A stretch of 64,000 nt of DNA from NCBI GenBank assembly GCA_038230095.1, contig JBBRNT010000001.1:112848-176847 (forward strand), written 5' to 3'. Both the position numbers and the translations under genes were made by a program. Each line of letters begins with the position of its first letter. The stretch's first letter is position 1. This document shows positions 1-64,000 of this stretch, in pieces. This stretch comes from Candidatus Saccharimonadia bacterium (lineage in GTDB: Bacteria > Patescibacteriota > Saccharimonadia > UBA4664 > JBBRNT01). Below the pieces are notes generated by a model. That model did not search any database and had not been told where the DNA came from. It was given only the letters and a program-made list of their open reading frames with translations.

Positions 1-387
1 GTAGTTGGTACGAGGCTTACCGAAAGAGCCATTACAGATGTGGAGCCGATCATTGCGCTTATCGAGAGCCTTAGTCGCTATCTAGCTGAAAAAGTGGGTG
101 CAAGAGAGGCGTTTTTGTATGACATCTTTGAACCCAGGCAATATATACTGGGCACATGGGACGGCCAGTCAGTCGCACAACCCTGGCTAGTAGATGTAGA
201 ACCATTGAAACAAGACTACGCCGAGAACGCCCAGCTCTATATGCGTTTTCATCAGGGCGCCATGGCAGGGCTTGAGAAGCTAGAGAACCTAGTCTTGGCG
301 CGTGTTACCCAAGAGCAACAACGGCGTCTGGACCGGGCAGCGTTGTTAGTGGCCGATGGTACGGACCTGTCCTTCAAGGCCGCCTAA
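1..387 (+). CDS. 3' end of a CDS that starts upstream of the window; hypothetical protein
   Basis: The frame is open from position 1 with no stop before the annotated ATG at 40. It ends at TAA 385-387. No family-defining motif was recognised. Confidence 0.4.
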   Translation, partial: VVGTRLTERAITDVEPIIALIESLSRYLAEKVGAREAFLYDIFEPRQYILGTWDGQSVAQPWLVDVEPLKQDYAENAQLYMRFHQGAMAGLEKLENLVLARVTQEQQRRLDRAALLVADGTDLSFKAA

Positions 388-403
388 CATACAAAGGATT
401 ACT

Positions 404-1414
404 ATGCCTGAACTGAAATTTGAATCACTACATAACCACACCCTTATATCTGACGGCTACCTGAGCCATCTGGATCTATTAGCGGCAGCCGAGCGGCAGG
501 GCGTTGGGATTGTCGGCCTGACAGACCACGACTGCCTGCCTAATGCCGAGATTATGGATCAACTGCGGGCCTATGCTGGCCCAGTGCAGTGGACCGTGGG
601 TATAGAGCTGTCGACGGGCCTGCCCAAAGAGCACCCGGAGTGGATGCGGCACTCGGTGCACATACTGGGATTATTCATTGATCCGGCAAACGAGCCTATC
701 CTAGAGTTTTGTGAGCAAATACACCAAGGCCGCGTGAAGCGCATGAGCCGGGTGGTGGCGCATCTGCAGTCGCTCGGCATGGACATTACCGAGGCGGAGT
801 GCCAGGCGGCAGCGGGTACCAGTGTGCCAGGGCAGCCCCATATTGTAAAAGCTATGCTCGCCAAGCCGCAGAACGTACAACTGCTGGCCACGTTTAAGGC
901 TGAGATGGCCGAGGCGACTCAGACCAATCCCAAGCTGAAGAAGAGCTACAACTACATGCTAGAAGGTGGCGCGCGCCAAGAGCCCTATGCTCTGGTAATG
1001 GGATCTAAGTCCTTCAAGCCGCTGCCCAAGGCCGACTTTGAATTTATTAGTGATTTGGATAGCGGCGTTAAACTCATCCGTGACGCCGGCGGGATTGCCA
1101 TATTTGCTCACCCCTACCACTACTGGGAGGACTTTTCGCCAGCTATGCTCGAGCAGCTGGTAAAGGATGGACGGATTGATGGACTAGAGCTCATAAATGA
1201 GAACAATATTAGCCCGCATATGAAGGCTGATCTGGACATACTACAGGGCATTGTGGACCGTACCGGGGTAGCCTACATGGTGAATAGCGATGCTCATGAC
1301 GAGAAGGATCTGGAGGCGTTTGTTACGAGCCCTATCGGTGAGGCTAGCGTAGGCCAGACGCAGCGGTTGCTGGAGCGCTTTAACCCTAATCTGAGCTGGA
1401 GCCGACTGAAATAG
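404..1414 (+). CDS. PHP-domain metal-dependent phosphoesterase
   Basis: PHP signatures are present: HxH region (LHNHT), LTDHD, FAHPYHY and NSDAHD. ATG at 404 is preceded by AAAGGA. The 356 start would overlap the upstream gene and is unlikely. Confidence 0.75.
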   Translation: MPELKFESLHNHTLISDGYLSHLDLLAAAERQGVGIVGLTDHDCLPNAEIMDQLRAYAGPVQWTVGIELSTGLPKEHPEWMRHSVHILGLFIDPANEPILEFCEQIHQGRVKRMSRVVAHLQSLGMDITEAECQAAAGTSVPGQPHIVKAMLAKPQNVQLLATFKAEMAEATQTNPKLKKSYNYMLEGGARQEPYALVMGSKSFKPLPKADFEFISDLDSGVKLIRDAGGIAIFAHPYHYWEDFSPAMLEQLVKDGRIDGLELINENNISPHMKADLDILQGIVDRTGVAYMVNSDAHDEKDLEAFVTSPIGEASVGQTQRLLERFNPNLSWSRLK

Positions 1415-1430
1415 CCGCATTCGTATTTTG

Positions 1431-1459
1431 TTCGCATAGCTTGCCTCTCCCTGTATAAT
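1431..1459 (+). promoter_or_regulatory. sigma70-like promoter for leaderless dnaG (TTCGCA-17-TGTATAAT, ATG 6 nt downstream)
   Basis: -35 TTCGCA at 1431-1436, 17-nt spacer, extended -10 TGTATAAT at 1452-1459. The ATG at 1466 coincides with the expected TSS. Confidence 0.45.
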
Positions 1460-1465
1460 AGGTAT

Positions 1466-3244
1466 ATGAACGAAGTTGAGGAGATAAAAGGCCGGCTGGA
1501 GATTGCCGATGTGGTGGGTGGGTATGTGCAGCTGAAGCAAGCTGGGCGCAACCTAAAGGCACCGTGTCCATTCCACCAGGAGAAGACTGCTAGCTTCATG
1601 GTGAGCCCTGAAAAGGGCATATTCCATTGTTTTGGCTGTGGCCAGGGTGGGGACGTCTTCAAATTTGTCATGCTCATAGAGGGTCTAGACTTCCGGTCAG
1701 CACTGGAGCTACTGGCACGGCGGGCTGGGGTGGAGCTGAAGACCAAGAGTGGCCGACCTAAGGAGAATACCGATCGACTGTATGCAGCTATAGAGCTGGC
1801 GGCCAAGTACTTCCAGGCTACCCTGGTAAAGAACCCAAAGGCACTGGAGTATGTAACGAGAGACCGGCGGTTGGGGAAGCAGATTATTACCGACTTTATG
1901 ATTGGCTACGCACCCGAGTCGTGGGAGGCGCTCAGTGGATTCTTGCTGAAGAAAGGCTACACCCAAGACGAGCTCCTGCGGGCGGGGCTAGCGGGTCAGC
2001 GGCCGGAGCGCTCCACAGTATACGACCTATACCGCGGCCGGGTAATGTTTACCATCTCCGATGGGCAGGGGCGGCCGATTGGCTTTACCGGTCGGGTACT
2101 AGACGACTCGCTACCCAAGTACCTGAACACACCCCAGACAGTGCTCTACGACAAGTCCCGCGCCATCTTCGGCCTGCATCTAGCTAAGGAGGCCATTCGG
2201 ACCAAGGATGAGGTGGTGCTGGTAGAAGGCAATATGGACGTCATTGCGAGCCACCAGGCGGGGGTGCGGCAGGTGGTAGCGGCTAGCGGCACGGCGCTGA
2301 CGCTCGACCAGCTGAAGGCGCTGTCCTACCTGAGCAAGAACGTGAAGCTATGCTTTGACGCTGATCGCGCCGGGCTGGCCGCCACTGAGCGGGCCATACC
2401 GCTGGCGCAGAAGCTGGGGCTGAACTTATTCGTGGTGGAGATAGAGGGTGCCAAAGATCCCGATGAGCTTATTCTCCAAGACCCTGCCCTCTGGGAGAAG
2501 GCAATCAAGGATGCCAAGGAGATTCGGGAGTACTGGTACGAGCGGTCTCGGCGGGAGTTTAATATTGATGATAAGCCAAGCGGCATTGATAAGATCCAGT
2601 TTGTGAAACGCATGGCGACTATCCTGCGACTATACGATAATGCGACCCAGCAAGTCTTTGTCCAGCACATGGCAGGTGAGACTGGCATAGAGGAGCAGTC
2701 GTTCCTGGATGCCATTGAGAGCACAGACGAGACTATGCCGACTACCACGCGGACGTCCACGTCTGCGGCTACGGCGCGGATAGCGACCGCAACTGCGGCC
2801 ATAGTGCCCCCGCCTAAGCTAAGTGGTCGAGCCAATATTGAGGTATCGGTGCTTAGCCTGAACCTGGCGTTTCCCGAGGCACGGCTGAGCCTGGAGGACC
2901 TGAGGACTACGGATTTTGCCGATGAACGCCACCAGACTATATTTGATCGGATGATCAGCGAGGGGAGTAATGCCGCTCTGGACCAGCTGGTAAAGGTATT
3001 GCCAGAACAGGCGGATTATGTCAAAATCTTGGCATTGCAAGGCGAAGAAGAATATGCGGATACCGCCCCGGCTGACCGGAGCTTCGTGGCCTTTACCCTA
3101 GCCCGCCGATTGATTGAGCTGGCTAGTCACGACCAGAAAATGACACTAAGTAAACGCCTGAAGGCCGCTGAAGCAAGTGGCGACACTGCGCTGACCCACC
3201 AGATACTTGGTGAGTACCAGGCCATCATGGCAGAGGAGAGATAA
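1466..3244 (+). CDS. dnaG: DNA primase DnaG
   Basis: N-terminal zinc ribbon CPFHQEKTASF...HCFGCGQGGD and a Toprim segment (EGNMDV, DAD). It sits immediately upstream of rpoD in the classic MMS arrangement. Confidence 0.95.
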   Translation: MNEVEEIKGRLEIADVVGGYVQLKQAGRNLKAPCPFHQEKTASFMVSPEKGIFHCFGCGQGGDVFKFVMLIEGLDFRSALELLARRAGVELKTKSGRPKENTDRLYAAIELAAKYFQATLVKNPKALEYVTRDRRLGKQIITDFMIGYAPESWEALSGFLLKKGYTQDELLRAGLAGQRPERSTVYDLYRGRVMFTISDGQGRPIGFTGRVLDDSLPKYLNTPQTVLYDKSRAIFGLHLAKEAIRTKDEVVLVEGNMDVIASHQAGVRQVVAASGTALTLDQLKALSYLSKNVKLCFDADRAGLAATERAIPLAQKLGLNLFVVEIEGAKDPDELILQDPALWEKAIKDAKEIREYWYERSRREFNIDDKPSGIDKIQFVKRMATILRLYDNATQQVFVQHMAGETGIEEQSFLDAIESTDETMPTTTRTSTSAATARIATATAAIVPPPKLSGRANIEVSVLSLNLAFPEARLSLEDLRTTDFADERHQTIFDRMISEGSNAALDQLVKVLPEQADYVKILALQGEEEYADTAPADRSFVAFTLARRLIELASHDQKMTLSKRLKAAEASGDTALTHQILGEYQAIMAEER

Positions 3245-4360
3245 TTGCCTAAGAAAGCTGCAACACCGGAGTCGGAAGAGACCCCGGCTGGATCTGGGTA
3301 TTCCCCGGAGATTGAACGATTAATTGCCAAGGGCAAGGAGCAGGGCTTTGTCACCCAGCAGGAGATAGCCCAGGCTATTCCTGATGCGGAAGATAACCTT
3401 GAGGAGCTGGATGAGTTGTACGCGGCGTTGCTAGAAAACGGCGTAGAGCTGACAGACCAAAAAGAACGACTCATCTGGGACCAATCGGATGAAGAGCCCG
3501 TGGCCGAAGACAACGACGACTACATTAAGGACATTGCCGATGACTCGGTGCGCCTGTACCTACGTGAGATTGGTAAGATTCCGCTCCTTACCGGTGAGCA
3601 GGAAGTGACCCTGGCCAAGCGCATAGAAGCGGGAGACAAGGCAGCTAAGGACGCTATGGCCGAGGCCAATATGCGTCTCGTCGTATCGATTGCTAAGAAG
3701 TATATTGGCCGTGGGCTGGACCTACTTGACCTGATCCAAGAGGGTAATACTGGCTTGCTACGGGCCGTGGAGAAGTTCGACTACACAAAGGGCTACAAAT
3801 TTTCGACCTACGCTACGTGGTGGATTCGCCAGGCTATTACCCGAGCTATTGCCGACCAGGCTCGCACCATCCGCATCCCCGTCCATATGGTAGAGACCAT
3901 AAATAAGCTTATCCGTACTCAGCGCCGTCTGGTGCAGGAGCTGGGCCGCGAGCCTATGCCCGAGGAGATTGCTGCTGAGATGGAAATGGACGTCGATAAG
4001 GTGAACCACATTATTAAGATTAAGCAGGACATTGTATCGCTCGAAGCGCCGGTTGGTGAAGAGGACGACTCGCGTCTTGGTGACTTTATTGAAGACGAGG
4101 AAGCACAGACACCAGCCGAAGCGGCTACCTATCAACTGCTTAAGGAGCATGTAAACCAGGTACTGGCGCTCTTAACACCGCGTGAGCAGAAGATCCTCCG
4201 CATGCGGTTTGGTCTGGAAGATGGCCGCAGCCATACCCTGGAAGAAGTGGGACAAGAGTTCGGTGTTACTCGCGAGCGCATCCGTCAGATTGAGGCCAAG
4301 GCCCTGGCCAAGCTGCGCAAGCACCGCGAAAGCAAGAAGCTTCGCGACTACCTGAGCTAA
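3245..4360 (+). CDS. rpoD: RNA polymerase primary sigma factor (sigma-70/RpoD family)
   Basis: Region 2 motif [54 protein letters not shown]. Region 4 motif [24 protein letters not shown]. The TTG start at 3245 directly abuts the dnaG TAA stop. Confidence 0.95.
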
Positions 4361-4377
4361 GTTAGATGTCTAACCGG

Positions 4378-4400
4378 AAAGCCCCGAAAGGGGCTTTTTT
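4378..4400 (+). terminator. Rho-independent terminator after rpoD
   Basis: AAAGCCCC-GAAA-GGGGCTTT hairpin followed by a T6 run. Confidence 0.8.
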
Positions 4401-4413
4401 GGTGGGCGCATGA

Positions 4414-4442
4414 TTGACTCTGCGCAGAGCGAGTCGTATGGT
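4414..4442 (+). promoter_or_regulatory. candidate sigma70 promoter (TTGACT-17-TATGGT) heading an ORF-poor transcript
   Basis: Hexamers with exact 17-nt spacing. No credible CDS downstream until the hairpin at 4871-4904. Confidence 0.35.
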
Positions 4443-4870
4443 GGAGCTAGGCCAGGGGATCTGTACGCCACTGGTTTGCCGGAGCAGCGAGTCTACCATC
4501 TAATGCTCGCTGCAGTAGTACCGGATACGCCGAGAACAAATGTACTGAGTGTGTTTACACCCATGCCAACGCGGTGCCACGGGGAGACCCACGGACTAGA
4601 TCGAAGTATCTGGACTTGGCCGCAGGCAATTATGCGGGGTTCATCGTCCTCTCGGAAACGACGGAGAACGGTCGTAGCGGAAGCACCACGTACCGCTACG
4701 CAAAACGAAGTGTGGAAGCCCACCCCGTAGGGGTGGACGAACCTCTGGAGCGTGTTGCTGTGATTGCGCACAGTGACGTAGCAACGTCTTCACCGCCTAC
4801 GTGCAATAGATGTAGCAATCTGAAAAACCGGTAAGGGTGTCAGCAGCCGCGTAAACACCCAAATCCGAAA

Positions 4871-4904
4871 GGGCCGTCCGGGAGTTTCGACTCCTGGACG
4901 GCCC
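4871..4904. terminator. very stable 15-bp GC hairpin with UUCG tetraloop; candidate terminator or repeat palindrome
   Basis: GGGCCGTCCGGGAGT-TTCG-ACTCCTGGACGGCCC with one G-U pair. The trailing U-tract is weak (ATTTCC). The 5' arm is near-identical to the hairpin at 5555. Confidence 0.45.
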
Positions 4905-4927
4905 ATTTCCATCTCCGTAGCAAAATC

Positions 4928-4956
4928 TTGACAGTGATCTGGAATAGGACTATCGT
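4928..4956 (+). promoter_or_regulatory. candidate sigma70 promoter (TTGACA-17-TATCGT)
   Basis: Consensus -35 TTGACA, 17-nt spacer, -10 TATCGT. About 600 nt of ORF-poor sequence follows, ending at the terminator at 5555-5598. Confidence 0.4.
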
Positions 4957-5554
4957 ACTTCTCACGTCCGTCGTGGGCTTGCTCACGGCCGACGTGCACC
5001 GATTCCCAACATGCCCGTTCGTGAACGCGGCCACGGGACTCGGTCCAGGGCTCCGGCCCACTTGTCCACACTCGCAGTAGCGAGTCCGCCCTTGCGCCTA
5101 AGGAGTAACGTTGCTGCAACGCATTCGCGCTCCGGTTTCGTAGGTGATCGTCTCCTGATTGCCTACTCGACCACGCTTTCTCGAGCCTCCCTGTTAAGCC
5201 CAAACCAATAGGTGGCGGCCAGTACCGGATCAACGAATCCGGCTGACAGGACTAGGAGGATCAACAACTGGGGATGCATCCACTTGAATGGCAGGATGCC
5301 GCATACGTTCATCATTCACAAGCGATAGTGGCGAATGGTCTGCAACTGGTGCAGTAGACTTCGGTCACCAGTATGATCGTAGACCCTACCGGGTCATGAT
5401 CGGTCTTGGGCCCCCTGGGGGACTTTGCGCGGCATGCTGAGGGCATGTCGAAGCGGCAATTTGGGGAGCACTCGTGCAGCCCTGCCCAAGACCAAGCTCG
5501 TACGAAACAGTCCACCTCCGACCAAGAGGCGCCGGTTGACCGGACTGCTCGATG

Positions 5555-5598
5555 GGGCCGTTCGGGAGCTAGCGCTCCCGAACGGCCCTCTTTCTTTC
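5555..5598 (+). terminator. Rho-independent terminator (15-bp stem, TAGC loop, TCTTTCTTTC tail)
   Basis: GGGCCGTTCGGGAGC-TAGC-GCTCCCGAACGGCCC followed by a T-rich tract. Confidence 0.7.
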
Positions 5599-5699
5599 TA
5601 ACGCCAACAGATTAACAGCCAGATAGGTGGACGGTACAGTCTAGCCCTATTACAATCTGGTATCATCTGGCGTGCGCCCCCAAGTTCCCTACTAGTGAG

Positions 5700-6095
5700 A
5701 TGAGCACCGTGCTTACACTGACGTTTGCTTTGTACCCGCCTTATAATACCGACTGCCTCGAAAGGGGAATACGCGACGCTATTGCCCAGGTCGTGACACA
5801 GTACTACTCCTGGCCAGCAGGCCGACTGACTCTGAGCGTACCCGTCATGAGTGATCTCAGCGCCACACCCTACCCATTCCAGTTGACGCTGGAGCTGCCC
5901 ATGGACTGCTGGCCAGAGACCGATACCAGCGATCTGGCACGTGACGTAGCTATAAAGTCCGTGGCAGCTATCTATCTGCAGCACGCGGGTAATTTGGCTG
6001 TAGCACTTGAGCCAGTAGTGCCATACCGGCTGCCTTGGCGCCTGATCGTAGTTGGCGAAGGCATAGGGGAGTGGTACAGCGACGCCCATTCCTAG
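5700..6095 (+). CDS. hypothetical protein
   Basis: Protein-like composition, and an intrinsic terminator follows. The overlapping minus-strand ORF 5598-6152 is Cys/Trp/His-rich and looks non-coding. Confidence 0.5.
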   Translation: MSTVLTLTFALYPPYNTDCLERGIRDAIAQVVTQYYSWPAGRLTLSVPVMSDLSATPYPFQLTLELPMDCWPETDTSDLARDVAIKSVAAIYLQHAGNLAVALEPVVPYRLPWRLIVVGEGIGEWYSDAHS

Positions 6096-6105
6096 CCCCG
6101 TCCCT

Positions 6106-6142
6106 GGCCCCGCACTCGTGCGGGGCCTATTATTTTGCTTTT
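6106..6142 (+). terminator. Rho-independent terminator
   Basis: GGCCCCGCAC-TCG-GTGCGGGGCC then TATTATTTTGCTTTT. Confidence 0.75.
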
Positions 6143-6450
6143 CCAAGGCCATAATATGCTAAAAAGGTTGTTTCACACTGCTACGACGCGTATGATCAGG
6201 GGGATTGTCCATCTAGTCAAAGTAGGTGATCACTCTGATCAGCCGAGTTCTAGAGTTTCCGGCTTCTAAACAGTTCGCACTCTGCAACAGTTATGGCAAT
6301 AAAGCCGGTTGCTCACATCCAATCCACCTAGAGAGTAGGCAAAGCGTCTGCTCCAACGAATCTCTCAGGAGGCATGATGTGGCAATCTAGTCCAAGTATT
6401 TGCTCGATTGATGTTTCTATTGCAACCAGTGGCAAGGGGAGGGGATAGCA

Positions 6451-6717
6451 ATGAGACAACCACGACCGGCCACACGTATTCGGGCCTACCTGCTGGGTAA
6501 GGACCGCTTTCCGGAAGAGCGTACGCTCGAACACATTCAAAAAGCTTGCGCTGGCGACGACTCGATCGAAGCCCTTCAAGTTGAGCTCGATGCACTGGTG
6601 GCGACGGGGCATGTGGTGCGGAGCGGGTTGCTGTACCAGTTGTCCGACGATGAGCGGCATCAGATCATTGAAGACTTCCGAGTAGCCTTGCGCATGCGAG
6701 GGCGTGTCCGCATGTAA
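6451..6717 (+). CDS. small hypothetical protein (88 aa)
   Basis: Strong SD AGGGGAGGGG lies 6 nt before the ATG. Coding-like composition. Confidence 0.5.
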   Translation: MRQPRPATRIRAYLLGKDRFPEERTLEHIQKACAGDDSIEALQVELDALVATGHVVRSGLLYQLSDDERHQIIEDFRVALRMRGRVRM

Positions 6718-6881
6718 TCGTGGGCTCCGTCTGGACCAGGAGTCTAGACGGAGCCCTTCTGCGTCTTAGTCCTTGCGCTGGTCGCACAGGGCTGCTGCTG
6801 CGCCGTCCCTCTAGTTCACCACTCGTCCCCGGGGGCTTTGCTCCTGGGGACTTCTTGTTTGTATCGGGGTATAATTGGCGT

Positions 6882-9605
6882 ATGAGCAAAAAACCCACCC
6901 TCGTTCTCGTTGACGGTAGCGCGGTATTTCACCGAGGCTATCACGCCATACCGCCACTTTCGAATAAGGATGGCGTGCCTACCAATGCTACCTACGGCTT
7001 TACTACTATTCTGCTTAAGGTCATTGCCGAGCTGAAGCCGACCTACATGGTAATGGCCTGGGACATGAAGGGGCCAACGTTCCGGCACGAGATGTACCCC
7101 GAGTATAAGGGAACGCGGGTAAAGCAGCCGGACGATCTGTATGAACAAATGCCGTGGGCCAGGAAGGTGACGGAGGCATTGGGCATACCCTGGGTGGAGT
7201 TAGCACGCTATGAGGCAGACGACATTATTGGCACCTTTGTGAAACAGTCTGGCGACCTTGATACCATTATTGTGACCGGTGATAAGGATGAGTTCCAGCT
7301 AATCAATGACACTACACGGGTCTACACCATGCAGCGTGGGTTCACTGACACCACCATCTATGACCTGGCCAAAATGCAGGAGCGCTACGGCTTAACGCCC
7401 GGGCAGTTCTTGGACGCTAAGGCGCTAATGGGCGACTCCAGCGATAACATTCCTGGCGTCCCCGGCGTGGGCGAGAAGACGGCTATGGCACTGATCCAGA
7501 ACTATGGCACGCTGGATGCTGTGTATGACAATCTTGAAAAAATACCAGGCAAACTCGGAGAACGGCTGCGAGATAATAAGGAACTGGCCTACCATAGCCA
7601 CGAGCTATCGCGAATTGTGCAGGATGCGCCGGTCAAGCTAGATCTAGCCGCAGCGGAGCTGGGCCAATACAACCGCACGGAGATCCACGATCTATTTCGC
7701 GAGCTCGGCTTTAAAGGGCTTCTCAGCAAGCTCCCGCCGGAAATGGTAGAGACTGTACCAAGCCTGTTTGATCTAGGTGAACCACAGAAGAAGGACCGGG
7801 CGCATCTGAAGTCGGTGAAGTACCATAGCGTAACCACTGAGAAGGATCTAGCTGAGCTCGTGGCCACACTGGAAAAGACCAAGATCTTTGCTATGGACAC
7901 GGAGACTACTGGGCTAGACGTACTGACGGCCGATCTAGTAGGGTTATCATTCTCTGTAAAGCCTGCTGAGGCCTATTATGTGCCGGTAGGGCACCAGGCG
8001 GGTAAGCAGCTGGCTAAGGATGTGGTACTAGGGGCATTGCGGCCAGCATTGACGAATCCGGCTATAGGTAAGGTGGGGCACAATATTAAATACGATTACC
8101 AAATTCTCCACGAGGCTGGTGTGGTGGTGGCGGGGATTGCCTGGGACACTATGATTGCCGCGTTCTTGCTAAACCCCACTGGCCGCACTCAGTCGCTGGA
8201 CGATCTGGCCTTCTCCGAGCTGGGTATAGACATGATCCCAATTACTGAGCTGATTGGTGCAGGTAAGAGCCAGGCTACTTTTGATACTACTGACATCGCC
8301 GAGGCTACTACTTATGCTTGTGAGGACGCCGACATGAGCTGGCGTATCTATGAGAAGCAGGTCGCCGAGATGGGCCATAAGGACGCGGTGGGCGTAGCCA
8401 AGCTGGCTGCAGCTACCGAGTGGCCGCTCATACCCATACTGGCAGACATGGAGCTGGCTGGTATAGAGCTGGACTCCAAGTTCCTGCACGACTTCAATAA
8501 GGTAATCTCGGCCAAGATTCTGGGTCTGGAAGAGGACATTTATAAGGCCGCGGAGCAGCACTTCAACATTGGCTCGCCGTCGCAGCTGGCCGAGATCCTC
8601 TATAACAAGCTAGCGCTGTCGGCAGTGGGCATAAAGAAGGGCAAGACCGGGCTTTCTACAGCTGCCGATCAGCTGGAGAAAATGCGTGGGATGCACCCTA
8701 TCATTGAACTTATTCTCGAGTACCGCGAGCTAATGAAGCTGAAGAATACCTACATAGACACCCTGCCACAGCTAGTAGCGGCCGACGGGCGCGTGCACAC
8801 CAGCTACAGCCAGACAATTGCGGCCACGGGGCGACTTAGCTCTAATAGCCCCAATCTACAGAACATACCAGTGCGCACTGATCTGGGTCGGGAAATCCGT
8901 AAGGCCTTTGTGGCGCCGAAGGGCCGTGTGCTGGTGGGTGCAGACTACTCGCAGATTGAGCTGCGCGTAGCAGCAGCGCTGGCCAAAGACGAGGCTATGA
9001 TCCAGACCTTTCGTGATGGTATAGATCTGCACCAGCAGACGGCTGCTGAGCTGTATACCGTACCGCTAGAGACTGTCACTAAGCAGCAACGCTATAATGC
9101 CAAGACTATTAACTTCGGTGTAATGTACGGCATGAGCGCTCATGGCCTATCTGTCGCCACAGGTATGACGCGTGAGGAGTCGGCTGGGTTTATCCAGCGC
9201 TACTTCGAGGTGCGACCCAAACTGAAGGCCTACATTGAAGAGACGAAGCTATTTGCCCGCGAGCATGAGTACACCGAGACACTATTTGGTCGCCGTCGAC
9301 CCTGCCCGGAGATTAACTCAAACAACCAGATTCTGGTAAACGCGGCCGAGCGCATGGCGGTAAATGTGCCTATTCAGGGCACGGCAGCGGACATTATTAA
9401 GCTGGCCATGATTGCCCTAGTGCCACGGCTGGATGGTGATGCTAGGCTACTACTCCAGATACATGATGAACTCATCATTGAGACTGACGCGAGCAAGGGC
9501 GAGGCAGTAGCGGCACTGATCCGCGATGTGATGACCAATGTATATGACCTGGGCGTGCCGCTGGCGGTGGATACGGAGATTGGGACCAACTGGGGCGAGC
9601 TGTGA
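6882..9605 (+). CDS. polA: DNA polymerase I (5'-3' exonuclease, 3'-5' exonuclease and polymerase domains)
   Basis: N-terminus MSKKPTLVLVDGSAVFHRGYHA is a typical 5' nuclease start. 3'-5' exonuclease motif FAMDTETTGLD. Polymerase motifs RRPCPEINSN, DYSQIELR and QIHDELI. TATAAT at 6870-6875 lies 6 nt before the ATG. Confidence 0.93.
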   Translation: MSKKPTLVLVDGSAVFHRGYHAIPPLSNKDGVPTNATYGFTTILLKVIAELKPTYMVMAWDMKGPTFRHEMYPEYKGTRVKQPDDLYEQMPWARKVTEALGIPWVELARYEADDIIGTFVKQSGDLDTIIVTGDKDEFQLINDTTRVYTMQRGFTDTTIYDLAKMQERYGLTPGQFLDAKALMGDSSDNIPGVPGVGEKTAMALIQNYGTLDAVYDNLEKIPGKLGERLRDNKELAYHSHELSRIVQDAPVKLDLAAAELGQYNRTEIHDLFRELGFKGLLSKLPPEMVETVPSLFDLGEPQKKDRAHLKSVKYHSVTTEKDLAELVATLEKTKIFAMDTETTGLDVLTADLVGLSFSVKPAEAYYVPVGHQAGKQLAKDVVLGALRPALTNPAIGKVGHNIKYDYQILHEAGVVVAGIAWDTMIAAFLLNPTGRTQSLDDLAFSELGIDMIPITELIGAGKSQATFDTTDIAEATTYACEDADMSWRIYEKQVAEMGHKDAVGVAKLAAATEWPLIPILADMELAGIELDSKFLHDFNKVISAKILGLEEDIYKAAEQHFNIGSPSQLAEILYNKLALSAVGIKKGKTGLSTAADQLEKMRGMHPIIELILEYRELMKLKNTYIDTLPQLVAADGRVHTSYSQTIAATGRLSSNSPNLQNIPVRTDLGREIRKAFVAPKGRVLVGADYSQIELRVAAALAKDEAMIQTFRDGIDLHQQTAAELYTVPLETVTKQQRYNAKTINFGVMYGMSAHGLSVATGMTREESAGFIQRYFEVRPKLKAYIEETKLFAREHEYTETLFGRRRPCPEINSNNQILVNAAERMAVNVPIQGTAADIIKLAMIALVPRLDGDARLLLQIHDELIIETDASKGEAVAALIRDVMTNVYDLGVPLAVDTEIGTNWGEL

Positions 9606-10144
9606 GTCGGTGGAAAGTTACCGGTACTAAAACCGTTTTTGAGCATCCACGGCTATCGCTCGTAATTGATGATGTTGTCATGCCCGACGGAAAGCTCTCA
9701 ACCTATCTTAGGTTTGCACCGGGGCCCGGTGCTGTGAGCATCCTGGCGCGCAATGCTCAAGGTAAGCTCCTTATGATGACTGAGTATTCGCATCCGCTCG
9801 GTGTAGCTATGTACCAATTGCCTGGTGGTAGCATCGAGGAAGGTGAAACGAATGAGCAGGCTGCAGTACGTGAATTGGCAGAGGAAGCTGGTTTGGCAGC
9901 GGGGAAGTTGACCTATCTAGGAAGTTTCTACATGGATAATCGACGAACTACTGACAAAATGTTTATTTATCTGGCCGAGGAGCTCTCGGACCACAAACTG
10001 CCTGGTGATGAGGAAGAACAGGGCTTGGAATCTTTTTGGCTAACCCCAGCCGAAGTCAGTGAACTGATTCGTACGCATCAACTAGATAATAATCGCGCCT
10101 TGGTGGCCTGGGCGCTGTATCTTGAGTCTGCCGATGTCGCCTGA
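9602..10144 (+). CDS. Nudix hydrolase (ADP-ribose pyrophosphatase-like)
   Basis: Nudix box GGSIEEGETNEQAAVRELAEEAGL. The GTG start overlaps the polA stop (GTGA). Confidence 0.8.
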   Translation: MSRWKVTGTKTVFEHPRLSLVIDDVVMPDGKLSTYLRFAPGPGAVSILARNAQGKLLMMTEYSHPLGVAMYQLPGGSIEEGETNEQAAVRELAEEAGLAAGKLTYLGSFYMDNRRTTDKMFIYLAEELSDHKLPGDEEEQGLESFWLTPAEVSELIRTHQLDNNRALVAWALYLESADVA

Positions 10145-10901
10145 TTTTCACGATGCCAGGGCTGCCGAGATCGTGGATAGCACGGAATCTTTTAACCCCC
10201 AGAGCGACATTAGCATAGTGGGCACCGGGCCAGATGTTTTGATCCTAGTTCACGGATTCGGGGTGCAGCGGGACAGCCGCGGTATGTTTACCGAGGTAGC
10301 TCGGTATTTTGCCGACCATTATACCTCCGTATTATTTGATCTGAACCAAGTGGAGGGAGACGAGGTGACGCTGCGGACACTAACAGAGCAGCGAGACATT
10401 GTGCGGCAGGTACTGGCGGCTGCCCGAGCAAAGCACCCTGGCGCACGGGTGCATCTACTGGGCCACTCCATGGGGTGCGTAGTAGCCTCACTGGCCGGCG
10501 ATAGCGAACTAGATTCGGTAATTTTTTTGGCGCCACCGACACGCTCAGGCGGAGATAGCACGCGGCGATACTTCATGGCATACAAGGGCGCCCAGCTTGA
10601 CGGTCGTATCCTGACGGTGCCACGTAAGGATGGTACAACGACGGTGATCCCATTGGACTACTTTGATGACATGGAGCGCCACAACCCCGCGCAGCTGATT
10701 ACCGAGTATGCTGCTGCCCAGCCGCTACATGTAATAGAGGCGCTGGAGGAGGATGTGATTCGTCATGCCGACTACTCAGTATTTCAGAGCCAGCCGGGCA
10801 TAGTGCTGCGGGCTATCCACGGCGATCATAACTGGACTGGCGATGCGCGGGCGGGGCTGCTGGCAGAGCTGAGTCACCTGCTGGGTGGAGAGGATAAATG
10901 A
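10134..10901 (+). CDS. alpha/beta-fold hydrolase (esterase/lipase-like)
   Basis: GHSMG nucleophile elbow and HGFG oxyanion region. The ATG at 10134 overlaps the end of the Nudix gene. Confidence 0.75.
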   Translation: MSPDFHDARAAEIVDSTESFNPQSDISIVGTGPDVLILVHGFGVQRDSRGMFTEVARYFADHYTSVLFDLNQVEGDEVTLRTLTEQRDIVRQVLAAARAKHPGARVHLLGHSMGCVVASLAGDSELDSVIFLAPPTRSGGDSTRRYFMAYKGAQLDGRILTVPRKDGTTTVIPLDYFDDMERHNPAQLITEYAAAQPLHVIEALEEDVIRHADYSVFQSQPGIVLRAIHGDHNWTGDARAGLLAELSHLLGGEDK

Positions 10902-11938
10902 CACCAGCATTTATCGGAACCTATACGGACAAGGGGGGCGAAGGCATGTATCGGGCTGAGTGGGATAGTGTGTCTGGCAAACTATCAGGATTGGCGCTGG
11001 CGGCGAAGCTAGCGCACCCGTCATGGGTACTGGTGGAGCCGACAGGGCAGTTCCTGTACGCCGCTAGCGAAGTGGATGAGGGTGTAGTTTATAGTTATAG
11101 CATTGCGGCGGAGACTCTCGAGCTGACGCTCATTGGTCGCCAGCTAACCGGCGGTGCACACCCCTGTCACCTGGCGGTAAGCGCGGACGGCCGGGTGCTG
11201 GTGGTGGCCAACTACGTGGGCGGATCGGTGGCGGTGCTAGCAGTGGGGGCCGACGGCACTCTTGGCGCAGCGCAGGTAGTGCAATATGACGGGAGCGGGC
11301 CCGATGCCGTACGGCAAGCTGCGCCTCACCCACATGGTGTGGCATTTGATACGTCCGGGCGGCTATGGGTGGCGGACCTGGGGCTAGATAGGCTGACGAT
11401 GTACCAGGTAGGTGCTGGGGGAATTAATGTTGCATCGGCGCGAGCGACTCAGGCAAAGGCTGGCAGCGGGCCGCGATATATGGTATTTCATCCGACGCTA
11501 TCACGCTTGTATGTGGTGGGAGAGCTGGACTCCACTATAATGGCCTACGATCTGGGTGGTGATGGAATTCTTAAGCCAACCGAAACGCTGTCCACGCGGG
11601 CTGCGGGTGCTCAGGGAGAGAATAGGGCGGGAGCTATTAGTATGCATTCTTCGGGAAAGTTCCTGTATGTGACCAACCGTGGGGACGAGAGCGTAGCGAG
11701 CTACCGTATTGATGCGCAGAGCGGAGCGCTTGAACTGATCGACATTTTGCCCGTGCTTGGCACAGAGCCGCGGTCGGCAGTGATAGATCCAAGTGGGCAG
11801 TATCTACTGGTGACGAACCAGAAGAGCGACGCGGTGGTAACGTACCGTATTGATGAGGGCGGCGGGCTGGAGGCGGAGTCGAACTTAGCGGTGCCGTCAC
11901 CGACGTGTATAGCATTTATAATCAAGAATGAGGAATAA
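10898..11938 (+). CDS. 7-bladed beta-propeller lactonase family protein (6-phosphogluconolactonase-like)
   Basis: Repeated propeller blades (VANYVGGSVAV, HPHGVAFDTSGRLWVADLGLDRL, YVTNRGDESV). ATGA overlap with the upstream gene. Confidence 0.75.
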   Translation: MTPAFIGTYTDKGGEGMYRAEWDSVSGKLSGLALAAKLAHPSWVLVEPTGQFLYAASEVDEGVVYSYSIAAETLELTLIGRQLTGGAHPCHLAVSADGRVLVVANYVGGSVAVLAVGADGTLGAAQVVQYDGSGPDAVRQAAPHPHGVAFDTSGRLWVADLGLDRLTMYQVGAGGINVASARATQAKAGSGPRYMVFHPTLSRLYVVGELDSTIMAYDLGGDGILKPTETLSTRAAGAQGENRAGAISMHSSGKFLYVTNRGDESVASYRIDAQSGALELIDILPVLGTEPRSAVIDPSGQYLLVTNQKSDAVVTYRIDEGGGLEAESNLAVPSPTCIAFIIKNEE

Positions 11939-11940
11939 CT

Positions 11941-12273
11941 ATGGCAACCTACGAGGACTTTGAGAAGCTAGATGTGCGAGTGGGAAAGATTATTGGCGTC
12001 CAGGACTTTCCGGAAGCACGAAAGCCCGCCTACAAGCTGACCATTGATTTTGGCCCAGAGATTGGAACTAAGAAGTCTAGCGCCCAGCTAGTAAAGCACT
12101 ATTCTAAGGAGCAGCTGCAGGACCGGCGGGTGTTGGGGGTAGTGAACTTTCCGCCCCGGCAGATTGGGCCGTTTATCTCCGAGTCGCTGACGCTGGGCGT
12201 ACCAGACGGCGACGGCGATTGTGTGCTGATTAACCCGGACGAGGGCGCCGTGATAGGTGGACGGCTGTACTAA
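11941..12273 (+). CDS. tRNA-binding domain protein (CsaA/Trbp111-like)
   Basis: LDVRVGKIIGVQDFPEARKPAYKLTIDFG...GVVNFPPRQIGPFISESL matches the OB-fold tRNA-binding domain. Confidence 0.8.
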   Translation: MATYEDFEKLDVRVGKIIGVQDFPEARKPAYKLTIDFGPEIGTKKSSAQLVKHYSKEQLQDRRVLGVVNFPPRQIGPFISESLTLGVPDGDGDCVLINPDEGAVIGGRLY

Positions 12274-12338
12274 CTAAACTCCACTTTACTAGACTGGCCA
12301 GGAGGCGTAGCCTAATCTGAAGGCAAAGAGGAGCCGCT

Positions 12339-13052
12339 ATGAGTACTGAAGTGAAGATCCACGATGCGCAGACTAGCATACTGCGAGAGCTATTATTTGT
12401 GCCACACTCTGGCTTTGCCGAGCTCCAGAAGCCGACTGGGTTGGCCAGTGACCATTTTAACTTTCATATTGGCAAGCTTGTGTATCTGGGGCTGGTCGAG
12501 AAGGTGGAGCGCGGCAAGTACCGGCTGACAACCAAGGGCAAGGAGTACGCCAATAAGCTGGACACTGACACGAAAACCATTGAGCGGCAGCCCAAGGTAG
12601 CGGTACTTTTGGTGATTGAGCGAATGTCTGGTGGAGAGCGCCAGCTGCTATTCCAGGAACGCCGCAAAAACCCGTACTACGGCTACGTTGGCTTTCCGAC
12701 TGGTAAGATCCGCTGGGGCGAGACAATTGTGTACGCCTCGGCTCGGGAGCTTCTGGAGGAGACCGGACTTATTTCTAAGCATAAAATACTGGGCTTATAC
12801 CACGAACATACGTTTCTAGAAGATGAGCCCGAAGCGGTGGAAGACAAAATGTTTTTTGCCATACATTGCACAGATATTGAAGGCGAGCTTATTGCCGAGT
12901 TTGAAGGCGGACGCAATGTCTGGATGACGGTTGCCGAAGCCCGCAAGCTAGAGAAGAAATACACCAGCTTCGAGACCGAAATTGCTATGATCGAAGGTAC
13001 GCTCGGGTCATTTGTTGAGGAAGTGCACCACTATACGAAGGAGCAGTTTTAG
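12339..13052 (+). CDS. Nudix hydrolase with N-terminal winged-helix domain
   Basis: Nudix box GFPTGKIRWGETIVYASARELLEETGL in the C-terminal half. N-terminal roughly 90 aa are wHTH-like (ILRELLF...HIGKLVYLGLVEK). SD AAAGAGGAG precedes the ATG. Confidence 0.75.
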   Translation: MSTEVKIHDAQTSILRELLFVPHSGFAELQKPTGLASDHFNFHIGKLVYLGLVEKVERGKYRLTTKGKEYANKLDTDTKTIERQPKVAVLLVIERMSGGERQLLFQERRKNPYYGYVGFPTGKIRWGETIVYASARELLEETGLISKHKILGLYHEHTFLEDEPEAVEDKMFFAIHCTDIEGELIAEFEGGRNVWMTVAEARKLEKKYTSFETEIAMIEGTLGSFVEEVHHYTKEQF

Positions 13053-13906
13053 CGGCCGAGCAACACCAGGGTCGTAATACCTGCGAATGTAATAACTATG
13101 CCAGCTACCTGACTGTGGCTGATCCGATCCTTAAGCTTGAAGTGGGCTATTATGGCGAAAACGATGATGCTAGCCGTGACGAGCACTGCCACTATGCTAG
13201 CGGGCCCAGCAGCGTAGCCGTAGACCTCAATATAGCTGGTAACACCTGTGAGAAGGCCATACCACAGTAGATTGGCGTGGCCTTTTCTAGGCCAAAGGCG
13301 ACGTCGCTGCCGTCTTGCCACTACCAAGAGAGTACTCAAGCCGATGATAACGATAATGAGAATATCTAGATACCAGCCGGTATGGTTCACTACGTACTTG
13401 TTCATAGCATTGCCAACGCCATAAAGTAGCGCTGAGACTATGGCTGCTACCGTGCTCAGACCAGGCCGGCCACCCGCTCTAAGGCGTTTGAAATTGACCG
13501 AGCAGAGCAGGGCGCCGAAGAATGTGAGCGCGAGAGCGGCCCACTGTGTGGGTCTGAGGTGTTCACCGATAAATATAACTGCCAGGATGACCACGATGGC
13601 GCTACTGCTGCTGACGATTGTCTGGTGGGCAGAGGCGTTACCGTGAGTGTAGGAGTAGTTTGAAAGAAAGAAAGCGCTAACCATACAGAGACTGGCCGCT
13701 AGCAGAAAAAGCGACACTATCGGGGATAGGCTGGCCCAGGGGATATGTCTGGTCGGCAGCAGCACAAGGGCTACTACTCCGGCTATAGCATAAGACCAGA
13801 TGCTCGCTAGTAATGGGCTATTGGAGCGGCTGGCAAAGGTGCCAAAGAGCGACGCTACGCCGTAGGCCACCATGCAAACAAGACCGCAGATAATCGCAAT
13901 AGACAT
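13049..13906 (-). CDS. EamA/DMT-family membrane transporter (about 10 TM)
   Basis: Two repeated 5-TM halves of hydrophobic helices typical of the EamA family. Confidence 0.7.
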   Translation of the reverse strand: MSIAIICGLVCMVAYGVASLFGTFASRSNSPLLASIWSYAIAGVVALVLLPTRHIPWASLSPIVSLFLLAASLCMVSAFFLSNYSYTHGNASAHQTIVSSSSAIVVILAVIFIGEHLRPTQWAALALTFFGALLCSVNFKRLRAGGRPGLSTVAAIVSALLYGVGNAMNKYVVNHTGWYLDILIIVIIGLSTLLVVARRQRRRLWPRKGHANLLWYGLLTGVTSYIEVYGYAAGPASIVAVLVTASIIVFAIIAHFKLKDRISHSQVAGIVITFAGITTLVLLGR

Positions 13907-13980
13907 GTATTCAGCTTAGCATGCCACTTATGCTAAACTAGGCCTCGCTTTCCAGGTATAATTGATGCATAGGAGTTACT

Positions 13981-14871
13981 ATGCCAGAAGGGCCAGAAGT
14001 AGAAACAATACGACGTGGGCTGTCGGAGACCATTGTGGGGCAGAGGATTGCCCGGATAGACGTCCTAACGCCGAAAACGTTTGATCTGCCAGCGGGCTTC
14101 ATCGATGAAGTTACACGGGGACAGGAGGTGCTGCTGGTGGAGCGGCTGGCCAAGGTACTTATCTGGCACCTGGCCAACCAGTACTCGCTGCTATTCCATC
14201 TGAAGATGACAGGCCAGGTGGTGCTGGAGCGGGCTGGTGGCAAGCGCTATGCTGGCGGCCACCCCAGCGACTCCATGGCTCATGAGCTGCCAGATAAAAC
14301 GACGCGGGTGGTGTTTGCGCTGGAGTCGGGGGATACCGTGTACTTTAATGACATGCGGAAGTTTGGTTGGGTGAAGCTGATGCCGACAGCCGATATTACT
14401 AATGATGAGCTTATTGCGCGCCTCGGCCCCGAGCCCCTGAGCCCAGCCTTTACACTGGTGGGCTTTGCAGCAAAGGTGGCTCGGCACAAGGGGGCACCGA
14501 TAAAGGCAGTGATCCTAGACCAGTCGACGGTGTCTGGTGTGGGCAATATCTATGCGGATGAGAGCCTACACCTTGCCAAGATCCACCCCACCCGGACCGG
14601 TGGCGACCTGACTAAGGCTGAGGTAAAGCGCCTCCATGAGGCCATAATTGCAATAATTACCCTGGGGATAGAGCACGGCGGCACGAGCTTTTCCAGCTAT
14701 GTAAATAGCTTTGGGGGGACTGGAAACTATCTAGACCATGCACGCGTTTTCAGGCGTGAGGGAGAGCCCTGCCCGGTATGCGGTACAACGATTGTGAAGA
14801 CCAGGGTGGGTGGCCGTGGGACGCATACCTGTCCGGTGTGTCAGCCAGTGCCCAAACTACGTCGTAAATAG
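13981..14871 (+). CDS. mutM: formamidopyrimidine-DNA glycosylase
   Basis: N-terminal MPEGPEVE, the H2TH region, and C-terminal zinc finger CPVCG...CPVCQ. Confidence 0.92.
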   Translation: MPEGPEVETIRRGLSETIVGQRIARIDVLTPKTFDLPAGFIDEVTRGQEVLLVERLAKVLIWHLANQYSLLFHLKMTGQVVLERAGGKRYAGGHPSDSMAHELPDKTTRVVFALESGDTVYFNDMRKFGWVKLMPTADITNDELIARLGPEPLSPAFTLVGFAAKVARHKGAPIKAVILDQSTVSGVGNIYADESLHLAKIHPTRTGGDLTKAEVKRLHEAIIAIITLGIEHGGTSFSSYVNSFGGTGNYLDHARVFRREGEPCPVCGTTIVKTRVGGRGTHTCPVCQPVPKLRRK

Positions 14872-14890
14872 AAAGCGGCCCGGACAAGTA

Positions 14891-14918
14891 AATGTCCGGG
14901 CCGAATGCTTCCGCTGCT
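14891..14918. terminator. bidirectional terminator hairpin between convergent genes
   Basis: CGGCCCGGACA-AGTAAA-TGTCCGGGCCG. The U-rich tail is on the minus-strand side (CTTTCTATTT). Confidence 0.6.
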
Positions 14919-14926
14919 TCATGTGC

Positions 14927-15454
14927 TCAGGGTGTGAGTAGACTACCCGTACCCTGACAGTACGCCTCGACGTCGGCCAGAAGGCCGGCGGGGGCTACCG
15001 GCTTGGCCAGGGCGGCCAGTTCGGTGTACTTGTCGCCGAGCCACTGGGCTGCTCCCACGAGCTGCTGGCGGCCAAGGCCGCTGACGACACCGACCGAGCT
15101 GGTTTCCAGGGCGCAGTACTGGTAGGTAATGGTGCCCAGCTGGCCGGCGCTGTTGCCGGCGAAGGCTGTCAGCCTGGCGTCCACTGCCTGTTGCCAGGCG
15201 CCACGATTGAACGTGGCAATGTCTAGCTGCTGGGTGGTGGTGGCCGTCTGCTGAGCTGGGGCGGTCGAGCTAGTTCCGCCCCGGAGGGCAGCGCCCAAGA
15301 GTGGCAGGAGCACGAGGCCGACGATGATCAGCCAGGTGGGGATGCGTCGACGCTTGGAGGCCCAGTGCTGTCGGTATGGCGTGGTGGGGGCGATGACCGG
15401 GATGACTGTAGCCCGGGCGGTGCCCGGCGGGGTGGGGCTCGTTGTGGTGCTCAT
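14927..15454 (-). CDS. hypothetical membrane-anchored protein (single TM plus extracytoplasmic domain)
   Basis: ATG at 15454 is preceded by AGGAGG. The longer ORF to 15583 lacks an SD. One TM segment (WLIIVGLVLLPLLGAAL). Confidence 0.5.
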   Translation of the reverse strand: MSTTTSPTPPGTARATVIPVIAPTTPYRQHWASKRRRIPTWLIIVGLVLLPLLGAALRGGTSSTAPAQQTATTTQQLDIATFNRGAWQQAVDARLTAFAGNSAGQLGTITYQYCALETSSVGVVSGLGRQQLVGAAQWLGDKYTELAALAKPVAPAGLLADVEAYCQGTGSLLTP

Positions 15455-15801
15455 GGTGACCTCCTGGTCGGGTAGGGCCACTTCGGATGAAGTAGCGGAG
15501 AGCTTCTCAGCGGATAATCTTGCGATTACCCGCAAAAAGCTCTCTGCAACAGGCTGTGAAAGGACAATGACGTATATTAGCACAATAACTATATATTGTC
15601 AATAGTTATCACCAAGAAATGGTGACGGCTCGAACAAGTATTGTTCGGGCGCGTGCGCTCAGGCAATGAGTGGGCGCGCGGTGGTGGATGGGTTCATAGC
15701 GCTTCCTAACAGAATATTTCAAGCTGCTCCGAGTGGACCCTCGTTCGAAGGAGGACCTGCCAACATTCGACCTGGTCTCTAGATTGACCTAAACTGAGTT
15801 T

Positions 15802-16731
15802 ATGATCTTTTTCTTTCATGGGCCGAACCAATATGCCATCAAGAAGCAGCTGCAGAGTATGCGGCAGGCTTTTGTGGCGAAGAACGGAGCAGATTTCGGC
15901 ATTGAGCAGCTTGACGGAGCCGGCGTGGACCCCAAGCGCTTGCCCGAGCTACTACAGGCGGCGCCGTTCCTAGCGAACTCACGGCTGGTTATTCTGGAAG
16001 GACTGGGGAAGAATAAGCCGGCGACAGAGGTGGCGCTGACGCTACTGGCGAAGATTCCGGACACCACCGTGGCAGTGTTTGCGGACACAGAAGTAGACCA
16101 GCGAACGAGCTGGTTTAAGATCCTGTCGACGGAGGCTAAGGTGGTGAAGTTTGATCTGTTGGAAGGCTCACAGCTAAGTAGCTGGATTAAGCGTACCGCG
16201 GAGGAGCAGGGCGGGCGTATTGAGCGACCAGGTGTAGATGCTCTTGCGGCAGCCTGTGGACCGGACCAGTGGCGGCTGGAGCAGGAGATACAGAAGCTGG
16301 TGAGTTATGCCCCGGATATTACCGAAGAGACGGTGAAGCTCCTGGTGGAGACCACCGTAGAGCAATCCATATTTGAGCTGGTGGAGGCAATTACGAGCGG
16401 CAAGACCAGTAAGGTACTTACCATGTACCGCGAGCTGATTCGGCAGCGAGTAAATGAATTCTATCTACTCACCATGGTGCAGTGGCAGCTACGAAATCTG
16501 CTATCGGCTAAGGCTGGTGAGGGCCTAAGTAGTAGCGAGCTCGCTAAGCGGGTGAAGATGAGCCCCTACGTGGCGGGTAAGGCCCAGCAGGCTGCCAGGC
16601 GGCTGAGTGTAGAGGATCTAGAAGCGGGGTTCCTGACCTCCCTGGATGCCGAAGTGGCGATGAAGAGTGGGCGACCCCAGCAGGCCTCACTGGAGCAGCT
16701 GCTGTATGATCTATCCACGCGGTTCAGGTAG
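15802..16731 (+). CDS. holA: DNA polymerase III delta subunit
   Basis: N-terminal FFHGPNQYAIKKQL and overall delta-subunit (clamp-loader) architecture. Confidence 0.8.
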   Translation: MIFFFHGPNQYAIKKQLQSMRQAFVAKNGADFGIEQLDGAGVDPKRLPELLQAAPFLANSRLVILEGLGKNKPATEVALTLLAKIPDTTVAVFADTEVDQRTSWFKILSTEAKVVKFDLLEGSQLSSWIKRTAEEQGGRIERPGVDALAAACGPDQWRLEQEIQKLVSYAPDITEETVKLLVETTVEQSIFELVEAITSGKTSKVLTMYRELIRQRVNEFYLLTMVQWQLRNLLSAKAGEGLSSSELAKRVKMSPYVAGKAQQAARRLSVEDLEAGFLTSLDAEVAMKSGRPQQASLEQLLYDLSTRFR

Positions 16732-16935
16732 CTAGTGAGCGTCGGCTTGCTTGATTTGCTCGATCAGGTGGTCTATCTCGCCAATGACGGTGCGGATACG
16801 GGCCAGCTCGCCCTTGGCCAGCCAGGCATTGCCCGGTGTGTGGGCGTAGTCACGCAGGAGCTTGAGGTGCTGGGTGGCCTCAATGGTGAGGTCGTGGCAC
16901 TCTTGGCGTAGGCTGCTGGCATCGGTGGGTTTCAT
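16732..16935 (-). CDS. small hypothetical protein (67 aa)
   Basis: ORF only. Coding-like composition. No recognised domain. Confidence 0.35.
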   Translation of the reverse strand: MKPTDASSLRQECHDLTIEATQHLKLLRDYAHTPGNAWLAKGELARIRTVIGEIDHLIEQIKQADAH

Positions 16936-16983
16936 AGTATCTATTGTATAGGATTGCGACCAGATTGGCGTAATACCAAAAAA

Positions 16984-17004
16984 CCACCCGGCAGGGTGGT
17001 TTTG
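16984..17004. terminator. terminator hairpin downstream of rpsT
   Basis: CCACCC-GGCA-GGGTGG flanked by A/T runs on both strands. Confidence 0.6.
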
Positions 17005-17019
17005 TATCCGTAGGATGGA

Positions 17020-17388
17020 CTACTTCTTGGTGGTTTTCTTGGCGGCTGGTTTCTTGGCAGCGGCTTTAGCCTTGGCCTGAGCTGGTGTAAGCTCCTTTTT
17101 CTTAGGCTTTTCAGCCTTAGGAACGGCACCGGCGGCTTTCTTGAGGCTGGCTACCAGGCGGCTCTTCTTGCGAGCAGCGGTGTTCTTGTGGAGCGTACCC
17201 TTCTTGACGGCGCGGTCAATCTCGGACACAGCAGCCCGCAGAGCTAGGTCGGCAGTCTTGGCGTCGCCGGTAGCGGCAGCCATAACAGCCTTGGTCTCGG
17301 ACTTGATGGCGGCCAAAACTTTCAGGTTGCGACTGCGTCGTACCTTGGTTTGCTTGGCTCGTTTGATGGCGGATTTGATGATTGGCAT
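17020..17388 (-). CDS. rpsT: 30S ribosomal protein S20 with Lys/Ala-rich C-terminal extension
   Basis: MPIIKSAIKRAKQTKVRRSRN... S20 core. It is followed by a roughly 40-aa KKAAGAVPKAEKPKKK...AAKKTTKK tail. Confidence 0.85.
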   Translation of the reverse strand: MPIIKSAIKRAKQTKVRRSRNLKVLAAIKSETKAVMAAATGDAKTADLALRAAVSEIDRAVKKGTLHKNTAARKKSRLVASLKKAAGAVPKAEKPKKKELTPAQAKAKAAAKKPAAKKTTKK

Positions 17389-17598
17389 AGGTTTGAATGT
17401 TTGAATTTAGACTACTGGACTATACCTGATCGTCTGGGCTTTGTAAAGTGTCTCGGGCGCGGTTCGTAGACCGATAGGGGATTATCGGGTACAGTGATCG
17501 AGTATATTGCACGTTCACAATCTGTTTCGGTACAGCTATGTGGCTAGGGGTGACCGCTAGGTAGTTGTACCGAACCATGTAGGGAAAGGGGTGCTGTC

Positions 17599-18444
17599 AT
17601 GGCGCTGCTCAATATTTCAGAAGTCGACCTAATCCAAGCCCTACGGGCGCGGGGTGGCATGTGGGCGCCGGACAAAGGCGAGTACTCAGTAGTGCCAGCG
17701 ATTGTTCGGGCGTTGAAGCCAGCTGATGCACGCCGAGTGATGCGCCTGCTCGTGAGTATGAGGGAGCGGCAGCTCATAGCCATCCCGCTTAGTCGTCGCC
17801 TGCCCAAAGGGGACGGACGATTGCCGCGGGCAGTTTCTAAGCGGGAGGATCCCGACCCAAGCGAGTGGGATGTAGAGTCGGTAACACTCCTGTATGCGGG
17901 GACCAAGATGTACACCCGCCATATGAGTGGCACAGTGCTGGGCCAGCCAGATGCTCTTCCCAAAGTGGCCAAGGAGCCGGAATTGTTTTCGAAAGGCGCT
18001 AAGCCACCGGGTGGAGGTAAGCCGCCCGCTCGGAGGGGCCGGTCGCCCAAGCTACCCGGTGCTGCTGCGCCACCGGCCCAGGAGCCTGCATCACCGCCGC
18101 CGCCTCCTACCGCTCGGCTCAGTAGCCAGCTTGCGCTCAGTGTTCCGCTGTCCGACCCCTATGAGCTGGTAGTGCTGGATCTGTTGCGGGTCCGACCCAT
18201 CAGCTTTGCCGATGATGCGGCAACAGCCGCCTTGCAGCTGCTGGAAACGGTAGGTCTGGAGCTACCAGATGATCGCCAGGTAGCACTCGCTGAGATGAGA
18301 GCTACCCTGAGCGAGCTGGAAGAGGCTGGCGAGATCCGGATTGATTGGCGTCCGAATCTAACCCAGCGCGGTCTGCACCTGCGCACAGCGGGCCGCCGTA
18401 GGCTTTATGCTCACGCGTCTAGGCCACCGGTGTCTGAGTCGTAG
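17599..18444 (+). CDS. hypothetical protein with central Pro-rich linker
   Basis: Strong G/C third-position bias in this frame. A terminator lies immediately downstream. No recognisable domain. Confidence 0.45.
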   Translation: MALLNISEVDLIQALRARGGMWAPDKGEYSVVPAIVRALKPADARRVMRLLVSMRERQLIAIPLSRRLPKGDGRLPRAVSKREDPDPSEWDVESVTLLYAGTKMYTRHMSGTVLGQPDALPKVAKEPELFSKGAKPPGGGKPPARRGRSPKLPGAAAPPAQEPASPPPPPTARLSSQLALSVPLSDPYELVVLDLLRVRPISFADDAATAALQLLETVGLELPDDRQVALAEMRATLSELEEAGEIRIDWRPNLTQRGLHLRTAGRRRLYAHASRPPVSES

Positions 18445-18449
18445 AAACT

Positions 18450-18482
18450 AGCCTGGATCCACAAGGATCCAGGCTTTATCTT
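18450..18482 (+). terminator. Rho-independent terminator
   Basis: AGCCTGGATCC-ACAA-GGATCCAGGCT then TTTATCTT. Confidence 0.65.
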
Positions 18483-18568
18483 ATGATTGTGCTTATGCTA
18501 AGCCGTAATCTTGACAAAAACGCAGTTTCCAGATATGATCACTAATCGTTTTGCGAGAGGTCAATACT

Positions 18569-19741
18569 ATGGAAACAGAACTCACTCCCAAACAACAAGC
18601 GTCCGAAGCCGTCCGCCAAGCGCGGACTATTCTGGTAGCTACGGGTGCACACCCATCGAACGATCAGGTGGCAGCTGTGATTGCGCTCACGTCTATCCTG
18701 CGCAAGTTCGACAAGAAGGTAACGGCAATTATTAGTGATCAGATCCCCCCAGCGCTGAGCTTCCTATCTGGAGAGACCCTAGACCGCAGCCTGAGCGGCC
18801 AGCGCGATTTTATTCTTAAGGTAGATCTGAAAAAGGCCGAAGTCGATAGCCTGAAGTACACCATAGAAGACGGCAAGCTGAATGTGCACATTACCCCGTT
18901 AAAGGGTGGTTTTGCCCCCAGCGACGTTACATTTGCCTACGGTGCGTACAAGTACGATTTGGCCATTGTGCTGGGTGTAGCCACTCGGGCACGTATGGAC
19001 CGCGTATTTACCGACAATCCACAAATAATGGCCGAAGTGCCCATTGTTAATTTTGATTTCCACCGCAGCAATGAGAACTACGGCGCTATCAACCTGATAG
19101 ATGGTAATGCCGCTAGCCTCTGCGAAATGCTGGTGGCCCTGTCTGAGTCACTACAAACTGGCCTCATTGATGAGCCCATAGCTACTGCCTTGCTGACCGG
19201 TATTATTGCCTCGACCGACCGCTTTACAGCTATTCACACAACCCCCAAGTCGCTGACAGTGGCCGCCCAAATGATGGCAGCCGGTGCTAAGCAGCAGCTG
19301 ATAGTCCAGAACCTATACCGCGGTGGTGGCCAGAAGGATGATCGTAAGGATGGTCGTGATCGAGGCCCACGTGATGGCGGTAATGGCGGCCGCCCAGAGC
19401 CAAAGCCAGTAGTGCCCACACCAAGCGCCCCTGAAGTAGTAGAGGAGGCGCCCGTGCTACCCCCTACCCCGGTAATGGTGCCATCGGAAACGCTGACTAT
19501 CCCTAGGGCACCCGAGGCTATACCAGAAACACCAGAATTATCGGAAGACGTGCCGGCCGTGGCTGCACCGAATGAGCTAGTGGCTGATCCAGCACCGTTC
19601 TTCCAGGGCGAGGGTAGTGTCCTGGCAACTCTGCCTGAAGTGCCGGTAGTGACGGCCCAGCCCATACTAGACCCATACCAGGACCCAGCTGTCTTGGCTT
19701 ATACGGCTGAAGTGCATAATACTGTGGGCATAAGCCTGTAG
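18569..19741 (+). CDS. DHH-family phosphoesterase-like protein (NrnA-like fold, degenerate catalytic motifs) with Pro-rich C-terminal tail
   Basis: Overall NrnA-like layout, but the DHH and PDGD motifs are replaced (HPSND, DFHRSNEN). About 100 aa of low-complexity P/E/V tail. ATG at 18569 follows GAGAGG. Confidence 0.7.
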   Translation: METELTPKQQASEAVRQARTILVATGAHPSNDQVAAVIALTSILRKFDKKVTAIISDQIPPALSFLSGETLDRSLSGQRDFILKVDLKKAEVDSLKYTIEDGKLNVHITPLKGGFAPSDVTFAYGAYKYDLAIVLGVATRARMDRVFTDNPQIMAEVPIVNFDFHRSNENYGAINLIDGNAASLCEMLVALSESLQTGLIDEPIATALLTGIIASTDRFTAIHTTPKSLTVAAQMMAAGAKQQLIVQNLYRGGGQKDDRKDGRDRGPRDGGNGGRPEPKPVVPTPSAPEVVEEAPVLPPTPVMVPSETLTIPRAPEAIPETPELSEDVPAVAAPNELVADPAPFFQGEGSVLATLPEVPVVTAQPILDPYQDPAVLAYTAEVHNTVGISL

Positions 19742-19824
19742 TTCTCGGTCGATACCGACGCCCTGCCCTACACTGGGTAGAGCGTCCGAATGGACGTGTG
19801 TACGCCGACAACCTGGAGGAAGAA

Positions 19825-20163
19825 ATGGCAACCTTTCGCGACCAATTTCATACCTGGAATTCCGCTCTGCGGCTGGGTAATGGCGAGGCGCCAACGACGA
19901 CCGAGCGTGTGGCCGGCTGGCGCAGGAGCTGGGTTGATACCCATGAGCTGTTGACAGAATGCAGACTGTCGCCGAAGCAGTGGGACCGCTGCCTGAGCTG
20001 GGAGACTCGGCTGAGTCACATCATCGCCGACTGGGAGCGCCGGCTCAAGCTGGAGCCGACTGGCCCGGCGCCCACAATCACGCCTCAGTATGGCTGGTCC
20101 ATGTCGCTGGACCTGTGGTTGCTGCGTCGGTATGTGACTCGCCTACACAGAACCAAGCATTGA
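19825..20163 (+). CDS. hypothetical protein (Trp/Arg-rich)
   Basis: ATG is preceded by GGAGGAAGAA. No known domain recognised. Confidence 0.35.
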   Translation: MATFRDQFHTWNSALRLGNGEAPTTTERVAGWRRSWVDTHELLTECRLSPKQWDRCLSWETRLSHIIADWERRLKLEPTGPAPTITPQYGWSMSLDLWLLRRYVTRLHRTKH

Positions 20164-20284
20164 CCTGGCGGCATCAGGCTAATACTGCTACCACTGTGGC
20201 AACAGCCAACATGCCTAAGGCCTACGCCCTCAGGATTACCTGGGGGCGTTTCATTTCTAGCGGCTCCAATGCTACACTCTGCCC

Positions 20285-20962
20285 ATGACTCACGCCTACA
20301 ACGGCCTGCTACTGGTCGACAAACCAGTAGGGCCATCTTCCTTCGATATTATTCGGCAACTGCGCCAGATCACTGGCTTTCGTAAGATTGGCCATGCTGG
20401 CACCCTGGACCCCCTGGCAAGTGGGCTCATGCTGATGCTATTTGGTCCAGCCTGTAAGAAGGCGGAGATGCTGACCAAGCTGGACAAGAGCTATGTGGCC
20501 CAGGTGGTACTGGGGGCAAACTCGACGACTGGGGATATGGAGGGTGAGAAGCTAGCCGTATCGGATAGGGAGCCAAGCGGGGAAGAGGTCCTAGCGGCGC
20601 TAGCGCAGCTACAGGGGGAAATAACACAAATTCCATCACAATATTCGGCAATTAAGATTAATGGCCAGGAGGCCTACAAGCTGGCACGAGCTGGGAAGAT
20701 CGTGGAAATGCCCAGTCGCCAGGTGACGGTAAGAACATTTAAGTTACTAGGCTTCCACCATACCCATCTGGAAATTGAGTGGAATGTGTCGTCTGGTACC
20801 TATATTCGCAACCTGGGAGAAGACCTGGGAGGGTTGCTGGGCACCGGTGCGCATCTGGCCGGTTTACGGCGTACGGTGGTAGGGGAGTATAGGCTAGAGC
20901 AGGCAATGGTGATTGCAGGGGCAGGAGCTGAGGATATTCAGCAGCATTTATTGACTATTTAG
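20285..20962 (+). CDS. truB: tRNA pseudouridine(55) synthase
   Basis: LLLVDKPVGPSSFDIIRQLRQITGFRKIGHAGTLDPLASGLMLMLFG contains the catalytic Asp motif. Confidence 0.92.
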   Translation: MTHAYNGLLLVDKPVGPSSFDIIRQLRQITGFRKIGHAGTLDPLASGLMLMLFGPACKKAEMLTKLDKSYVAQVVLGANSTTGDMEGEKLAVSDREPSGEEVLAALAQLQGEITQIPSQYSAIKINGQEAYKLARAGKIVEMPSRQVTVRTFKLLGFHHTHLEIEWNVSSGTYIRNLGEDLGGLLGTGAHLAGLRRTVVGEYRLEQAMVIAGAGAEDIQQHLLTI

Positions 20963-21055
20963 CCGTTTTATGCTAATATAGTCGTTATCGCTTCGCACTT
21001 GCGTCGTGAGCACCAGACGCTGACCCGAGAGGGCAGCTATCGAGAAAGACCATCC

Positions 21056-21445
21056 ATGACCCGATTCCTCACCTGCAGCAACAACCACACCATCGCCGTC
21101 ATCAGCGCGGCCGACCGGGAGCTGCTCCGGCAGCGCAACACGACCGAGAGCTTCATCGCTTCCGGGGGTGTGATCTTCACCTTCGTGAGCCCCGACATTT
21201 GGGAGCAGCTGGCGGTGTTCTCACACGGCATCCCCTTCCACACCGGCACCACCGAGGACATGGCGGTCCTACTCGCCGGCCATGAGGTCGACAGCGACTT
21301 CTTCCACGTCCCGTTCTCGAACTCGTTCGAGTACGACCCTGGCGAGAACGGTCAGCTGGAGCGGATGTACCGCACCACGCTCCGTCAGGCCATCGAGGGC
21401 TTCGGCCTGCGCCGCGACCTGCCTCTGGCTACCACTCGGGTCTGA
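21056..21445 (+). CDS. hypothetical protein in GC-rich cassette
   Basis: Markedly C-ending codons compared with neighbours. Followed by a GC hairpin repeat. Confidence 0.45.
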   Translation: MTRFLTCSNNHTIAVISAADRELLRQRNTTESFIASGGVIFTFVSPDIWEQLAVFSHGIPFHTGTTEDMAVLLAGHEVDSDFFHVPFSNSFEYDPGENGQLERMYRTTLRQAIEGFGLRRDLPLATTRV

Positions 21446-21461
21446 TCCCGTCCTCTCCATC

Positions 21462-21495
21462 TGTCGTTCCGGCCCCCTTCGGGGGCCGGGCGGCA
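21462..21495. repeat. GC-rich hairpin repeat copy 1 (CCGGCCCCC-TTCG-GGGGGCCGG core)
   Basis: Lies immediately after the stop of the upstream CDS. About 90 percent identical to the copy at 22043-22076. Confidence 0.7.
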
Positions 21496-21622
21496 AGCTA
21501 CCTTGTGATCTGATAAGAGACCAAACTCTAACCAGATCGCAAGAACTGGCCAACAGATTTATTATCTGCTGGAGCACTTCGACAATCCACCGGCCCGCTA
21601 TGGCCCCGTCTCTGAGGAGAAC

Positions 21623-22037
21623 CATGAATACTACTCGAACCCCGCAAGTTGGCGACTTGGTGGCTATCACGGGCGAACTGCCGAGCTTCGGCGTTGTTAC
21701 TCGATTTGATGGTGACCGGTTCTTCTTCAAGGACCCTGGTAGCAACCTCGATGTCGCCATGGCTCCGGCTCCCGATGAGCCCTACGTCGTGATCTCGGTC
21801 GACGAGGCCAAAAGCTTTCTCGAAAAGCTACTGGACGCCATTCTTACCGACACGGCCTACCTGGGCGAAGGCTTCGCCAACTGGATGCGAGAGCAGTTCA
21901 AGGTTGCGATTCCGGTGCGACCCGTGCTCGATGAGAAGTCCATGTCATACTTCATGACACTGGCTGTCGCGACCTGGCCGGGGGACAGTGTCCGCATGGC
22001 GCTCATGCTCTGGGCGCTGTTCGGCTGGCCAGTCTGA
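21623..22037 (+). CDS. hypothetical protein in GC-rich cassette
   Basis: ATG follows GAGGAGAACC. Same codon bias as the preceding small gene. Confidence 0.45.
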
Positions 22038-22042
22038 TCACC

Positions 22043-22076
22043 GTCGTTCCGGCCCCTTCGGGGGTCGGGACGGCAA
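22043..22076. repeat. GC-rich hairpin repeat copy 2
   Basis: GTCGTTCCGGCCCCTTCGGGGGTCGGGACGGCAA, directly after the stop of the upstream CDS. Confidence 0.7.
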
Positions 22077-22165
22077 TACCATCCTCATGCTTTGATCTAG
22101 TTTGCAAAACCTAGATGAGCGCGTGAGGGGAGAGAGGGTTGCCAACAGGAGGGTAATCTGCTAGC

Positions 22166-22444
22166 ATGTGTCCTGTAATGCTAAAAACTGAAGTCAAAAC
22201 TAAAGTAATCGGCTCGATGCAAACACACAAAAAGGACACTGGTTCGCCAGAGGTCCAGATTGGTATTTTCACAGAGCAGATCAAGCAGCTCACGTCTCAC
22301 TTGCAGACCCATAAGAAAGACGAGCATTCTCGCCGCGGCCTCCTGAAAATGGTTGGTAAGCGTCGTAGTTTGCTGGACTATCTGAACAAGAAAGATCACA
22401 AAAAATACCAAGAAGTGATCAAGAAGCTGGAACTCCGTCGCTAA
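22166..22444 (+). CDS. rpsO: 30S ribosomal protein S15
   Basis: S15 core ...[54 protein letters not shown] lies 8 nt before ATG 22166. Confidence 0.9.
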
Positions 22445-22647
22445 GACGTCCCGTTTCTGCCTGTTCAGCCCCACATTATGTCATCCAGATCGAAGCAGAG
22501 AGCTCCTTGGAGCCCTCGACTGCGCTCAGGATGGATCCTGGGAGAGTACCAATACGTTAATTATGGCGGCCCGTAAGTAGCAGAGTTTTGAGATTAACAC
22601 CATTAATCTTGTATCCCTGAGACCTACTCGCCCCAGAATAGGAGCAT

Positions 22648-24768
22648 ATGAATCAAGATATAATCAACCCTTTTGGCGCTAAGACGCTGAAGTTCTCGGC
22701 GCAGTTCTGCGGTCGCGAACTTACCATTGAAACCGGTAATATGGCTTTCCTGGCGGCAGGCGAAGTGACTGTGAGCTATGGTGACGCCGTAGTTCTCGGC
22801 ACGGCCGCAGTCTCAAACGCGCCTCGTCCCGGCATAGACTTCTTCCCCCTCATGGTCGACTACGAGGAGCGTATGTATGCCTCGGGTAAGATTAGCGGTA
22901 GCCGCTTCATGAAGCGTGAGGGTCGGGCCAGCGAGCACGGTACTCTGGCTTCGCGCCTGATCGACCGCCCCATCCGCCCACTGTTCCCCGCAGGCTACCG
23001 TAACGATGTCCAGGGTGTAGCCACCGTCTTATCCGTGGACCCAGACTTCGGCACCAACATCCTTGGTATTATTGCCGTATCTGCCGCCCTTAGCATTAGT
23101 GGTGCGCCATTTGAGGGCCCAGTAGCGGGCGTGAGTATTGGCCTGGTTGATGGCGAGCTGGTAGCTTACCCAACTACCGAGCAAATGAAGACCTCCGAGC
23201 TGGATCTGACTGTGGCTGGAACCAAGGACGCGATTATGATGGTCGAAGCCGGCGCCAACCAGGTGGACGAAGAGCTTATGGTAAAGGCTATTGAGCTGGC
23301 TCATCAGGCCTGGCAGCCAGTCATTAAGCTCCAGGAGGAGTTGGTGGCCGCCCTCAAGCCCCAGCTGAAGCCATTTGAGCTTATTGAAACCGACAAAGAG
23401 CTCATTAAGAAAATCCAGAAATTTGTAGACGGCAAGCTTATCCCAGTCCTGCGCCATGAGGACCACTACGTCCACATAAATCACCCAGCCTTCCGAGCGC
23501 TGAAGGATGAAGTAATTGCCGAGCTTGGTGAAGCGTATCCAGATACAGCGGCTTTGACGACGGCCTACTACGAAGTGATTGATATTGAAGTCCGCCGCGG
23601 CATTCTGGAAGACAATACTCGCCCAGACGGTCGCAAGCCCGATGAGATCCGTCCGCTATCGCACCAGGTAGGCATACTGCCACGGGTGCATGGCTCGGCG
23701 CTCTTCACGCGCGGCATTACCCAGGTGCTCAATACGACCACGCTGGCTTCGACTAGCTACGCCCAGCTGATTGATACCATGGAAGAGGACACTACCAAGC
23801 GCTATATGCACCACTACAACTTCCCACCCTACGCGACTGGCGAGGTGCGCCCCATGCGCTCACCGGGCCGCCGAGAGATTGGCCATGGTGCCTTGGCTGA
23901 GCGGGCCCTGCTTGCCGTGATTCCATCGGTTGAAGACTTCCCCTATACCATCCGAACTGTCAGCGAAGCTATTAGCTCAAATGGTTCAACTTCTATGGCC
24001 TCAGTCTGTGGCAGCACCATGTCGCTGATGGATGCGGGCGTACCTATTACCGCACCTGTTGCTGGTATTGCCATGGGGCTGGTCATGGGGGATGACGGTC
24101 ACTTTGTAGTGCTCAGCGACGTCGCTGGCGCCGAGGACCACGGTGGGGACATGGACTTCAAGGTGGCTGGTACCGCTACCGGTGTCACTGCCCTGCAAAT
24201 GGACATTAAGATTAAGGGTATTACCCCAGCCGTCATGCGCGAAGCGCTGGTGAAGGCCAAAGTGGGCCGGATCAAGATTCTAGATAGCATGCTGGCAGTT
24301 ATTGCCGAGCCGCGCCCAGAGATGAGCCCCTACGCTCCTCGTATCTACAAAATGCAGATCAACCCAGACAAGATTAAGATTGTTATTGGTAAGGGTGGCG
24401 ACACTATTAATAAGATTATTGCCGAAACCGGTGTGGAGATAGATATACAGGACTCTGGCCTGGTCATGATTGCCGCCAATGATGGTGAAAGCGCCAAGGC
24501 AGCTATTGAGTGGATCGAGAGCCTAACAGCCGAGGCTGTGGTGGGCAAGATCTATACCGGCCGCGTGGTGAAGATTATGGAATTCGGTGCCTTTGTGAAC
24601 ATTATGCCGGGTAAGGACGGTCTGGTGCACATCTCTCAACTAGCCGACAAGCGGGTAGAAAAGGTTGAAGACGTTGTTGAAGTTGGTGATACAATACAGG
24701 TAAAGCTTATGGAGATAGACGACAAAGGTCGCATGAACCTGAGCAAAAAGGCAGCCGACAACGCCTAG
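22648..24768 (+). CDS. pnp: polynucleotide phosphorylase
   Basis: Two RNase PH domains plus KH and S1 domains, with the classic rpsO-pnp linkage. Confidence 0.95.
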   Translation: MNQDIINPFGAKTLKFSAQFCGRELTIETGNMAFLAAGEVTVSYGDAVVLGTAAVSNAPRPGIDFFPLMVDYEERMYASGKISGSRFMKREGRASEHGTLASRLIDRPIRPLFPAGYRNDVQGVATVLSVDPDFGTNILGIIAVSAALSISGAPFEGPVAGVSIGLVDGELVAYPTTEQMKTSELDLTVAGTKDAIMMVEAGANQVDEELMVKAIELAHQAWQPVIKLQEELVAALKPQLKPFELIETDKELIKKIQKFVDGKLIPVLRHEDHYVHINHPAFRALKDEVIAELGEAYPDTAALTTAYYEVIDIEVRRGILEDNTRPDGRKPDEIRPLSHQVGILPRVHGSALFTRGITQVLNTTTLASTSYAQLIDTMEEDTTKRYMHHYNFPPYATGEVRPMRSPGRREIGHGALAERALLAVIPSVEDFPYTIRTVSEAISSNGSTSMASVCGSTMSLMDAGVPITAPVAGIAMGLVMGDDGHFVVLSDVAGAEDHGGDMDFKVAGTATGVTALQMDIKIKGITPAVMREALVKAKVGRIKILDSMLAVIAEPRPEMSPYAPRIYKMQINPDKIKIVIGKGGDTINKIIAETGVEIDIQDSGLVMIAANDGESAKAAIEWIESLTAEAVVGKIYTGRVVKIMEFGAFVNIMPGKDGLVHISQLADKRVEKVEDVVEVGDTIQVKLMEIDDKGRMNLSKKAADNA

Positions 24769-24859
24769 CCCTAGATAGTTCGACTGGCCCGGATACCATC
24801 TGGGCCGGATCGAGGGATCTAGTTCGCGGATTCCTGAACCGATGAGGGACAGAGAAGGT

Positions 24860-25444
24860 ATGACCACGGCCACGAGTAAGCAAAACCAGCTGGAGCAAAT
24901 CGCCAAGCGAATCGAAGCGGACAATCCATGTCCCGATTTGCGGGCGACCGCGACCCAGCTGGTCCCTGGTGATGGAGACTCGGATGCCCAGATAGTGCTC
25001 ATTGGCGAGGCCCCCGGGGCCAAGGAAGATGAGCAAGGCGTGCCATTTGTAGGCGCTGCCGGTAAGCTGCTGGACGAGATGCTAGCTACCATCCACCTAG
25101 CGCGCACCGACATTTACATTACCAATATTGTGAAATACCGACCGCCCAGTAACCGCGATCCGTTGCCAGAGGAGATAGCCGCATTTATGCCGTATCTCGA
25201 GGCGCAACTGGCTGTCATACAGCCAAAGCTAGTGGTATTTCTTGGGCGCCATTCCATGAGCGCGTTCTTGCCCGAGCTGAAGATAAGCGAAGTACACGGC
25301 CAGCCTAAGCGCCTAGGGGGCCAGGTCTACTTGCCGCTGTACCATCCGGCTGCCGCGCTCTACAACGGTGGCATGCGCCAAACCCTGTTCGACGACTTCG
25401 CCAAAATTCCGGCCATTCTTGACCTGATCGAAAGCCGAAAGTAG
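24860..25444 (+). CDS. uracil-DNA glycosylase superfamily protein (family 4-like)
   Basis: GEAPGAKEDEQGVPFVGAAGKLLDEML and a later HP...NIVKYRPP motif. Only one Cys is present, so there is no obvious 4Fe-4S ligand set. Confidence 0.75.
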   Translation: MTTATSKQNQLEQIAKRIEADNPCPDLRATATQLVPGDGDSDAQIVLIGEAPGAKEDEQGVPFVGAAGKLLDEMLATIHLARTDIYITNIVKYRPPSNRDPLPEEIAAFMPYLEAQLAVIQPKLVVFLGRHSMSAFLPELKISEVHGQPKRLGGQVYLPLYHPAAALYNGGMRQTLFDDFAKIPAILDLIESRK

Positions 25445-25505
25445 CTCTCAATCGCAATGCAATTATTTTCAAGTAACACGACCCAACCGGGTCAGAAAAG
25501 GACAT

Positions 25506-27650
25506 ATGAATCCAGAACAACCAACTAACACACCCGCACCAAGCCCACGACCGGCAGGAGGTGACGACTTATTCCCTGGCGGTATACCCAACGTACCAAG
25601 CCGTTCGGCACGACCGCAACGCTCTAATTCCGGGCGTGGCGGCCAGAGCCCACGCCCCGGTAGCCAGCCACAGGGCATGACAAACCGACCGAACGCCCCG
25701 CGTCCCGTAGGCGCCGACGGACTACCAATTGCTCCTGGAACTGGCGGCCAGAGCCCACGCCCAGCCGGCCAAGGCCAGGGCCAAGGTGGTGGCCAGCGTC
25801 CTGGCGGGCGTGGTACCAACTCCACACCCAAAGGCACACGCTTCCGCAATGGTCAGCGTAGTAAGCCACTGCCAACTGGTAAGGAAATTCCAGTTAACAA
25901 GACATTGTTTAACGGTGCCGGCGGTGCGCAACAGACCCAGATAAAGGAGCGCGACGCCAACACCTTTACCAAGGTACCAAAGCTGAAGGTAATTCCACTG
26001 GGTGGCTTGGGTGAGATTGGTAAGAACATGATGGCCGTGGAGTACGAGAACGACATTGTGATCATCGATATGGGCTTTGCCTTCCCGGACGAGTCCCAGC
26101 CCGGCATTGACTACATTATTCCAGATACAACCTATCTGGATAAGAACAAGCATAAGATCCGCGGCATTATCATTACCCACGGCCACATGGACCACATTGG
26201 TGCTGCCGGCTACATGATCCCCAAGTATCCTGTGCCCATCTATGGCTCCAAGCTGAGCCTAGCCTTTGTTGAAAAGCAGATTGGCGAGTTTAAGATACAC
26301 CAGCCCAAGTGGATTGTCCTAGACCCCGACAAGCACGAGCGCGTGCAGCTTGGCGTGTTCAATATTGAGCTGGTTCGCGTTACCCATACCATATCCGACT
26401 CCACGGCAGTGGTACTGCGTACGCCTATTGGAACTCTAATTAACACCGGTGACTGGCGTCACGACACCCAGCCGCTGGACAACAAGCCCATGGACTTCCC
26501 TCGACTCGAAGAGATTGGTAAGGAAGGCGTACTCTTGCTCATGAGCGACAGTACTAGCTGTGACCGGGCTGGCCACAACCCCTACGAGCGCGATCTGACA
26601 GCCTCGATTGACGATCTGTTCAGCCGAGCCCAGGCTCGCATCATTATCTCGGCATTCTCCAGCTCTATCACCCGCGTGCAGCTCATTATTGATGCCGCCG
26701 CCAAGGCTAATCGTAAGCTAGCCCTCGTAGGCCGCTCCACGCTGGCCAATGTAGAGCTGTGTGTGAAGCTCGGCTACATTAAGATTCCACCTGGCCTGCT
26801 AATGCGCGTGCAGGACATTACCCGCCAGCCCGATGAGCAGATTGTGATCCTGAGCACCGGCTCTCAGGGCGAGGAGAACTCAGCACTGGTGCGCATGTCC
26901 ACTGGCGACCACCAACAGGTCAAAATTAAGCCTGGCGATACCATCATCTTCAGCTCCAGTGTAATTCCCGGTAATGAGATTTCCGTGGTACGCCTCATCG
27001 ATAACCTGATGCGTGAGGGTGCCAATGTCTTTGCAGGCTCAACCCAGGGCATTAAGCACCACGGCCCAGTGCACGTGGGCGGTCACGCCTGGCGCGAGGA
27101 CGTCGGCGAGCTTGTAGCTTTGGTAAAGCCCAAGTACTACATGCCGATCCACGGAGAGTTCCACCACCTGGTTTACAGCGCCGAAGTGGCGGTAGAGAAC
27201 GGTGTAGCTCCTGCCAATACGTTTGTCCTAGACAATGGTGATGTGCTAGAGATAACCCCCAATGGTGCCAAGCGCGGCGAGCGCGTGCCCAGCGGCGTAG
27301 TGCTGATCGACGGCTCTGGAGTGGGTGACGTAGAGCAAGTGGTTCTACGCGATCGTCTCACCATGTCTGGTGACGGCATATTCATGATCCTAGCCACAGT
27401 GGACCGCAAGACCGGTAAGCTGCTTACCAGCCCAGACATTATCTCCCGTGGGTTCATCTACATGAAGGACAACGAGGAGCTGATCGGCCGCGCTCGGGCC
27501 GAGATTCGAAAGGCCTTTGAGAACCGTAGTGTACGCGAGCCCGATGACTGGGTGAAGTTCAAGCTACGCCTGCGCGACGACATTGGTGACTTGCTCTACA
27601 AGCGCACCAAGCGCAATCCGATGATTATTCCGGTAATAAACGAAGTATAG
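25506..27650 (+). CDS. rnj: ribonuclease J (beta-CASP metallo-beta-lactamase) with long disordered N-terminal extension
   Basis: ITHGHMDHIGA motif, beta-CASP region and C-terminal domain. The first roughly 160 aa are rich in G/P/Q/R/S. Confidence 0.9.
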   Translation: MNPEQPTNTPAPSPRPAGGDDLFPGGIPNVPSRSARPQRSNSGRGGQSPRPGSQPQGMTNRPNAPRPVGADGLPIAPGTGGQSPRPAGQGQGQGGGQRPGGRGTNSTPKGTRFRNGQRSKPLPTGKEIPVNKTLFNGAGGAQQTQIKERDANTFTKVPKLKVIPLGGLGEIGKNMMAVEYENDIVIIDMGFAFPDESQPGIDYIIPDTTYLDKNKHKIRGIIITHGHMDHIGAAGYMIPKYPVPIYGSKLSLAFVEKQIGEFKIHQPKWIVLDPDKHERVQLGVFNIELVRVTHTISDSTAVVLRTPIGTLINTGDWRHDTQPLDNKPMDFPRLEEIGKEGVLLLMSDSTSCDRAGHNPYERDLTASIDDLFSRAQARIIISAFSSSITRVQLIIDAAAKANRKLALVGRSTLANVELCVKLGYIKIPPGLLMRVQDITRQPDEQIVILSTGSQGEENSALVRMSTGDHQQVKIKPGDTIIFSSSVIPGNEISVVRLIDNLMREGANVFAGSTQGIKHHGPVHVGGHAWREDVGELVALVKPKYYMPIHGEFHHLVYSAEVAVENGVAPANTFVLDNGDVLEITPNGAKRGERVPSGVVLIDGSGVGDVEQVVLRDRLTMSGDGIFMILATVDRKTGKLLTSPDIISRGFIYMKDNEELIGRARAEIRKAFENRSVREPDDWVKFKLRLRDDIGDLLYKRTKRNPMIIPVINEV

Positions 27651-27666
27651 TCTGACGTATTAGAAG

Positions 27667-27687
27667 AGGCCCGTAAGGGCCTTTTTT
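27667..27687 (+). terminator. Rho-independent terminator after RNase J
   Basis: AGGCCC-GTAA-GGGCCT then T6. Confidence 0.8.
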
Positions 27688-27688
27688 A

Positions 27689-28960
27689 ATGTCTGGCACT
27701 ACTGGTAAGATAGCAACGATCATGCACTCATATGTAGATAAATATTGGACTGGTTTCTCGCCGCGTCTGCGGAAAATGGTGCTGTACTATGCCTCAGCTG
27801 GGCTGGTCTTTTGGTATGCCGTAGAGAAGCTCTTTCTTACAACCCAGCTCCATTTGAATCCTGTACAGCTGGTTATATTAATCAATGTAGCGTACATAGC
27901 CCACTTCATCATTGATATACCATCAAGCGTACTGGCCGACCGCTGGAGCCGGAACAAGACTCTGGCACTCAGTCTGGTATCTGCTTGGATTGCCGCGCTA
28001 ATAGGCGGCCTTGCCAACGGTTTCTGGATGTATGTATTTGTAGCTATCTTCTGGGCGGGGGCAAGTGCTCTCCATGGTGGTGTAGCCGATGCCCTGGTTT
28101 ACGATATATGCAAAGATGAAGGGAGCGACGAGACCTATGCAGTGACAGGCAATCGCATGAACAATGTGTTTATCGCAGCTATTGCCTCCGCTCTAATCCT
28201 AGGGGGCATCATTGCCCATTTCGGTGGTCTTCGGGCGCCGTATCTGGCAACGCTCATCTTCTTCCTGCCGAGTGCCTGGCAAATGTGGACGCTGAAAGAG
28301 CCTAGCTTCCATCGTAAGGACCAGCATGACTCAAGCCGCGGGCATATTATGGAGTCATTGCGTACGTTCAAACGTAGCCCCCAGCTCCTGTTCGTTGCAG
28401 TGATGATGGTGATTAACAACGGTGTGATTGCCATACCCCTTTATGAGTTCTCGCAATTGGTTTTTGCCAATGCAGGGCTTGCGCTCATTGGTATTGGCAT
28501 TGCGACGGCTACGACAAACACCATCCTGACGCTACTGATGACTGGTGTAACGATCCGTCTCCAGACCCGAGCGGGGTGGCTTTTCCCAATCTGGTTCGTG
28601 GTGACGGCGCTAGCACTATTTGCAGTTCGGTTTATTGGGCATTGGCCGCTTCTGGTGGCGCTCTACGGCGTGGGCGTGGCGGCTCAGGCTATGACCAGCC
28701 GCTGGCTTGCCATTGGCTTGCAACAGAACGTGGCTAGTAGTGAGCGTGCGGCTACTAGCTCGGTTGTGGGGACGGGGTCCAATGTAGCGTGGTTAGCTAT
28801 AAGCCCGCTTGTTGCCATTGCCTTGTTCCGGTTCGGGCCGGTGGGTGGCTCACAGGTATCGGCAGCATTTGCGCTGGTGGCTGCCGTCCTAGCTGCAGCT
28901 ACTTGGCTTTACTTCCGCAGTAGGTTTACTGGCCTGTTTCATAAGTCGGAGGCCCTATGA
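27689..28960 (+). CDS. MFS transporter
   Basis: About 12 predicted TM helices in two halves. The first ATG abuts the terminator T-run, so an alternative start at 27722 is possible. Confidence 0.7.
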   Translation: MSGTTGKIATIMHSYVDKYWTGFSPRLRKMVLYYASAGLVFWYAVEKLFLTTQLHLNPVQLVILINVAYIAHFIIDIPSSVLADRWSRNKTLALSLVSAWIAALIGGLANGFWMYVFVAIFWAGASALHGGVADALVYDICKDEGSDETYAVTGNRMNNVFIAAIASALILGGIIAHFGGLRAPYLATLIFFLPSAWQMWTLKEPSFHRKDQHDSSRGHIMESLRTFKRSPQLLFVAVMMVINNGVIAIPLYEFSQLVFANAGLALIGIGIATATTNTILTLLMTGVTIRLQTRAGWLFPIWFVVTALALFAVRFIGHWPLLVALYGVGVAAQAMTSRWLAIGLQQNVASSERAATSSVVGTGSNVAWLAISPLVAIALFRFGPVGGSQVSAAFALVAAVLAAATWLYFRSRFTGLFHKSEAL

Positions 28961-29220
28961 GCCAGGGTGTTGAACGCTTCTTATCGACTACTGGATTGGT
29001 ACAAATCTGGCCTTCAAAACAGGCAGATAAGCAGCTGGTATGTGAGTACTTGGCAACGAAATTTGATTCTCAACAGATATATAACGAGCAATCTATAAAT
29101 AATGTGCTCAAAGCCTGGCACACGTTTAATGACTGGCCACTGCTGCGCCGGGAGCTGTATGAACGAGGCCTTTTGAGCCGTAATAATGATGGCTCACAAT
29201 ACCAGGTCGTAGGACACTGA
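28957..29220 (+). CDS. small hypothetical protein (87 aa)
   Basis: ATGA overlap with the MFS gene. Coding-like composition. Confidence 0.4.
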   Translation: MSQGVERFLSTTGLVQIWPSKQADKQLVCEYLATKFDSQQIYNEQSINNVLKAWHTFNDWPLLRRELYERGLLSRNNDGSQYQVVGH

Positions 29221-29278
29221 GGCGCTAGCTGATAGCGCACAGGGATAAAATATTCAGCCCGGGTGGTAAGATGGACGT

Positions 29279-30382
29279 ATGGCACTTCAACCCGACAATC
29301 TGCGAGAACATGTATCACTTGCCCGGTACTCTACAATGCGGCTGGGCGGTGAGGCGCGCTACTTTGCCGAAGTGCGCTACGAAGAAGAACTCAAGAATGC
29401 GGTGGCCTGGGCCAAGGAGCAGAAGCTCCCCATGATTATGCTGGGGGGTGGAAGCAATACGGTTATCACCGATGCTGGATTCGCTGGACTGGTGATTATT
29501 AATCGGATTACCGGCCTGCGTAAGGGTCCGGCTGGCGTAGGGGAGGTACTCGTAACGGCTGGTTCTGGTGAGATTTGGGACGATCTGGTGGCCTATACGG
29601 TTGAGCAGGGCTTGTCGGGGCTAGAGACGCTGTCGCTTGTGCCTGGCACGGTGGGGGCGGCGCCCATGCAGAACATTGGCGCCTACGGCATGGAGATTGA
29701 CCAAGTACTGGAGCACTTGGAGGCGTTGGATCTGCAGACAGACCAAGTGGTGTCGCTCACACCGGTAGAGTGCGGGTTTAGCTACCGCTCTAGCTGGCTG
29801 CAGACCAAGCTGAAAGGGCGGTATTTTATTATGAGCGTCACGTTTCGGCTGCAGGACTTTGCCAAGACGCTAGAGATGGAGCGCAAGATAAAGCCACCGT
29901 ACTATACGGATATTGCCGACTACCTAGCCGAGCACCCGGTCGCAGCCCCGACGCCACAAGTAATACGGGACGCTGTGATTGCCATACGCAAGCGGAAGCT
30001 GCCAGATGTGGCTACTGTGGCAACGAGCGGCTCTTTTTTCGGTAATCCCATACTTGACGCAGCCGCTTTCGAGAAGCTAGTGGCCGAGCACCCTGCCCTC
30101 AATGAGCCGGGTGCCGGCTACACCCAGAAGCCGTATTGGCCTATGCCAGACGGCCGTATTAAGGTGTCGGCCGGCCGACTGATTGAAATGTCTGGCATGC
30201 GCGGCTGGAAAGACGCCGAGACCGGCATGGCTATTAGTGATAAGCAGGCATTGGTCGTTATTAATGAGCATGCCGAGTCGGCGGCTGACCTGTTCCGTTT
30301 TCGACAAAAGATAGTTGATAGGGTCTATGAGCAGTGGGGGATTATACTTGAACAAGAGCCAGAAACCATTGGTGCCGAGTAG
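29279..30382 (+). CDS. murB: UDP-N-acetylenolpyruvoylglucosamine reductase
   Basis: FAD-binding N-terminus YSTMRLGGEARYF...MLGGGSNTVI and the MurB C-terminal domain. Confidence 0.9.
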   Translation: MALQPDNLREHVSLARYSTMRLGGEARYFAEVRYEEELKNAVAWAKEQKLPMIMLGGGSNTVITDAGFAGLVIINRITGLRKGPAGVGEVLVTAGSGEIWDDLVAYTVEQGLSGLETLSLVPGTVGAAPMQNIGAYGMEIDQVLEHLEALDLQTDQVVSLTPVECGFSYRSSWLQTKLKGRYFIMSVTFRLQDFAKTLEMERKIKPPYYTDIADYLAEHPVAAPTPQVIRDAVIAIRKRKLPDVATVATSGSFFGNPILDAAAFEKLVAEHPALNEPGAGYTQKPYWPMPDGRIKVSAGRLIEMSGMRGWKDAETGMAISDKQALVVINEHAESAADLFRFRQKIVDRVYEQWGIILEQEPETIGAE

Positions 30383-30433
30383 GCAGATTCCCATCTGGAC
30401 AAAGCAGAGCATAAGGAGTATAATAGGAACATA

Positions 30434-32563
30434 ATGGCTCGTAAAAAAGCAGCAAAAAAACCAAAAAAGACCAAGGATGTCGAAAAGGAGCCCAAGCTTG
30501 CTCGTGGCGTAGGCCAGGAGATTATTGCTATCCTCATTATGATTGTGGCAGTGGTACTGCTCCTCTCGTCGTTTGGTTGGGGTGGTGACTTTGCCAACCA
30601 GACCTTTGCCACTATCCGACTTACCCTGGGACTAGCGGCCTTCTTGGTGCCGTTTATCCTAGCCATATTGGGCTGGATGCTTGTGCGTCCGTCTCGGTAC
30701 GCCGTAAAGGGCAATTTCTACTTTGGCTTCCTTGGCTTCGAGCTGGCATTTGCCGCGCTGCTGGGCGCCCTGACTAACCCCGACATGGCACTAACGCAGG
30801 CTCAAGCTGGCATGGGCGGTGGTATGGGTGGGTTCTTTGTGTCTACGCTATTTCTCCGGTTCGTGAACGTGCCGACGTCCGTTATTATCCTATCTGGTCT
30901 TATGGTGGTGTTCCTGATTGTCGCGGCCAATGCGCGCATTGTAGACATGTGGCACATCCTGACCGGCCGGTTTGCCAAGGCTCCGCTTGAAGAACTGAAG
31001 ATAAACGAGGCCACCGGTGTGGAGGCACAGCCAAGTAACAAGCTCCAGATAAAAGGCACGATTGGACTGGCCAAGGCTCCGGCCAAGCCTAAGACCGAGG
31101 AAGAAGCACTGACAGTGAATCTAGACCCAGAGTGGGAGCCACCGTCAACAAACTTGCTGGAATCTACCAGCACTAAGGCTGACGCCGGCAATGTCAAAGA
31201 AAACGCTGCAATCATTAAGGATACGCTGGAAAGCTTTAATATTAATGTTCAGATGGGCGAGGTTAATGTCGGCCCCACGGTGGCCCAGTACACCTTCTTG
31301 CCACCCTCGGGTGTGAAGCTGAATAAGATTACTGGGCTCGATACTAATCTCGCGCTATCGCTGGCGGCTCACCCTATTCGGATCGAAGCGCCAATTCCAG
31401 GCAAGTCGGCGGTAGGTGTGGAAATACCCAATAAGACAATTGCCACGGTGCGCCTGCGCGACGTATTGATGAGCCCCGAAGTACGGGCGCAGAAGTCGCC
31501 GCTGCAGTTCGTGCTGGGCCGCGATGTCAGTGGTATTTCTATGTCTGCTGACCTGGCCAAGATGCCCCATATGCTCATTGCCGGTGCGACTGGCTCGGGT
31601 AAGTCCGTCATGATTAATGCCGTGCTGACGAGCCTACTCTATCGCAACTCGCCTTCAGACCTGAAGCTGATTCTTGTCGACCCGAAACGAGTAGAGCTGA
31701 GCCTGTATAATGACATTCCCCATTTGCTTACACCCGTCATTGTGGAGCCAGAGAAGTGTATCTCGGCACTGAAGTGGGCTGTGGCTGAGATGGAGCGCCG
31801 ATACAAGCTGCTGGCCGAGGTAGGCAACCGCAATATTATTGAGTACAACAAGGCCCACCCGGAAGAGGCTATGCCCTATATTGTGATAGTCATAGACGAG
31901 ATGGCCGACCTGATGGTGCTGGCTGCCCAAGACGTGGAAGGCCTGATCGTGCGTCTGGCTCAGATGGCGCGTGCCATTGGTATACACCTGGTACTCGCCA
32001 CGCAGCGCCCTTCAGTAGACGTGATTACGGGCCTTATTAAGGCCAATATCCCAGCCCGTCTGGCCTTTAGCGTGGCCTCACAGATTGACTCTCGGACTAT
32101 CCTGGACCAGGCCGGTGCTGAGAAGCTACTGGGTAAGGGTGACATGCTCTTCAGCTCTCCAGAGTACATGAAGCCACGTCGTATACAGGGCGTGTTCATG
32201 AGCGAGAAAGAAGTGAAGTCGGTGACAGACTACCTGCGTAGCGCACGGGCGCCTCAGTACAATGAGGAGATTACCAGCCAACCCGTGAAGATAGGCAAAG
32301 GCGGTGGCGGTGGTATGGACGACTTTGACGGCGCTGATGACGACATGTTTGAGCAAGCTGCCGAGACAGTCATCAGAAGCGGCAAGGCCTCTGCTAGCCT
32401 TCTACAGCGCCGCCTGCGAGTGGGCTATGCTCGGGCCGCCCGTCTCCTAGACCTACTGGAAGAGCGCGGGATAGTGGGGCCACCTGACGGCGCCCGTCCG
32501 CGCGACGTACTAGTAGCTAGCATGAACGATGTTGCCAACGGCGATGTGACGTTCGAGGACTAA
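30434..32563 (+). CDS. ftsK: DNA translocase FtsK/SpoIIIE with gamma (winged-helix KOPS-reading) domain
   Basis: N-terminal TM helices. Walker A GATGSGKSV. C-terminal gamma domain SASLLQRRLRVGYARAARLLDLLEERGIVG. Confidence 0.93.
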   Translation: MARKKAAKKPKKTKDVEKEPKLARGVGQEIIAILIMIVAVVLLLSSFGWGGDFANQTFATIRLTLGLAAFLVPFILAILGWMLVRPSRYAVKGNFYFGFLGFELAFAALLGALTNPDMALTQAQAGMGGGMGGFFVSTLFLRFVNVPTSVIILSGLMVVFLIVAANARIVDMWHILTGRFAKAPLEELKINEATGVEAQPSNKLQIKGTIGLAKAPAKPKTEEEALTVNLDPEWEPPSTNLLESTSTKADAGNVKENAAIIKDTLESFNINVQMGEVNVGPTVAQYTFLPPSGVKLNKITGLDTNLALSLAAHPIRIEAPIPGKSAVGVEIPNKTIATVRLRDVLMSPEVRAQKSPLQFVLGRDVSGISMSADLAKMPHMLIAGATGSGKSVMINAVLTSLLYRNSPSDLKLILVDPKRVELSLYNDIPHLLTPVIVEPEKCISALKWAVAEMERRYKLLAEVGNRNIIEYNKAHPEEAMPYIVIVIDEMADLMVLAAQDVEGLIVRLAQMARAIGIHLVLATQRPSVDVITGLIKANIPARLAFSVASQIDSRTILDQAGAEKLLGKGDMLFSSPEYMKPRRIQGVFMSEKEVKSVTDYLRSARAPQYNEEITSQPVKIGKGGGGGMDDFDGADDDMFEQAAETVIRSGKASASLLQRRLRVGYARAARLLDLLEERGIVGPPDGARPRDVLVASMNDVANGDVTFED

Positions 32564-32578
32564 TACCACTGAATAAGA

Positions 32579-32601
32579 CGGCCCCGTAAGGGGTCGTTTT
32601 T
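32579..32601 (+). terminator. Rho-independent terminator after ftsK
   Basis: CGGCCCC-GTAA-GGGGTCG then T5. Confidence 0.75.
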
Positions 32602-32651
32602 GGTGCAGACTACTGACTGCTCGATCCGAGTAAATCCTGTACACTAGGAGT

Positions 32652-33650
32652 ATGAAAGAGAAGCCAGTACAGCTTGCACCGCTTATTCCGCATGTGGCCG
32701 ACCTGCGAGTGGGAGCAATGCTGCGTAAGCAGCGGCAAGTGCTTAAGATTACGCTGGCCGACGTGGAGATAGCAACCAAGATCCGGGGTAAATACCTGGT
32801 GAGTCTAGAGGCCTGTGACTACGGTAGCCTGCCAGATGACATATATACCAAGGGCTTTGTGCAGAGCTACGCGGACTTCCTGGGGCTTGAGGGCAGGCTG
32901 GTGGCCAAGCAGTACCAAAGCGAGCGTGGTTCGGTAAAGACTAAGCGCGCGGTGGCGGCCAAGAAGCCGGTACAGAGGAAGGCACGTGGTTTCTACATTA
33001 CGCCGCGGCTGTTTATAGTGGCGGGCTCGGTGCTGGTGGCGGCGGGTATTATTGCCTACCTATCTTGGCAGTTCCAGGGGCTATCTGCCCCGCCCCGGCT
33101 GGCTGTAGACAGCCCCGGCGATAACCAAGTGATAGACGGCGGTCTCACAACCATTAGTGGAAGCGTGGCGGGTGGGTCCAATGTGTTTGTGAATGACTCG
33201 CCCGTGCTACTAGATGCACGCGGGCACTTCAGCGATCAGCTGGCTCTGCAGGACGGCGTGAATACTGTGCGGGTGACGGCTACCAACCGCCTTGGTCGCG
33301 AGGCAATCGTCACACGTAATGTGCTAGCGAGAGTGGCCAAGATGGCTAACGGCACGGCAGACAGCCCGCAGCTTATCCCTGGCGTACGGGTAATAGTGAC
33401 TGCCAAGGGTGGCACAGCCAGTATTACGATCGCCATTGATGGCCAGGGCAAGCCGCGCGTGACCATGCTGGACGGTACCTCGCAGACATTTGAGGGCACT
33501 GATCGTATTACCATCTCCACCACGAATGCGGGGGTGACAAACCTGACTGTGACCAATAGTGTGGCCGCGGGTAAGACTATTAGTCCGGTGGGACATGACG
33601 GCGAGGCTAAGAATGATCTGGAGTTTACCAAGGACACAGTGATCCCATAG
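32652..33650 (+). CDS. RodZ-like HTH domain membrane protein
   Basis: N-terminal Xre-type HTH (ITLADVEIATKIRGKYLVSLE...YTKGFVQSYADFLGL), one TM segment, then an extracytoplasmic beta-rich domain. Confidence 0.65.
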   Translation: MKEKPVQLAPLIPHVADLRVGAMLRKQRQVLKITLADVEIATKIRGKYLVSLEACDYGSLPDDIYTKGFVQSYADFLGLEGRLVAKQYQSERGSVKTKRAVAAKKPVQRKARGFYITPRLFIVAGSVLVAAGIIAYLSWQFQGLSAPPRLAVDSPGDNQVIDGGLTTISGSVAGGSNVFVNDSPVLLDARGHFSDQLALQDGVNTVRVTATNRLGREAIVTRNVLARVAKMANGTADSPQLIPGVRVIVTAKGGTASITIAIDGQGKPRVTMLDGTSQTFEGTDRITISTTNAGVTNLTVTNSVAAGKTISPVGHDGEAKNDLEFTKDTVIP

Positions 33651-33693
33651 CTGGGAGCGTGCTACAATTACGCATAGATAAGGAGAAATACCG

Positions 33694-34191
33694 ATGGCCA
33701 AAGACTCTTCGTTTGATGTGGTGAGCGACTACGACGCCGCCGAGATGGCCAATGCCGTCGACCAAGCCCAGCGTGAGCTGGCAACCCGATATGACTTCCG
33801 CGGGACGACAGCGGGTATAGAATTTGCGGAGGGCAAGACTGGGCTGGCAATTACTGGCGATTCACAGGTGCAGCTAGATGCAATTATAGACGTAATCCAG
33901 TCCAAGCTACTCAAGCGCAATGTCTCGCTTAAGGTACTAGACACGTCGACAGAACCGGTCCAGGGTGGCAAGGAAATGCGTTGGGCGGTAGCATTCAAGA
34001 AGGGATTGGACCAGGACAAGGCCAAGTCTGTGACCAAGTCTATCCGCGACCACTACCCGAAGGTAAAAGCAAACATCCAGGGAGATGAAGTGCGCGTGAC
34101 TAGTCCAAGCCGGGATGACCTGCAGGGCGTCATGGCAATGCTGAAGACGCAGGAGTTCGACTTCCCGCTACAGTTTACGAACTATCGCTAG
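33694..34191 (+). CDS. yajQ: YajQ-family (UPF0234) nucleotide-binding protein
   Basis: MAKDSSFDVVSDYDAAEMANAVDQAQRELATRYDFRGT matches the YajQ N-terminus. Confidence 0.85.
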   Translation: MAKDSSFDVVSDYDAAEMANAVDQAQRELATRYDFRGTTAGIEFAEGKTGLAITGDSQVQLDAIIDVIQSKLLKRNVSLKVLDTSTEPVQGGKEMRWAVAFKKGLDQDKAKSVTKSIRDHYPKVKANIQGDEVRVTSPSRDDLQGVMAMLKTQEFDFPLQFTNYR

Positions 34192-34466
34192 GCTGCTTAC
34201 GCTTTCGGGCCCTTTTAATTACCTGGACAATAATCCAGGTAATAATAGCGGGCCAGAGAATGAAGGCAATGACAATGAGGAGCTGGACAATGTCGCGCTG
34301 GGCTGGAGTCCAGGTAGTGGGGAATAGGTTCATGGGCGTAGTGTAGCACGGCTGTTTCCAGATGTATAAACAGAGGCTTGACAGTACGGTTTATGTTCGG
34401 TTATGATGCATACATCAATACATTGGCCTGGTAACAGCCTGGCCACAAGATAAGGAGCGCGCTACA

Positions 34467-35561
34467 ATGGCTACAGCACTACAGGAGAAAACAATGCCTC
34501 AGGAATCGGAATCATCAACTCCCGTCCGTAAGATTGGTACTCATGAGGCCGCCGTTCGGCCGCCTATGTCCGACGCCGATAAAGCCGGACGGTTGCAGGC
34601 CGTCGACCTAGCTATATCGCAAATTGAGAAGCAGTTTGGTAAGGGCTCTATCATGAAGCTCGGCGAGGGCAGCAAGATAGAGGTAGAGACTATTCCTACC
34701 GGTAGCTTGAGCCTAGACCTAGCCCTCGGCGGCGGTATCCCACGCGGCCGTATCATTGAGATCTATGGCCCGGAGTCCAGCGGTAAGACTACGCTTGCCC
34801 TACACACTGTGGCTGAGGTACAGCGCAGTGGTGGCTTAGCGGCCTTTATTGACGCAGAGCATGCCCTAGACCCAGAGTATGCTGCGCGTATTGGAGTAAA
34901 CCTAGATGACCTCCTCATCTCACAGCCAGACACCGGTGAGCAAGCGCTCGAGATCACTGAGACGCTAGTTCGCTCTAACGCGGTAGACATTGTAGTCATC
35001 GACTCTGTGGCCGCTCTCGTGCCGCGGGCTGAGATTGAGGGCGACATGGGCGACTCACTTCCTGGTTTGCAGGCTCGTCTCATGAGCCAGGCACTACGCA
35101 AGCTGACTGGTGTGATCAGCAAAAGCAAGACTACGGTGGTATTCATTAACCAGCTCCGCATGAAGATTGGTGTTATGTTTGGTAACCCGGAGACCACTGC
35201 AGGTGGCCAGGCACTGAAGTACTATGCTTCGGTCCGTCTAGACATACGACGCACTGAGACTATTAAGGACGGCGAGACACCATTGGGCAACCACGTGAAG
35301 GTAAAAGTGGTCAAGAATAAGGTAGCGGCACCATTCAAGCTAGCCGAGTTCGACATTATGTTTAACGAAGGTATTTCCACTGCTGGTGATCTCATTGATC
35401 TAGCTGTGAAGTACGGCGAAGTGGGTAAGGCAGGAGCCTGGTACGAGTACAAGGGCGAGAAGATTGGTCAGGGACGTGAAGCCGCCAAGCAATACCTGAA
35501 GGATCACCCTAAGGTTATGAAGGACCTGGACGCTGCCATCCGCAAGGCTGCATCCGTCTAG
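34467..35561 (+). CDS. recA: recombinase RecA
   Basis: [19 protein letters not shown], Walker [11 protein letters not shown]1/L2 regions. Strong SD TAAGGAG precedes ATG 34467, which gives a roughly 33-aa N-terminal extension. Confidence 0.95.
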
Positions 35562-35570
35562 TCTCTACGC

Positions 35571-36200
35571 ATGCGTATAACCGACATTAAGCGCCAGAAC
35601 CGTGATGGCTACTACTCAGTCTTTTTGGACGATGAGTTTAGATTCTCCCTCACGGATCTGGCGCTGTCGAGTGGAGGCTTGCGAGTAGGGCGAGAGCTAA
35701 CCGAAGCGGACGTAGAAGCATGGCGCAAACAGTCTGGCGAGAGCAAGGCGCTCGGTTATGGCTACCGCTATCTGGCAAGCCGAGCTCGATCGGCGAGTGA
35801 GCTTGGGAGCTACCTCCGACGCAAGGGGTTTGAGCCGACGGAGATTGAGTACGTGACCAAACGGCTTATGGAGGAACGCTTAATCAGTGATGAGCAGTTC
35901 GCTAAGGACTGGGTAGATATGCGCCAACGCACGAGTCCACGTAGTAAGCAGCGGCTGACTGCTGAGCTACGAAAGAAGGGCTTATCGACAGAGAACATTG
36001 ACGAAGCCTTGGTCGTGGTAGCCGGCGACCAGATTATAACCATCGCCCGGATAGTTGAGAACAAGCGGCTGCGTGATAAATACAAAAACGAGCCATCTAA
36101 GCTGGTGGCTTATCTGGCCCGTCAAGGGTTTGGCTATAGCGATATTACAAATGCGATCAATTTACTAAATATTGGCGACCCGGACGAGATGGAACAGTAG
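35571..36200 (+). CDS. recX: recombination regulator RecX
   Basis: Three-helix repeats (YLASRARSASELGSYLRRKGFEPTEIEYV...) and the position immediately after recA. Confidence 0.85.
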   Translation: MRITDIKRQNRDGYYSVFLDDEFRFSLTDLALSSGGLRVGRELTEADVEAWRKQSGESKALGYGYRYLASRARSASELGSYLRRKGFEPTEIEYVTKRLMEERLISDEQFAKDWVDMRQRTSPRSKQRLTAELRKKGLSTENIDEALVVVAGDQIITIARIVENKRLRDKYKNEPSKLVAYLARQGFGYSDITNAINLLNIGDPDEMEQ

Positions 36201-36285
36201 ACCCGCAGCCGCAACCCACAAAATTACAATTATCAACGCACCCTCCATTTCATCTATCTTACAGCCGTTACCTGGTAAGAACAAG

Positions 36286-36840
36286 CTATTCTATGGGCAT
36301 GGTTGCACCAACACCGGCCCGCTTTGACTCTCTGATTGTGGCCTCGCGAACGGTGATTCGGTCGTTGGTAACATCCACAATTTGCTCGCGGTCTATCAGC
36401 AGGGTGTCCGACATGAGCCGTCGCAAGAGCTGCGGCTGGATAGTAAGCCTCTGTACCCGGCTGGTCTCGAAATTGATCGTAAAGTCTTCAACCTTGCCCA
36501 AGTAGCTCCCCCCTTCAGTGAACACCTTTGTGTCTACTAGTCGAAAGCCACTTGCTACAATCTGTTTGATACGCACAATATCCTCTAGACTGGCCAGCGC
36601 ATCCGCGCTGTCTACCAAAATGCAATCATTTCCTATCTCTCTAGCATCGCGAAGAAAGAGAATGGGGTCTACTAGGTCCAGGTCGGGGGCAAAACACCGA
36701 AAAGCTACTAGCTCTAGCTTATCGGCAGTAACCACAAAGTCGCCAACGATGGCTACGAGGCCGCCGACTTGGAGGCTTATCACCGCTTTACTCACTAGCT
36801 GGCTCGCAAATACATACATAATGGTATTGTACGTGCCCAT
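36286..36840 (-). CDS. PRC-barrel-like domain protein (two tandem beta-barrel-like modules)
   Basis: Two segments resembling PRC barrels: GGLVAIVGDFVVTADKLELVAF and SYLGKVEDFTINFETSRVQRLTI. The start is ambiguous. The ORF is open up to 37131, but an ATG at 36990 would overlap the rpsF start. Confidence 0.5.
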   Translation of the reverse strand: MGTYNTIMYVFASQLVSKAVISLQVGGLVAIVGDFVVTADKLELVAFRCFAPDLDLVDPILFLRDAREIGNDCILVDSADALASLEDIVRIKQIVASGFRLVDTKVFTEGGSYLGKVEDFTINFETSRVQRLTIQPQLLRRLMSDTLLIDREQIVDVTNDRITVREATIRESKRAGVGATMPIE

Positions 36841-36980
36841 CTGGAAACAAGCAATTTTGGGCTTGCCAGAGCGGTAAATAACTCGTATAATGCGTCCATT
36901 AACAACTAACCTTTTTCCTCCTCCACGAAATGGGGCAGGATACCCAGCTACAAGCTGGGATGCCAAAGAAAGGCTTATAT

Positions 36981-37343
36981 ATGCGTTCATACGAACTCGT
37001 GGTGCTTTTGCACCCCGATCTAGAGATCGATGTAGATGCACCGATTGGAAAGATTGAAAAGCTGGTTTCTGCCAATGGTGGCAAGCTAACCATGCGCGAT
37101 AATTGGGGTAAGAAGCGCCTAGCGTACCCAATTAAAAAGCAAGACTTTGCAGTCTACGTCTATTTTGAACTAGACCTACCGACCGAGAAAGTCCGCGACA
37201 TTGAAGCAAGCCTGCTTATTACCGAGGAAGTCCTACGACACCTGCTGGTAAGCGCAGTAGCACCTGAAGTAAAAGCCGCCAAGCCTGCCAAGGCTAAAGC
37301 CGCTGATGCAGCAACAACGAAAGAAAAGGGTGAGGATAAATAA
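36981..37343 (+). CDS. rpsF: 30S ribosomal protein S6
   Basis: MRSYELVVLLHPD...DNWGKKRLAYPIKKQDFAVYVYFEL S6 core. Confidence 0.9.
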   Translation: MRSYELVVLLHPDLEIDVDAPIGKIEKLVSANGGKLTMRDNWGKKRLAYPIKKQDFAVYVYFELDLPTEKVRDIEASLLITEEVLRHLLVSAVAPEVKAAKPAKAKAADAATTKEKGEDK

Positions 37344-37804
37344 TGGCAAAGAGCTTTAATCAAGCGATCGTGATGGGTAACCTAACGCGCGATCCTGAAT
37401 TGCGCTCTACGCCAGGTGGACAGCAGGTAGCTAGCTTCGCAGTAGCTACGAACCGCACTTGGGTGGATGGAAGCGGCGAGAAAAAAGAAGCGGTGGAGTA
37501 CCACGAAATTGTGGCCTGGGGTAAGCTCGGCGAACTAGCCGGCCAGTACCTAGCCAAAGGTCGTAAAGTCATGGTAGTCGGTCGTTTACAGACCCAGTCC
37601 TGGGAAAAAGATGGCGTTAAGCGCTCTCGTACCGAGATTGTGGCTGCGGACATTAACTTCCTGGACCGACCCGGCGAGGCGCCAGCTATGTCCGAATCCG
37701 CTCCTAGTGCCTCTGCCCCGAAGAAGGCTACCAAGTCTGACGATGTCGTTATTGAAGACCTAGATTCGGAAGCGCCGGTTAATCTCGATGACATCCCTTT
37801 CTAG
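37343..37804 (+). CDS. ssb: single-stranded DNA-binding protein
   Basis: OB-fold N-terminus NQAIVMGNLTRDPELR, disordered linker, and C-terminal acidic tip DDIPF. Confidence 0.92.
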   Translation: MAKSFNQAIVMGNLTRDPELRSTPGGQQVASFAVATNRTWVDGSGEKKEAVEYHEIVAWGKLGELAGQYLAKGRKVMVVGRLQTQSWEKDGVKRSRTEIVAADINFLDRPGEAPAMSESAPSASAPKKATKSDDVVIEDLDSEAPVNLDDIPF

Positions 37805-37974
37805 CCGCCTGTTCCTTGAGCGCTTCGCGTCGGTATCACTTGTGATTCGCGCTCACCATATTGCTCCATATGCCTCGCTTGCGATTCTCGGTGCTGCCTA
37901 GCGTAGCATCTCAATCAACAGCCCGCATTCCTGGGCTTTGTTAACAAGAAACCTAATAGGATAATTTAAATATA

Positions 37975-38193
37975 ATGGCAAATTTTTACAGTAAGAAAGT
38001 CTGTCGGTTCTGCGCTGAGCACACCGACTACGTCGACTACAAGGACGTAAAGCTCCTGCAGCGTTACCTGAACAGCTATGGCAAGATTGAGTCACGCAAG
38101 CGTAGTGGCACCTGCCTACGTCACCAGCGTCTAGTTGCTCAGGCCTTGAAGCGGTCTAGGCACATTGCGCTCCTGCCCTTCATGGTCCGCTAA
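37975..38193 (+). CDS. rpsR: 30S ribosomal protein S18
   Basis: CRFC...DYKDVKLLQRYLNSYGKI...TCLRHQR S18 signature. rpsF-ssb-rpsR order. Confidence 0.9.
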   Translation: MANFYSKKVCRFCAEHTDYVDYKDVKLLQRYLNSYGKIESRKRSGTCLRHQRLVAQALKRSRHIALLPFMVR

Positions 38194-38344
38194 TTACTCG
38201 ACTAGCTCCGGTGGGACATTTCGGCGTCATGGCTTGCGGTGCGCGCTTAACGTATTAGCATATACGTCTCGCTTCCGCTCCTCGCCACCCCTAGAACTGC
38301 CCTCACCAGAACTAGTCTCGTGTTAATAGAGAAAAGGAAATATT

Positions 38345-38905
38345 ATGTACGGACATACCGATCTCAAAAAAGGCGTATTGGTTGAGCTCGACGGGGCGCC
38401 GCAGCTGGTACTAGAGTCTTCCCACGTGGCTACGGGCCGTGGGAGTGGGGTGATGCGGGTAAAGTTCCGCAACCTATTCACCAACTCCGTGACCGAGAAG
38501 TCCTTCCGTGCGTCGGACAAGCTCCCGCCGGCGGAAGTTGAGCGACTAAACATGCAGTACCTGTACCAGAGTGGCGACGATTTTGCGTTTATGAACGACG
38601 CTACCTACGACCAGGAAACGTTGTCGGCCGAGACAGTGGGGGATGCTGTCAAGTTCCTGACAGAGGGTAGCATTGTCCAGCTCATGCGCTACAATGGCCG
38701 GATCATTAGTCTGGAAATGCCAAACTCGGTGTTCCTCAAGATTACTGAAACTGGCGATGGCGCGAAAGGCGACACGGCAAATGCAGCGTTGAAGCCAGCG
38801 GTATTAGAAACAGGCACGGAGGTAATGGTGCCCATGTTTGTAAAGCAAGGCGACGTCATAAAAGTAGATACCCGGACCGGTGCCTACCTGGAACGGCAGA
38901 AGTAA
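38345..38905 (+). CDS. efp: elongation factor P
   Basis: KKGVLVELDGAPQLVLESSHVATGRGSGVMRVKFRNL contains the EF-P KOW-like N-terminus and OB domains. Confidence 0.92.
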   Translation: MYGHTDLKKGVLVELDGAPQLVLESSHVATGRGSGVMRVKFRNLFTNSVTEKSFRASDKLPPAEVERLNMQYLYQSGDDFAFMNDATYDQETLSAETVGDAVKFLTEGSIVQLMRYNGRIISLEMPNSVFLKITETGDGAKGDTANAALKPAVLETGTEVMVPMFVKQGDVIKVDTRTGAYLERQK

Positions 38906-38907
38906 CC

Positions 38908-38931
38908 AAAGGCGGCTAAGGCCGCTTTTTT
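38908..38931 (+). terminator. Rho-independent terminator after efp
   Basis: GCGGC-TAAG-GCCGC then T6. Confidence 0.8.
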
Positions 38932-38943
38932 GGTAGGAATTAT

Positions 38944-39669
38944 ATGAAGCAAAGACTAGATCTAGTACTGGTAGAGCGCAGTTTGGCGCCAAGTCGCACA
39001 ATTGCTGCCGCCATGATTATGGCGCGCCAAGTGAAGACAGGCGAGCGTATTCTCGATAAGCCCGGGCTCAACATTGATACAGAGCTGGAGCTGACCGTGA
39101 CCGGGCTACCGCGCTACGCGTCGCGAGGCGGTGACAAGCTGGCCTCGGTGGCAGGGGAGCTAGGCTTAGACCCAGCTGGACGGGTAGTGCTAGATGTAGG
39201 CTCATCGACCGGAGGCTTTACCGACTATTGCCTACAGCATGGAGCCACTAAGATCTACTGTGTGGACGCTGGCAGTAACCAACTAGCCTATAAGCTGCGC
39301 GGTGATGAGCGGGTAGTAGTGATGGAACGGACAGACATTCGCGAAGTCGGTGAGCTACCAGAAAAGCCGGATCTAGCTGTCATAGATGTGTCCTTCATCG
39401 CACTGTCTCGGGTGCTGGCTGCGACTGCACAATTAATTAGTTCAGATGCTATCATTTATGCTTTAATGAAGCCACAATTCCAAGCTGGAAAAGACATTGC
39501 CGATAGGTTCAAAGGTATTATTTCGGACGAGAACGTCCGCCAAAACATTATTGCCGACTTTGAGACGCTAGCAGCCGACGACTTTGAGATACTTGGTGCA
39601 GCGGATTCGGCAGTGCACGGAGCCGAAGGGAATAGAGAACGGTTCTACGCGCTGCGCTCGAAGCACTAG
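38944..39669 (+). CDS. tlyA: TlyA-family rRNA 2'-O-methyltransferase (S4 domain plus FtsJ-like MTase)
   Basis: S4 RNA-binding N-terminus (RLDLVLVERSLAPSRTIAAAMIMARQV) and the SAM motif DVGSSTGGFTDYCLQHGA. Confidence 0.85.
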   Translation: MKQRLDLVLVERSLAPSRTIAAAMIMARQVKTGERILDKPGLNIDTELELTVTGLPRYASRGGDKLASVAGELGLDPAGRVVLDVGSSTGGFTDYCLQHGATKIYCVDAGSNQLAYKLRGDERVVVMERTDIREVGELPEKPDLAVIDVSFIALSRVLAATAQLISSDAIIYALMKPQFQAGKDIADRFKGIISDENVRQNIIADFETLAADDFEILGAADSAVHGAEGNRERFYALRSKH

Positions 39670-40034
39670 ACCTGGTTCTTACCAATCTTACCCAGGTGGG
39701 TGTCCTGGAAGCCTGTGTCGAACTTTAGCCCGTACCCGAGGGCTCGGTCCATAGCTATGTGAGCGGCCCAAATGATAGAAAAGGGGATGAGGCTCGTAAC
39801 CCCGAGCAGAGCGACCAATAGGAGCGCGACGGGAGCGCTATAGTTGTGGCCTAGATTGTATACTACTGCGCCGACTCGAGGGTTTACCAAGTAGCCCAGC
39901 ATAGATACGTCTACCGTGAACAGTAATAGCACGAATACCAGCCAGCTGTAGTGAGCCAGGCCGAATAGCCAGAGAAGGGCGATGAAAATGGCAGTGGACT
40001 CAACGCGCTCAAATAGGGTGGGAAGGTGTTTCAT
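39666..40034 (-). CDS. small integral membrane protein (3-4 TM; DUF4260-like)
   Basis: Hydrophobic helices plus HIAMDRALGYGLKF. ATGA overlap with the upstream gene. Confidence 0.55.
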   Translation of the reverse strand: MKHLPTLFERVESTAIFIALLWLFGLAHYSWLVFVLLLFTVDVSMLGYLVNPRVGAVVYNLGHNYSAPVALLLVALLGVTSLIPFSIIWAAHIAMDRALGYGLKFDTGFQDTHLGKIGKNQV

Positions 40035-40774
40035 GTGGTTAGCTCAAGAATTGCAGATAACAGCGGGTGGTCGGAAGCACTGCTTTGCTCATGCTGTATG
40101 TCTGTGGCTTGGTAGTGCCCGCTGACGTACATGGCGTCTATAGATACATCTGGCGCGAGGCGCGGGAAAGTAATACCCTTGTAATTCGGCTGCGGGAACT
40201 GAGGGCGGTCGACTTGGTGTATTTCGTGCAGTCCGGCTGCACTTAGGCGCTTACGGGCGGCCATCCAGGGTAGGGAATTGAGATCGCCAAGCACAATAGA
40301 TGGGCCCCTGTCTGCCAGGTGGTCTAGTACATGCTCGGTGGCGCGGTTGCGAGCTAGGGTATCTAGCAGGGGGCGCCAGGGGTAGTGTGCGCCGACTATA
40401 GTGTGCGGGCCCAGCTGGAGTGAGAGCACGCCGAACTTATTGGCTTGGTGACTGAAGGGAACGAAGCTGGCTTTGGCGTGTGGCAGTAGCTCTGGGCTAA
40501 CGGCAAACATCATCCAGTCACCGTCGGTGTAGGGTGATGGTGTGCCGACTACAGAGAGACCACAGGCCTGGGCAAGCCGGAGTAAGTGCTCCACCCGTGT
40601 ACCTTCGCAGACATAGAGGACCACCGGCGTGGCAGCTAGCAGGGCAGCGTTTACGTGGTCAATATGGGCGCTGAGACGGTCGGCTTGGGGCGCGTGCTTT
40701 GGCACCGCGTAGTTGTTCAGCAGGTTCCAAGACAGTAGCTGGAACCGAGTGGTGGGGTTTGGCTTGCTAGACAT
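40031..40774 (-). CDS. endonuclease/exonuclease/phosphatase (EEP) family protein
   Basis: GDLNS and SDHPLL catalytic motifs. ATG at 40774; an alternative TTG lies at 40789. Confidence 0.75.
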   Translation of the reverse strand: MSSKPNPTTRFQLLSWNLLNNYAVPKHAPQADRLSAHIDHVNAALLAATPVVLYVCEGTRVEHLLRLAQACGLSVVGTPSPYTDGDWMMFAVSPELLPHAKASFVPFSHQANKFGVLSLQLGPHTIVGAHYPWRPLLDTLARNRATEHVLDHLADRGPSIVLGDLNSLPWMAARKRLSAAGLHEIHQVDRPQFPQPNYKGITFPRLAPDVSIDAMYVSGHYQATDIQHEQSSASDHPLLSAILELTT

Positions 40775-41846
40775 TGAAGCGGAACTCAACTACATCGCCG
40801 TCACGCATGACGTAGTCTTTGCCCTCAAGACGCATCTTACCAGCTGCCTTTGCTGCTGCTTCTGAGCCGGCAGCCATAAGATCCCCGTAATTAACGATTT
40901 GGGCCTTGATAAAGCCTTTTTCGAAGTCTGTATGGATAACGCCGGCAGCCTGGGGAGCAGTGTCACCCTGGTGGATAGTCCAGGCGCGCACCTCATCTGG
41001 TCCGGCGGTGAGGTAGGTCTGCAAGCCGAGCGTCTTAAACCCAAGGGTAACCAGCTGCTCTAGACCTGAGGCGTTCTGACCTAGGTCCTGGAGCAGCTCG
41101 GCAGCGTCGGCTGCTTCCAGTTCTGAGAGCTCGGCCTCTATCTTGGCGCAGAGGAAGACAGTGGGGGCTGGCGATACAAGCGCAGAGAGCTCTGCCTGCT
41201 TCGCTGAATCGGACAGATCACCTTCGTCCATGTTGAAGACAATGATAAATGGCTTGGCGGTGAGTAGCTGCAGATCCTGTAGCTCGAGGAGCTGCTCCGG
41301 CTTCAGGAACGCCCCAGCCAGCTGGCCGCTATCCAGCGCAGATACCAGCGCTTGAAGCAGATCGCGGTAGGGGACGGCCTTGGGATTGCTCTTGGCTTCC
41401 CCCTGAGCTTTGGCTAGGCGATTCTGCGTAGTAGCTAGGTCGGCCAGGATTAGCTCGGTGTTGATTGTCTGGATGTCCGACAGGGGATCTAGCTTGTCGT
41501 CTACGTGAATAACATTTTTATCCGAAAAGACCCGTACAACCTGACAGATGGCATCGGTTTCTCGGATATGAGACAGAAACTTGTTACCAAGACCCTGGCC
41601 TTCTGAGGCGCCACGGACCAGCCCGGCAATGTCGACAAAGGTGACAATAGCGGGGGTGATCTTCTTGGGATCATACAGCTCAGCTAGCTTAGCGAGGCGG
41701 GTGTCGGGCACCGGAACAATACCCACATTGGGGTCAATGGTGGCAAAAGGGTAGTTGGCTGCAAGGACATTATTACCCGAGAGAGCGTTGAAGAGAGTGG
41801 ACTTACCAACGTTTGGTAGGCCAACGATGCCAATAGATAAACTCAT
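40767..41846 (-). CDS. ychF: ribosome-binding ATPase YchF (Obg-like GTPase family)
   Basis: G1 GIVGLPNVGKSTLFNAL, YchF-type coiled insert, and C-terminal TGS domain. ATG at 41846; the upstream ORF extension lacks an SD. Confidence 0.9.
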   Translation of the reverse strand: MSLSIGIVGLPNVGKSTLFNALSGNNVLAANYPFATIDPNVGIVPVPDTRLAKLAELYDPKKITPAIVTFVDIAGLVRGASEGQGLGNKFLSHIRETDAICQVVRVFSDKNVIHVDDKLDPLSDIQTINTELILADLATTQNRLAKAQGEAKSNPKAVPYRDLLQALVSALDSGQLAGAFLKPEQLLELQDLQLLTAKPFIIVFNMDEGDLSDSAKQAELSALVSPAPTVFLCAKIEAELSELEAADAAELLQDLGQNASGLEQLVTLGFKTLGLQTYLTAGPDEVRAWTIHQGDTAPQAAGVIHTDFEKGFIKAQIVNYGDLMAAGSEAAAKAAGKMRLEGKDYVMRDGDVVEFRFNV

Positions 41847-41995
41847 ATGCCTATTATACCAGTAAACACTCGTTTTCGAAGGACGGAAGCACAAGCAAAT
41901 GTCTGCCATTTTAACCTTGTTATGGTTGTAATAATGGCAAAACGGCTGTATAGTCGCCTCAACACCCACCCCCTCGACTCTGGAAAGGAGTCATC

Positions 41996-44107
41996 ATGGA
42001 TGTGCAATTTGAAAATACCAAGTCCTACTCAGCACGGCGAGCACTGATGCTCCTCGTGCCTTTCTTGTTCTCTATCATTGCGATAGGTACGCCGCAAGCG
42101 GCCCACGCGGATGCTGCGCCGACCTCTCGCTATGTGCCGCTGACACCAGCGCGTATCTTGGATACGCGGGATGGTACAGGTACTGGCACGGTTGCGCCGG
42201 TACGGACAGACTCAGCTATAAGCCTGCAAGTGACGGGCCGTGGCGGCGTTCCAGCCAATGCCTCGGCGGTGGTCATGAATGTGACAATCGCCAATCCGAT
42301 TGGCTCTGGTTATGTCACAGTCTGGCCACATGGCGTGTCGCGCCCGGTAGTTTCGAGTGTCAACTATTCGGGCCCTCGAGATGTTCAGGGCAACGAAGTT
42401 ACAGTGTTGCTCGGTAACGATGGTCAAGTCGATCTCTACACCTTGGTCCAATCTGACATGGTGGCAGACGTCATGGGCTACTACGAGCCAATCAGCACAC
42501 CGGTGTCCTCTGGCCGTTTCATGCCACTTACCCCTGCTCGTATCTTGGATACGCGTAATGGTAACGGCGCTCCAGTAGCCAAGTTGCCCCAAGGTGGCAT
42601 GATTACCCTGCAAGTAACTGGCCGCGGTGGCGTTCCGGCCAGTGGTGTTTCGGCGGTGACCTTGAATATAACCGCAACCAATGCTGCCGAAGGCTACGTT
42701 ACGGTTTGGCCGGCAGGTCAGCCAATGCCTACAGCCTCTGTTCTAAACCCAACCGCTCAGCGCACGACGGTCCCTAATAAGGTGACGGTGCCCGTAAGCG
42801 GGGGCGGGCAGATCAACTTGTATACGCTCAATCCGACTGATTTGATTGCCGACGTGAGTGGCTACTACACGGATAGTAGTGCTAGTCCGTCCATGGATGG
42901 CTTATTCGTTGCGTTGACGCCCGCGCGGGTGCTCGATACCCGCAAAGTCAATCCGTTTCTTGCGCCTGGAGCTCAGGGTACAGCGACGCTGCGATTCGGC
43001 GGACTTGGTGGCGTTCCTACTACCAATGTCGCTGCAGTGTTGTTCAACCTGACGGGGACGCAGAGCCAGAGTGCTGGCTTCGTTACCGTCTATCCGGCTG
43101 GCCAGGCTCGGCCCGAAGCCTCGAACTTGAACCTGATAGGGCCTGGGGATACCAAGGCCAACGCGGTAATCGCGCCGGTGAGCTCCGAAAACGCCGGCGT
43201 CACAATGTTTACCATGCCCAATGTGGATCTGGTGGGGGATGTGAGCGGCTACTTCACCGGCAGCGCCACCGCGGTCGGCCCGCCACCAACAGGCTGCGGC
43301 TATACTGCTACCGTTGACAACGGTGGCCAAGGAAGCCAAGCCGAACTGGTATTGCACAACACTACGACCCAGATAGACGCGGTTTTGGTCACTGGCGTGA
43401 CTGCGTACGACTCGCAGCCATGGATTACTTATGACTGCCAGTACATGTGGTATACGACTTTCCCAAATGGGCTGAATACCGAGCCGCTCGAGAAGCTACG
43501 GTTCATTGCTACCGGCCAAGAAGTGGCGCCGCGCGCAGGCCCGGGCTACTCCTACGACTTTGTGGCTCGGGATAACAGCGAGGCCATGTTCTATATAGAG
43601 GGTAATGGTCTGGAGTGGCGGATTACTGAGTCTGCAATTCACTCGAACCCACTGGGCCGTACCATTACCCAAACTGCAAACGGCTTCAACCTGTACGATC
43701 TGACTGTGGGCCGGTATTCGAATGATGTTTGCTATTCGATTACCAAAGGGACGCCGCAAAAGCAATTGGAGTGTCGGGACATTACAACAAGCGTAGTAAC
43801 AACCCAGCTGGCGAGCTCCTCCAGCGACTATCAGGGGGCGCTTAGCCCCGATGGTCGGTATCTGGCATTCCTGCGCAGCAGCAACTCTGGTTCACGAGTA
43901 ATGTTGCTGGATCGCTCTACCAATACCATTTCTGACCCCTTTGGATCAACTTCACAGCACCCCACTTGGGATGCGGCAAGCCGGCTGGTGGCCAGTGTGT
44001 TTGTGAACGGTCAGCTGGACCTGTTTGCGAGAGATATTGCCACGGGCGCGGTGACTCAATTGACGAATACGCCAGCCCTCAACGAGTACCAAACGGTCAT
44101 GCCCTGA
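41996..44107 (+). CDS. secreted protein with three tandem about 115-aa repeats (LTPARILDTR...VTGRGGVP...DVSGYY) and C-terminal TolB/PD40-like beta-propeller repeats
   Basis: N-terminal signal peptide (LMLLVPFLFSIIAIGTPQAAHA). Three clearly alignable repeats. The C-terminus has SPDGRYLAF and similar PD40 motifs. AAAGGAG lies before the ATG. Confidence 0.6.
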   Translation: MDVQFENTKSYSARRALMLLVPFLFSIIAIGTPQAAHADAAPTSRYVPLTPARILDTRDGTGTGTVAPVRTDSAISLQVTGRGGVPANASAVVMNVTIANPIGSGYVTVWPHGVSRPVVSSVNYSGPRDVQGNEVTVLLGNDGQVDLYTLVQSDMVADVMGYYEPISTPVSSGRFMPLTPARILDTRNGNGAPVAKLPQGGMITLQVTGRGGVPASGVSAVTLNITATNAAEGYVTVWPAGQPMPTASVLNPTAQRTTVPNKVTVPVSGGGQINLYTLNPTDLIADVSGYYTDSSASPSMDGLFVALTPARVLDTRKVNPFLAPGAQGTATLRFGGLGGVPTTNVAAVLFNLTGTQSQSAGFVTVYPAGQARPEASNLNLIGPGDTKANAVIAPVSSENAGVTMFTMPNVDLVGDVSGYFTGSATAVGPPPTGCGYTATVDNGGQGSQAELVLHNTTTQIDAVLVTGVTAYDSQPWITYDCQYMWYTTFPNGLNTEPLEKLRFIATGQEVAPRAGPGYSYDFVARDNSEAMFYIEGNGLEWRITESAIHSNPLGRTITQTANGFNLYDLTVGRYSNDVCYSITKGTPQKQLECRDITTSVVTTQLASSSSDYQGALSPDGRYLAFLRSSNSGSRVMLLDRSTNTISDPFGSTSQHPTWDAASRLVASVFVNGQLDLFARDIATGAVTQLTNTPALNEYQTVMP

Positions 44108-44131
44108 CCAACTTTCGACCGTCCCCGGCAG

Positions 44132-45676
44132 CTACGCTGCCGGGGACTTTTCGTTGCCATTTCGGCGGTAGGCGTAGAACGCAAGGCAGGCTAGTCCTAG
44201 TAGCTGGGGCCAGATAGTCCATTCGCCTAGCCGAGAGTAGGGCGTGAGGGTGGTTTGTGGCTGGATGCGGGCACTGATCACATCTAGCCCGTCGATGGGG
44301 GAAGAGGCAATTAATTTGCCATTAGCATCCAGGACGTAGCTAGCACCTGCCCGCGCTGACTGGATAAATGGCCTGGCATTCGCGATAGCTATGAAACGAC
44401 TAAAGTGCTTTGATTGTTCGAAGTAGATTGGTGCATTGCTGAAAATACCCAGAGCGGCACTATTGGTAAGTACTTGTGCGCCACCACGAGTGAGCTTTTG
44501 GTAGAGGTCTGGTGCTATCACTCCAGAGCAAGCAAGGCTGCCAATTTCGGTATTTCCGGCAGAGGCAAATGGGTGTGGGGTAATTCTGGTGCCAGTAATT
44601 GTGCGGTATTTTTCGAAGTAATCGACTAGGTCTCTGAACCCCAGTCCAAGGGCCACCCACTTCACTACGTAGGGCAAGAACTCACCAGTAGGGACTAGGA
44701 AACTCTTAGGTTGTTCATAGCTGATATTGCCGGCGGAGTCTCTGACAACAATGATGTTTGACAGGGTATTTGCGGAATTGCTATCTTGGTCATCCAATAC
44801 GGTGCCATCGGTCCGGGCTAGAGCAGCTAAATTCTGGTCGCTAGTTGGCTGCTTGCCGTCGAAGAACCGGGAGTACTCTGTGAGGACGAGTAGCTGGGCG
44901 GGTTGCACAGACTTGCTTGATAGAAGTTGTGTAAGATTGGCCTGGTAATTGGTATCAGACTCACCAAGCTGCAGCACATTTACGGAGACTTGCCTTGTGT
45001 GCTGGAGTGGCCATACCCAGCCGAGCACGGAAATGGCAACCAATCCAGCCAGCATTAAAGTAGCAGTACGCCACTGTCGGTTCAGCGACATGTAGAGAGT
45101 AATATTGGCCATAACTACGAGTAGACTTAGACCAAATAAGCCAACAATCCTTGAGGCAGGCCCCAGCCAGGTGGTAGCTCCAGCCAATCCGAGCACCCCA
45201 AAATTCCAGTAACTGCCTAGGCTGGCACCCGGTCCAGCAGTGAAGATCGAGAAAAGCCAACTACGGGCGTATTCACAGAGCACCCATAAGACCGCAAAGG
45301 TGGATAGCCGGGCCAGGCCGGCGGGTAGTTTGCTCGCAATGTATTTGTACCCCAAGCCCAGTATCATGAACCCGCTGGATAAAAATAGACAGGCAAGCAG
45401 CCACACAATACCAATGAGACTCTGCACGACCCAGCCACTGGTATTACCCCAAGTAACTGGATTGGTATTGAGCATCCAGCTACAAGCCAGGCAACAGTAG
45501 ATAAGGCCAGTGACCCAAAACAATAGGATACTGCGCTTACCCTGGAATTTTTCTAAGAATATGAACAACGGAATAAGACAAAGTAACACAAGCCACTGGA
45601 AATGGGGGATACAGAATGCTGCTGTGGATAGGGTAAGCCACGCAGATAGGAGTAAAAATTGTTTGGTTCGATGCAT
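44132..45676 (-). CDS. apolipoprotein N-acyltransferase-like protein (polytopic N-terminus plus carbon-nitrogen hydrolase domain)
   Basis: 6-8 TM helices followed by a CN-hydrolase-like domain. Candidate catalytic Glu in LVLTEY and Cys in GSLACSGVI. Confidence 0.55.
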   Translation of the reverse strand: MHRTKQFLLLSAWLTLSTAAFCIPHFQWLVLLCLIPLFIFLEKFQGKRSILLFWVTGLIYCCLACSWMLNTNPVTWGNTSGWVVQSLIGIVWLLACLFLSSGFMILGLGYKYIASKLPAGLARLSTFAVLWVLCEYARSWLFSIFTAGPGASLGSYWNFGVLGLAGATTWLGPASRIVGLFGLSLLVVMANITLYMSLNRQWRTATLMLAGLVAISVLGWVWPLQHTRQVSVNVLQLGESDTNYQANLTQLLSSKSVQPAQLLVLTEYSRFFDGKQPTSDQNLAALARTDGTVLDDQDSNSANTLSNIIVVRDSAGNISYEQPKSFLVPTGEFLPYVVKWVALGLGFRDLVDYFEKYRTITGTRITPHPFASAGNTEIGSLACSGVIAPDLYQKLTRGGAQVLTNSAALGIFSNAPIYFEQSKHFSRFIAIANARPFIQSARAGASYVLDANGKLIASSPIDGLDVISARIQPQTTLTPYSRLGEWTIWPQLLGLACLAFYAYRRNGNEKSPAA

Positions 45677-45730
45677 TGTTTCCCACTCATAATGCTTTTG
45701 CTATAGTATAGTGTACAAGATGGATGTTAC

Positions 45731-46297
45731 ATGAAGCTGTCACGATACAAGCTTGGAGTCATAATAGTTCTCGTCGTAATCGCTGCTGTCGGTGGTGCGC
45801 TATTTTTTCGTTCAGTCGTCTTGAATGCTCAAAAGAAGGCGAACCAACGCCACGGTGTGCAGCCAACAAAGGCCGAGGAGGGCATTGCCGTCGTGGCAGC
45901 TTTGGTTGCTAAGGATAGCGCCTCGGCAGCGGAGCTGAAACAGGCCAAAACCGACTTGCTTAATCAGCTGGCCAAAGCTACAACCATTCCGGATAAAGTG
46001 GCAATATTGGATACGCTCACGGTTGTTTGCCAAAAGCAGAAGGATCTGGTCTGCGCTAACGAGTACCAAGTACAGGTTTTGCAACTGGACCCCTCCAACT
46101 ACGATAATCTAGTTTCTGCGGGGGAGGCTGCACAGGCTGCGGGCAAGTATGCCGACGCATTAGCTGATTTCCAGAAAGCATTAACGGCTCTTGATACAAA
46201 GTCGAAGAATTACTCATACATGAAAGACTACGTGGACGGCAAGATTACTGAGCTACTGGCGCTGATTGCAAAACCGGCGACTAAGGGCAAATCATGA
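45731..46297 (+). CDS. membrane-anchored TPR-like protein
   Basis: N-terminal TM helix and Ala/Leu-rich helical repeats. ATGA overlap with the downstream giant gene. Confidence 0.5.
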   Translation: MKLSRYKLGVIIVLVVIAAVGGALFFRSVVLNAQKKANQRHGVQPTKAEEGIAVVAALVAKDSASAAELKQAKTDLLNQLAKATTIPDKVAILDTLTVVCQKQKDLVCANEYQVQVLQLDPSNYDNLVSAGEAAQAAGKYADALADFQKALTALDTKSKNYSYMKDYVDGKITELLALIAKPATKGKS

Positions 46298-49200
46298 AGC
46301 GCCTACTCCTACTTATCCCAGTATTATTTGCTACCTTGGTCATGTCCGGGGCTGCACATGCGGCTGCCTGGAGCTTGACTGATACACTGCCAGACCCTGC
46401 ATCCAATGGCCCTGAGATTTACCTAGACATAGCCAAAAGCGGCTGCGGGATTAGGCTGGATGCCCCTATAAGCTATACCAAGGCCTATTATGCAAACGGT
46501 ACGGTAGACTTTAAAGTAAATATAATTGATGGCGACTATGGCGCGGACGGGGCATCGGTGGACTACGGCGGCTGGGGCGGCAATGTAAATCGCGATGCTG
46601 TCTACGATCTATACCCGCTAGACGCGAACGGGAACATTCAGGGAGGCAAGGCACCTGGTGGAGCTGCAAGCGCAGTAGCTGGTCGTACCAATGCTACGGG
46701 TGACGCTGTTTCGCGACACCTAGGCAATGAAATGCCCACTTCCGGCTTTGAGGTGAACTTGACGGCCGAAAACCGTCAACCAACCCAGCGGATTACTAGC
46801 CTAGGCTTATATGGCGTGCTAATTGTAGCCTACTGGTATAACAATAGTTTCTGCGGGCGCATCAATGGGTATAAGCTGCAGGCTATTGGTACTACTGGCG
46901 GCAAAGGTGGTGCTGGCAAATACGCATATATGGGCTATGTAGCCTCTTTTGATGATCCATTCCAGAACGGCACAGGAAGCTATCCGCAAGCTGTTGGCGC
47001 CATGCCTCTATCACTCAGTGGCAAGAAAACCATTGATTTCAAAAGTGGCGTACCATGCGACTTTGAGACGAATCCCGCCTATAACAACACGCTACATCTG
47101 CGATGGCAGGATGCAGATGCCGGAAGTAGGCCTGGGTCCAGTCCGGCGAACGCGGGAATTGGTTTCACTATTACCCAGTACCGAACTGATGCAGGCGGCA
47201 ACCTAGTGCAAGTCGCAGCATTTTCAATAACGGACCCAGCAGATAACTTTGCCCTTGGTGGTAATGGCGAATTCCGCGACTTGGCGTTTACTAGGGCTGG
47301 CGGCGGGACGTACACAGCGGCGTTATCCGGTTCGAATATTCCAGGATCAATTGATGTAACCGGAACTATCGTGGCCCAAAGCGGAGTACAGATAGCAATT
47401 CAGAATAATGATAAATTCGAGTGGAAATGGACCCAAGTTCTGGTTGATAATCATCTGCAGTTGTGGGCACCATTTGATACTATATTTGGCTTTATAAATT
47501 GTACTCCTGCGAGGAACGACTCCATTTGCAGCTGGTCAGGAGGCATACCCGGCAGCGTTCCGGCGGGGAGCACCTTTAACGCCGGTATAACCATGCAAAA
47601 CAGTGGCACTACCACCTGGACGCCTGGGCCTGCCGGCGTGGTAAATTCGTACCTCTTAGGTACAGCGCAGCCACACGATAATACGATTTGGGGGCCAAGT
47701 AGGTATGGGCTGCCATTTGCGGTGGGACCCGGCGGGTCCGTCACCTTCAACGCCACGTTTACCGCACCAACCGCACCAGGAGACTATCCGTTCGCGTTCC
47801 AGATGCTGCAAGAGGGGGTGGAGTGGTTTGGTGGGACCTGCTTTACTACGATAACTGTAAGTGCCATTAATAAAGCCAGCTGCTCAGTTATATTCACCGA
47901 TAGAGCCAGCTACGGCGCCGGTGACACTATAAATGCGGTGGTGCAGTTCTTTAACTCCGGCTCAAAGGACTGGTGGTCGGGCGCAAACTACCACATGGGC
48001 GAAATAGACGGTGTAGGATGGGTGCCGGGCGCCAGAGTGTGGATGCAGCCGAACGGGTATGGTAACCCCACGCCTGAGTGGGTCAGACCAGGACAGTACG
48101 CGACATTCAGCTTTGCAGTAACAGCACCGGCGACGCAAGGCACTTATCCGTTCTCCTGGCAGATGGTTCAAGACGGCGTGGAGTGGATTACCGGGGTGAA
48201 CCCAGTTTGTAGCCTAAATATCCCCGTGACGCAGCCATTCCAGTACACGCTCGATGAGTCCAGCTCCAGCGCTGTCTGGGGTGACCCTACATATCCTGTA
48301 GGCAATTTGGATCTGACCTCGGGCACCATTAATATGACATTCCTTATAAATCCACGGGCCGTGGCGCTGGCATTTGCTCGCACCGGTGACGCTTATAATC
48401 TAGCGCCCTACCTCTTCGGTGGGGGTGGCAGTGTGGCACAGTCTGGCACCTGGGGGCCAGGCCCTTGGAACGGTCAGCCTGGAATAGCACCGGGCGGGGG
48501 CGCCTCGTACTACGTACGCTACAATGTGCCGCGCACCACCCCAGATGGAACCGTCTTCTGTGTGTACTCGGGTATTACGCCGCACGCTTCGTTTGATGGC
48601 GGCCAGCTGCTCTCAAACATCCTTTGTTATACCATTGCGAACCCTCGGTATCCTTATCTGACCACGAGCCAGGGTGATGTACACGCTGGTGCTGCGCCAA
48701 CCTGTACGCTTCCTGGAAGTACGCCGAACAATATTAAGGGCGTGACCGTCCTGAACCAAGGCTCCGTTGGCCAGTTCATAGTGTCGGCTGGTGGGACTAT
48801 TACCGACTTCTCGTCAGGTGGAGTACAGGGGAGTAGTGGGCAGAGTCTACCCGGCTATGGGACCATCTGTAGGCCAGACCTAATAGCCCGGGCCCAGCAG
48901 TACCGCACTGACTACGGCTCTGTTGACCCCGGTGCGTCCTTTGCCCCAACTGCCTACGTACCCGGTACGCTAGCGAGCCGCCTGCTGTACCACGTGGGCC
49001 CGGTAACGCTACAGGCCGGTACCATCTCTGGACGCTATAGCCTAGTAGTTATTGGCGACCTTACCATCAATGGCAACTTGAGCTATGACGGTACACCCCG
49101 GGCGCTGGTGGACCTGCCTTCCCTGGGCATAATTGTGACCGGTAATGTATATATAAGCCCCGGAGTAACTACCATGGTCGGTGCAGTGTTTGCCAACGGC

Positions 49201-49452
49201 ACCATAGACACCTGTAGCCCTTACCAGGCAACGAATTGCAATAACTCCCTGTTTTTGGACGGCTCCATGTACGCCAAGAGCTTTAATTTCAAACGCACTG
49301 GCAACGGAATCCAGGGTGGAGTAGACCAGGGCTTTGCCGAGAATATCCATGGCTCAACCCGTCTGTACATAGCGCCACCACCGGGCTTCAAGGACCTAGC
49401 ACCGATCCAATCTCAGAGCCAAGCACCAAACGAAAAACCACCATCCTACTAG
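46294..49452 (+). CDS. large secreted surface protein (1052 aa) with two tandem FW/NBR1-like Ig domains and a Gly/Thr-rich beta-rich C-terminal region
   Basis: Signal peptide MKRLLLLIPVLFATLVMSGAAHA. Two segments with the four-Trp pattern (MQNSGTTTW...FTAPTAPGDYPFAFQMLQEGVEWFG, and FFNSGSKDWW...VTAPATQGTYPFSWQMVQDGVEWITG). C-terminus has GNVYISPGVTTMVGAVFANGTI beta-helix-like repeats. Confidence 0.6.
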   Translation: MKRLLLLIPVLFATLVMSGAAHAAAWSLTDTLPDPASNGPEIYLDIAKSGCGIRLDAPISYTKAYYANGTVDFKVNIIDGDYGADGASVDYGGWGGNVNRDAVYDLYPLDANGNIQGGKAPGGAASAVAGRTNATGDAVSRHLGNEMPTSGFEVNLTAENRQPTQRITSLGLYGVLIVAYWYNNSFCGRINGYKLQAIGTTGGKGGAGKYAYMGYVASFDDPFQNGTGSYPQAVGAMPLSLSGKKTIDFKSGVPCDFETNPAYNNTLHLRWQDADAGSRPGSSPANAGIGFTITQYRTDAGGNLVQVAAFSITDPADNFALGGNGEFRDLAFTRAGGGTYTAALSGSNIPGSIDVTGTIVAQSGVQIAIQNNDKFEWKWTQVLVDNHLQLWAPFDTIFGFINCTPARNDSICSWSGGIPGSVPAGSTFNAGITMQNSGTTTWTPGPAGVVNSYLLGTAQPHDNTIWGPSRYGLPFAVGPGGSVTFNATFTAPTAPGDYPFAFQMLQEGVEWFGGTCFTTITVSAINKASCSVIFTDRASYGAGDTINAVVQFFNSGSKDWWSGANYHMGEIDGVGWVPGARVWMQPNGYGNPTPEWVRPGQYATFSFAVTAPATQGTYPFSWQMVQDGVEWITGVNPVCSLNIPVTQPFQYTLDESSSSAVWGDPTYPVGNLDLTSGTINMTFLINPRAVALAFARTGDAYNLAPYLFGGGGSVAQSGTWGPGPWNGQPGIAPGGGASYYVRYNVPRTTPDGTVFCVYSGITPHASFDGGQLLSNILCYTIANPRYPYLTTSQGDVHAGAAPTCTLPGSTPNNIKGVTVLNQGSVGQFIVSAGGTITDFSSGGVQGSSGQSLPGYGTICRPDLIARAQQYRTDYGSVDPGASFAPTAYVPGTLASRLLYHVGPVTLQAGTISGRYSLVVIGDLTINGNLSYDGTPRALVDLPSLGIIVTGNVYISPGVTTMVGAVFANGTIDTCSPYQATNCNNSLFLDGSMYAKSFNFKRTGNGIQGGVDQGFAENIHGSTRLYIAPPPGFKDLAPIQSQSQAPNEKPPSY

Positions 49453-49489
49453 CACGGATGGTGCGGTAAAAAAAGCCGCTGATCCAGCG

Positions 49490-49518
49490 TAGACAAGCCA
49501 TAGTTGTTATGCTAATGT
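49490..49518 (+). promoter_or_regulatory. candidate promoter for pilM (TAGACA-17-TGCTAATGT)
   Basis: Extended -10 TGnTAATGT ends 7 nt before ATG 49526. Short or leaderless transcript. Confidence 0.35.
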
Positions 49519-49525
49519 CGAAGCA

Positions 49526-50563
49526 ATGGCATTATTTAATACAGACAATGACTACTTCGGTTTAGACATTGGCGAGACGGGTATCCGGCTGGTCCAGCTA
49601 CGCAAGTCGGCTGGTAAACCGGTGCTGGTGACGCTTGGGGATATACCCGTGCCGGGTAACTTGCTTATGAGCGATGCCCCGATCGACCAGGATAAGCTGT
49701 CCAGTATCATCCGCCAGCTAGTGAAGGATCTGGGTGTGTCGACAAATAGCGTGGCGCTTGGTCTGCCAGCCAATAAGGTCTATGCTGCCGTGATAACCAC
49801 CCCGAAACTGACCGAAGCCGAGCTGTCGAAGGCTATCCGCTTCCAGGCTGATCAGTACGTACCGGTGGCAATTGACCAGGTGAAGTTGGATTGGACGGTA
49901 CTAGGACCCGGCAAGACCGACAACGAGCTGGAAGTTCTACTAGTAGCGTGCCCCAATACTGTAGCCGACAAATACCTATCTATCGCCGAGAACGCGGGGC
50001 TAGACGTAATGTCTTTGGAGACAAACTCTATGGCGCTGTACCGGGCAGTGGTCCCTACTGGCAGTCCGGCAGTGGTGGTGATTGATATTGCCAATACCGA
50101 CACTGATCTGGCCATTGTCTACAATGATACCCCTCGCTTGTTGCGCTCTATTGCGGTGGGCGGAAATACATTCCTAAAGGTTGTGTCGCAAGGTCTGGGA
50201 CTTGATGAAGTGCAGGCAGACCAGTTCATTAAGAAATTTGGTCTGACGCAAACCAAGCTCGAAGGACAGGTCTACAAAGCCATTAAGCCCAGCATTGACC
50301 TCCTGATTGAAGAAGTGGGGAAGAGCATTAAGTTCTTTGCTACTCGCTACCCAGAGGTAAAAATTGAGAAGCTCGTGCTGACTGGTGGTAGCTCACAGAT
50401 GCTGGAGCTTCCGACCTATCTGGCGAATGCAACCAGGCTACCAGTTGAAATTGCTAACCCGTGGATTAATATAGGCTACCCAGCAAGCATGCACGAGCGA
50501 CTGCTGGGCCTGGCCCACACCTATGGTGTGGCAGCTGGCCTTGCCCAAAGGATGTACCTGTAA
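49526..50563 (+). CDS. pilM: type IV pilus assembly protein PilM (actin-like ATPase fold)
   Basis: YFGLDIGETGIRLVQL N-terminus, FtsA/PilM fold length, and gene order pilMNO. Confidence 0.85.
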   Translation: MALFNTDNDYFGLDIGETGIRLVQLRKSAGKPVLVTLGDIPVPGNLLMSDAPIDQDKLSSIIRQLVKDLGVSTNSVALGLPANKVYAAVITTPKLTEAELSKAIRFQADQYVPVAIDQVKLDWTVLGPGKTDNELEVLLVACPNTVADKYLSIAENAGLDVMSLETNSMALYRAVVPTGSPAVVVIDIANTDTDLAIVYNDTPRLLRSIAVGGNTFLKVVSQGLGLDEVQADQFIKKFGLTQTKLEGQVYKAIKPSIDLLIEEVGKSIKFFATRYPEVKIEKLVLTGGSSQMLELPTYLANATRLPVEIANPWINIGYPASMHERLLGLAHTYGVAAGLAQRMYL

Positions 50564-51159
50564 TGGCTGTAAGCATTAATCTGCTACCCGATGTTCGTCA
50601 GGCCCGAATTCGGGATGCGGAACGACGCCAGCTACTCAGCATAGTGCTAGTGGGCACACTCGTACTATGTGGCCTGGTGGCCGGGGGACTGTTTGCCGTA
50701 ACCACCGCGCAACAGAGCCAAATTAAGGGGCTATCGGCGAGTATTACTGACAAGAAGGCCCAACTGACCAAGGACCCCGACCTAATTAAGATTCTGACTG
50801 CGCAGCAACAAGTGAGCAGCCTAGACCGGCTGCTGACCAATAAGCGCTATGTCACCAAAGTATTCAATATTTTGACTGAGATCTCGCCTACAGCTAAGGA
50901 ACTCATGCTGACTAATCTAGAAATTGACGACAAGAACCTAATGAAGGTGACTGTAACGGGCCGAGACTTCTTGGTGGCCGATCGATTCGTTAAGGCACTA
51001 GTGGCTAGCAACGTCAAGATTGGTAGCAAGGCGGCCGAGGGTAACCTACCAGACTTTACCAATGTGCAGCTATCGACGGTGGCAACGGATACTGGCAGTC
51101 GGACAATATTTAGTATAACGATGCAATTAGCTGATGGAGTGTATGATGCCAAGCGCTAA
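50563..51159 (+). CDS. pilN: type IV pilus assembly protein PilN
   Basis: INLLP motif at the N-terminus, single TM, periplasmic coiled coil. TAATG overlap with pilM. Confidence 0.8.
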   Translation: MAVSINLLPDVRQARIRDAERRQLLSIVLVGTLVLCGLVAGGLFAVTTAQQSQIKGLSASITDKKAQLTKDPDLIKILTAQQQVSSLDRLLTNKRYVTKVFNILTEISPTAKELMLTNLEIDDKNLMKVTVTGRDFLVADRFVKALVASNVKIGSKAAEGNLPDFTNVQLSTVATDTGSRTIFSITMQLADGVYDAKR

Positions 51160-51757
51160 ACAACAAAAAGCCGAGCTTAGCTTCAATAACTACCTTATGC
51201 TGGTGGTCTTGGTTTGCATACTAGCTGTGGGGGCGACGGTATTTGCCGCAAACACTATGGTACAGAGCTACTTGCGCAATCAGAAACTGATTACCGGCAA
51301 GACGGCAGCCGACAAGCAGCTAAGCGAGAACATTGATTCTTTCGGTAAGCTAAAACAGCAGTATGGTGGACTCGGCGCTACTGCCGACTACCTAAACCTA
51401 GCGCTGCCTTCTGTGCCCAACTATCCAGGCTTGGTTTCGACGGTGGCCAATATGGCCGGTATTAGCGGGGTTAAGCTGAAGTCCATTGCACCCGCAGAGA
51501 CTACGGACTCTGCCAATGCTATAGCAGCGGCACCTTCGGCAAATGCACCTGTCACCTATCCTGTGAACGTGATCGTGGACGGTAACTATGCGGCTGTTCA
51601 GACCTTTCTGAAGAATATGGAGCTATCAGCCAGGCAGTTCAAGATTACCACCTTGAGTATAACCGGCCCAAGCGCTGCCCAGACACTGACTATAAGCGTA
51701 CTGGCTTATCACCAGACAGCTGCGACAATCACCGAAAAGACGGAGGCAGTTAAATGA
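51134..51757 (+). CDS. pilO: type IV pilus assembly protein PilO-like
   Basis: Single TM plus extracytoplasmic domain, at the PilO position. The true start is probably ATG 51143 or 51146 after GGAG. Confidence 0.6.
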   Translation: MECMMPSAKQQKAELSFNNYLMLVVLVCILAVGATVFAANTMVQSYLRNQKLITGKTAADKQLSENIDSFGKLKQQYGGLGATADYLNLALPSVPNYPGLVSTVANMAGISGVKLKSIAPAETTDSANAIAAAPSANAPVTYPVNVIVDGNYAAVQTFLKNMELSARQFKITTLSITGPSAAQTLTISVLAYHQTAATITEKTEAVK

Positions 51758-52017
51758 AACGCAAAGACGTCACCTATCTAATAATTACGGTGGTCATTCT
51801 AGCTGCGACGGGTATTATGGCCTACTTCTTCCTGTTCCCCCAGAAGTCGACGGGCACTGGTGCTAAATCTAGCTATGAAGTCATAACCCCGATCGACGCT
51901 ACGCTTACTGGTGATAAGCTCAATCGTATCCTTGATTCCACGAAGCTGAAAGACTTCAGCGTTCCAGTAGACCTAAAGGGTCTTGGCAATACGACGCCGT
52001 TTGGACCGTTGCAATAA
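51754..52017 (+). CDS. small membrane-anchored protein in pilus operon (87 aa)
   Basis: ATGA overlap with pilO. One TM (YLIITVVILAATGIMAYFFLF). Confidence 0.45.
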   Translation: MKRKDVTYLIITVVILAATGIMAYFFLFPQKSTGTGAKSSYEVITPIDATLTGDKLNRILDSTKLKDFSVPVDLKGLGNTTPFGPLQ

Positions 52018-52035
52018 CCGACAGGGGAGGGCCAG

Positions 52036-53826
52036 ATGCTATCGGTTGAGAGCCAGCAACGAATTGAGAAACTGCTACTGTCGAACAATATTATTTCCAA
52101 GCCTGACCTAGAGAAGGCCCGTCTAGATGCCATTGCTTCGAACAAGCCGCTCTTGACCTACCTGGCTGAGAAGCAGCTAGTGGCGGACGAAGAGCTGACT
52201 AAGGTCTCGGCCCAGGCCTCTACAGTGCCGTATGTGAACCTGACTGGCGTGTCTGTAGTGAAGGATATACTAGATGCACTCCCTAAGACGAGCGCTGAGA
52301 CCTATATGGCCGTGCCGTTTGGACAGCTCCAAGGCCGCTTAGCAGTAGCCATGCTCGACCCCACCAATGTGCAGGCCATAGACTTCCTCGCACGCAAGAG
52401 CGGTCGACAGATTGCCTCGTTCATGGCCTCTCGGGCTAGCATTGAGCACGTTCTGAGCCAGTATCGTAGCGATGTGGGCGCAGACGTGAGCGCTGCCATC
52501 CAGAATGCCGATAATGCAGTGGTGCCAACGGCTTCACAAAATCGGCAAGCGGCGGCAGATACCAAGGAGCTTCAGAACCTGGTTCAGGATGCTCCAATCA
52601 CCAGGGCACTGAATGCCATCCTCGACTACGCTGCACAGTCTCGAGCGTCGGATATTCATATTGAGCCGCGCGAGAATGAGCTAGCTATCCGTTACCGAAT
52701 CGACGGGATCCTTCAAGAATCCATGAAGCTTCCGAAGTCGGTTGAACCAGCGCTAATTAGCCGAATAAAGATTTTATCCAATTTGAAGATTGATGAGCAC
52801 CGCATCCCCCAAGACGGGCAGTTCCAGATACATTCCGGCGGTAAAGACATAGACCTGCGTATTGCTATTGCGCCCGTGGTGCACGGAGAGCAGGTGGTCA
52901 TACGGTTGCTCGACAAGAGCTCAACGGTATTGACGCTGGAGTCGCTGGGGTTCAAGGGCCGGGCATTTCGACTTATTAAGGAGGGTATCCACCGGCCACA
53001 CGGTATGACGCTGTCGACGGGTCCGACTGGGTCGGGTAAGTCAACCACACTGTACGCGGTGATCTCAGCTATTAACGATGTGGCGATCAATATTGTGACA
53101 CTGGAAGACCCGGTAGAGTACAAGATGGATGGTATCAACCAAATTCAGGTCAATAACGATGTGGGTCTGACATTTGCCTCCGGCCTGCGATCTATCCTAC
53201 GTCAAGACCCTAACGTGGTGATGGTAGGGGAGATCCGAGATAAGGAGACGGCCGATCTAGCCGTGCAAGCGGCACTGACGGGTCATACCGTGCTATCGAC
53301 GCTGCACACCAACTCCGCTGCCGGTGTCTTGCCCCGTATGCTCGACATGCAGATTGAGCCATTTCTGATAGCTTCTACTATTAACACCGTGATTGGTCAG
53401 CGACTAGTGCGTAAGCTTGGTGATGCAAAGGATGTGGAAACCTTTGAGTCCAACCAGCTCGAGACGGACTCTATTAACCGAGTGGTGGGGGACCTACTGC
53501 CCAAGACCAAGGCCGATGTGGCGCGAGTGGCGGAGGACCTAGGATACGATAACTTGCCCCTTGGTGGTCAAAACGCTTATACTTTATATAGACCAAAGAC
53601 ACGGGCCGACGGTAGCAAGAACTACAAGGGACGTATCGGGGTGTATGAGGTGTTTGCAATGACCGAAGCTATGGAAAAATTACTGCTCGGGCGTGCCACC
53701 ACTTCGGAGGTACAGACCCAGGCTCAGAAAGATGGAATGATAACGATGAAACAGGATGGTTACCTGAAGGCACTAGTGGGAATGACTACGCTCGAAGAAG
53801 TTGAGCGAGTGGCGGCGGACGCATAA
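52036..53826 (+). CDS. pilB: type IV pilus extension ATPase PilB (GspE family)
   Basis: N-terminal GSPII domain, Walker A GPTGSGKSTTL, Asp and His boxes, and tetracysteine-like region. Confidence 0.92.
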   Translation: MLSVESQQRIEKLLLSNNIISKPDLEKARLDAIASNKPLLTYLAEKQLVADEELTKVSAQASTVPYVNLTGVSVVKDILDALPKTSAETYMAVPFGQLQGRLAVAMLDPTNVQAIDFLARKSGRQIASFMASRASIEHVLSQYRSDVGADVSAAIQNADNAVVPTASQNRQAAADTKELQNLVQDAPITRALNAILDYAAQSRASDIHIEPRENELAIRYRIDGILQESMKLPKSVEPALISRIKILSNLKIDEHRIPQDGQFQIHSGGKDIDLRIAIAPVVHGEQVVIRLLDKSSTVLTLESLGFKGRAFRLIKEGIHRPHGMTLSTGPTGSGKSTTLYAVISAINDVAINIVTLEDPVEYKMDGINQIQVNNDVGLTFASGLRSILRQDPNVVMVGEIRDKETADLAVQAALTGHTVLSTLHTNSAAGVLPRMLDMQIEPFLIASTINTVIGQRLVRKLGDAKDVETFESNQLETDSINRVVGDLLPKTKADVARVAEDLGYDNLPLGGQNAYTLYRPKTRADGSKNYKGRIGVYEVFAMTEAMEKLLLGRATTSEVQTQAQKDGMITMKQDGYLKALVGMTTLEEVERVAADA

Positions 53827-54896
53827 TGGAAGCTGTAGTACCCAAAATTGAGCTTATGCTCGAAGCGGTTCTTAAGCTGGACGCCTCAGACTTGCATTTG
53901 CAAGCGGGCGTACCACCTATGCTCCGTGTTGACGGCGCCTTGCGCCCCATGGCTGAGGCGGCTGTGCTGGATGCCGATGCAATAGAGAAGCTTATCTTCT
54001 CTATCCTAGATGATGAACAGAAAGATGTGCTCATTAAGGATAAGGAAGTGGACTTCTCGTTTGCCTTTGGCGACTTGGGCCGGTTCCGGGTAAATGCCTT
54101 CCATGAGCGTGGTAATCTAGCGGCCGCGTTGCGCCTGATCCCAACCAAGATCCGGACCATGCAAGAGCTGGGTCTACCCAAGGTAATGGACAAGTTCTGT
54201 GACTTCCCGCGTGGTTTGGTGCTGGTAACTGGGCCGACGGGTTCTGGTAAGTCGACTACTCTGGCGGCCATATTGAACCAGATTAACACAGATAAGTCGT
54301 TGCATATTCTGACGATTGAGGACCCTATTGAGTACGCCCACGAGTCCAAGAAGTCTATCGTAGTACAGCGAGAGATCCACTATGACACCTACAGCTTCGG
54401 TGCAGCGCTGCGCTCCAGCCTGCGCCAAGACCCTGATGTGGTACTAATCGGTGAGATGCGCGACCTAGAGACGATTGCGGCAGCGATTACGATTGCCGAG
54501 ACGGGGCACCTAGTACTGGCAACCCTGCACACCAACTCCGCAGCGCAGTCCATAGACCGTATGATTGATGTCTTCCCGCCCCACCAACAGCAGCAGATCC
54601 GGATCCAGCTGGCAGGTATACTCCAGGGCATTTGTGCGCAACGCCTGGTGCCTACCATTGGTGGTGGCCGTATGGCTATTTCAGAGATCCTAATGGTGAA
54701 TAACGCGGTGCGTAATATTATCCGCGAGGGTAAAACCCACCAGCTGGACGCTGTGATCCAAACTGGTGCCGAGGAAGGCATGCAGTCTATGGATAAGACC
54801 CTGGTGCAGTTTATCCAGCAGGGCAAGATAACCTATGACGAAGCCAAGAACTATGCTGTTGATCTTAAAGAACTGGATAGGATGATGCGCGGATGA
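53826..54896 (+). CDS. pilT: type IV pilus retraction ATPase PilT
   Basis: LVLVTGPTGSGKSTTLAAILNQIN and the PilT-length (356 aa) AAA+ core. TAATGG overlap with pilB. Confidence 0.92.
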   Translation: MEAVVPKIELMLEAVLKLDASDLHLQAGVPPMLRVDGALRPMAEAAVLDADAIEKLIFSILDDEQKDVLIKDKEVDFSFAFGDLGRFRVNAFHERGNLAAALRLIPTKIRTMQELGLPKVMDKFCDFPRGLVLVTGPTGSGKSTTLAAILNQINTDKSLHILTIEDPIEYAHESKKSIVVQREIHYDTYSFGAALRSSLRQDPDVVLIGEMRDLETIAAAITIAETGHLVLATLHTNSAAQSIDRMIDVFPPHQQQQIRIQLAGILQGICAQRLVPTIGGGRMAISEILMVNNAVRNIIREGKTHQLDAVIQTGAEEGMQSMDKTLVQFIQQGKITYDEAKNYAVDLKELDRMMRG

Positions 54897-54903
54897 GTAC
54901 GCC

Positions 54904-56115
54904 ATGTTGACATACGTCTACAGCGCTAAGAATGCTGAAGGGGTCTTGATTAAGGCCGAGGTACAGGCCGAGAACGAGCAATCGGCGGCGAAGCTGCTTA
55001 TGTCCCAGGCGCTGTTTCCGATTACCATCGAAAGCAAAGAAGCTGCTAATAAACTGCCCATCAACCTACCGTTTCTGAACCAAGTACCAAACAAAGAGCG
55101 AGTTATTTTTACCCGACAACTCTCCACGTTGATTAACGCAGGCCTACCACTTCTGCAGTCTATCCGAACGGTGAGCGACCAGGTGGTGAATAAGAAGCTG
55201 AAAGAAGTGCTATCGAAGGTGATTGCCGCGGTCGAGGGTGGGGCTAGTCTGTCGGCCGCGTTTGCGCAGCACCCCGCGGTGTTTAACCAGATCTACGTGA
55301 GCCTAGTAGCGGCTGGTGAGACCTCGGGTACGCTAGACAAGTCGCTGGCTCGGCTGGCCGACCAGCAGGAGAAAGACGCCGCGATTGCGTCCAAGATCCG
55401 TGGCGCCCTGATCTACCCAGTGATCGTGCTATTCGTGATTGTTGCGGTGGTGGTATTTATGCTATCTACACTGCTCCCACAGGTGTCGCAGCTCTATAAA
55501 GATCTGAAAAAAACCCTGCCCTTAGTCACCCGTATTCTGGTATCTATTTCCGACTTTGTTGGACACTTTTGGTGGCTCGTGGCCATACTGCTGGGTGGGC
55601 TAGTGTATGCGCTGACGCGCTACGTGAAGTCCACGCAAGGACGAGAGGTCTGGGACAACTTGAAACTACACCTGCCTATATTTGGAGTAATATTTCAGAA
55701 AGTGTACATGGCACGGTTTGCGCGAACTACGTCGGTATTGCTTATGAGCGGTATCCCTATGCTGGAAACCCTGGAGATTGTGAAAAAGGCCGTGAGCAAC
55801 GTCATTGTGGGCAACGCTATTGAGCGCGCCATGGGCAAGGTGAAGGCAGGTAAATCACTTTCAAGTAGCTTAGAGAATGAGGATAGCTTTATTCCCCTAG
55901 TGCCTCAGATGACCAAGATTGGTGAAGAGTCTGGCGGCATAGATGACATGTTGGGCCGGGTGGCGGGCTTCTACGAGAATGAGGTGGATGAGGCGGTAAA
56001 GAACCTCTCTACCATCATGGAGCCCATCCTAATGGTAGTTCTGGGTGTAGTGGTTGGCGGCGTGATAGTGGCAGTTCTGCTGCCGGTGTACTCACTCGTT
56101 GGGCAAGGCCTCTAG
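54904..56115 (+). CDS. pilC: type IV pilus platform protein PilC (GspF family)
   Basis: Two GspF repeats each followed by TM helices. Confidence 0.9.
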   Translation: MLTYVYSAKNAEGVLIKAEVQAENEQSAAKLLMSQALFPITIESKEAANKLPINLPFLNQVPNKERVIFTRQLSTLINAGLPLLQSIRTVSDQVVNKKLKEVLSKVIAAVEGGASLSAAFAQHPAVFNQIYVSLVAAGETSGTLDKSLARLADQQEKDAAIASKIRGALIYPVIVLFVIVAVVVFMLSTLLPQVSQLYKDLKKTLPLVTRILVSISDFVGHFWWLVAILLGGLVYALTRYVKSTQGREVWDNLKLHLPIFGVIFQKVYMARFARTTSVLLMSGIPMLETLEIVKKAVSNVIVGNAIERAMGKVKAGKSLSSSLENEDSFIPLVPQMTKIGEESGGIDDMLGRVAGFYENEVDEAVKNLSTIMEPILMVVLGVVVGGVIVAVLLPVYSLVGQGL

Positions 56116-56193
56116 CGTAAGTATTGACGTTGGTAAGCATAACTATTAAGGTATTTGTAAGCAATAATTTGCAATAAGGAAGGTGAGATTCGA

Positions 56194-56661
56194 ATGCTAA
56201 AGAAACTAATGAAAGAGAATAAGGGTTTTACCCTTATTGAAATCGTCCTGGTCCTGGCCATTGCCGGACTGATCCTTGTCGTGGTGTTCCTGGCCGTCGG
56301 TGGTGCACAGCGTGCTCGCCGAGATACGCAACGTAAGGAAGATGTAGCTAAGGTAGTGGCCCAAATTGAGAGCTATGCGGGTAACAACAATGGCTGTTAT
56401 CCTGGCTCAGCCGCCGCCACTGGCTGTGCTTCGGCAGTTACGTTTGCCGCGTTTGCCGCAAGTAACTACATTACCGGTATTACGCTGACAGATCCCCTGG
56501 CCGGCGTTAACTACACCTATGTGGCTGCAGTTACACCTACAGCAGCTACGCCAATGGGTCTGGTCTATGTCTATGGTACTGACTGTGCCGGTGTTGCAGG
56601 ACGCACGTACAATCTTCGAGCAAACCTCGAAGCTGGTAGTGTCTGCCGCGACAACAAATAG
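56194..56661 (+). CDS. pilA: type IVa major pilin
   Basis: Class III signal MLKKLMKENKG/FTLIEIVLVLAIAGL with Phe+1 and Glu+5. Short globular domain with a Cys pair. Confidence 0.85.
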   Translation: MLKKLMKENKGFTLIEIVLVLAIAGLILVVVFLAVGGAQRARRDTQRKEDVAKVVAQIESYAGNNNGCYPGSAAATGCASAVTFAAFAASNYITGITLTDPLAGVNYTYVAAVTPTAATPMGLVYVYGTDCAGVAGRTYNLRANLEAGSVCRDNK

Positions 56662-56673
56662 CTAAGACAGCTT

Positions 56674-56701
56674 AAAAAAAGACCCGTAAGGGTCTTTTTT
56701 T
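56674..56701 (+). terminator. Rho-independent terminator after major pilin gene
   Basis: A7-GACCC-GTAA-GGGTC-T7 perfect hairpin. Confidence 0.85.
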
Positions 56702-56724
56702 ATTGGCTCTGGTATAATCTGGTT

Positions 56725-57531
56725 ATGGTTTTTCTTCTGGGTGTATTGGGTCTTATCTTCGGTAGCTTCTCAGGGGCAACGGCTTGGCGTATTCATAAAC
56801 GTATGGAGGCAGAGGACGCCGGCAAGCAGATAGATGAGAAGTACTCCGTAAGCCGGGGGCGTTCGTTGTGTGAGTCCTGCGGCCATGAGCTGGCAGCGCT
56901 GGACCTGGTGCCGCTACTAAGCTGGCTGGTCCTGCGGGGTCGGTGCCGCTACTGCCGGACCCGGCTGTCGTGGGAGTATCCGCTAATTGAGCTGGTGATG
57001 GCGGGGCTATTTGTTGTGTCATACCTGGTACTTGCGCCCACAAGCCTCAGCCAGTGGCTGTACTTTGCCTACTGGCTCTATCTGGTAACTAGTTTGTTGA
57101 TCCTGGCGGTATCGGACCTGAAATGGATGCTGCTGCCGGACGTGGTGCTGCTACCCGCACTGGCCCTGGCGACTGCCCTGGCTCTGGCGCAGCTGCTAGC
57201 GGGTGGATCAGCGGGCATGCTCCTTGCCGGGCTGGTGGCGGGTGGTGCGTTTCTAGCCCTGTCTGTCCTGTCTGGTGGGCGGGGGATGGGGATGGGGGAC
57301 GTGAAGCTGGCGGCGCTCATGGGGGTGGTACTGGGCCCGCTACACACAGTGATAGCTATGCTAATTGGATTTAACAGTGCCGCGGTGGTCAGTCTGGGAC
57401 TCATTGCACTCCATCGCAAACGGGCCAAAGACCACATACCGTTTGGGCCGTTTCTTATAGCCGGGCTGGTAATTGCCCTGCTCTGGGGTGCCCCCATTAG
57501 CACCTGGTACCTCCGGGTGGCCGGACTATAG
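56725..57531 (+). CDS. pilD: prepilin peptidase (A24 family) PilD
   Basis: Cytoplasmic zinc motif CESCGHEL...CRYCRTRL, catalytic Asp regions, 7-8 TM. TGGTATAAT lies 6 nt upstream of the ATG. Confidence 0.88.
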   Translation: MVFLLGVLGLIFGSFSGATAWRIHKRMEAEDAGKQIDEKYSVSRGRSLCESCGHELAALDLVPLLSWLVLRGRCRYCRTRLSWEYPLIELVMAGLFVVSYLVLAPTSLSQWLYFAYWLYLVTSLLILAVSDLKWMLLPDVVLLPALALATALALAQLLAGGSAGMLLAGLVAGGAFLALSVLSGGRGMGMGDVKLAALMGVVLGPLHTVIAMLIGFNSAAVVSLGLIALHRKRAKDHIPFGPFLIAGLVIALLWGAPISTWYLRVAGL

Positions 57532-57566
57532 CTGCGCAGCATAAGCACCATGGTATAATTTGAGCA

Positions 57567-58193
57567 ATGGCGCGTAATCAATCTCAAGCTGGATTTACCC
57601 TGATCGAACTCGTTCTAGCCCTGACTATCTCGGCGGCGCTTATTCCGATTGTCTTAAACGGCCAGCGAGAAATACGCTCGCGGGCACAGTTCTCCGATGG
57701 CGTGGAGCGGCTGCGAAACGACTTGGTGAATATTAAGAACGAAGCCAATACAACTGTAAGTACCCGCCAGATTGCTCCTGGCACTGACAGCCGCTACGCT
57801 GTCGCGGGCAAGGTGGTCATACTAGATAATACGGGTAGTAGCGGTGCATTGCGCCTGACTATTCGTACGTTGCGGTTTGATGAGTCGGTAAGCCCGCTAC
57901 AACTCAGCTTTGACCCAGATCCGACTGCCACTACCACGCAGGATATACCCTGGGGAGTACGGATTGATCCTGCTGTACCGGTGCCACTGCCGCAGATTGT
58001 AGTGTACTTGCGTAACGATGATACTGGGCATTTGCAGACGTATTTCCCCGCTAGCATAGTTGCTACCACTACCTATGCTAGCTATGTGCAGGCCGGGGTG
58101 GCTAAGACAATAAACTTGATTGATCCCGATAACCACAAGGGTACAGTGGTAGTAGATCCTATTTTTGGCAACGTAACGAGGACAATCCAATGA
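57567..58193 (+). CDS. minor pilin / pseudopilin (prepilin-type N-terminal domain)
   Basis: MARNQSQAG/FTLIELVLALTIS. TGGTATAAT lies 7 nt upstream of the ATG. Confidence 0.7.
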   Translation: MARNQSQAGFTLIELVLALTISAALIPIVLNGQREIRSRAQFSDGVERLRNDLVNIKNEANTTVSTRQIAPGTDSRYAVAGKVVILDNTGSSGALRLTIRTLRFDESVSPLQLSFDPDPTATTTQDIPWGVRIDPAVPVPLPQIVVYLRNDDTGHLQTYFPASIVATTTYASYVQAGVAKTINLIDPDNHKGTVVVDPIFGNVTRTIQ

Positions 58194-58735
58194 GACAATG
58201 GCTAGATCTACGCACAATCCTACGTAATCAGCGCGGCGATACGCTGGTGGAGATTACGATCGCCCTGGCTATTCTGTCATTTGTGCTCCTCAGCTCGTTT
58301 AATCTGGCCTCTTTCTCGTTCCGCCTCGGACAGATGGCCAAGGAGCGAACCCAGGGCGTGCAGCTGGCGCAGGAGCAGGCCGAGGCGCTCCGTAACTTCC
58401 GCGACAACTCGAGCTGGGCCAACTTCAATAGCGGTGCCGTCGGTACATTTCACTTTGAGAAGCAAAGTGGGGTATGGGCCAAAATAGCTGGCAATTACCA
58501 GCCACTACTGAACAGCCAGGGTACGCCATTTCTTGTTAATATCGAGCGCCTAGGTGACGTCATTATTAATGCCGGCCCACCAATTATTTCCGTGAATAGC
58601 TACCGAGTAACCTCGAAGTGGGCTCCTCTGGCCGGCCAGTCCTGCCCACTGAACGGCAGCGGTGTGCGCGAGTGTACCGTCCAGTTTCTCACGAATCTAG
58701 GCCGTACCGACGATCTAGCTCCGGTGGCAAACTAG
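58190..58735 (+). CDS. minor pilin-like protein
   Basis: RG/DTLVEITIALAILSFVLL has Glu+5 but an unusual Asp+1. ATGA overlap. Confidence 0.6.
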   Translation: MRQWLDLRTILRNQRGDTLVEITIALAILSFVLLSSFNLASFSFRLGQMAKERTQGVQLAQEQAEALRNFRDNSSWANFNSGAVGTFHFEKQSGVWAKIAGNYQPLLNSQGTPFLVNIERLGDVIINAGPPIISVNSYRVTSKWAPLAGQSCPLNGSGVRECTVQFLTNLGRTDDLAPVAN

Positions 58736-59379
58736 TGAAGCCGGCAACCCAACGACAGCGGGGATATACCCTAATAGAGCTGATTATGGCCATGGCTATC
58801 TTTAGCTTTATGCTGTTAATTATTGTGGGGGGATACCTAAATGTGTTTAAGCTATACCAGAACGGATTAGCTTCGCGTGATACTCAGCAGAACGGCCGAT
58901 TCGGTATGGAGGAGATGGTCCGTACTGTCCGTGAGAGTAAGGACGCGCTGGGTGTGGTGTCGGGCGGTGACTTTGACTATGTATGCCTGCAGAGTCAGAC
59001 CGGGGCTATGAGTAAGCTCATGACCGCGGCTTCGGGGAGCTACCAGGTACTACAGATAGTGGTCCTGCCTAACCCCGCGGCATTTGACCTGGCCACCTGT
59101 GGGGCGCTGAGCGCGGCAACTGCTGGCGTTGCCACCGAGATCCTATCGAGTACCAATGTGGAAGTTGTGAGCTTTAAGCCTACGGTACTACTGGCACCAA
59201 CGGCTGCGGGATCGAAAAGTGTTATGCTAGAACTGAAGATTGCCACCCACAAGAATGGTCTTAGCTTCGGGGTAGATACCGTGACGCAGAAGACTTGCAG
59301 TACGGTGACCACATCCCAGTTCTGTTCTATTACTACCTATGAATCGAGCGCGACAGTGCGCGGAAAGGACGAATTATAA
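58735..59379 (+). CDS. minor pilin (prepilin-type N-terminal domain)
   Basis: QRQRG/YTLIELIMAMAIFSFMLL. The GTG start overlaps the upstream stop (TAGTG). Confidence 0.65.
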   Translation: MKPATQRQRGYTLIELIMAMAIFSFMLLIIVGGYLNVFKLYQNGLASRDTQQNGRFGMEEMVRTVRESKDALGVVSGGDFDYVCLQSQTGAMSKLMTAASGSYQVLQIVVLPNPAAFDLATCGALSAATAGVATEILSSTNVEVVSFKPTVLLAPTAAGSKSVMLELKIATHKNGLSFGVDTVTQKTCSTVTTSQFCSITTYESSATVRGKDEL

Positions 59380-60368
59380 TGCAGACCAACGCAACAACAC
59401 GACAGCGGGGCATTGTATCTCTCCTAACAACGGTGATTGTGAGTACCTTGCTGCTGATCATCACTACGAGTATGGCTGCTCTCATGACGGGGGAGCTCCA
59501 CCAAGCGACCGATTCCGACCAATCTGCAAAGGCCTACTTTGCCGCTGAGTCCGGCATCGAAGATGCCCTTCAGCGGATAAAACCGCTCATTAAGAGTGGC
59601 CAATCGATAAGTAATGACGGTACTTGTGTGCAACCAGCGTTGAACACTTCGGCTATTCAGGACCCGCTGGGACTGGCTGTCACCTGCGAGCGAGTGGTGG
59701 AGCTGACCAATGCCCTCGCTGGTAAACTGGATCGGGATGCAGCTCGGCAAATAGAGTTACTCGGCGCTACCGGCATGAACCAGGTAGACCTGTATTGGAA
59801 TATTGATCCGCGGTTTACACCCGTGGGTGGCGACGCCTTGGCGGTTGCCAATATGGCTACTATGGAAGTGCTGATTGCCGGCTACGATCGGGTGGTGAAC
59901 CTAGGTCCGGGCAATATTGATCAGCTGAAAACGGTAACAATCCGCCCAGGGGCAAACGCCACACCGACGAGTAACATCGGCATTAATGCCATCCAGACGG
60001 CCTCGTGCGTAACGCCGCCCCAGTCTGCTACCTACAACTGTCACTTCACTATGACTGGCTTTAATGGTACGGCGAAGAACTATGTGATCCGCCTGAAGAC
60101 TCGAAACGCTGGCACCCACTTCAGTCTGCGGCCGCTGGCTGGTGGAGCTACGGTAACCGTACCGGACAACTACATTACGGTGGACGTCACCGCTAGTTCT
60201 GGTGAGGTCTACCGACGGATTGTGCGCAAAATACCACGCAGTGCTGGTCTGGTGAGTGGCCTAGAATTTGTACTCTTTAGTGACACTGAAATCTGTAAGA
60301 AGTTTGGCGTGGTTGACACCGCGGGTGTGCCAAACGTGCAATACCCTGGCTGTCCGGCCTTCCCGTAA
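59379..60368 (+). CDS. PilX-like minor pilin
   Basis: TRQRG/IVSLLTTVIVSTLLLIITTSMAAL resembles the PilX N-terminal domain. No Glu+5. TAATG overlap. Confidence 0.6.
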   Translation: MQTNATTRQRGIVSLLTTVIVSTLLLIITTSMAALMTGELHQATDSDQSAKAYFAAESGIEDALQRIKPLIKSGQSISNDGTCVQPALNTSAIQDPLGLAVTCERVVELTNALAGKLDRDAARQIELLGATGMNQVDLYWNIDPRFTPVGGDALAVANMATMEVLIAGYDRVVNLGPGNIDQLKTVTIRPGANATPTSNIGINAIQTASCVTPPQSATYNCHFTMTGFNGTAKNYVIRLKTRNAGTHFSLRPLAGGATVTVPDNYITVDVTASSGEVYRRIVRKIPRSAGLVSGLEFVLFSDTEICKKFGVVDTAGVPNVQYPGCPAFP

Positions 60369-60369
60369 C

Positions 60370-61284
60370 CTAGACCTCTTTGGAGTGGAACCGGTCGTGG
60401 ACACTTTTGAGCTGTGGGTCGGTAATGTGGGTGTAGATCTGGGTAGTGGCAATATTGGCATGGCCCAATAGGCCCTGCACGCTGCGAATATCGGCACCAT
60501 TTATAAGTAGATCGGTGGCAAAGGAGTGGCGAAGAGTGTGGGGTGTCACGGTCTTAGTAATACCAGCTGCCAGAGCGTAGTGGTGTACCATGCGCTGAAT
60601 ACTGCGGGCCGTGAGGCGAGTAAAGGAGCCTCCTTCGCTCGGGTCCTTGGAGCCAGCATAGTGGATAAACAGCGGCTTAAACTCATCGTGACGGGTCTTC
60701 AGGTAGGCGTCCAGCCAGTCCGCGGCCTGCTGGCTTATGTAGACCGGACGATCTTTCTGGCCCTTACCGCGGACGACAAACTCTCGCCGATCTAGATTAA
60801 TGTGCTCGGTGTTGAGATTGACTAGCTCGGATACCCGCAGGCCACTAGAGAACAAGAGCTCCAGAATGGCGCGGTCGCGCAGGCCAATAGGATTGGTAGT
60901 ATCCATGCTACCAAATAGGCGGGATAGCTCGTCGGCCTCCAGGAAGCCTACCTGTGGTCGCACAGTCTTAGCCAACTCCACCTTGGCCGAGTCGAGGGCG
61001 GCTATGTCGCGCTTGGCCAGGTACTTGAGGAAACTGCGGAGGGCAATGAGATGGTAGTTGGTAGTGGCTTTGGAGAGCTCATCTCCCCGATTGTCCTTCT
61101 GGCGGGCTAGTGCGAGGCGCCACTTGCGAATGGTGTCATTGGTAATTGCAGCGATGGGTGCATCATCGGTAAACTCCACCAAACGTTGGAGGTAGCGGTC
61201 GTAGTTGGCAATGGTGGCCTGTGACCGATTCTGTTCGATCTCCAGGTACTCTAGGTAGTCTGTAACTAATTCGCTTATGTTCAT
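60370..61284 (-). CDS. tyrosine recombinase XerC/XerD family
   Basis: N-terminal SAM-like domain. C-terminal R...HxxR...Y motifs (HTLRHSFATDLL, LLGHANIATTQIYTH). Confidence 0.9.
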   Translation of the reverse strand: MNISELVTDYLEYLEIEQNRSQATIANYDRYLQRLVEFTDDAPIAAITNDTIRKWRLALARQKDNRGDELSKATTNYHLIALRSFLKYLAKRDIAALDSAKVELAKTVRPQVGFLEADELSRLFGSMDTTNPIGLRDRAILELLFSSGLRVSELVNLNTEHINLDRREFVVRGKGQKDRPVYISQQAADWLDAYLKTRHDEFKPLFIHYAGSKDPSEGGSFTRLTARSIQRMVHHYALAAGITKTVTPHTLRHSFATDLLINGADIRSVQGLLGHANIATTQIYTHITDPQLKSVHDRFHSKEV

Positions 61285-61387
61285 AGACCCTATTGTAAGC
61301 TAGCAATGGGGGAGAGCCAAGTCGCACAATAATTGCCAAGTGTAATCTACTTTACAGCCGTCCGCCCCCATCTGGTACACTGAGGGC

Positions 61388-63271
61388 ATGATAGGTGCGA
61401 GGGGACGCCGACAATTTGCAGCACTCGCATTGGTGCTCGCCACCGCGCCATGGTTCCGTGGCGGCCGTGATGCTGGCGGCCTGGTAGTAATTGCGTTATT
61501 CCTAGCACTGGGGCTGATAGCGACACGCACACTAGAGCCAAAGCGGCTACGGCTAACAGGGCTGGGGTGGTGGTACGGCGCACTTATGGTGTGGGCTAGT
61601 GCGTCTTGGTTCTGGTCGGCCAATCGCTATGCGACGCTTGTATGGGTAGCCACCTGGCTCTTGGGCGGTCTGGCTGCACTGCTCGCGGTGCACGTGGCTT
61701 CCGACGAGACAAGCCGGGCCAGGCTACTCCGGGGCCTGTTGGAGCTGGCGGTTATATTCTCGGTGTACGGCATATGGCTGTTTGTGACCGGGGACTACAA
61801 CCGGCTGACATCCACATTCTACTGGGCTAATCCGTGGGCAACGTTCTTATTCCCGGCAGTTATATTGGCCCTAGGCCGGTACGTGCAACAGGGCCGCAAG
61901 CTATACCTGGGTATGGCGGCGGTGCTCCTTACCGCCTTCCTTTTGACCTACTCACGAGCGGCATTGCTGGTCTTAGTAGTAGTGGTTCTAGTCGGAGTGG
62001 TAGCACGCTACCACCGGCGTTGGCACCTGATGCGCCTGGCGCTGAGCCTGGCGCTCGTAGCCGTCAGCTGCATTGTGCTGATACAGCTGCGTACTCGGTA
62101 TGTACACCAGAGTGGGCTGGGCATTAGTGCTCGGTTTGCGGACGCCCTGAGCGGCGACTCAGTAAGCGGCCTTGACCGCCTGTACTACCTACGCAGTGCT
62201 TGGGCTATTCTGGTGGACAACCCAGTGGCGGGAACAGGCGCTGGCACCTACGGTGCGGTACACCCGGCGTACCAATTCCGGGTTATTAGTGCTGGCTCGA
62301 CAGCGCACAATGTCTATGCCCAAACGGCTGCTGAGCTGGGCGGTATTGGGGCTATTATTCTGATTGGATTTGGGGTGTCACTACTCCTAGGGCTACGGCG
62401 GCAGCTGCGCCATGACCCCGAGAGGGTATTGCTAACGGCCGGGCTACTGGCACTGCTACTGCACGCCGGGCTGGATATTGGCGCAAACTATCCGGCAGTA
62501 ATCATACTTGGTGGGTTACTGATTGGAACGCTATACCGATCTAAGCCTGGGGCAATTGCGCCACAGTTCTCACTGAACTGGCTGGCTTTTGGGGCCCTGG
62601 CGCTTATGGCACAGCCGCTGGTGGCAAGCTATCGGTCGGCGGTGGTGACAACCACGGCGGCGGATGAGCAGAGCGAGGGTAATCTACCAGCAGCAGCTGA
62701 GGACTACCGTAGTGCACACTTATTTCTTACCTATAGTCCAGATACCCTGACGGCCGAGGGGATTAATCGGTTCGCCATGGCCAGTGCCGGCCGTGATACG
62801 GCGCTTAATACTGAGCTGGCTATCCGGAGGGCTGAAGCGGGCATACACCAGGACCCCCGCAATGCCGAGAATTACCTACTGCTAGCCCGCTCCGAGTGGC
62901 TAGGTGGTAGCGTAAAGCGCGCTGAGCAGGCGTATTTGAAGGGTCTCCAGCTAGATCCCTGGAACCAGCCGCTGCTGTATAGTGATCTGGCCACTCTCTA
63001 CCTGTCGCGTGACCGCAATGCTGAGGCGCTAGAGCTCTCGACCCAGGGGCTAGCTAAGTACCCAGGGAGCGTTATTATCAACCGAAACTCACTAAACCAA
63101 CTACCGGGCCAGATAGCCGACCTATACGTGGTGCAAGGGCATGCCTGGGAGGCATTGGGTAACTTAGCTGAGGCAGTACGCTCCGCCCAGACAGCACTAG
63201 AGACTGATCGATCGAGCCTAGCGGCCGGCAATATGTACAAGCGGCTCACGGGTGCATTGCCGCCGCGGTAG
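61388..63271 (+). CDS. O-antigen ligase (Wzy_C)-like polytopic membrane protein with C-terminal TPR repeats
   Basis: More than 10 TM helices, with a Wzy_C-like loop region (YSRAALLVL...). The C-terminal roughly 200 aa are TPR-like. TGGTACACT lies 6 nt upstream of the ATG. Confidence 0.6.
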   Translation: MIGARGRRQFAALALVLATAPWFRGGRDAGGLVVIALFLALGLIATRTLEPKRLRLTGLGWWYGALMVWASASWFWSANRYATLVWVATWLLGGLAALLAVHVASDETSRARLLRGLLELAVIFSVYGIWLFVTGDYNRLTSTFYWANPWATFLFPAVILALGRYVQQGRKLYLGMAAVLLTAFLLTYSRAALLVLVVVVLVGVVARYHRRWHLMRLALSLALVAVSCIVLIQLRTRYVHQSGLGISARFADALSGDSVSGLDRLYYLRSAWAILVDNPVAGTGAGTYGAVHPAYQFRVISAGSTAHNVYAQTAAELGGIGAIILIGFGVSLLLGLRRQLRHDPERVLLTAGLLALLLHAGLDIGANYPAVIILGGLLIGTLYRSKPGAIAPQFSLNWLAFGALALMAQPLVASYRSAVVTTTAADEQSEGNLPAAAEDYRSAHLFLTYSPDTLTAEGINRFAMASAGRDTALNTELAIRRAEAGIHQDPRNAENYLLLARSEWLGGSVKRAEQAYLKGLQLDPWNQPLLYSDLATLYLSRDRNAEALELSTQGLAKYPGSVIINRNSLNQLPGQIADLYVVQGHAWEALGNLAEAVRSAQTALETDRSSLAAGNMYKRLTGALPPR

Positions 63272-63277
63272 TCTGGG

Positions 63278-64000
63278 CTAGGCAGCAGCTGTGGCAAGAG
63301 CCTTGTGGTTCTGGACCATGAGGATGCTGAGGTCAGCTGGCGTAACCCCCTGAATGCGGCTAGCCTGGCCCATGGTGGTGGGTGCTACTTCGCTGAGGCG
63401 GATCCGGGCCTCATTGCGCAGGCTCGCCATGGTGGCGTAGTTGAGGCTTGTGGCGATAGGCTGGTGCTCCAGGTCACGGAGCTTCTCGGCGAACCGTAGT
63501 TGCTTGTCGAAGTAGCCAGAGTACTTGGCAGTAAGCTCTATCTGCTCATCTAGCTCAGTGCCGTAGTCGTCCAGCTCGTAGAGTGTACGCGTGTCGGCCA
63601 ATGATACCTCTGGGCGGGACAGGTATTTCCAGGCCGTGGTACGCTCATTATTAACGTGAAGAGTGGCCGATTTTAGCTGAGTACTAATATTGTTCAATGC
63701 CTGAATTTTGGCTTCTACACGGGATAATTCACTAGCTGGGAGTAATCCAATACGGGCACCAAGTGGTGATAAACGGAGATCGGCATTGTCGTTGCGAAGG
63801 AGCAGGCGATACTCCGATCGGGACGTGAACATACGGTAAGGCTCTACATGAACCTTGGTAACAAGGTCGTCGATGAGCACGCCAATGTAGGCCTGGTCAC
63901 GGCCGAGGATAATCGGCTCTAGGAGCTGAGTAGCGCGAGCAGCATTAATACCGGCCATAAGCCCCTGGGCAGCGGCCTCTTCGTACCCGGTGGTGCCATT
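63278..64000 (-). CDS. mnmG: tRNA uridine-5-carboxymethylaminomethyl modification enzyme MnmG (GidA), C-terminal part; continues beyond window end
   Basis: NGTTGYEEAAAQGLMAGINAARA and the downstream GidA C-terminal helical domain. The frame is open to position 64000. Confidence 0.9.
   Translation of the reverse strand, partial: NGTTGYEEAAAQGLMAGINAARATQLLEPIILGRDQAYIGVLIDDLVTKVHVEPYRMFTSRSEYRLLLRNDNADLRLSPLGARIGLLPASELSRVEAKIQALNNISTQLKSATLHVNNERTTAWKYLSRPEVSLADTRTLYELDDYGTELDEQIELTAKYSGYFDKQLRFAEKLRDLEHQPIATSLNYATMASLRNEARIRLSEVAPTTMGQASRIQGVTPADLSILMVQNHKALATAAA

Follow-up and report, generated by a model that had tools for sequence, protein, structure and literature searches.

A secreted protein of 703 amino acids, encoded in a saccharibacterial genome, carries a triplet of related repeats that belongs to a very large protein family not recorded in the domain libraries or the literature that were searched. 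We favor the view that this triplet is an actinobacterial-type module for surface binding or anchoring, which was acquired horizontally, has since ameliorated, and was perhaps repurposed for attachment to a host; we regard this view as evenly poised between right and wrong. The gene lies in a 64-kb window (the whole stretch of DNA analysed, 64,000 nucleotides) that is assigned to Saccharibacteria by its RecA, which matches TM7 proteins at 81-87%, and by its TM7-type synteny.

The gene and its product

The features of the target gene and its surroundings are as follows, in window coordinates.

41926..41954, + strand: sigma-70-like promoter candidate TTGTAA-17-TATAGT (consensus match only; one such site is no more than shuffled sequences give)
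41982..41990, + strand: Shine-Dalgarno sequence GGAAAGGAG, 5 nt 5' of the ATG, by direct reading of the sequence
41996..44107, + strand: coding sequence of the secreted modular protein, 703 aa, the open reading frame being as earlier reported
41996..42109, + strand: Sec-type signal peptide, residues 1-38, predicted cleavage AHA/DA (sequence reading and hydropathy)
42122..42499, + strand: predicted jelly-roll repeat 1, residues 43-168, scoring best with the position-1 profile; pLDDT ~97
42500..42883, + strand: predicted jelly-roll repeat 2, residues 169-296, scoring best with the position-2 profile
42884..43270, + strand: predicted jelly-roll repeat 3, residues 297-425, scoring best with the position-3 profile
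43271..43756, + strand: orphan region, residues 426-587, 4 Cys, probably beta-rich; unmatched in Pfam, pLDDT <35
43757..44080, + strand: PD40-like segment, residues ~588-695, ~2.5 blades (Pfam, TIGR02800, hhalign)
44121..44157, + strand: intrinsic terminator, a 12-bp stem with 10 GC pairs, then a T-tract
44132..45676, - strand: Lnt-like gene (LNT_N + CN_hydrolase), which shares a variable slot with the target gene

The promoter candidate falls within the 149-bp divergent intergenic region between ychF and the target gene, and the terminator overlaps the lnt-like gene, a convergent neighbour, at its 3' end. The NCBI record and an independent Logan assembly encode an identical protein (P0001) with the same neighbours.

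The signal peptide claimed in the first-pass annotation is borne out by Sec-type features. Direct reading gives a basic n-region (K9, R14 and R15), and a Kyte-Doolittle scan together with direct reading places the hydrophobic core at residues 16-30 and the AHA/D site at 38/39; AlphaFold2 (AF2) models this segment as a short helix at low pLDDT. There is no Cys in residues 1-430, hence no lipobox, and the protein is not of the bacterial lipoprotein type. This rejects the idea that the target is a lipoprotein substrate of the adjacent Lnt, and the adjacency of the two genes is therefore not functional for the target. With LPXTG, TM and lipobox all missing, the sequence holds no other anchor.

The C-terminal half had been described as a TolB/PD40 propeller tail, a description that survives only in part. 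PD40-like blades are present at the extreme C-terminus, where hhalign finds PD40-propeller similarity over residues ~588-695 (~2.5 blades, probability 91%). When the C-terminal 135 aa were scanned alone, a PD40 repeat at residues 607-632 (ALSPDGRYLAFL) scored 23.7 bits against a gathering threshold of 20.9; in the full-length scan the PD40 (PF07676) score was 18.6, below the cut-off. The TolB identity has to be dropped, however: the match to TIGR02800 is partial (E 1e-6, model positions 167-281 of 418), its 27.9 bits stand against an equivalog cut-off of 343.15, and a 160-aa orphan region precedes the blades. The orphan region (residues 426-587) has zero homologues in 5.8e9 proteins, a homology search with the C-terminal half returned 3 marginal PD40 matches, and the full-length AF2 model is unusable over residues 434-621. 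The TolB propeller has 6 blades. Against the 6-7 blades that would close a PD40 propeller, the sequence comparisons point to ~2.5 in the target.

The repeat triplet and its family

The N-terminal half had been read as three copies of a repeat of about 115 aa that could be assigned to no named domain. Three tandem repeats are indeed present, with a unit of ~125 aa once the boundaries are taken from the HMM. Pairwise BLASTP between repeats gives 38-52% identity (E about 9e-23 to 6e-37), a similarity far beyond chance, and the quoted shared motifs recur in all three: LTPAR[IV]LDTR, G.GGVP, N.T, G[YF]VTV[WY]P and D[LM][VI].DV.GY[YF]. In an alignment of 80 family proteins these motifs fall on columns that are invariant or nearly so, and the target keeps every invariant column. 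Each repeat thereby retains the polar signature P-x-R-x-L-D-T-R ... G-G-V-P ... N-x-T ... S-N-L-N ... D-x-x-G, and the protein as a whole has the build of the family, with ~125-aa repeats in fixed order carrying P-x-R-x-L-D-T-R, G-G-V-P, N-x-T, T-x-x-P, S-N-L-N and D-x-x-G-[YW]-[YF]. The absence of a named domain was confirmed as well. Scans of the whole protein and its parts left the repeat unmatched in Pfam and NCBIfam even at E<=10, sequence searches of the PDB with the single protein or an 80-sequence profile found zero relatives, and the literature searched held nothing relevant on the motif or on a triple-repeat actinobacterial wall-binding domain.

What did not stand is the notion of a freely repeating unit, since the unit is the triplet: exactly 3 repeats occur in 114 of the 120 best homologues and 6 in 2 of the 120, and a search with a single-repeat profile found a maximum of 6 repeats per protein, never more. 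Positional profiles put 71 of 99 held-out repeats in the correct position, and each repeat of the target scores best against its own profile. On these profile scores, repeat positions 1, 2 and 3 are each orthologous across the family.

An AlphaFold model of a repeat had been suggested as a check. The triplet folds confidently (pLDDT 96.2, pTM 0.93) as an all-beta structure in which each repeat is a beta-sandwich, with the same result in the full-length model, and it is predicted to form one rigid multi-repeat beta-sandwich unit. Foldseek with the triplet returned generic jelly-rolls, carbohydrate-binding modules (CBMs), phage tail proteins and C1q, all at TM <=0.24.

At 50% identity the family comprises 33,606 clusters, and at 90% identity a search that was saturated gave more than 6,888; the E values of relatives go down to 1e-229. 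The target is a long-branch member without a near neighbour, yet it lies inside the family's diversity. The triplet occupies the C-terminus in 77 of 119 homologues and the N-terminus in 28, and in 8 it stands alone, the protein consisting of a signal peptide and the triplet only; in Actinomycetota it is mostly at the extreme C-terminus or directly behind the signal peptide. The target is likewise a secreted protein with a terminal module, which begins 5 residues past the predicted cleavage site. LPXTG occurs in only 3 of the 119 homologues and a C-terminal TM in none.

The partner domains are diverse, interchangeable and extracellular. They include peptidoglycan amidase, GH25 lysozyme, subtilases, CAP, cutinase, phosphatases, RHS toxins, Ig-like domains and many beta-propellers (RCC1, PQQ, PD40, NHL and WD40 propellers together make up ~1/3 of the annotated partners), as well as the CAZyme- or cutinase-type partners GH43, Glyco_hydro_cc, cutinase and CBM_5_12. 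One triplet-RHS toxin is located on a Paenarthrobacter plasmid; B. subtilis WapA, a wall-bound Rhs protein, is comparable to it. One homologue (P0002) gives faint S_layer_C Pfam matches. PGAP names family proteins by their other domains or as 'hypothetical'. A family of more than 33,000 clusters without a Pfam or NCBIfam entry or a PDB sequence relative is a sizeable gap in the annotation of actinobacterial exoproteins. Defined as a fixed triple jelly-roll, it becomes a well-delimited family for curation, and the triplet, compact and modelled with confidence, can serve experimentalists as a construct.

The family is overwhelmingly centred on high-GC Actinomycetota, to which every named or typed relative but one belongs. 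Named matches within the top 120 are all from this phylum (7 of 7), as are the 26 plasmid matches among 72,556 plasmids, and a GTDB genome scan with the single target protein gave 4 Actinomycetota and 1 Bryobacterales and no orthologue. These results verify the suggestion in the first-pass annotation that such repeats occur in actinobacteria. The 80 best metagenomic loci have a GC of 0.625-0.77 (median 0.68), with no low-GC relative among them. Most relatives are taxonomically unlabelled, and GC is a proxy only, so that other high-GC phyla contribute some share, the Bryobacterales match being one case. The module is not encoded in 50,697 phage genomes, many actinophages included (tblastn, E<=1e-3), and the use of the triplet in actinophage endolysins or tail fibres is thus not supported.

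Origin and possible role

How does a module of this distribution come to stand in a TM7 genome? The target gene lies two genes upstream of a 1052-aa surface protein and the pilM/pilB/pilT/pilC operon, just as the first-pass annotation had stated in nominating the product as a candidate cell-envelope or host-interaction protein. In the nearest TM7 relative, however, ychF directly adjoins the surface-protein/pilM block with no such gene between, and in none of the three nearest TM7 relatives is the corresponding slot occupied by the target gene or the adjacent Lnt-like gene. Synteny therefore rejects the idea that the gene is a conserved part of the type IV pilus locus. The nomination stays plausible for a secreted protein, but the positional argument for host interaction is weak because the proximity to the pilus operon is not conserved. 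A stronger argument comes from the combination of a Saccharibacterium genome with a module typical of the phylum of all cultivated Saccharibacteria hosts. Cultivated Saccharibacteria grow on Actinobacteria, and several glycan-binding adhesins are required for epibiotic growth (PMC10633639). A strain-specific secreted protein built on a host-phylum module is a testable candidate for host recognition by a CPR epibiont.

The composition of the gene gives no sign of an outside source. At 0.61, the GC3 is the same as in the neighbouring genes and in TM7 housekeeping genes, which rejects a recent transfer; transfer is consequently inferred only from distribution and synteny. In the favored view, a TM7 lineage took up the triplet gene horizontally, into the variable slot beside ychF, after which the gene would have ameliorated and been fused to the orphan domain with its PD40-like blades at the end. 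The triplet itself would most likely be a non-catalytic, multivalent module that binds or anchors to a repeating cell-envelope polymer. In a TM7 epibiont with cultivated relatives that live on Actinobacteria, such a module would most plausibly bind the envelope of the actinobacterial host, in attachment or recognition, and the C-terminal domain would serve as a bridge or effector. The lack of the module in the phage genomes counts against this proposal, since endolysins or tail fibres are places where a domain dedicated to binding actinobacterial walls might have been expected; with the triplet bound to the host, the protein would also need another hold on the TM7 cell. A bolder version, which we consider improbable, makes the triplet the actinobacterial counterpart of SLH and CWB2, a general anchor for an Actinomycetota-specific wall glycopolymer, captured from a genome of the host phylum and turned outward as a strain-specific adhesin and host-range determinant. 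If this were true, triple-repeat wall anchors would gain a third major class, and host recognition by CPR epibionts a concrete, testable molecular handle.

The module could also face inward. The triplet would then hold the protein non-covalently on the Saccharibacterium's own Gram-positive-type wall, presumably in the way it works in Actinobacteria, and the orphan/PD40-like half would be the functional, outward-facing part. Such an arrangement agrees with the family pattern, in which the triplet is constant and the partner variable and functional, with the frequency of beta-propeller partners, and with the lack of any other anchor in the target. It requires, however, that the TM7 wall bear the same ligand as actinobacterial walls, and both the empty slot in the nearest TM7 relatives and the uniformly high GC of the 80 best metagenomic loci argue against it. 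Moreover, a general anchor would normally serve several proteins, and the paralogue check proposed in the first-pass annotation, carried out within the 64-kb window, found no second triplet protein there. We consider self-anchoring unlikely.

Somewhat more doubtful is a generic CBM-like module that directs secreted proteins to environmental polysaccharides (plant, fungal or EPS) and is not tied specifically to the actinobacterial envelope or to an episymbiotic life. In its favor, CBM22 tandems, CBM-like glycosidase domains and domains of Vip3/Cry toxins are among the best local fold matches, CAZymes or cutinase occur among the partners, and the absence of the module from phage genomes fits such a target. 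Most partners are not CAZymes, however, but proteases, CAP, RHS toxins, peptidoglycan hydrolases, Ig-like domains and propellers; CBMs are single or variable in number, which makes a strictly fixed triplet with orthologous positions unusual for them; and the family is strongly limited to one phylum.

We think it very unlikely that the triplet is a structural or oligomerisation scaffold, that is, a lattice-forming, S-layer-like or capsid-like block, or a spacer, that displays its partners without recognizing a ligand. The polar and charged residues R, D, T, R, N, S, N and D, conserved in every unit, point to a binding site that has been kept and not to a packing core alone. The viral triple or tandem jelly-roll capsid proteins among the fold matches (STIV A223, picornavirus polyproteins) would suit a scaffold, but all of them are at TM <=0.24; the 8 homologues made of signal peptide and triplet alone and the faint S_layer_C matches of P0002 also speak for it. 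Finally, an assembly or binning error that placed an actinobacterial gene on a TM7 contig, conceivable for a metagenome-assembled genome and an otherwise high-GC family, is effectively refuted by the second assembly (the ychF-target-lnt-TPR junctions recur in the separate Logan assembly of run SRR19962015), by the GC3 match and by TM7 synteny on both sides within a contiguous 64-kb housekeeping stretch, and the C-terminal half has no actinobacterial relatives.

Comparison with known systems

Each repeat is an all-beta sandwich like those of jelly-roll CBMs (CBM22 tandem, 4xup), C1q/TNF-like proteins and viral triple jelly-rolls (5hkj, 4ind). Foldseek aligns such proteins locally over 130-400 columns with probabilities of 0.6-0.98, but the global TM-scores are 0.15-0.24, with an rmsd of about 20 A and 6-13% identity, and no solved or viral predicted structure in the fold searches reproduces the three-repeat arrangement. 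In TolB/PD40 proteins (TIGR02800, PF07676), the counterpart of target residues ~588-695 is 2-3 PD40 blades; the N-terminal domain of TolB is missing in the target, and the rest of the C-terminal half is orphan.

The closest parallels in organization come from wall anchors. SLH and CWB2 triplets tether diverse exoproteins to wall polymers (PMC6081394, PMC4973711). In the SLH triplet (PF00395), as in the target family, three tandem repeats form one unit placed at either end of secreted proteins (PMC6081394). Both are fused to many unrelated functional domains without a covalent anchor, and both carry a conserved charged motif in each repeat, TRAE in SLH and R-x-L-D-T-R in the target family. The resemblance does not extend to sequence or fold: the target has no Pfam match to SLH at E<=10, and SLH repeats are helical and ~55 aa long, whereas those of the target family are beta-sandwiches of ~125 aa. 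The phyla differ too, Firmicutes and some others for SLH and Actinomycetota for the target family, and ligand binding, shown for SLH, is proposed by analogy for the target family.

CWB2 (PF04122; C. difficile Cwp, B. subtilis LytB/LytC) is likewise an obligatory triplet that forms a compact unit, and it anchors proteases, amidases and adhesins to an anionic wall polymer (PMC4973711). Amidase-triplet and protease-triplet architectures are common to the two families. The target has no Pfam match to CWB2 (CW_binding_2) at E<=10; fold, sequence and phylum differ, and the function of the target family is again proposed by analogy. The triplet is nonetheless proposed as a functional analogue, with a different fold, of the Firmicutes SLH and CWB2 triplets. 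If it is a wall anchor, the principle of a swappable triplet anchor, known from Firmicutes, would apply in Actinomycetota too, with an unrelated fold.

The triple-repeat protein and its gene

The open reading frame at 41996..44107 (forward strand) was confirmed, with a product of 703 aa. The first-pass annotation had described a secreted protein built from three copies of one repeat, and this description held on re-analysis: every motif that it quoted is present, and when the protein was cut at the proposed boundaries and the pieces compared, R1 and R2 shared 52% identity (E 6e-37), R2 and R3 44% (E 2e-28), and R1 and R3 38% (E 9e-23). The other 278 residues showed similarity neither to the repeats nor among themselves. 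The claimed signal peptide was also recovered, with a basic n-region, a 15-residue hydrophobic core and an AHA/D site at 38/39 in a rule-based reading; since this region contains no cysteine, the signal would be of the Sec/SPase-I type and not that of a lipoprotein. The gene and its surroundings contain the following features.

Features of the gene and its neighbourhood
41996-44107 (+), triple-repeat protein
residues 43-168, repeat R1 (HMM-defined boundaries, as for R2 and R3)
residues 169-296, repeat R2
residues 297-425, repeat R3
GGAAAGGAG, strong Shine-Dalgarno sequence
promoter-like site of the gene's own, by sequence match
14 nt past the stop codon, 12-bp GC-rich hairpin terminator
41846-41969 (-), stretch between the probable and listed ychF starts
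44132-45676 (-), Lnt-like gene (LNT_N + CN_hydrolase)
46294-49452 (+), 1052-aa secreted protein with an N_BRCA1_IG Ig-like domain, immediately upstream of pilM
39666-40034 (-), 122-aa hydrophobic ORF between ftsJ and an EEP-family gene

Being divergent from ychF and convergent with the Lnt-like gene, the gene would form a monocistronic unit. The ychF ORF as listed starts at a GTG (41969), but the alignment with its relatives begins only at residue ~41-44; translation probably starts at the ATG at 41846 (MSLSIGIVG), which would leave a 149-bp divergent intergenic region, common to the promoter of the triple-repeat gene.

The annotation had further proposed a 'TolB/PD40 propeller tail'; 'PD40-like tail' describes this part fairly, but the matches fall short of a TolB propeller. 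PD40 exceeded its threshold at residues 607-632 only, and hhalign matched residues ~588-695 to three PD40 propellers (91% probability); the TolB equivalog aligned to residues 585-696 but reached 27.9 bits where the cut-off is 343. Residues 426-587 matched nothing, and AlphaFold2 gave pLDDT below 35 there and 50-69 on the PD40-like hairpins. A search of 5.8 billion proteins gave no real homologue of the C-terminal 283 residues, so that the complete architecture is unique to its genome.

The triplet family

The three repeats together (the triplet) are another matter. As the annotation had suspected, the repeat has no named domain: residues 1-585 match nothing in Pfam-A (2025) or NCBIfam 20 even at E<=10, no relative occurs among PDB sequences by single protein or 80-sequence profile, and a literature search found nothing on the motif or on such a domain. 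A word-indexed search nevertheless returned at least 6,888 significant clusters, at which point it was saturated, and an exhaustive HMMER search of 1.84 billion representatives with a single-repeat profile found 33,606 proteins at E<=1e-3, of which 10,635 reach E<=1e-30. Among the matches listed, all but the protein's own record (P0001) are confined to the triplet and so cover about half of the query (typically 53-60%). The family is thus very large yet uncatalogued, a solid gap in the domain libraries.

Is the triplet, then, the unit? Three repeats were counted in 114 of the best 120 homologues (six in two, four in four), and the top 150 by single-repeat profile, a ranking that should favour many-repeat proteins, mostly have three, with a handful of six, a few of four or five and none above six. 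Profiles specific to each position, built from 80 homologues, placed 71 of 99 held-out repeats correctly (33 expected by chance), and R1, R2 and R3 each scored highest with the profile of their own position. Because three-repeat counts dominate and the repeats carry positional identity, the triplication is an old and fixed feature rather than a repeat that runs freely. Polar residues invariant in every repeat (P..R..D.R, P, D..G), with near-invariant GGVP, N.T, SNLN and N, would fit three equivalent putative ligand sites. Two relatives on ~70% GC contigs (P0002, at L007 10001-13513, and P0003) have two consecutive triplets followed by an RCC1 propeller; their repeat regions give faint Pfam matches to S_layer_C and Peptidase_A4.

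AlphaFold2 modelled residues 40-430 from an 80-sequence alignment with mean pLDDT 96.2 and pTM 0.93, as an all-beta structure of about seven or eight strands per repeat, and a full-length run agrees; so high a pTM implies that the three predicted domains are held in a rigid mutual arrangement. Foldseek, run against 350,542 PDB chains and BFVD, found no known structure that reproduces the assembly and only low-TM (<=0.24) local likeness to jelly-roll sandwiches, among them CBM22 tandems, Vip3/Cry domains, a single-chain C1q head, Bdellovibrio fibre tips, the STIV A223 'triple jelly roll', phage tail proteins and picornavirus polyproteins.

Such repeats do occur in Actinobacteria, as the annotation had proposed. 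Named matches in the top 120 are all Actinomycetota (Acidimicrobiales, Ilumatobacteraceae, Streptosporangiaceae, Kitasatospora, Streptomyces), as are all 26 plasmid matches (72,556 plasmids searched); a scan of species-representative genomes gave four Actinomycetota and one Bryobacterales. The best 80 metagenomic loci, found by patterns drawn from the protein's own repeats, have 62.5-77% GC (median 68%). The family is therefore actinomycetotal wherever the taxon is known, bar the one Bryobacterales, and high-GC elsewhere.

An accessory gene beside ychF

The window itself belongs to a TM7 genome. Among its genes are those for DnaG, PolA, PNPase, RNase J, MurB, FtsK, RecA and YchF, along with a type IV pilus operon. 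Proteins named Candidatus Saccharimonadales, Saccharimonadia or Saccharibacteria share 81-87% identity with its RecA, and gene order on both sides of the triple-repeat gene is that of TM7 contigs. Chimeric assembly is excluded by composition, synteny and the same junctions in the independent Logan assembly of run SRR19962015.

In the closest relative (L009, RecA 87%), FtsJ is followed by EEP(-), YchF(-), genes of 196 aa and 940 aa, and PilM; the window has the triple-repeat and Lnt-like genes between YchF and the block that starts with the 196-aa gene in L009. Two further relatives have a Fic pair (L010) and a serine recombinase (L011) in this slot, and tblastn found no trace of the triple-repeat gene or lnt in any of the three loci. 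The gene is thus accessory, in a slot that is a variable hotspot in Saccharibacteria. Downstream of ychF, L010 15700-18217 holds a Fic toxin with small ORFs, and L011 15211-19502 a serine recombinase with HTH genes, which suggests an integrated element.

The Lnt-like gene, which shares the slot, is lower in GC (0.51) than any other gene of the neighbourhood; because the triple-repeat protein is not a predicted lipoprotein, the two need not be functionally linked. The 1052-aa protein resembles the 940-aa L009 protein at the same position (40% identity) only over its C-terminal half, residues 597-1052; the N-terminal half has diverged, as a variable adhesin would be expected to do. A tblastn search of the three related loci gave no match to the 122-aa ORF, which may be a further small accessory insertion. 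Neither a tRNA gene nor a match to any Rfam family at its gathering threshold was found in the 64-kb window.

How did the triplet reach this genome? The gene equals its housekeeping neighbours in GC3 (0.61 against 0.58-0.64), in a window of 54.7% GC. The triplet lies inside family diversity (median identity 44.6% vs 46.5% family-wide), with a closest neighbour of at most 50% identity (typically 72%) and a terminal branch beyond the 90th percentile. In sum, these findings point to horizontal transfer of an actinobacterial-type module into a TM7 lineage, at a time remote enough for its composition to have ameliorated fully, and to its fusion with a lineage-specific C-terminal domain.

A possible role at the envelope

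The protein presents a terminal triple-repeat surface module, with an apparently new fold, in an unexpected lineage. A Pfam-annotated partner is present in 61 of the 119 top homologues. About a third are beta-propellers (RCC1, PQQ/BamB-like, PD40, NHL, WD40/delta-60, FG-GAP, GSDH); others are Ig-like arrays (Big_3_5, He_PIG, fn3, PKD, DUF11), enzymes along with further extracellular domains (Amidase_2, GH25, GH43, Glyco_hydro_cc, subtilases, cutinase, phosphoesterase, PhoX, beta-helix and CAP, which is non-enzymatic), and toxins (RHS-associated cores). The triplet stands at the extreme C-terminus in 77 of the 119, follows the signal peptide directly in 28 and occurs by itself in eight; LPXTG occurs in three and a C-terminal TM anchor in none. 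In a Streptomyces protein named N-acetylmuramoyl-L-alanine amidase, the triplet forms the C-terminal end. On the conjugative plasmid pB of Paenarthrobacter ureafaciens (L092 4818-9317), a 1,499-aa RHS repeat-associated core protein with an N-terminal triplet looks like a polymorphic toxin that would use the triplet for surface targeting, and the 65-aa ORF directly downstream is likely its immunity gene.

We infer that the triplet would act as a non-catalytic, multivalent binder of, or anchor to, an envelope polymer. None of 50,697 phage records has a protein that uses it, which speaks mildly against a dedicated role in wall binding. Whose envelope? Since cultivated Saccharibacteria live on Actinobacteria and require several glycan-binding adhesins (PMC10633639), the TM7 triplet may, speculatively, bind the host envelope and so play a part in host recognition. 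Its chief rival is the reading that the triplet anchors the protein to the TM7 cell's own wall; less likely alternatives are that it is a generic CBM or serves as a structural scaffold.

The preferred reading, a multivalent envelope binder or anchor, draws on a pattern already familiar elsewhere. A constant terminal triplet, swappable extracellular cargo that includes peptidoglycan hydrolases and Rhs toxins, and the absence of a covalent anchor equally characterise the SLH and CWB2 triplets, which serve as wall anchors in Firmicutes (PMC6081394, PMC4973711, bioRxiv 10.1101/2025.04.02.646754).

Follow-up and report, generated by a model that had tools for sequence, protein, structure and literature searches.

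Organization of the locus

The window analyzed here, a stretch of 64,000 nucleotides from the genome of a member of the Saccharimonadia (Saccharibacteria, TM7), contains two genes, a small anchored partner and a secreted protein of 1052 residues, that sit directly 5' of type IV pilus (T4P) genes and that we refer to together as the cassette (Table 1). Both open reading frames claimed in a preliminary description of this DNA are present in the ORF list (45731-46297, 188 aa, and 46294-49452, 1052 aa, each on the + strand), and their ATGA overlap (46294-46297) and the 73-nt gap (49453-49525) between the large gene and the pilM start at 49526 could be read directly in the sequence. This 4-nt overlap, found in the window as well as in its closest relative (L040), suggests a translational coupling of the pair. 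Downstream, the Pfam matches outline a T4P-1 gene order of pilM, pilN, pilO, an 87-aa ORF, pilB, pilT, pilC, the major pilin gene, pilD, and four pilin-like genes, with the minor-pilin genes located at the far end, about 8-10 kb from the large gene. The same 13-gene layout is that of locus one in TM7x (PMC11623550) and of SEML1_0104-0116 in S. epibionticum (PMC10633639).

Table 1. Features of the cassette and its surroundings (window coordinates; residue numbers are those of the encoded protein).
Feature	Coordinates	Strand	Basis or remark
Promoter-like site upstream of partner gene	45680..45707	+	TTCCCA-16-TATAGT preceded by TG; consensus scan
Partner gene, 188 aa	45731..46297	+	N-terminal TM helix (residues ~8-26), then all-alpha, weakly TPR-like domain
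Sec (type I) signal peptide of 1052-aa protein	46294..46362	+	Predicted cleavage after AHA; read from sequence
N-terminal head, residues ~24-411	46363..47526	+	Beta-rich; belongs to one of ≥16 exchangeable head types
Tandem pair of Ig-like domains of the NBR1/FW (four-tryptophan) type, residues ~412-523 and ~527-645	47527..48228	+	PF16158
Linker/middle region, residues ~646-736	48229..48501	+	Poorly conserved; 24% local identity to L040; low pLDDT
Conserved C-terminal module, residues ~737-1052	48502..49449	+	Alignment A1; family-defining, ~315 aa
Probable right-handed beta-solenoid core, residues ~862-1002	48877..49299	+
Pro-rich C-terminal tail ending ...NEKPPSY	49300..49449	+	No confident model
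Gap between large gene and pilM	49453..49525	+	Extended -10 TGCTAATGT at 49510-49518, ends 7 nt before pilM ATG
T4P-1-type locus	49526..60368	+	Pfam; 13-gene layout

With regard to transcription, the claim that pilM has its own promoter is supported by an extended -10 element (TGnTAnnnT) that is conserved across loci, ending 5-10 nt (mode 7) before the pilM ATG in 33 of 35 of them; a simple sigma-70 scan gave no -35/-10 pair in the 73-nt gap, nor did a scan find a + strand terminator there. Since pilM has this conserved promoter of its own, the cassette need not share its regulation with the pilus genes.

Export signal and N-terminal domains of the large protein

The N-terminus of the 1052-aa protein (MKRLLLLIPVLFATLVMSGAAHA, followed after the cleavage site by AAW) is a classical Sec signal peptide, and it also provides the sole hydrophobic segment (a 19-mer) of the entire protein. 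The secretion signal named in the preliminary description is thus present, and because of this signal peptide and the invariance of Cys974 and Cys982, we regard the protein as extracytoplasmic. The sequence was also checked for sortase or other cell-wall-anchor motifs; it lacks an LPXTG-like motif, its C-terminus has no hydrophobic stretch, and the N-terminus carries no lipobox. A sortase-anchored or lipoprotein surface protein was rejected on these grounds. A type IV pilin, including a ComZ-like modular one, was likewise rejected on account of the type I signal peptide (cleaved between AHA and A) and the lack of an N_methyl match. Glycine makes up 12-18% of the residues throughout. As for the N-terminal beta-rich region (~390 aa), its AF2 model is unusable (pLDDT 31.6), and the only Pfam match is a single weak one to Invasin_D3.

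Following this region, and completing the variable head together with it, are the FW/NBR1 modules, whose assignment passes the Pfam gathering threshold for N_BRCA1_IG (PF16158), with an E-value of 7.1e-12 and 46.3 bits (cutoff 28) over two stretches, the best of these at residues 421-522. While two tandem copies were correctly recognized, they lie at residues ~412-523 and ~527-645, and not at 520-720 as had been thought. The two modules are identical at 43 positions, which include the ...F.AP...G.YPF.[FW]QM.Q.GVEW motif; the tryptophans of module 1 are W414, W442, W466, and W511, and module 2 retains ...YPFSWQM.QDGVEW. Thousands of homologues match the 1052-aa protein via the NBR1/FW region only, and NBR1 was found at E ≤ 1e-3 in just two of the 43 full-length family members scanned. 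FW domains are already known from bacteria (PMC9582228). Whereas the FW domain of eukaryotic NBR1 is cytosolic and binds autophagy cargo, here it is extracellular and one of many interchangeable head domains.

The conserved C-terminal module

As judged from the alignments, the conserved part of the protein is the C-terminal ~315 aa, hereafter also called the handle, and not the FW modules. Its features are conserved cysteines, a series of rungs (GR.T..V.G.LTI, PNLG.IV.GD..I, G.I.TC, and L.V.G.L.A...F.R), and a tail with PAE...PPPGF and then a terminal E..P.[FY]. Against the module profile, the window protein scores 230.7 bits (E 3.8e-69, residues ~737-1050), this being the single match site in the entire window, and it carries Cys974 and Cys982, Gly990, Glu1016, the PPPGF-type motif, and the terminal E..P.[FY]. 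More broadly among 48 family members, PP occurs within the last 45 aa in 43, E..P within the last nine in 37, and F or Y as the last residue in 33. The module corresponds to no Pfam or NCBIfam family, and hhalign detected no similarity to PilX-like minor pilins.

In the AF2 model, which is weak (mean pLDDT 48, 8 sequences), residues ~862-1002 fold as a beta-solenoid, which, together with the rungs in the sequence, makes the earlier suggestion of a beta-helix-like C-terminal region plausible. Structural matches to this model are an ice-binding protein, ComZ, and tapirin, with Foldseek finding nothing significant. The tail is mostly below a pLDDT of 50, apart from one 10-residue block at 56.

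These features also bear on whether the protein might be a secreted enzyme or toxin that acts on the host envelope, with a solenoid of the polysaccharide lyase or hydrolase kind as catalytic domain and with NBR1 and other heads that would target it to cell-wall glycans of the host. Among the matches, bacterial NBR1 domains are indeed found in company with SpoIID-type amidases, M10 peptidases, and RHS toxins. However, the best fold matches are the non-enzymatic solenoids of ice-binding proteins and ComZ and not those of the pectate-lyase type, no catalytic family was found in any of the 43 members, and the invariant positions of the module (alignment A1), occupied by Cys, Gly, Pro, and a single Glu (Glu1016), form no obvious catalytic set. 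We consider an enzymatic role to be very improbable.

The partner protein

Described earlier as N-terminally anchored and TPR-like, the 188-aa partner has a clear TM helix, but the TPR call is weak, as TPR_2 (E 8.7e-4, 19.7 bits) stays under its cutoff of 27 and so leaves the protein short of TPR membership. A SurA_N match in Pfam is likewise missing. In position, size, and TM topology, it equals the partners in the relatives, which are single-pass membrane proteins with an all-alpha ectodomain that is either TPR-like or SurA_N-like. HMMER gave no link to the relatives' partner family (E 0.35), and there was no BLAST match to the partner of L040 (20% identity); by hhalign, the TM+TPR family (A5), present in five loci, aligned to the window partner with 66% probability (E 5.5e-5) and 87 columns in register. 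Among the relatives, the partner in L006 passes TPR_7 (28.9 vs 27.9), and a SurA_N_3-like partner, scoring under the Pfam cutoff, is encoded separately in L025 and L028. In L009, L010, L012, L015, and P0008, the SurA_N_3-like partner instead forms the N-terminal part of the large protein itself, and these fused forms have an N-terminal cytoplasmic tail and a TM anchor.

Here, we noticed a likeness to PpiD and YfgM, two E. coli chaperones that are anchored in the membrane and work on the periplasmic side of the Sec translocon, in that the cassette partners share the same two architectures (TM plus SurA_N-like or TM plus TPR-like). Unlike PpiD and YfgM, the cassette partner is dedicated to one neighboring gene and is sometimes fused to its product. 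It may act at the Sec exit, where it would serve the large beta-rich protein specifically, as a chaperone, a membrane tether, or both.

Conservation beside pilM and exchange of the heads

The suggestion that relatives would also have a giant gene upstream of pilM is well borne out among environmental Saccharimonadia. In all 31 loci, which were chosen by a PilM identity of at least 39% and scanned over ~20 kb each, the module HMM matches the ORF that precedes pilM, with the end of this ORF being 36-274 nt 5' of pilM; eight loci have the module twice, and no match was found elsewhere within the ~20 kb. Moreover, all seven proteins retrieved via the module (P0020, P0132, P0159, P0160, P0162, P0163, and P0008) occupy the same slot. 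Throughout, the cassette is on the same strand as pilM, and tandem duplicates are frequent. It still adjoins pilM in L044 and L046, where the upstream flank differs and ychF is missing, and it remains beside pilM where extra genes have come between ychF and pilM (the window and L041). The order S18, EF-P, TlyA, ychF, and pilM is strongly syntenic across the class, and therefore the adjacency to pilM could in part be inherited gene order.

Between the window and L040, the divergence is mosaic, with PilM 82% identical, the handle 49%, and PilN/PilO 48-50%. From the sequence comparisons, what the relatives keep is the handle only, whereas the heads are swapped, with no fewer than 16 unrelated types in circulation, as the 48 family members fall into 16 unrelated head clusters. 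The window head has no significant similarity to that of L040 (P0020); it is homologous to P0132 (28% identity, residues 4-523), and its type is present in more distant genomes, being common to L002, L005, L027, L029, and L031. Other head domains detected in the relatives (43 members, E ≤ 1e-3) are B_lectin, NPCBM_assoc, DUF11, DUF7507, CarboxypepD_reg, and BetaGal_ABD2.

In S. epibionticum ML1, the cassette is absent at the pre-pilM position, with only 12 nt between the end of ychF and pilM, although T4P1 is essential in this strain as well. The cassette is therefore accessory and not a core pilus component.

Both the location and the variability of the cassette bear on a structural or assembly role in the T4P-1 machine of a cell that lacks an outer membrane, for example as a wall- or S-layer-spanning collar or guide comparable in role to PilP, PilQ, or TsaP, with the module touching PilN/PilO. 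In diderms, pilP and pilQ follow pilMNO. Such a role would suit a gene directly 5' of pilMNO, the missing terminator before pilM, and a module that diverges at the PilN/PilO rate. However, hypervariable, swappable heads and tandem duplicates are unexpected for a machine part, T4P1 is functional and essential in S. epibionticum without the cassette, and neither Pfam nor NCBIfam revealed a similarity to the secretin, PilP, or TsaP families. Overall, we judge this role very improbable.

Comparison with known systems

The preliminary description had named PilY1 and PilC as possible functional analogues. Like PilY1/PilC of Pseudomonas, Neisseria, and Myxococcus, the window protein is a large Sec-exported non-pilin encoded in a T4P locus, has a conserved C-terminal domain and variable N-terminal, putatively ligand-binding domains, and belongs to a family with paralogous copies. 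Actual membership in the PilY1/PilC family was rejected, since there is no Pfam or NCBIfam match and the conserved core is modeled as a beta-solenoid, whereas the C-terminal domain of PilY1 is a beta-propeller (PF05567), to which the window protein has no match. The genomic settings differ as well: PilY1 genes are found beside minor pilins and are needed for piliation, whereas the window gene is 5' of pilM and well removed from the minor pilins, and one lineage at least, S. epibionticum, can do without the cassette.

Tapirins, the adhesins of Caldicellulosiruptor, are also encoded beside a T4P locus, though they have no sequence relationship to the window protein. They bind cellulose, and their genes are downstream of the pilus genes; tapirins are not known to have a partner gene or to swap heads. 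Matches of the low-confidence solenoid model also pointed to the DUF3494 ice-binding-protein fold (e.g., PDB IDs: 3wp9, 7bwx, and 6bg8), with Foldseek not significant. Pfam gave no match to the DUF3494 family for the window protein (E ≤ 0.1) or for 43 relatives (E ≤ 1e-3), and ice binding is not expected. Another fold match to the handle model is ComZ from Thermus thermophilus (PDB ID: 6qvi), a competence pilin found at the pilus tip; the beta-solenoid inserted in ComZ is itself closest to ice-binding proteins (PMC6561018).

Proposed function of the cassette

Taken together, these observations would be consistent with the cassette being a lineage-specific accessory of T4P-1 that encodes a modular adhesin, linked to the pilus locus, and its own chaperone or tether, a reading to which we give about an even chance. 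The heads would recognize ligands that vary from one bacterial host surface to another, as NBR1, lectin, and CARDB/DUF11-like domains typically bind glycans or the cell wall. The constant handle, on the other end, would attach the protein to some unchanging structure on the symbiont's side, most likely the T4P-1 apparatus or fiber because of the strict linkage to pilM. Functionally, the cassette may thereby resemble a PilY1-type or tapirin-type pilus adhesin, with a head swap changing host specificity, and it would not be needed for pilus assembly itself.

The preliminary description had offered a pilus-associated adhesin or tip protein, or else a host-binding surface protein. A pilus-tip location is at most putative. 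The minor pilins, with which tip adhesins usually associate, are encoded about 8-10 kb from the large gene, and the N-terminal TM anchor in the fused clades argues against a simple tip protein there; its retention favors a cell-surface over a fiber-borne location. The host-binding surface protein is the safer half of that alternative.

In this regard, it is possible, if on the unlikely side, that the large protein is an envelope-anchored surface adhesin or coat protein and not a pilus part, with the conserved module and tail binding the symbiont's own wall or S-layer, or with the partner holding it in the membrane. Its variable head would then be displayed on the cell body for close-contact adhesion after pilus retraction, and the linkage to pilM would reflect co-function or inherited synteny. 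Speaking for this are the cytoplasmic tail and TM anchor of the fused forms, the membrane nature of the partner, the separate pilM promoter, and the T4P1 of S. epibionticum, which does without the cassette. Surface-layer and wall-bound proteins usually consist of a conserved anchor and a variable exposed part, a design that would also apply here. In addition, a Tn-seq study suggested that several adhesins other than pili act where symbiont and host meet (PMC10633639). Against it, the module resembles none of the known wall-binding domains (SLH, LysM, or sortase signal), the cassette stays with pilM even where the ychF flank is replaced, and an N-terminal anchor would leave the conserved module farthest from the cell, an unusual place for a domain that anchors.

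More speculatively, and on the unlikely side, we can further envisage that the handle is a previously unrecognized docking adaptor that loads swappable host-recognition heads onto the T4P-1 pilus or its base, with the partner as the loading chaperone and the whole as a modular, horizontally exchangeable determinant of the bacterial hosts to which an episymbiont can attach.

Implications

As to how ultrasmall Patescibacteria recognize and attach to their bacterial hosts, the evidence from cultured oral strains implicates type IV pili along with adhesins still to be named (PMC11623550, PMC10633639). The handle and cassette define a family, comprising two genes fixed beside pilM in environmental Saccharimonadia, that is undescribed in the searchable papers. 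From its absence in the one cultured host-associated strain examined, S. epibionticum, it is a possibility that adaptation to mammalian niches entailed loss of the cassette. Signatures by which the family can be recognized in metagenomes are the module profile and the terminal E..P.[FY] tail, and the combination of a constant handle with swapped heads makes it a concrete candidate host-range determinant.

Gene layout and flanks

Both reading frames of the cassette were recovered at the coordinates first proposed for them, as were the ATGA overlap that joins the partner gene to the large gene, read directly in the sequence, and the 73-nt gap between the end of the large gene and pilM. The 13-gene layout from pilM to the last pilin gene corresponds to 'T4P locus one' of Nanosynbacter lyticus TM7x (PMC11623550) and to SEML1_0104-0116 of Southlakia epibionticum, where the flanks are also ychF and a tyrosine recombinase (PMC10633639). 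The XerC gene of the window is syntenic with SEML1_0117, and the order S18, EF-P, TlyA, ychF ... pilM ... xerC is kept across the class. The remainder of the window holds housekeeping genes (PolA, PNPase, RNase J, FtsK, RecA, DnaG, MurB), and neither a tRNA nor an Rfam element was found in it.

Features of the cassette, the pil locus and their flanks in the window
Feature	Position	Strand	Remarks
ychF		-	upstream of the cassette
703-aa secreted protein	41996-44107		between ychF and the cassette
lnt homologue (apolipoprotein N-acyltransferase)	44132-45676	-	divergent from the cassette
Promoter-like site	45680-45707		before the partner gene; simple sigma-70 scan
Partner ORF	45731-46297	+	188 aa
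Large ORF	46294-49452	+	1052 aa
GC-rich hairpin	49477-49489		5 bp, CGCTG ATC CAGCG, after an A7 run
Extended -10	49510-49518		TGCTAATGT
pilM	start 49526	+	then pilN, pilO, 87-aa ORF, pilB, pilT, pilC
87-aa ORF	51754-52017		one TM helix; between pilO and pilB
Genes after pilC			155-aa pilin (56194-56661), prepilin peptidase pilD, four more pilin-like genes (57567-58193, 58190-58735, 58618-59379, 59379-60368)
XerC-type tyrosine recombinase	60370-61284	-	directly after the last pilin gene

Several neighboring genes deserve comment. The 87-aa ORF has a counterpart of 77-89 aa at the same place in the inspected gene tables of four relatives' loci (L040, L042, L044, and L046) and matches by position SEML1_0107 of S. 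epibionticum, a gene scored there as essential. This ORF looks like a T4P component, conserved and still without a name. The 703-aa protein contains three repeats of about 130 residues, each opening with Y/F.PL.PARILDTR.G.G and matching no Pfam family, and its C-terminus is TolB/PD40-like. The closest relative (L040) lacks the gene, which thus looks like an insertion on the stretch from ychF to the cassette. Also missing from L040 is the lnt homologue, which carries LNT_N and CN_hydrolase domains and falls below the NCBIfam equivalog cutoff (92.7 versus 132.9 bits). In a bacterium thought to have no outer membrane, an Lnt-like enzyme comes as a surprise.

Linkage of the large protein to pilM

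For synteny, we fetched 39 pilM loci, and the relatives of pilM all proved to be Saccharibacteria/Saccharimonadia MAGs. In every locus with a PilM at least 39% identical (31 of 31), a same-strand ORF of 400-1260 aa ends 36-274 nt before pilM. These ORFs match the window protein solely in its C-terminal ~315 residues (tblastn, HMM), hereafter the module, and the HMM placed one copy of the module in the window, two in tandem in 8 loci, and none elsewhere in those loci. Because these loci had been selected by pilM, a module-selected check was added, in which the contexts of seven proteins found via the module were inspected: all seven occupy the slot directly before pilM, two of them in genomes with a different upstream flank that lacks ychF. 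Moreover, where extra genes lie between ychF and pilM (the window and L041), the cassette still adjoins pilM. The large protein is strictly linked to pilM.

The partner-large gene cassette is tandemly duplicated before pilM in L006, L027, L031, L041, L043, and L046, and also in L003, L004, L009, L015, and L030, often with different variable parts (heads) before the module. The L046 locus has both a split cassette and a gene of the fused type; its pilT and pilC (15522-17752) are each called as two genes, perhaps owing to frameshifts, pseudogenes, or an error of assembly. One relative's protein, P0159, carries the source label 'Candidatus Nanoarchaeia archaeon' (L042, GCA_035481015.1, contig DATIHE010000023.1), whereas its contig bears a pilM-N-O-B-T-C operon that is bacterial and laid out as in Saccharimonadia; the assignment of the contig or bin is probably wrong.

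The conserved C-terminal module

Word-indexed searches with the full protein, its C-terminal 362 aa, or the module alignment returned nearly all NBR1 proteins or few matches, and exhaustive phmmer gave 4114 matches, nearly all via the NBR1 region. With homology lists so dominated by NBR1, the members of the module family were recovered from the pilM loci. Two phmmer matches, P0020 and P0132, stood apart in sharing the C-terminal region as well as a single NBR1 domain; P0020 does so down to the final residues EKPPxY, and P0132 has the N-terminal domain too. In the module, the invariant residues are Cys974, Cys982, Gly990, and Glu1016, accompanied by rung-like motifs (GR.T..V.G.LTI, PNLG.IV.GD..I, G.I.TC, and L.V.G.L.A...F.R) and, toward the end, a tail of the form PAE...PPPGF. 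The very C-terminus is also kept: of 48 members, 37 have E..P among their nine last residues and 33 end in F or Y.

An AF2 model of residues 640-1052, computed with 8 sequences, was poor overall (mean pLDDT 48), with a core of about 140 residues (~862-1002) reaching moderate to high confidence (block pLDDT 57-92) and predicted as stacked beta-strands after a helix. The best Foldseek match to this model in the PDB was an ice-binding-fold protein at a non-significant E of 0.42, for which reason we call the predicted beta-solenoid fold probable and a ComZ-like character a loose resemblance. Homology of the module with PilX-like minor pilins was set aside, as hhalign did not support it for those from distant loci or for the 329-aa pilin of the window itself.

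Export and domains of the large protein

The 1052-aa protein is secreted and modular. Its N-terminus is a Sec signal peptide of the classical type (MKRLLLLIPVLFATLVMSGAAHA, then AAW), the sole hydrophobic segment of the protein. The preliminary description had placed two FW modules at residues 520-720; the domain itself passes the Pfam cutoff (N_BRCA1_IG, 46.3 bits versus 28, in two stretches), though that range was shifted, the true positions being ~412-523 and ~527-645, with 43 identities between the copies. Outside the FW modules, no match to Pfam, NCBIfam, or PDB sequences was found, and PDB sequence searches with the whole protein or the module profile gave chance-level matches only. Structure prediction of the head region gave no usable model (pLDDT 31.6). 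Membership of the PilY1/PilC family was rejected for want of a Pfam or NCBIfam match, as were sortase and lipoprotein anchoring, there being neither an LPXTG motif nor a lipobox in the protein. By the searches and motif checks made, it lies outside the PilY1/PilC, pilin, DUF3494, and sortase-substrate families.

Interchangeable heads

Clustering of the parts before the module in 48 members gave 16 clusters with no relation to one another. Pfam detects NBR1 (E ≤ 1e-3) in just 2 of 43, and other members carry B_lectin, NPCBM_assoc, DUF11, DUF7507, CarboxypepD_reg, or BetaGal_ABD2 domains. Between the window and L040, identity is 82% for PilM, 84% and 87% for PilB and PilT, 73% for the major pilin, 48% and 50% for PilN and PilO, and 49% for the module, falling to 20% for the partner and to no significant similarity for the head. 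The head type of the window is absent from L040 and recurs in the more distant L002, L005, L027, L029, L031, and P0132, a distribution that points to exchange of heads over simple divergence.

A membrane-anchored partner

The 188-aa partner has a single N-terminal TM helix, is otherwise helical, and gives sub-threshold TPR matches in Pfam. In the relatives, the ORF directly before each large gene, often overlapping it, always encodes a single-pass membrane protein; the large protein has a dedicated membrane-anchored partner. Three forms occur: a coherent TM+TPR family (seven copies in five loci by initial clustering), one member of which exceeds the TPR_7 cutoff; short TM-only proteins; and a TM helix with a ~300-aa domain giving recurrent sub-threshold SurA_N_3 matches (L025, L028). 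Alternatively, the large protein itself begins with this same TM and SurA_N-like segment as a fusion (L009, L010, L012, L015, and P0008), and this split-or-fused pattern argues that partner and large protein physically work together. The window partner has moderate support for kinship with the TPR family (hhalign probability 66%, E 5.5e-5); neither HMMER nor BLAST related it to other partners. These architectures recall two Sec-associated chaperones, YfgM (TM+TPR) and PpiD (TM+SurA_N).

Transcription of the cassette and pilM

The sigma-70 scan, which gave a promoter-like site for the partner gene, gave none in the 73-nt gap, and no plus-strand terminator was seen there. This lack was superseded by phylogenetic footprinting, in which 33 of 35 Saccharimonadia loci (drawn from L001-L031, L035, L040, L041, and the window) showed a TGnTAnnnT extended -10, mostly TTATGCTAAnAT or TTATGGTAnAGT, with 5-10 nt (mode 7) between its end and the pilM ATG. 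Given this conservation, pilM very likely has its own promoter in the gap, as had been proposed, despite the negative scan. Judged from this spacing, its mRNA is very likely leaderless or nearly so, without a Shine-Dalgarno sequence and with a predicted start about 7 nt past TGCTAATGT, and read-through from the cassette into pilM is possible. The hairpin in the gap reads as a terminator on the minus strand only, with no T tract on the plus strand, and no minus-strand gene converges on it.

Accessory status and proposed role

S. epibionticum ML1 has 12 nt between the end of ychF and pilM and lacks the cassette, yet its T4P1 genes are essential. The cassette is therefore accessory rather than core, since at least one lineage has a working pilus and does without it. 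The structural annotation table of S. epibionticum lists neither an ice-binding-like solenoid nor an NBR1 protein. In the literature searched, the Saccharibacteria T4P operon is described from pilM onwards, with the large minor pilins PilX1 and PilX2 proposed as tip adhesins, and the gene before pilM goes unmentioned.

The original observation is real, and we regard the large protein as a candidate pilus-locus-associated adhesin, defined by computation only. Its heads would bind host-surface ligands, the constant module would couple it to a conserved symbiont structure, with the apparatus or fibre of T4P-1 the likeliest one, and the partner may chaperone or tether it. The chief rival reading is an adhesin on the surface of the cell body, anchored via the partner or the module; the fused TM forms speak for it, and so does the fact that pilM has a promoter to itself. 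As a pilus-locus-associated adhesin, the protein would resemble PilY1-type or tapirin-type accessory adhesins in its working, by analogy only. Its main interest lies in the conserved C-terminal module and the swapping of heads, more than in the FW domains.

Follow-up and report, generated by a model that had tools for sequence, protein, structure and literature searches.

The window analysed here, a 64-kb stretch of DNA (G+C ~54 %) from an environmental Saccharimonadia lineage, carries a type IV pilus cluster on its forward strand between 49,526 and 60,368. Thirteen intact genes, most of them overlapping, were found among the open reading frames of this region, in the order pilM, pilN, pilO, an 87-aa membrane protein gene, pilB, pilT, pilC, the major pilin, pilD and four pilin-like genes (Table 1). 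A sequence-only reading had proposed this gene set, with both an extension and a retraction ATPase and five pilin-class genes, and every gene is an uninterrupted open reading frame, with PilB, PilT, the major pilin and the four further pilin-like genes all present. That reading had named frameshifts or pseudogenes in pilB, pilC or pilD as counting against it; none were found, and it survives. On inspection, the catalytic and signature motifs of PilB, PilT and PilD are intact. Translational coupling, which had been proposed for the pilM/N, pilB/T and minor-pilin junctions, agrees with overlaps read in the sequence. The pilM/N, pilB/T and last minor-pilin pairs overlap by TAATG, and ATGA spans the boundaries of pilO with the 87-aa gene and of minor pilin 1 with minor pilin 2. 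Relatives were taken as the best 80 PilB-encoding loci in a scan limited to a single genome for each species, with PilB identities of 56-72 %. Most are Saccharimonadia/Saccharibacteria or Patescibacteria MAGs, the rest having generic or other-group titles, and the order pilM-N-O-small gene-pilB-T-C-pilA-pilD-minor pilins-xer(-) recurs in most of the 80.

Table 1 Features of the pilus locus and its flanks, in window coordinates (slash, predicted leader cleavage site)
Feature	Position	Strand	Identification and remarks
Secreted FW-domain protein, 1052 aa	46294..49452	+	two NBR1 FW-type (N_BRCA1_IG) domains, Pfam; upstream of pilM
Extended -10-like element TGCTAATGT	49510..49518	+	7 nt before pilM ATG; putative leaderless promoter, pilM-to-pilC unit
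pilM, 345 aa	49526..50563	+	actin-like cytoplasmic alignment protein; PF11104 2.7e-47; TIGR01175 182 bits vs cut-off 133
pilN-like, 198 aa	50563..51159	+	N-terminal INLLP motif; one transmembrane helix
pilO, 207 aa	51134..51757	+	PF04350 4.3e-07, 30.6 bits vs cut-off 22; overlaps pilN end
87-aa single-pass membrane protein	51754..52017	+	MKxKD, transmembrane helix, conserved extended tail ending N..PF; ATGA overlap with pilO
pilB, 596 aa	52036..53826	+	extension ATPase; T2SSE 2.8e-119 and MshEN; GGGGAGGG Shine-Dalgarno site upstream
pilT, 356 aa	53826..54896	+	retraction ATPase; TIGR01420 472.5 bits vs cut-off 319; TAATG overlap with pilB
pilC, 403 aa	54904..56115	+	platform protein; two T2SSF domains, 3.2e-61
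Major pilin, 155 aa	56194..56661	+	MLKKLMKENKG/FTLIE; N_methyl 2e-06; TIGR02532
Intrinsic terminator hairpin AAAAAAAGACCC GTAA GGGTCTTTTTTT	56674..56701	+	after major pilin
Extended -10 TGGTATAAT	56710..56718	+	6 nt before pilD ATG; putative leaderless promoter
pilD, 268 aa	56725..57531	+	prepilin peptidase / N-methyltransferase; A24_N_bact 1.6e-26 and Peptidase_A24 1.9e-12
Extended -10 TGGTATAAT	57551..57559	+	7 nt before first minor-pilin ATG
Minor pilin 1, 208 aa	57567..58193	+	MARNQSQAG/FTLIE; N_methyl 9.1e-06; motif scan
Minor pilin 2, 181 aa	58190..58735	+	...RNQRG/DTLVE; N_methyl 7.1e-05; ATGA overlap with minor pilin 1
Minor pilin 3, ~214 aa	58735..59379	+	KPATQRQRG/YTLIE; N_methyl 4.9e-08; TAGTG overlap with minor pilin 2; most likely start
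Large pilin-like protein, 329 aa	59379..60368	+	RQRG/IVSLL, without Glu5; TAATG overlap with minor pilin 3
XerC/D-type tyrosine recombinase	60370..61284	-	convergent; Phage_integrase 4e-43 and SAM-like N-terminal domain; not part of the machine

The top NCBIfam model for PilB was type IV-A PilB, at 521 bits under the equivalog cut-off of 676, and the protein carries the Walker A GPTGSGKS, GEIRD and HTN motifs. It contains no cysteines, and hence lacks the tetracysteine zinc motif, which PilB retains in 32 of 75 relatives, the closest one among them. PilT exceeds the TIGR01420 cut-off, which is the curated threshold for type-4a PilT/PilU, contains the signature AVRNIIRE and is 65-83 % identical to its relatives. 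PilC matched the GspF and Thermus PilC models at ~380 bits and, like PilB, falls short of the NCBIfam equivalog cut-offs, and PilD has two CxxC motifs, D131 and GMGDVK. For PilB, PilC and the pilin, scores against GspE, GspF and GspG/H almost equal those against the pilus models, and the orthologues in Southlakia epibionticum carry T2SS names in automatic annotation, both of which would suit a type II secretion-like pseudopilus that exports proteins and has no external filament. Such a system is highly improbable in this case, given a PilT above its curated cut-off and a PilM/N/O set, which are pilus hallmarks, the absence of GspC, D, L and M in model searches, and the observation of pili in TM7x by cryo-ET and of twitching in TM7i and Southlakia (PMC12206443, PMC9894109, PMC10633639).

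The protein encoded after PilM has no Pfam or NCBIfam match and is tentatively assigned as PilN from its position, its INLLP motif and the similarity of its profile to the PilO family. An NLLP-like motif is found at the N-terminus of 66 of 69 orthologues, and profile-profile comparison with the PilO-like family gave an HHalign value of 87.6 % (E = 3.5e-06). An EpsM/PilO-like fold has been assigned to its positional orthologue in Southlakia, SEML1_0105 (Wang 2023, PMC10633639). The pilO gene may start at ATG 51146 instead of 51134. Nearly all related loci have, between pilO and pilB, a small open reading frame whose product carries a transmembrane segment at its N-terminus, and an HMM of the 87-aa family matched 79 of 81 sequences (the 80 related loci and the window). 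The gene stays with pilN-pilO where the locus is rearranged. A profile search with this family returned 219 proteins, none with a Pfam domain and with 'hypothetical protein' as the name where one was given, except for two automatic FliL labels; 656 clusters at 50 % identity were also found. The 87-aa gene is a member of an unnamed family. In the AF2 model of its product, residues 3-27 form a confident helix and the remainder is of low confidence. SEML1_0107, the gene at the matching position of the Southlakia locus, is essential (Wang 2023, PMC10633639).

The major pilin has the N_methyl motif, as do three of the four pilin-like genes that follow it. Matches of the major pilin to solved pilins are limited to the N-terminal helix, with that of S. 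sanguinis PilE1 among the weak PDB matches. Minor pilin 2 has an unusual Asp at +1, and GDTL(I/V)E is found in relatives too. For minor pilin 3, the start at GTG 58618 in the mechanical open reading frame was set aside, as GTG 58735 gives a TAGTG overlap with the preceding stop. The last prepilin-type gene had been called PilX-like; the gene is present and the label is tentative, as the match to PilX_N (E = 0.0067, 16.8 bits) is under the Pfam cut-off of 25.5. An AF2 model of this protein from a four-sequence alignment (pLDDT 58) has a helix spanning residues 6-72 and, over residues 97-286, a beta-rich domain. GspK-type pili-subunit and galactose-binding-like domains have been assigned to SEML1_0116, its positional orthologue in Southlakia (PMC10633639). 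The protein is a candidate for a PilX/GspK-like cap.

Leaderless promoters had been proposed for the pilin and peptidase sub-operons, which holds for pilD and the first minor pilin but not for the major pilin. A gap of 78 nt lies upstream of the latter, with AAGGAAGGTGAG ahead of its ATG, and a Shine-Dalgarno-like site precedes it in 54 of 65 relatives. Three copies of TGGTATAAT occur in the window against 0.37 expected, and identical promoter-to-start geometry is found at eight real gene starts in the window. Among relatives, a TAnnnT hexamer lies 4-10 nt upstream of pilD in 36 of 51, with a Shine-Dalgarno-like site in seven only, and a (C)TTATG(C/G)TATA(A/C)T element stands at the equivalent site before the first minor pilin in many. 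The earlier promoter claim did not list pilM, which likewise has an extended -10; of 76 related loci, 61 have a TAnnnT hexamer 4-10 nt ahead of the pilM start codon, usually after TG and mostly without a Shine-Dalgarno site. We infer leaderless starts for pilM, pilD and minor pilin 1. The proposal that the major pilin has its own terminator is well founded, since the hairpin folds at -20.6 kcal/mol (z = -4.47) and none of 200 shuffles was equally stable; in the upstream sequences of many relatives a hairpin and T-run lie at the corresponding site. This layout suggests four transcription units: a leaderless, translationally coupled unit from pilM to pilC; the major pilin, with a separate promoter, a Shine-Dalgarno-led start and a strong terminator at its end; a leaderless pilD; and a minor-pilin operon that would be leaderless and translationally coupled. 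The separate promoter and strong terminator of the major pilin would fit high, separate expression.

Domain searches agree with the flanks given earlier, an FW-domain protein on one side and a XerC/D recombinase on the other. A convergent xerC/D is found downstream in 42 of the 80 related loci, wherever the contig extends that far. The C-terminal 120-330 aa of the FW-domain protein form a module syntenic with the pilus locus, with a homologue upstream of pilM (in rearranged loci, of pilN/pilO) in 53 of 80 loci and no relative in Pfam or PDB. This module may relate to the pilus. No secretin or PilP-like gene was found within the window, bearing out the proposed lack of pilQ and pilP there, and neither was a second pilus gene set (a second pilB, pilC or pilM); both absences apply to 64 kb of a ~181-kb contig only.

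In diderm type IVa pili, such as those of Pseudomonas aeruginosa and Myxococcus xanthus, the machine consists of PilMNOPQ, PilBTC, PilA, PilD and minor pilins. PilM binds the N-terminus of PilN, PilB and PilT are antagonistic, the short-leader pilins have Gly-1 and Glu5, and there are four minor pilins. The locus described here shares the PilB/PilT pair, the PilC platform, a predicted contact of PilM with the N-terminus of PilN, the PilN/PilO pair, short-leader pilins with Gly-1 and Glu5, and a four-member minor-pilin set, but PilQ, PilP, TsaP, FimV and PilY1 are absent from the locus and the 64-kb window, a small single-pass protein sits after pilO in the usual slot of pilP, all genes are in one locus, and PilB lacks the zinc motif. 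Monoderm type IV pili (Streptococcus sanguinis, Clostridium perfringens) are secretin-less and encoded in a single locus with PilT, PilMNO and several minor pilins, as is the case here, although the sequence relationship is confined to core families. We know of no counterpart of the 87-aa family in monoderm type IV pilus loci. Saccharibacterial filaments, at 3.2 nm, are reported as much thinner than monoderm type IV pili (Grossman 2025, PMC12206443).

Two published loci are taken as orthologous on gene order, sizes and published annotation, together with the 80 intermediate loci. In Nanosynbacter lyticus TM7x, "T4P locus one" (TM7x_00415-00475) has 13 genes, including pilM1N1O1, pilB1, pilT, pilC1, pilD and five pilins; it is essential, found in all Saccharibacteria clades as a conserved locus, and has been credited with the thick 3.2-nm pilus and with twitching (Grossman 2025, ISME J, PMC12206443). 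Because the T4P-1 genes are essential, T4P-1 was tied to the thick pilus by elimination. Both loci place pilM/N/O/B/T/C/D and five pilins in 13 genes with no secretin, and in both the last pilin (PilX1 in TM7x) is large and without a predicted PilD signal. The window differs in coming from another, environmental lineage with pilins too divergent for a sequence match, and the genes named in the TM7x paper do not include the 87-aa gene. In S. epibionticum ML1, the T4P1 genes SEML1_0104-0116 match all 13 genes in identical order and near-identical size, and in Southlakia 13 of 13 are essential by Tn-seq (Wang 2023, Cell, PMC10633639, Tables S1/S2). In both genomes a convergent tyrosine recombinase follows (SEML1_0117) and EF-P, TlyA and YchF are encoded upstream. 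Between pilO and pilB, the small gene measures 228 nt in Southlakia and 264 nt here, with a 4-nt pilO overlap in both. In Southlakia ychF adjoins pilM, whereas here a 7.5-kb block encoding a 703-aa protein, an Lnt-like gene, a TPR protein and the FW-domain protein lies between them. This block and the lost zinc-binding motif of the cysteine-free PilB could be signs that in this genome the locus is in decay or no longer functions, for which the chance is negligible: 13 of 13 open reading frames are full length with motifs intact, coupling, promoters and terminator are conserved, and seven relatives also have a cysteine-free PilB, with the double CxxC missing in 43 of 75.

The locus might instead encode mainly a DNA-uptake (competence) pilus, with PilT retraction bringing DNA to ComEC and twitching being secondary. 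Saccharibacteria are naturally competent, and transformation needs comEC (Wang 2023, PMC10633639). The second pilus of TM7x (T4P-2) is reported as not contributing to competence, which would leave no candidate for a DNA-uptake pilus other than T4P-1, and recA-recX and SSB are encoded near the locus in the window. A mainly competence-related role is nonetheless unlikely. In Southlakia, comEC mutants survive whereas the T4P1 genes are essential (Wang 2023, PMC10633639), and thus the essential role of T4P1 is not competence; furthermore, ComGA, ComGB and ComGC models score far under the PilB, PilC and pilin models, and com genes are absent from the locus and from its sides. Competence and twitching roles can coexist.

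It is possible, though doubtful, that T4P-1 is the sole pilus here and is chiefly an adhesion organelle that also binds the host, as T4P-2 does in the oral clade G1. Saccharibacteria outside clade G1 conserve locus one only (Grossman 2025, PMC12206443), and this would be consistent with the single pilus gene set of the window and with recA-recX, which in TM7x is inside T4P locus two and here has no pil neighbours. Minor pilins and pilin copy number differ strongly among relatives, as expected of host-contact proteins. The evidence for a sole pilus, however, covers 64 kb of the contig.

We identify the region with high confidence as "T4P-1", a conserved locus for a type IVa-like pilus, from a Saccharimonadia (Saccharibacteria/TM7, Patescibacteria) bacterium, and a complete secretin-less type IV pilus with PilB, PilT and five pilin-class genes is supported. 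The set of genes and their intactness, the motifs, the stability of the terminator, and the conservation of synteny and of promoter-like elements were observed directly, and we infer a twitching phenotype from the loci orthologous to this one in N. lyticus TM7x, S. epibionticum and strain TM7i. In TM7i the PilB inhibitor quercetin was tested on motility and type IV pili were reported to enable twitching (Xie 2022, PMC9894109), and twitching was also reported in Southlakia (Wang 2023, PMC10633639). The proposals that PilT implies twitching or retraction, and that the machinery is linked to motility and host attachment, are in line with a PilT over its curated cut-off and with published work on the orthologous locus (PMC9894109, PMC10633639, PMC12206443).

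The activities and transcription starts are likewise predictions. PilD would cut the short leader after Gly-1 and methylate each of the five pilin-class proteins at its new N-terminus. The four minor pilin-like proteins may assemble into a priming or tip complex, with the last of them large, without Glu5 and GspK/PilX-like. With PilC as membrane platform, cytoplasmic PilM would bind the INLLP tail of PilN, in an alignment complex of PilN, PilO and very probably the conserved 87-aa membrane protein. Hexameric PilB would polymerise the 155-aa major pilin and PilT depolymerise it. The filament is proposed to cross a monoderm envelope, which would explain the lack of secretin and PilP, and cycles of extension, attachment and retraction would result in twitching motility and surface or host contact. 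Since the locus matches TM7x "T4P locus one" and S. epibionticum SEML1_0104-0116, the pilus system counts as already known, real but ordinary within Saccharibacteria.

The pilus locus encodes a complete, secretin-less type IVa-like machine. Its 13 uninterrupted ORFs follow one another with nearly no intergenic space, and the proteins by which a T4aP is recognised, namely PilB, PilT, PilC, PilM-PilN-PilO, PilD and short-leader pilins, are all present. The sequence-only reading had described a complete secretin-less locus with both PilB and PilT and five pilin-class genes, and the ORFs, profiles and motifs agree with it. In profile searches, pilM scored over the Pfam cut-off for PF11104 (2.7e-47) and over that of TIGR01175, and pilO over the Pfam cut-off for PF04350 (4.3e-07). 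The pilB product belongs to the PilB/GspE family of ATPases (T2SSE, 2.8e-119, plus MshEN); it has a Walker A motif, a Walker B motif and a His box, and among NCBIfam models it scored highest with type IV-A PilB (521 bits, under the equivalog cut-off). PilT scored 472.5 bits with TIGR01420, over its cut-off of 319.1, and carries AVRNIIRE, an AIRNLIRE-type signature, at residue 294. Both ATPases have intact Walker A, GEIRD and HTN motifs. PilC matched PF00482 (T2SSF) in two stretches (3.2e-61), and PilD contains A24_N_bact and Peptidase_A24 domains with two CxxC motifs (CESC and CRYC), D131 and GMGDVK intact. A T2SS-like system was considered and rejected as unlikely. So was a decayed locus; the frameshifts or pseudogenes in pilB, pilC or pilD that would have undone the earlier interpretation were not found, these ORFs being uninterrupted with their signature residues in place. 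Other gene calls stood with minor corrections, such as the start of the third minor pilin, now best placed at a GTG that overlaps the preceding TAG.

Coordinates of features in the window and in related loci
Feature	Position	Strand	Content
recA-recX	34,467-36,200		
Block between ychF and pilM	41996-49452		703-aa protein; Lnt-like apolipoprotein N-acyltransferase (-); 188-aa TPR protein; FW-domain protein
FW-domain protein	46294-49452	+	1052 aa
FW C-terminal module	about 48500-49450		
FW C-terminal module, related locus L011	3898-4911 and 6423-7370		two stretches
FW C-terminal module, related locus L014	1176-1631		
Pilus locus	49,526-60,368	+	13 genes
Small gene	51754-52017	+	87 aa
pilB	52036-53826	+	
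TAAGC(A/G) copies	56134-56139 and 56158-56163		upstream of major pilin
Minor pilin 2	58190-58735	+	RG|DTLVE
Minor pilin 3, best start	58735	+	GTG
Last pilin-like gene	59379-60368	+	329 aa
Extended -10 start, EamA transporter	13906	-	
Extended -10 start, 225-aa ORF	20285		
Extended -10 start, murB	29279		
Extended -10 start, ychF	41846	-	probable ATG
Extended -10 start, Wzy_C/TPR gene	61388		
Insertions in related locus L005	11800-13990 and 16560-18920		pilB/pilT and pilC/pilA gaps

No HMM matched the gene following pilM, not even with relaxed thresholds. Its product begins with MAVSINLLPD and has one transmembrane helix, an NLLP-like motif occurs in 66 of 69 orthologues, and HHalign placed the family with the PilO-like family (87.6 % probability, E = 3.5e-06, 146 columns). 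The INLLP-type N-terminal motif is the PilM-binding motif of PilN. Because of this motif, the single helix and the HHalign result, we labelled the gene pilN, a label that has indirect support also from the EpsM/PilO-like fold published for the protein at this position in Southlakia epibionticum ML1 (Wang 2023, PMC10633639). PilB in the window contains no cysteine at all and so lacks a tetracysteine zinc motif, a feature typical of PilB/GspE. The PilB of the closest relative, locus L005, keeps CxxC...CxxC; at least two CxxC are kept in 32 of 75 relatives, and seven relatives have no cysteine.

Pfam scans of the locus and of every window ORF of at least 200 aa gave no secretin or PilP family match, with housekeeping genes only among the larger ORFs. 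The sequence-only reading had likewise seen neither pilQ nor PilP, an absence from the window that is expected for a monoderm T4P. Nor do the 64 kb hold a second T4P or com locus, since tblastn with all locus proteins and a six-frame prepilin-motif scan were empty outside 49.5-60.4 kb. Scanning the window for Rfam families and tRNA genes gave nothing, and no rRNA is present on which taxonomy could be based. The second pilus locus of Nanosynbacter lyticus TM7x, T4P-2, has recA-recX embedded in it (Grossman 2025, PMC12206443). In the window these genes lie 13 kb upstream of pilM with no pil neighbours, a faint hint that the lineage may lack T4P-2 and have a single pilus.

Four of the five pilin-class genes encode a leader of 9-16 residues followed by the motif G|(F/Y/D)T(L)(I/V)E, a class III signal with Gly-1 and Glu5. 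These are the major pilin, a 155-aa prepilin whose PDB sequence matches cover the N-terminal helix only, and the first three minor pilins, which were recognised by profile through their N-terminal methylation motif and of which the third has the leader KPATQRQRG|YTLIE. The second minor pilin has Asp at +1 past the predicted cleavage Gly, and the GDTL(I/V)E form was seen again in four relatives (L009, L024, L052 and L078). The last pilin-like protein carries RQRG|IVSLL, in which Gly is present and Glu5 is absent. GspK/PilX-type proteins are likewise without Glu5. Its match to PilX_N reached 16.8 bits, below the Pfam cut-off of 25.5. The homologue search with this protein yielded four sequences only, and an AF2 model from that alignment (pLDDT 58) has a helix at residues 6-72 followed by a beta-rich domain. 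A Foldseek search of the PDB with the model returned generic beta-sandwich matches only (TM-score of 0.23 or lower). Given this pLDDT and these generic matches, we took the description GspK/galactose-binding-like from the positional orthologue in Southlakia (Wang 2023, PMC10633639). Two to four tandem divergent copies of the major pilin occur in nine relatives (L002, L009, L012, L022, L042, L044, L060, L064 and L066) and one copy in the window; minor-pilin order differs in L006, L011 and L012.

Comparison with published loci identified the system, by gene order, gene sizes, published descriptions and the chain of 80 related loci, as the orthologue of a described and partly characterised Saccharibacterial pilus. 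The 13-gene T4P1 of Southlakia (SEML1_0104-0116), in which all genes were essential in Tn-seq, has TlyA and YchF upstream and a convergent tyrosine recombinase downstream (Wang 2023, PMC10633639). The order pilM-N-O, small gene, pilB-T-C, pilA, pilD, four pilin-like genes and convergent recombinase is the same in the window, and EF-P, TlyA and YchF upstream are syntenic. It is this sharing of order, sizes and content that makes the two loci orthologous. In TM7x, locus one comprises pilC1, pilB1, pilT, pilM1N1O1, pilD and five pilins and is kept by Saccharibacteria of clade G1 and by those outside it; deletion of its pilins was not possible, and by elimination it was assigned the thick 3.2-nm pilus and twitching (Grossman 2025, PMC12206443). 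The cluster is kept across TM7 genomes, and the PilB inhibitor quercetin was tested on the motility of TM7i, with the conclusion that the T4P enables twitching (Xie 2022, PMC9894109). By analogy with these orthologous loci in TM7x, Southlakia and TM7i (PMC12206443, PMC10633639, PMC9894109), the pilus and twitching interpretation of the earlier reading is supported.

Gene sizes (nt) in Southlakia T4P1 (Wang 2023, PMC10633639) and in the window, which are near-identical
Gene	Southlakia	Window
pilM	1053	1038
pilN-like	723	597
pilO	687	624
Small gene	228	264
pilB	1767	1791
pilT	1071	1071
pilC	1209	1212
Major pilin	465	468
pilD	876	807
Minor pilin 1	738	627
Minor pilin 2	630	546
Minor pilin 3	702	645
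Last pilin-like	1155	990

Conservation was examined in a scan for PilB relatives with one genome per species, from which the best 80 loci (56-72 % identity) were kept and searched by tblastn with every window protein. Their titles are mostly Saccharimonadia, Saccharibacteria or Patescibacteria MAGs, some are generic, and three name Parcubacteria, Nanoarchaeia and Burkholderiaceae; the host genome belongs to Saccharimonadia/Saccharibacteria. Most loci share the order FW C-terminal module, pilM, pilN, pilO, small gene, pilB, pilT, pilC, one to three pilin copies, pilD, minor pilins and convergent xer. PilT is the best-conserved protein (65-83 %) and the minor pilins are the most divergent. In the rearranged loci L014, L017, L022 and L056, an FW-module gene, pilN/pilO, the small gene, pilC and pilins/minor pilins precede pilM-pilB-pilT-pilD and xer. 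Some close relatives have insertions inside the cluster, between pilB and pilT in L004, L009 and L015; those in L005 consist of ORFs that are high in GC and run on the opposite strand, one of them for a secreted repeat protein of 785 aa.

A small membrane protein is a near-universal member of T4P-1. Essentially every collinear locus contains, between pilO and pilB, an ORF of 70-96 aa with an N-terminal transmembrane helix that usually overlaps the pilO stop, and the consensus of the family consists of MKxKD, the helix and VEVV.PI..F..PD..YFN...NPT..I.IG...N..PF. Of 81 sequences searched, the family HMM matched 79. The match in three of the rearranged loci follows pilN-pilO directly before pilC and away from pilB, which ties the gene to the PilN/PilO pair; it was not detected in rearranged locus L017. 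A single-sequence homologue search with the 87-aa protein gave two matches only, so a profile search was needed, and this recovered 219 proteins, all of them free of Pfam domains. Those that have a name are "hypothetical protein" save for two automatic FliL labels. Clustered at 50 % identity, the results of an exhaustive search form 656 clusters, and most of the 150 listed have a length of 77-90 residues. AF2 (46-sequence alignment) predicted a confident helix at residues 3-27 only and left the tail unstructured, which is compatible with a tail that would fold only on a partner. SEML1_0107, at the same position in Southlakia, is essential (Wang 2023, PMC10633639). We give about even chances to the 87-aa protein being a core subunit, so far unrecognised, of the pilus machine of monoderm Saccharibacteria, with a conserved extended tail that would bind the PilN/PilO ectodomains, either in the place that PilP occupies in diderms or linking the alignment complex to the cell wall.

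The upstream FW-domain protein adds a second comparative observation, as a module of this large surface protein is syntenic with T4P-1. Homologues of its last 120-330 residues were found upstream of pilM in 53 of the 80 loci, in most of these directly beside pilM and sometimes as two tandem paralogues, and in the rearranged loci the module lies upstream of pilN/pilO. Permissive Pfam and PDB sequence searches found no relative of it, and Southlakia has no such module at this position (Wang 2023, PMC10633639). The conserved module may be a pilus-associated partner, a weaker possibility than the role proposed for the 87-aa protein. In Southlakia ychF abuts pilM, whereas in the window about 7.5 kb of envelope-type genes separate them. 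The Lnt homologue in this block is noteworthy in a presumed monoderm.

Several junctions are translationally coupled, as the sequence-only reading had stated for pilM/N, pilB/T and the minor pilins; the overlaps are TAATG at pilM/N, pilB/T and minor pilin 3/4, ATGA at minor pilin 1/2 and at pilO/87-aa gene, and TAGTG at minor pilin 2/3. That reading had also proposed leaderless promoters for the pilin and peptidase units, which held for the peptidase and the minor pilins and failed for the major pilin; pilM had been omitted. The window contains three copies of TGGTATAAT, where 0.37 would be expected; one ends 6 nt ahead of the pilD ATG and another 7 nt ahead of that of the first minor pilin. 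TGCTAATGT lies 7 nt ahead of the ATG of pilM. Judged by sequence, all three genes have a predicted leaderless extended -10 (TGnTAnnnT ending 5-9 nt before the start). Among relatives, a TAnnnT hexamer, usually after TG, lies 4-10 nt before 61 of 76 pilM and 36 of 51 pilD starts with few Shine-Dalgarno-like sites, and in many loci (C)TTATG(C/G)TATA(A/C)T stands ahead of the first minor pilin. Since it is kept in other species, the arrangement is not due to chance. The major pilin has a 78-nt upstream gap with AAGGAAGGTGAG before the ATG, and a Shine-Dalgarno-like site is found in 54 of 65 orthologues. In 43 of 61 loci, TAAGC(A/G), often as CATAAGCAT, is present 22-70 nt ahead of the pilA start, where 0.04 would be expected per 80 nt; this element is probably a pilin promoter or regulatory site. 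Beyond the major pilin is a perfect hairpin with a T-run (-20.6 kcal/mol, z = -4.5, with none of 200 shuffles as stable). A generic consensus scan for promoters and terminators gave 9 sites versus 9.9 expected, both classes, and missed this terminator. These features suggest a clear four-unit operon model, in which leaderless extended -10 promoters would serve the machinery, peptidase and minor pilins, and the major pilin would be Shine-Dalgarno-led and terminated. The same promoter-to-start geometry was found at eight real gene starts in the window, so that it is a habit of this genome and not particular to the pilus genes. Five non-pilus genes are preceded by TGnTAnnnT ending 6-7 nt ahead of the start codon, and it thus seems that leaderless starts are common here; ychF probably begins at the ATG so preceded, not at the mechanical GTG 41969.

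From the established roles of these protein families, PilD would process the five pilin-class proteins, and PilC, PilM and PilN/O would form the inner-membrane machine. PilB would extend a fibre of the 155-aa pilin, primed or capped by the four minor pilin-class proteins, and PilT would retract it, the fibre crossing the monoderm wall without a secretin. The pilus may have a role in competence; this is not the essential one, because comEC mutants of Southlakia are viable (Wang 2023, PMC10633639).

The pilus system itself is already known. Its locus, conservation and likely role are published, so the window leaves existing knowledge unchanged. Few machines have been shown to be essential to Saccharibacteria living as epibionts, and the T4P is one of them, which makes correct annotation in an environmental lineage useful. 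What is added is modest and comparative, namely the operon model, the recognition of a small unnamed membrane protein linked to PilN-PilO, and the synteny of the FW module, all of which could serve as starting points for experiments in TM7x and Southlakia, now that these are genetically tractable.
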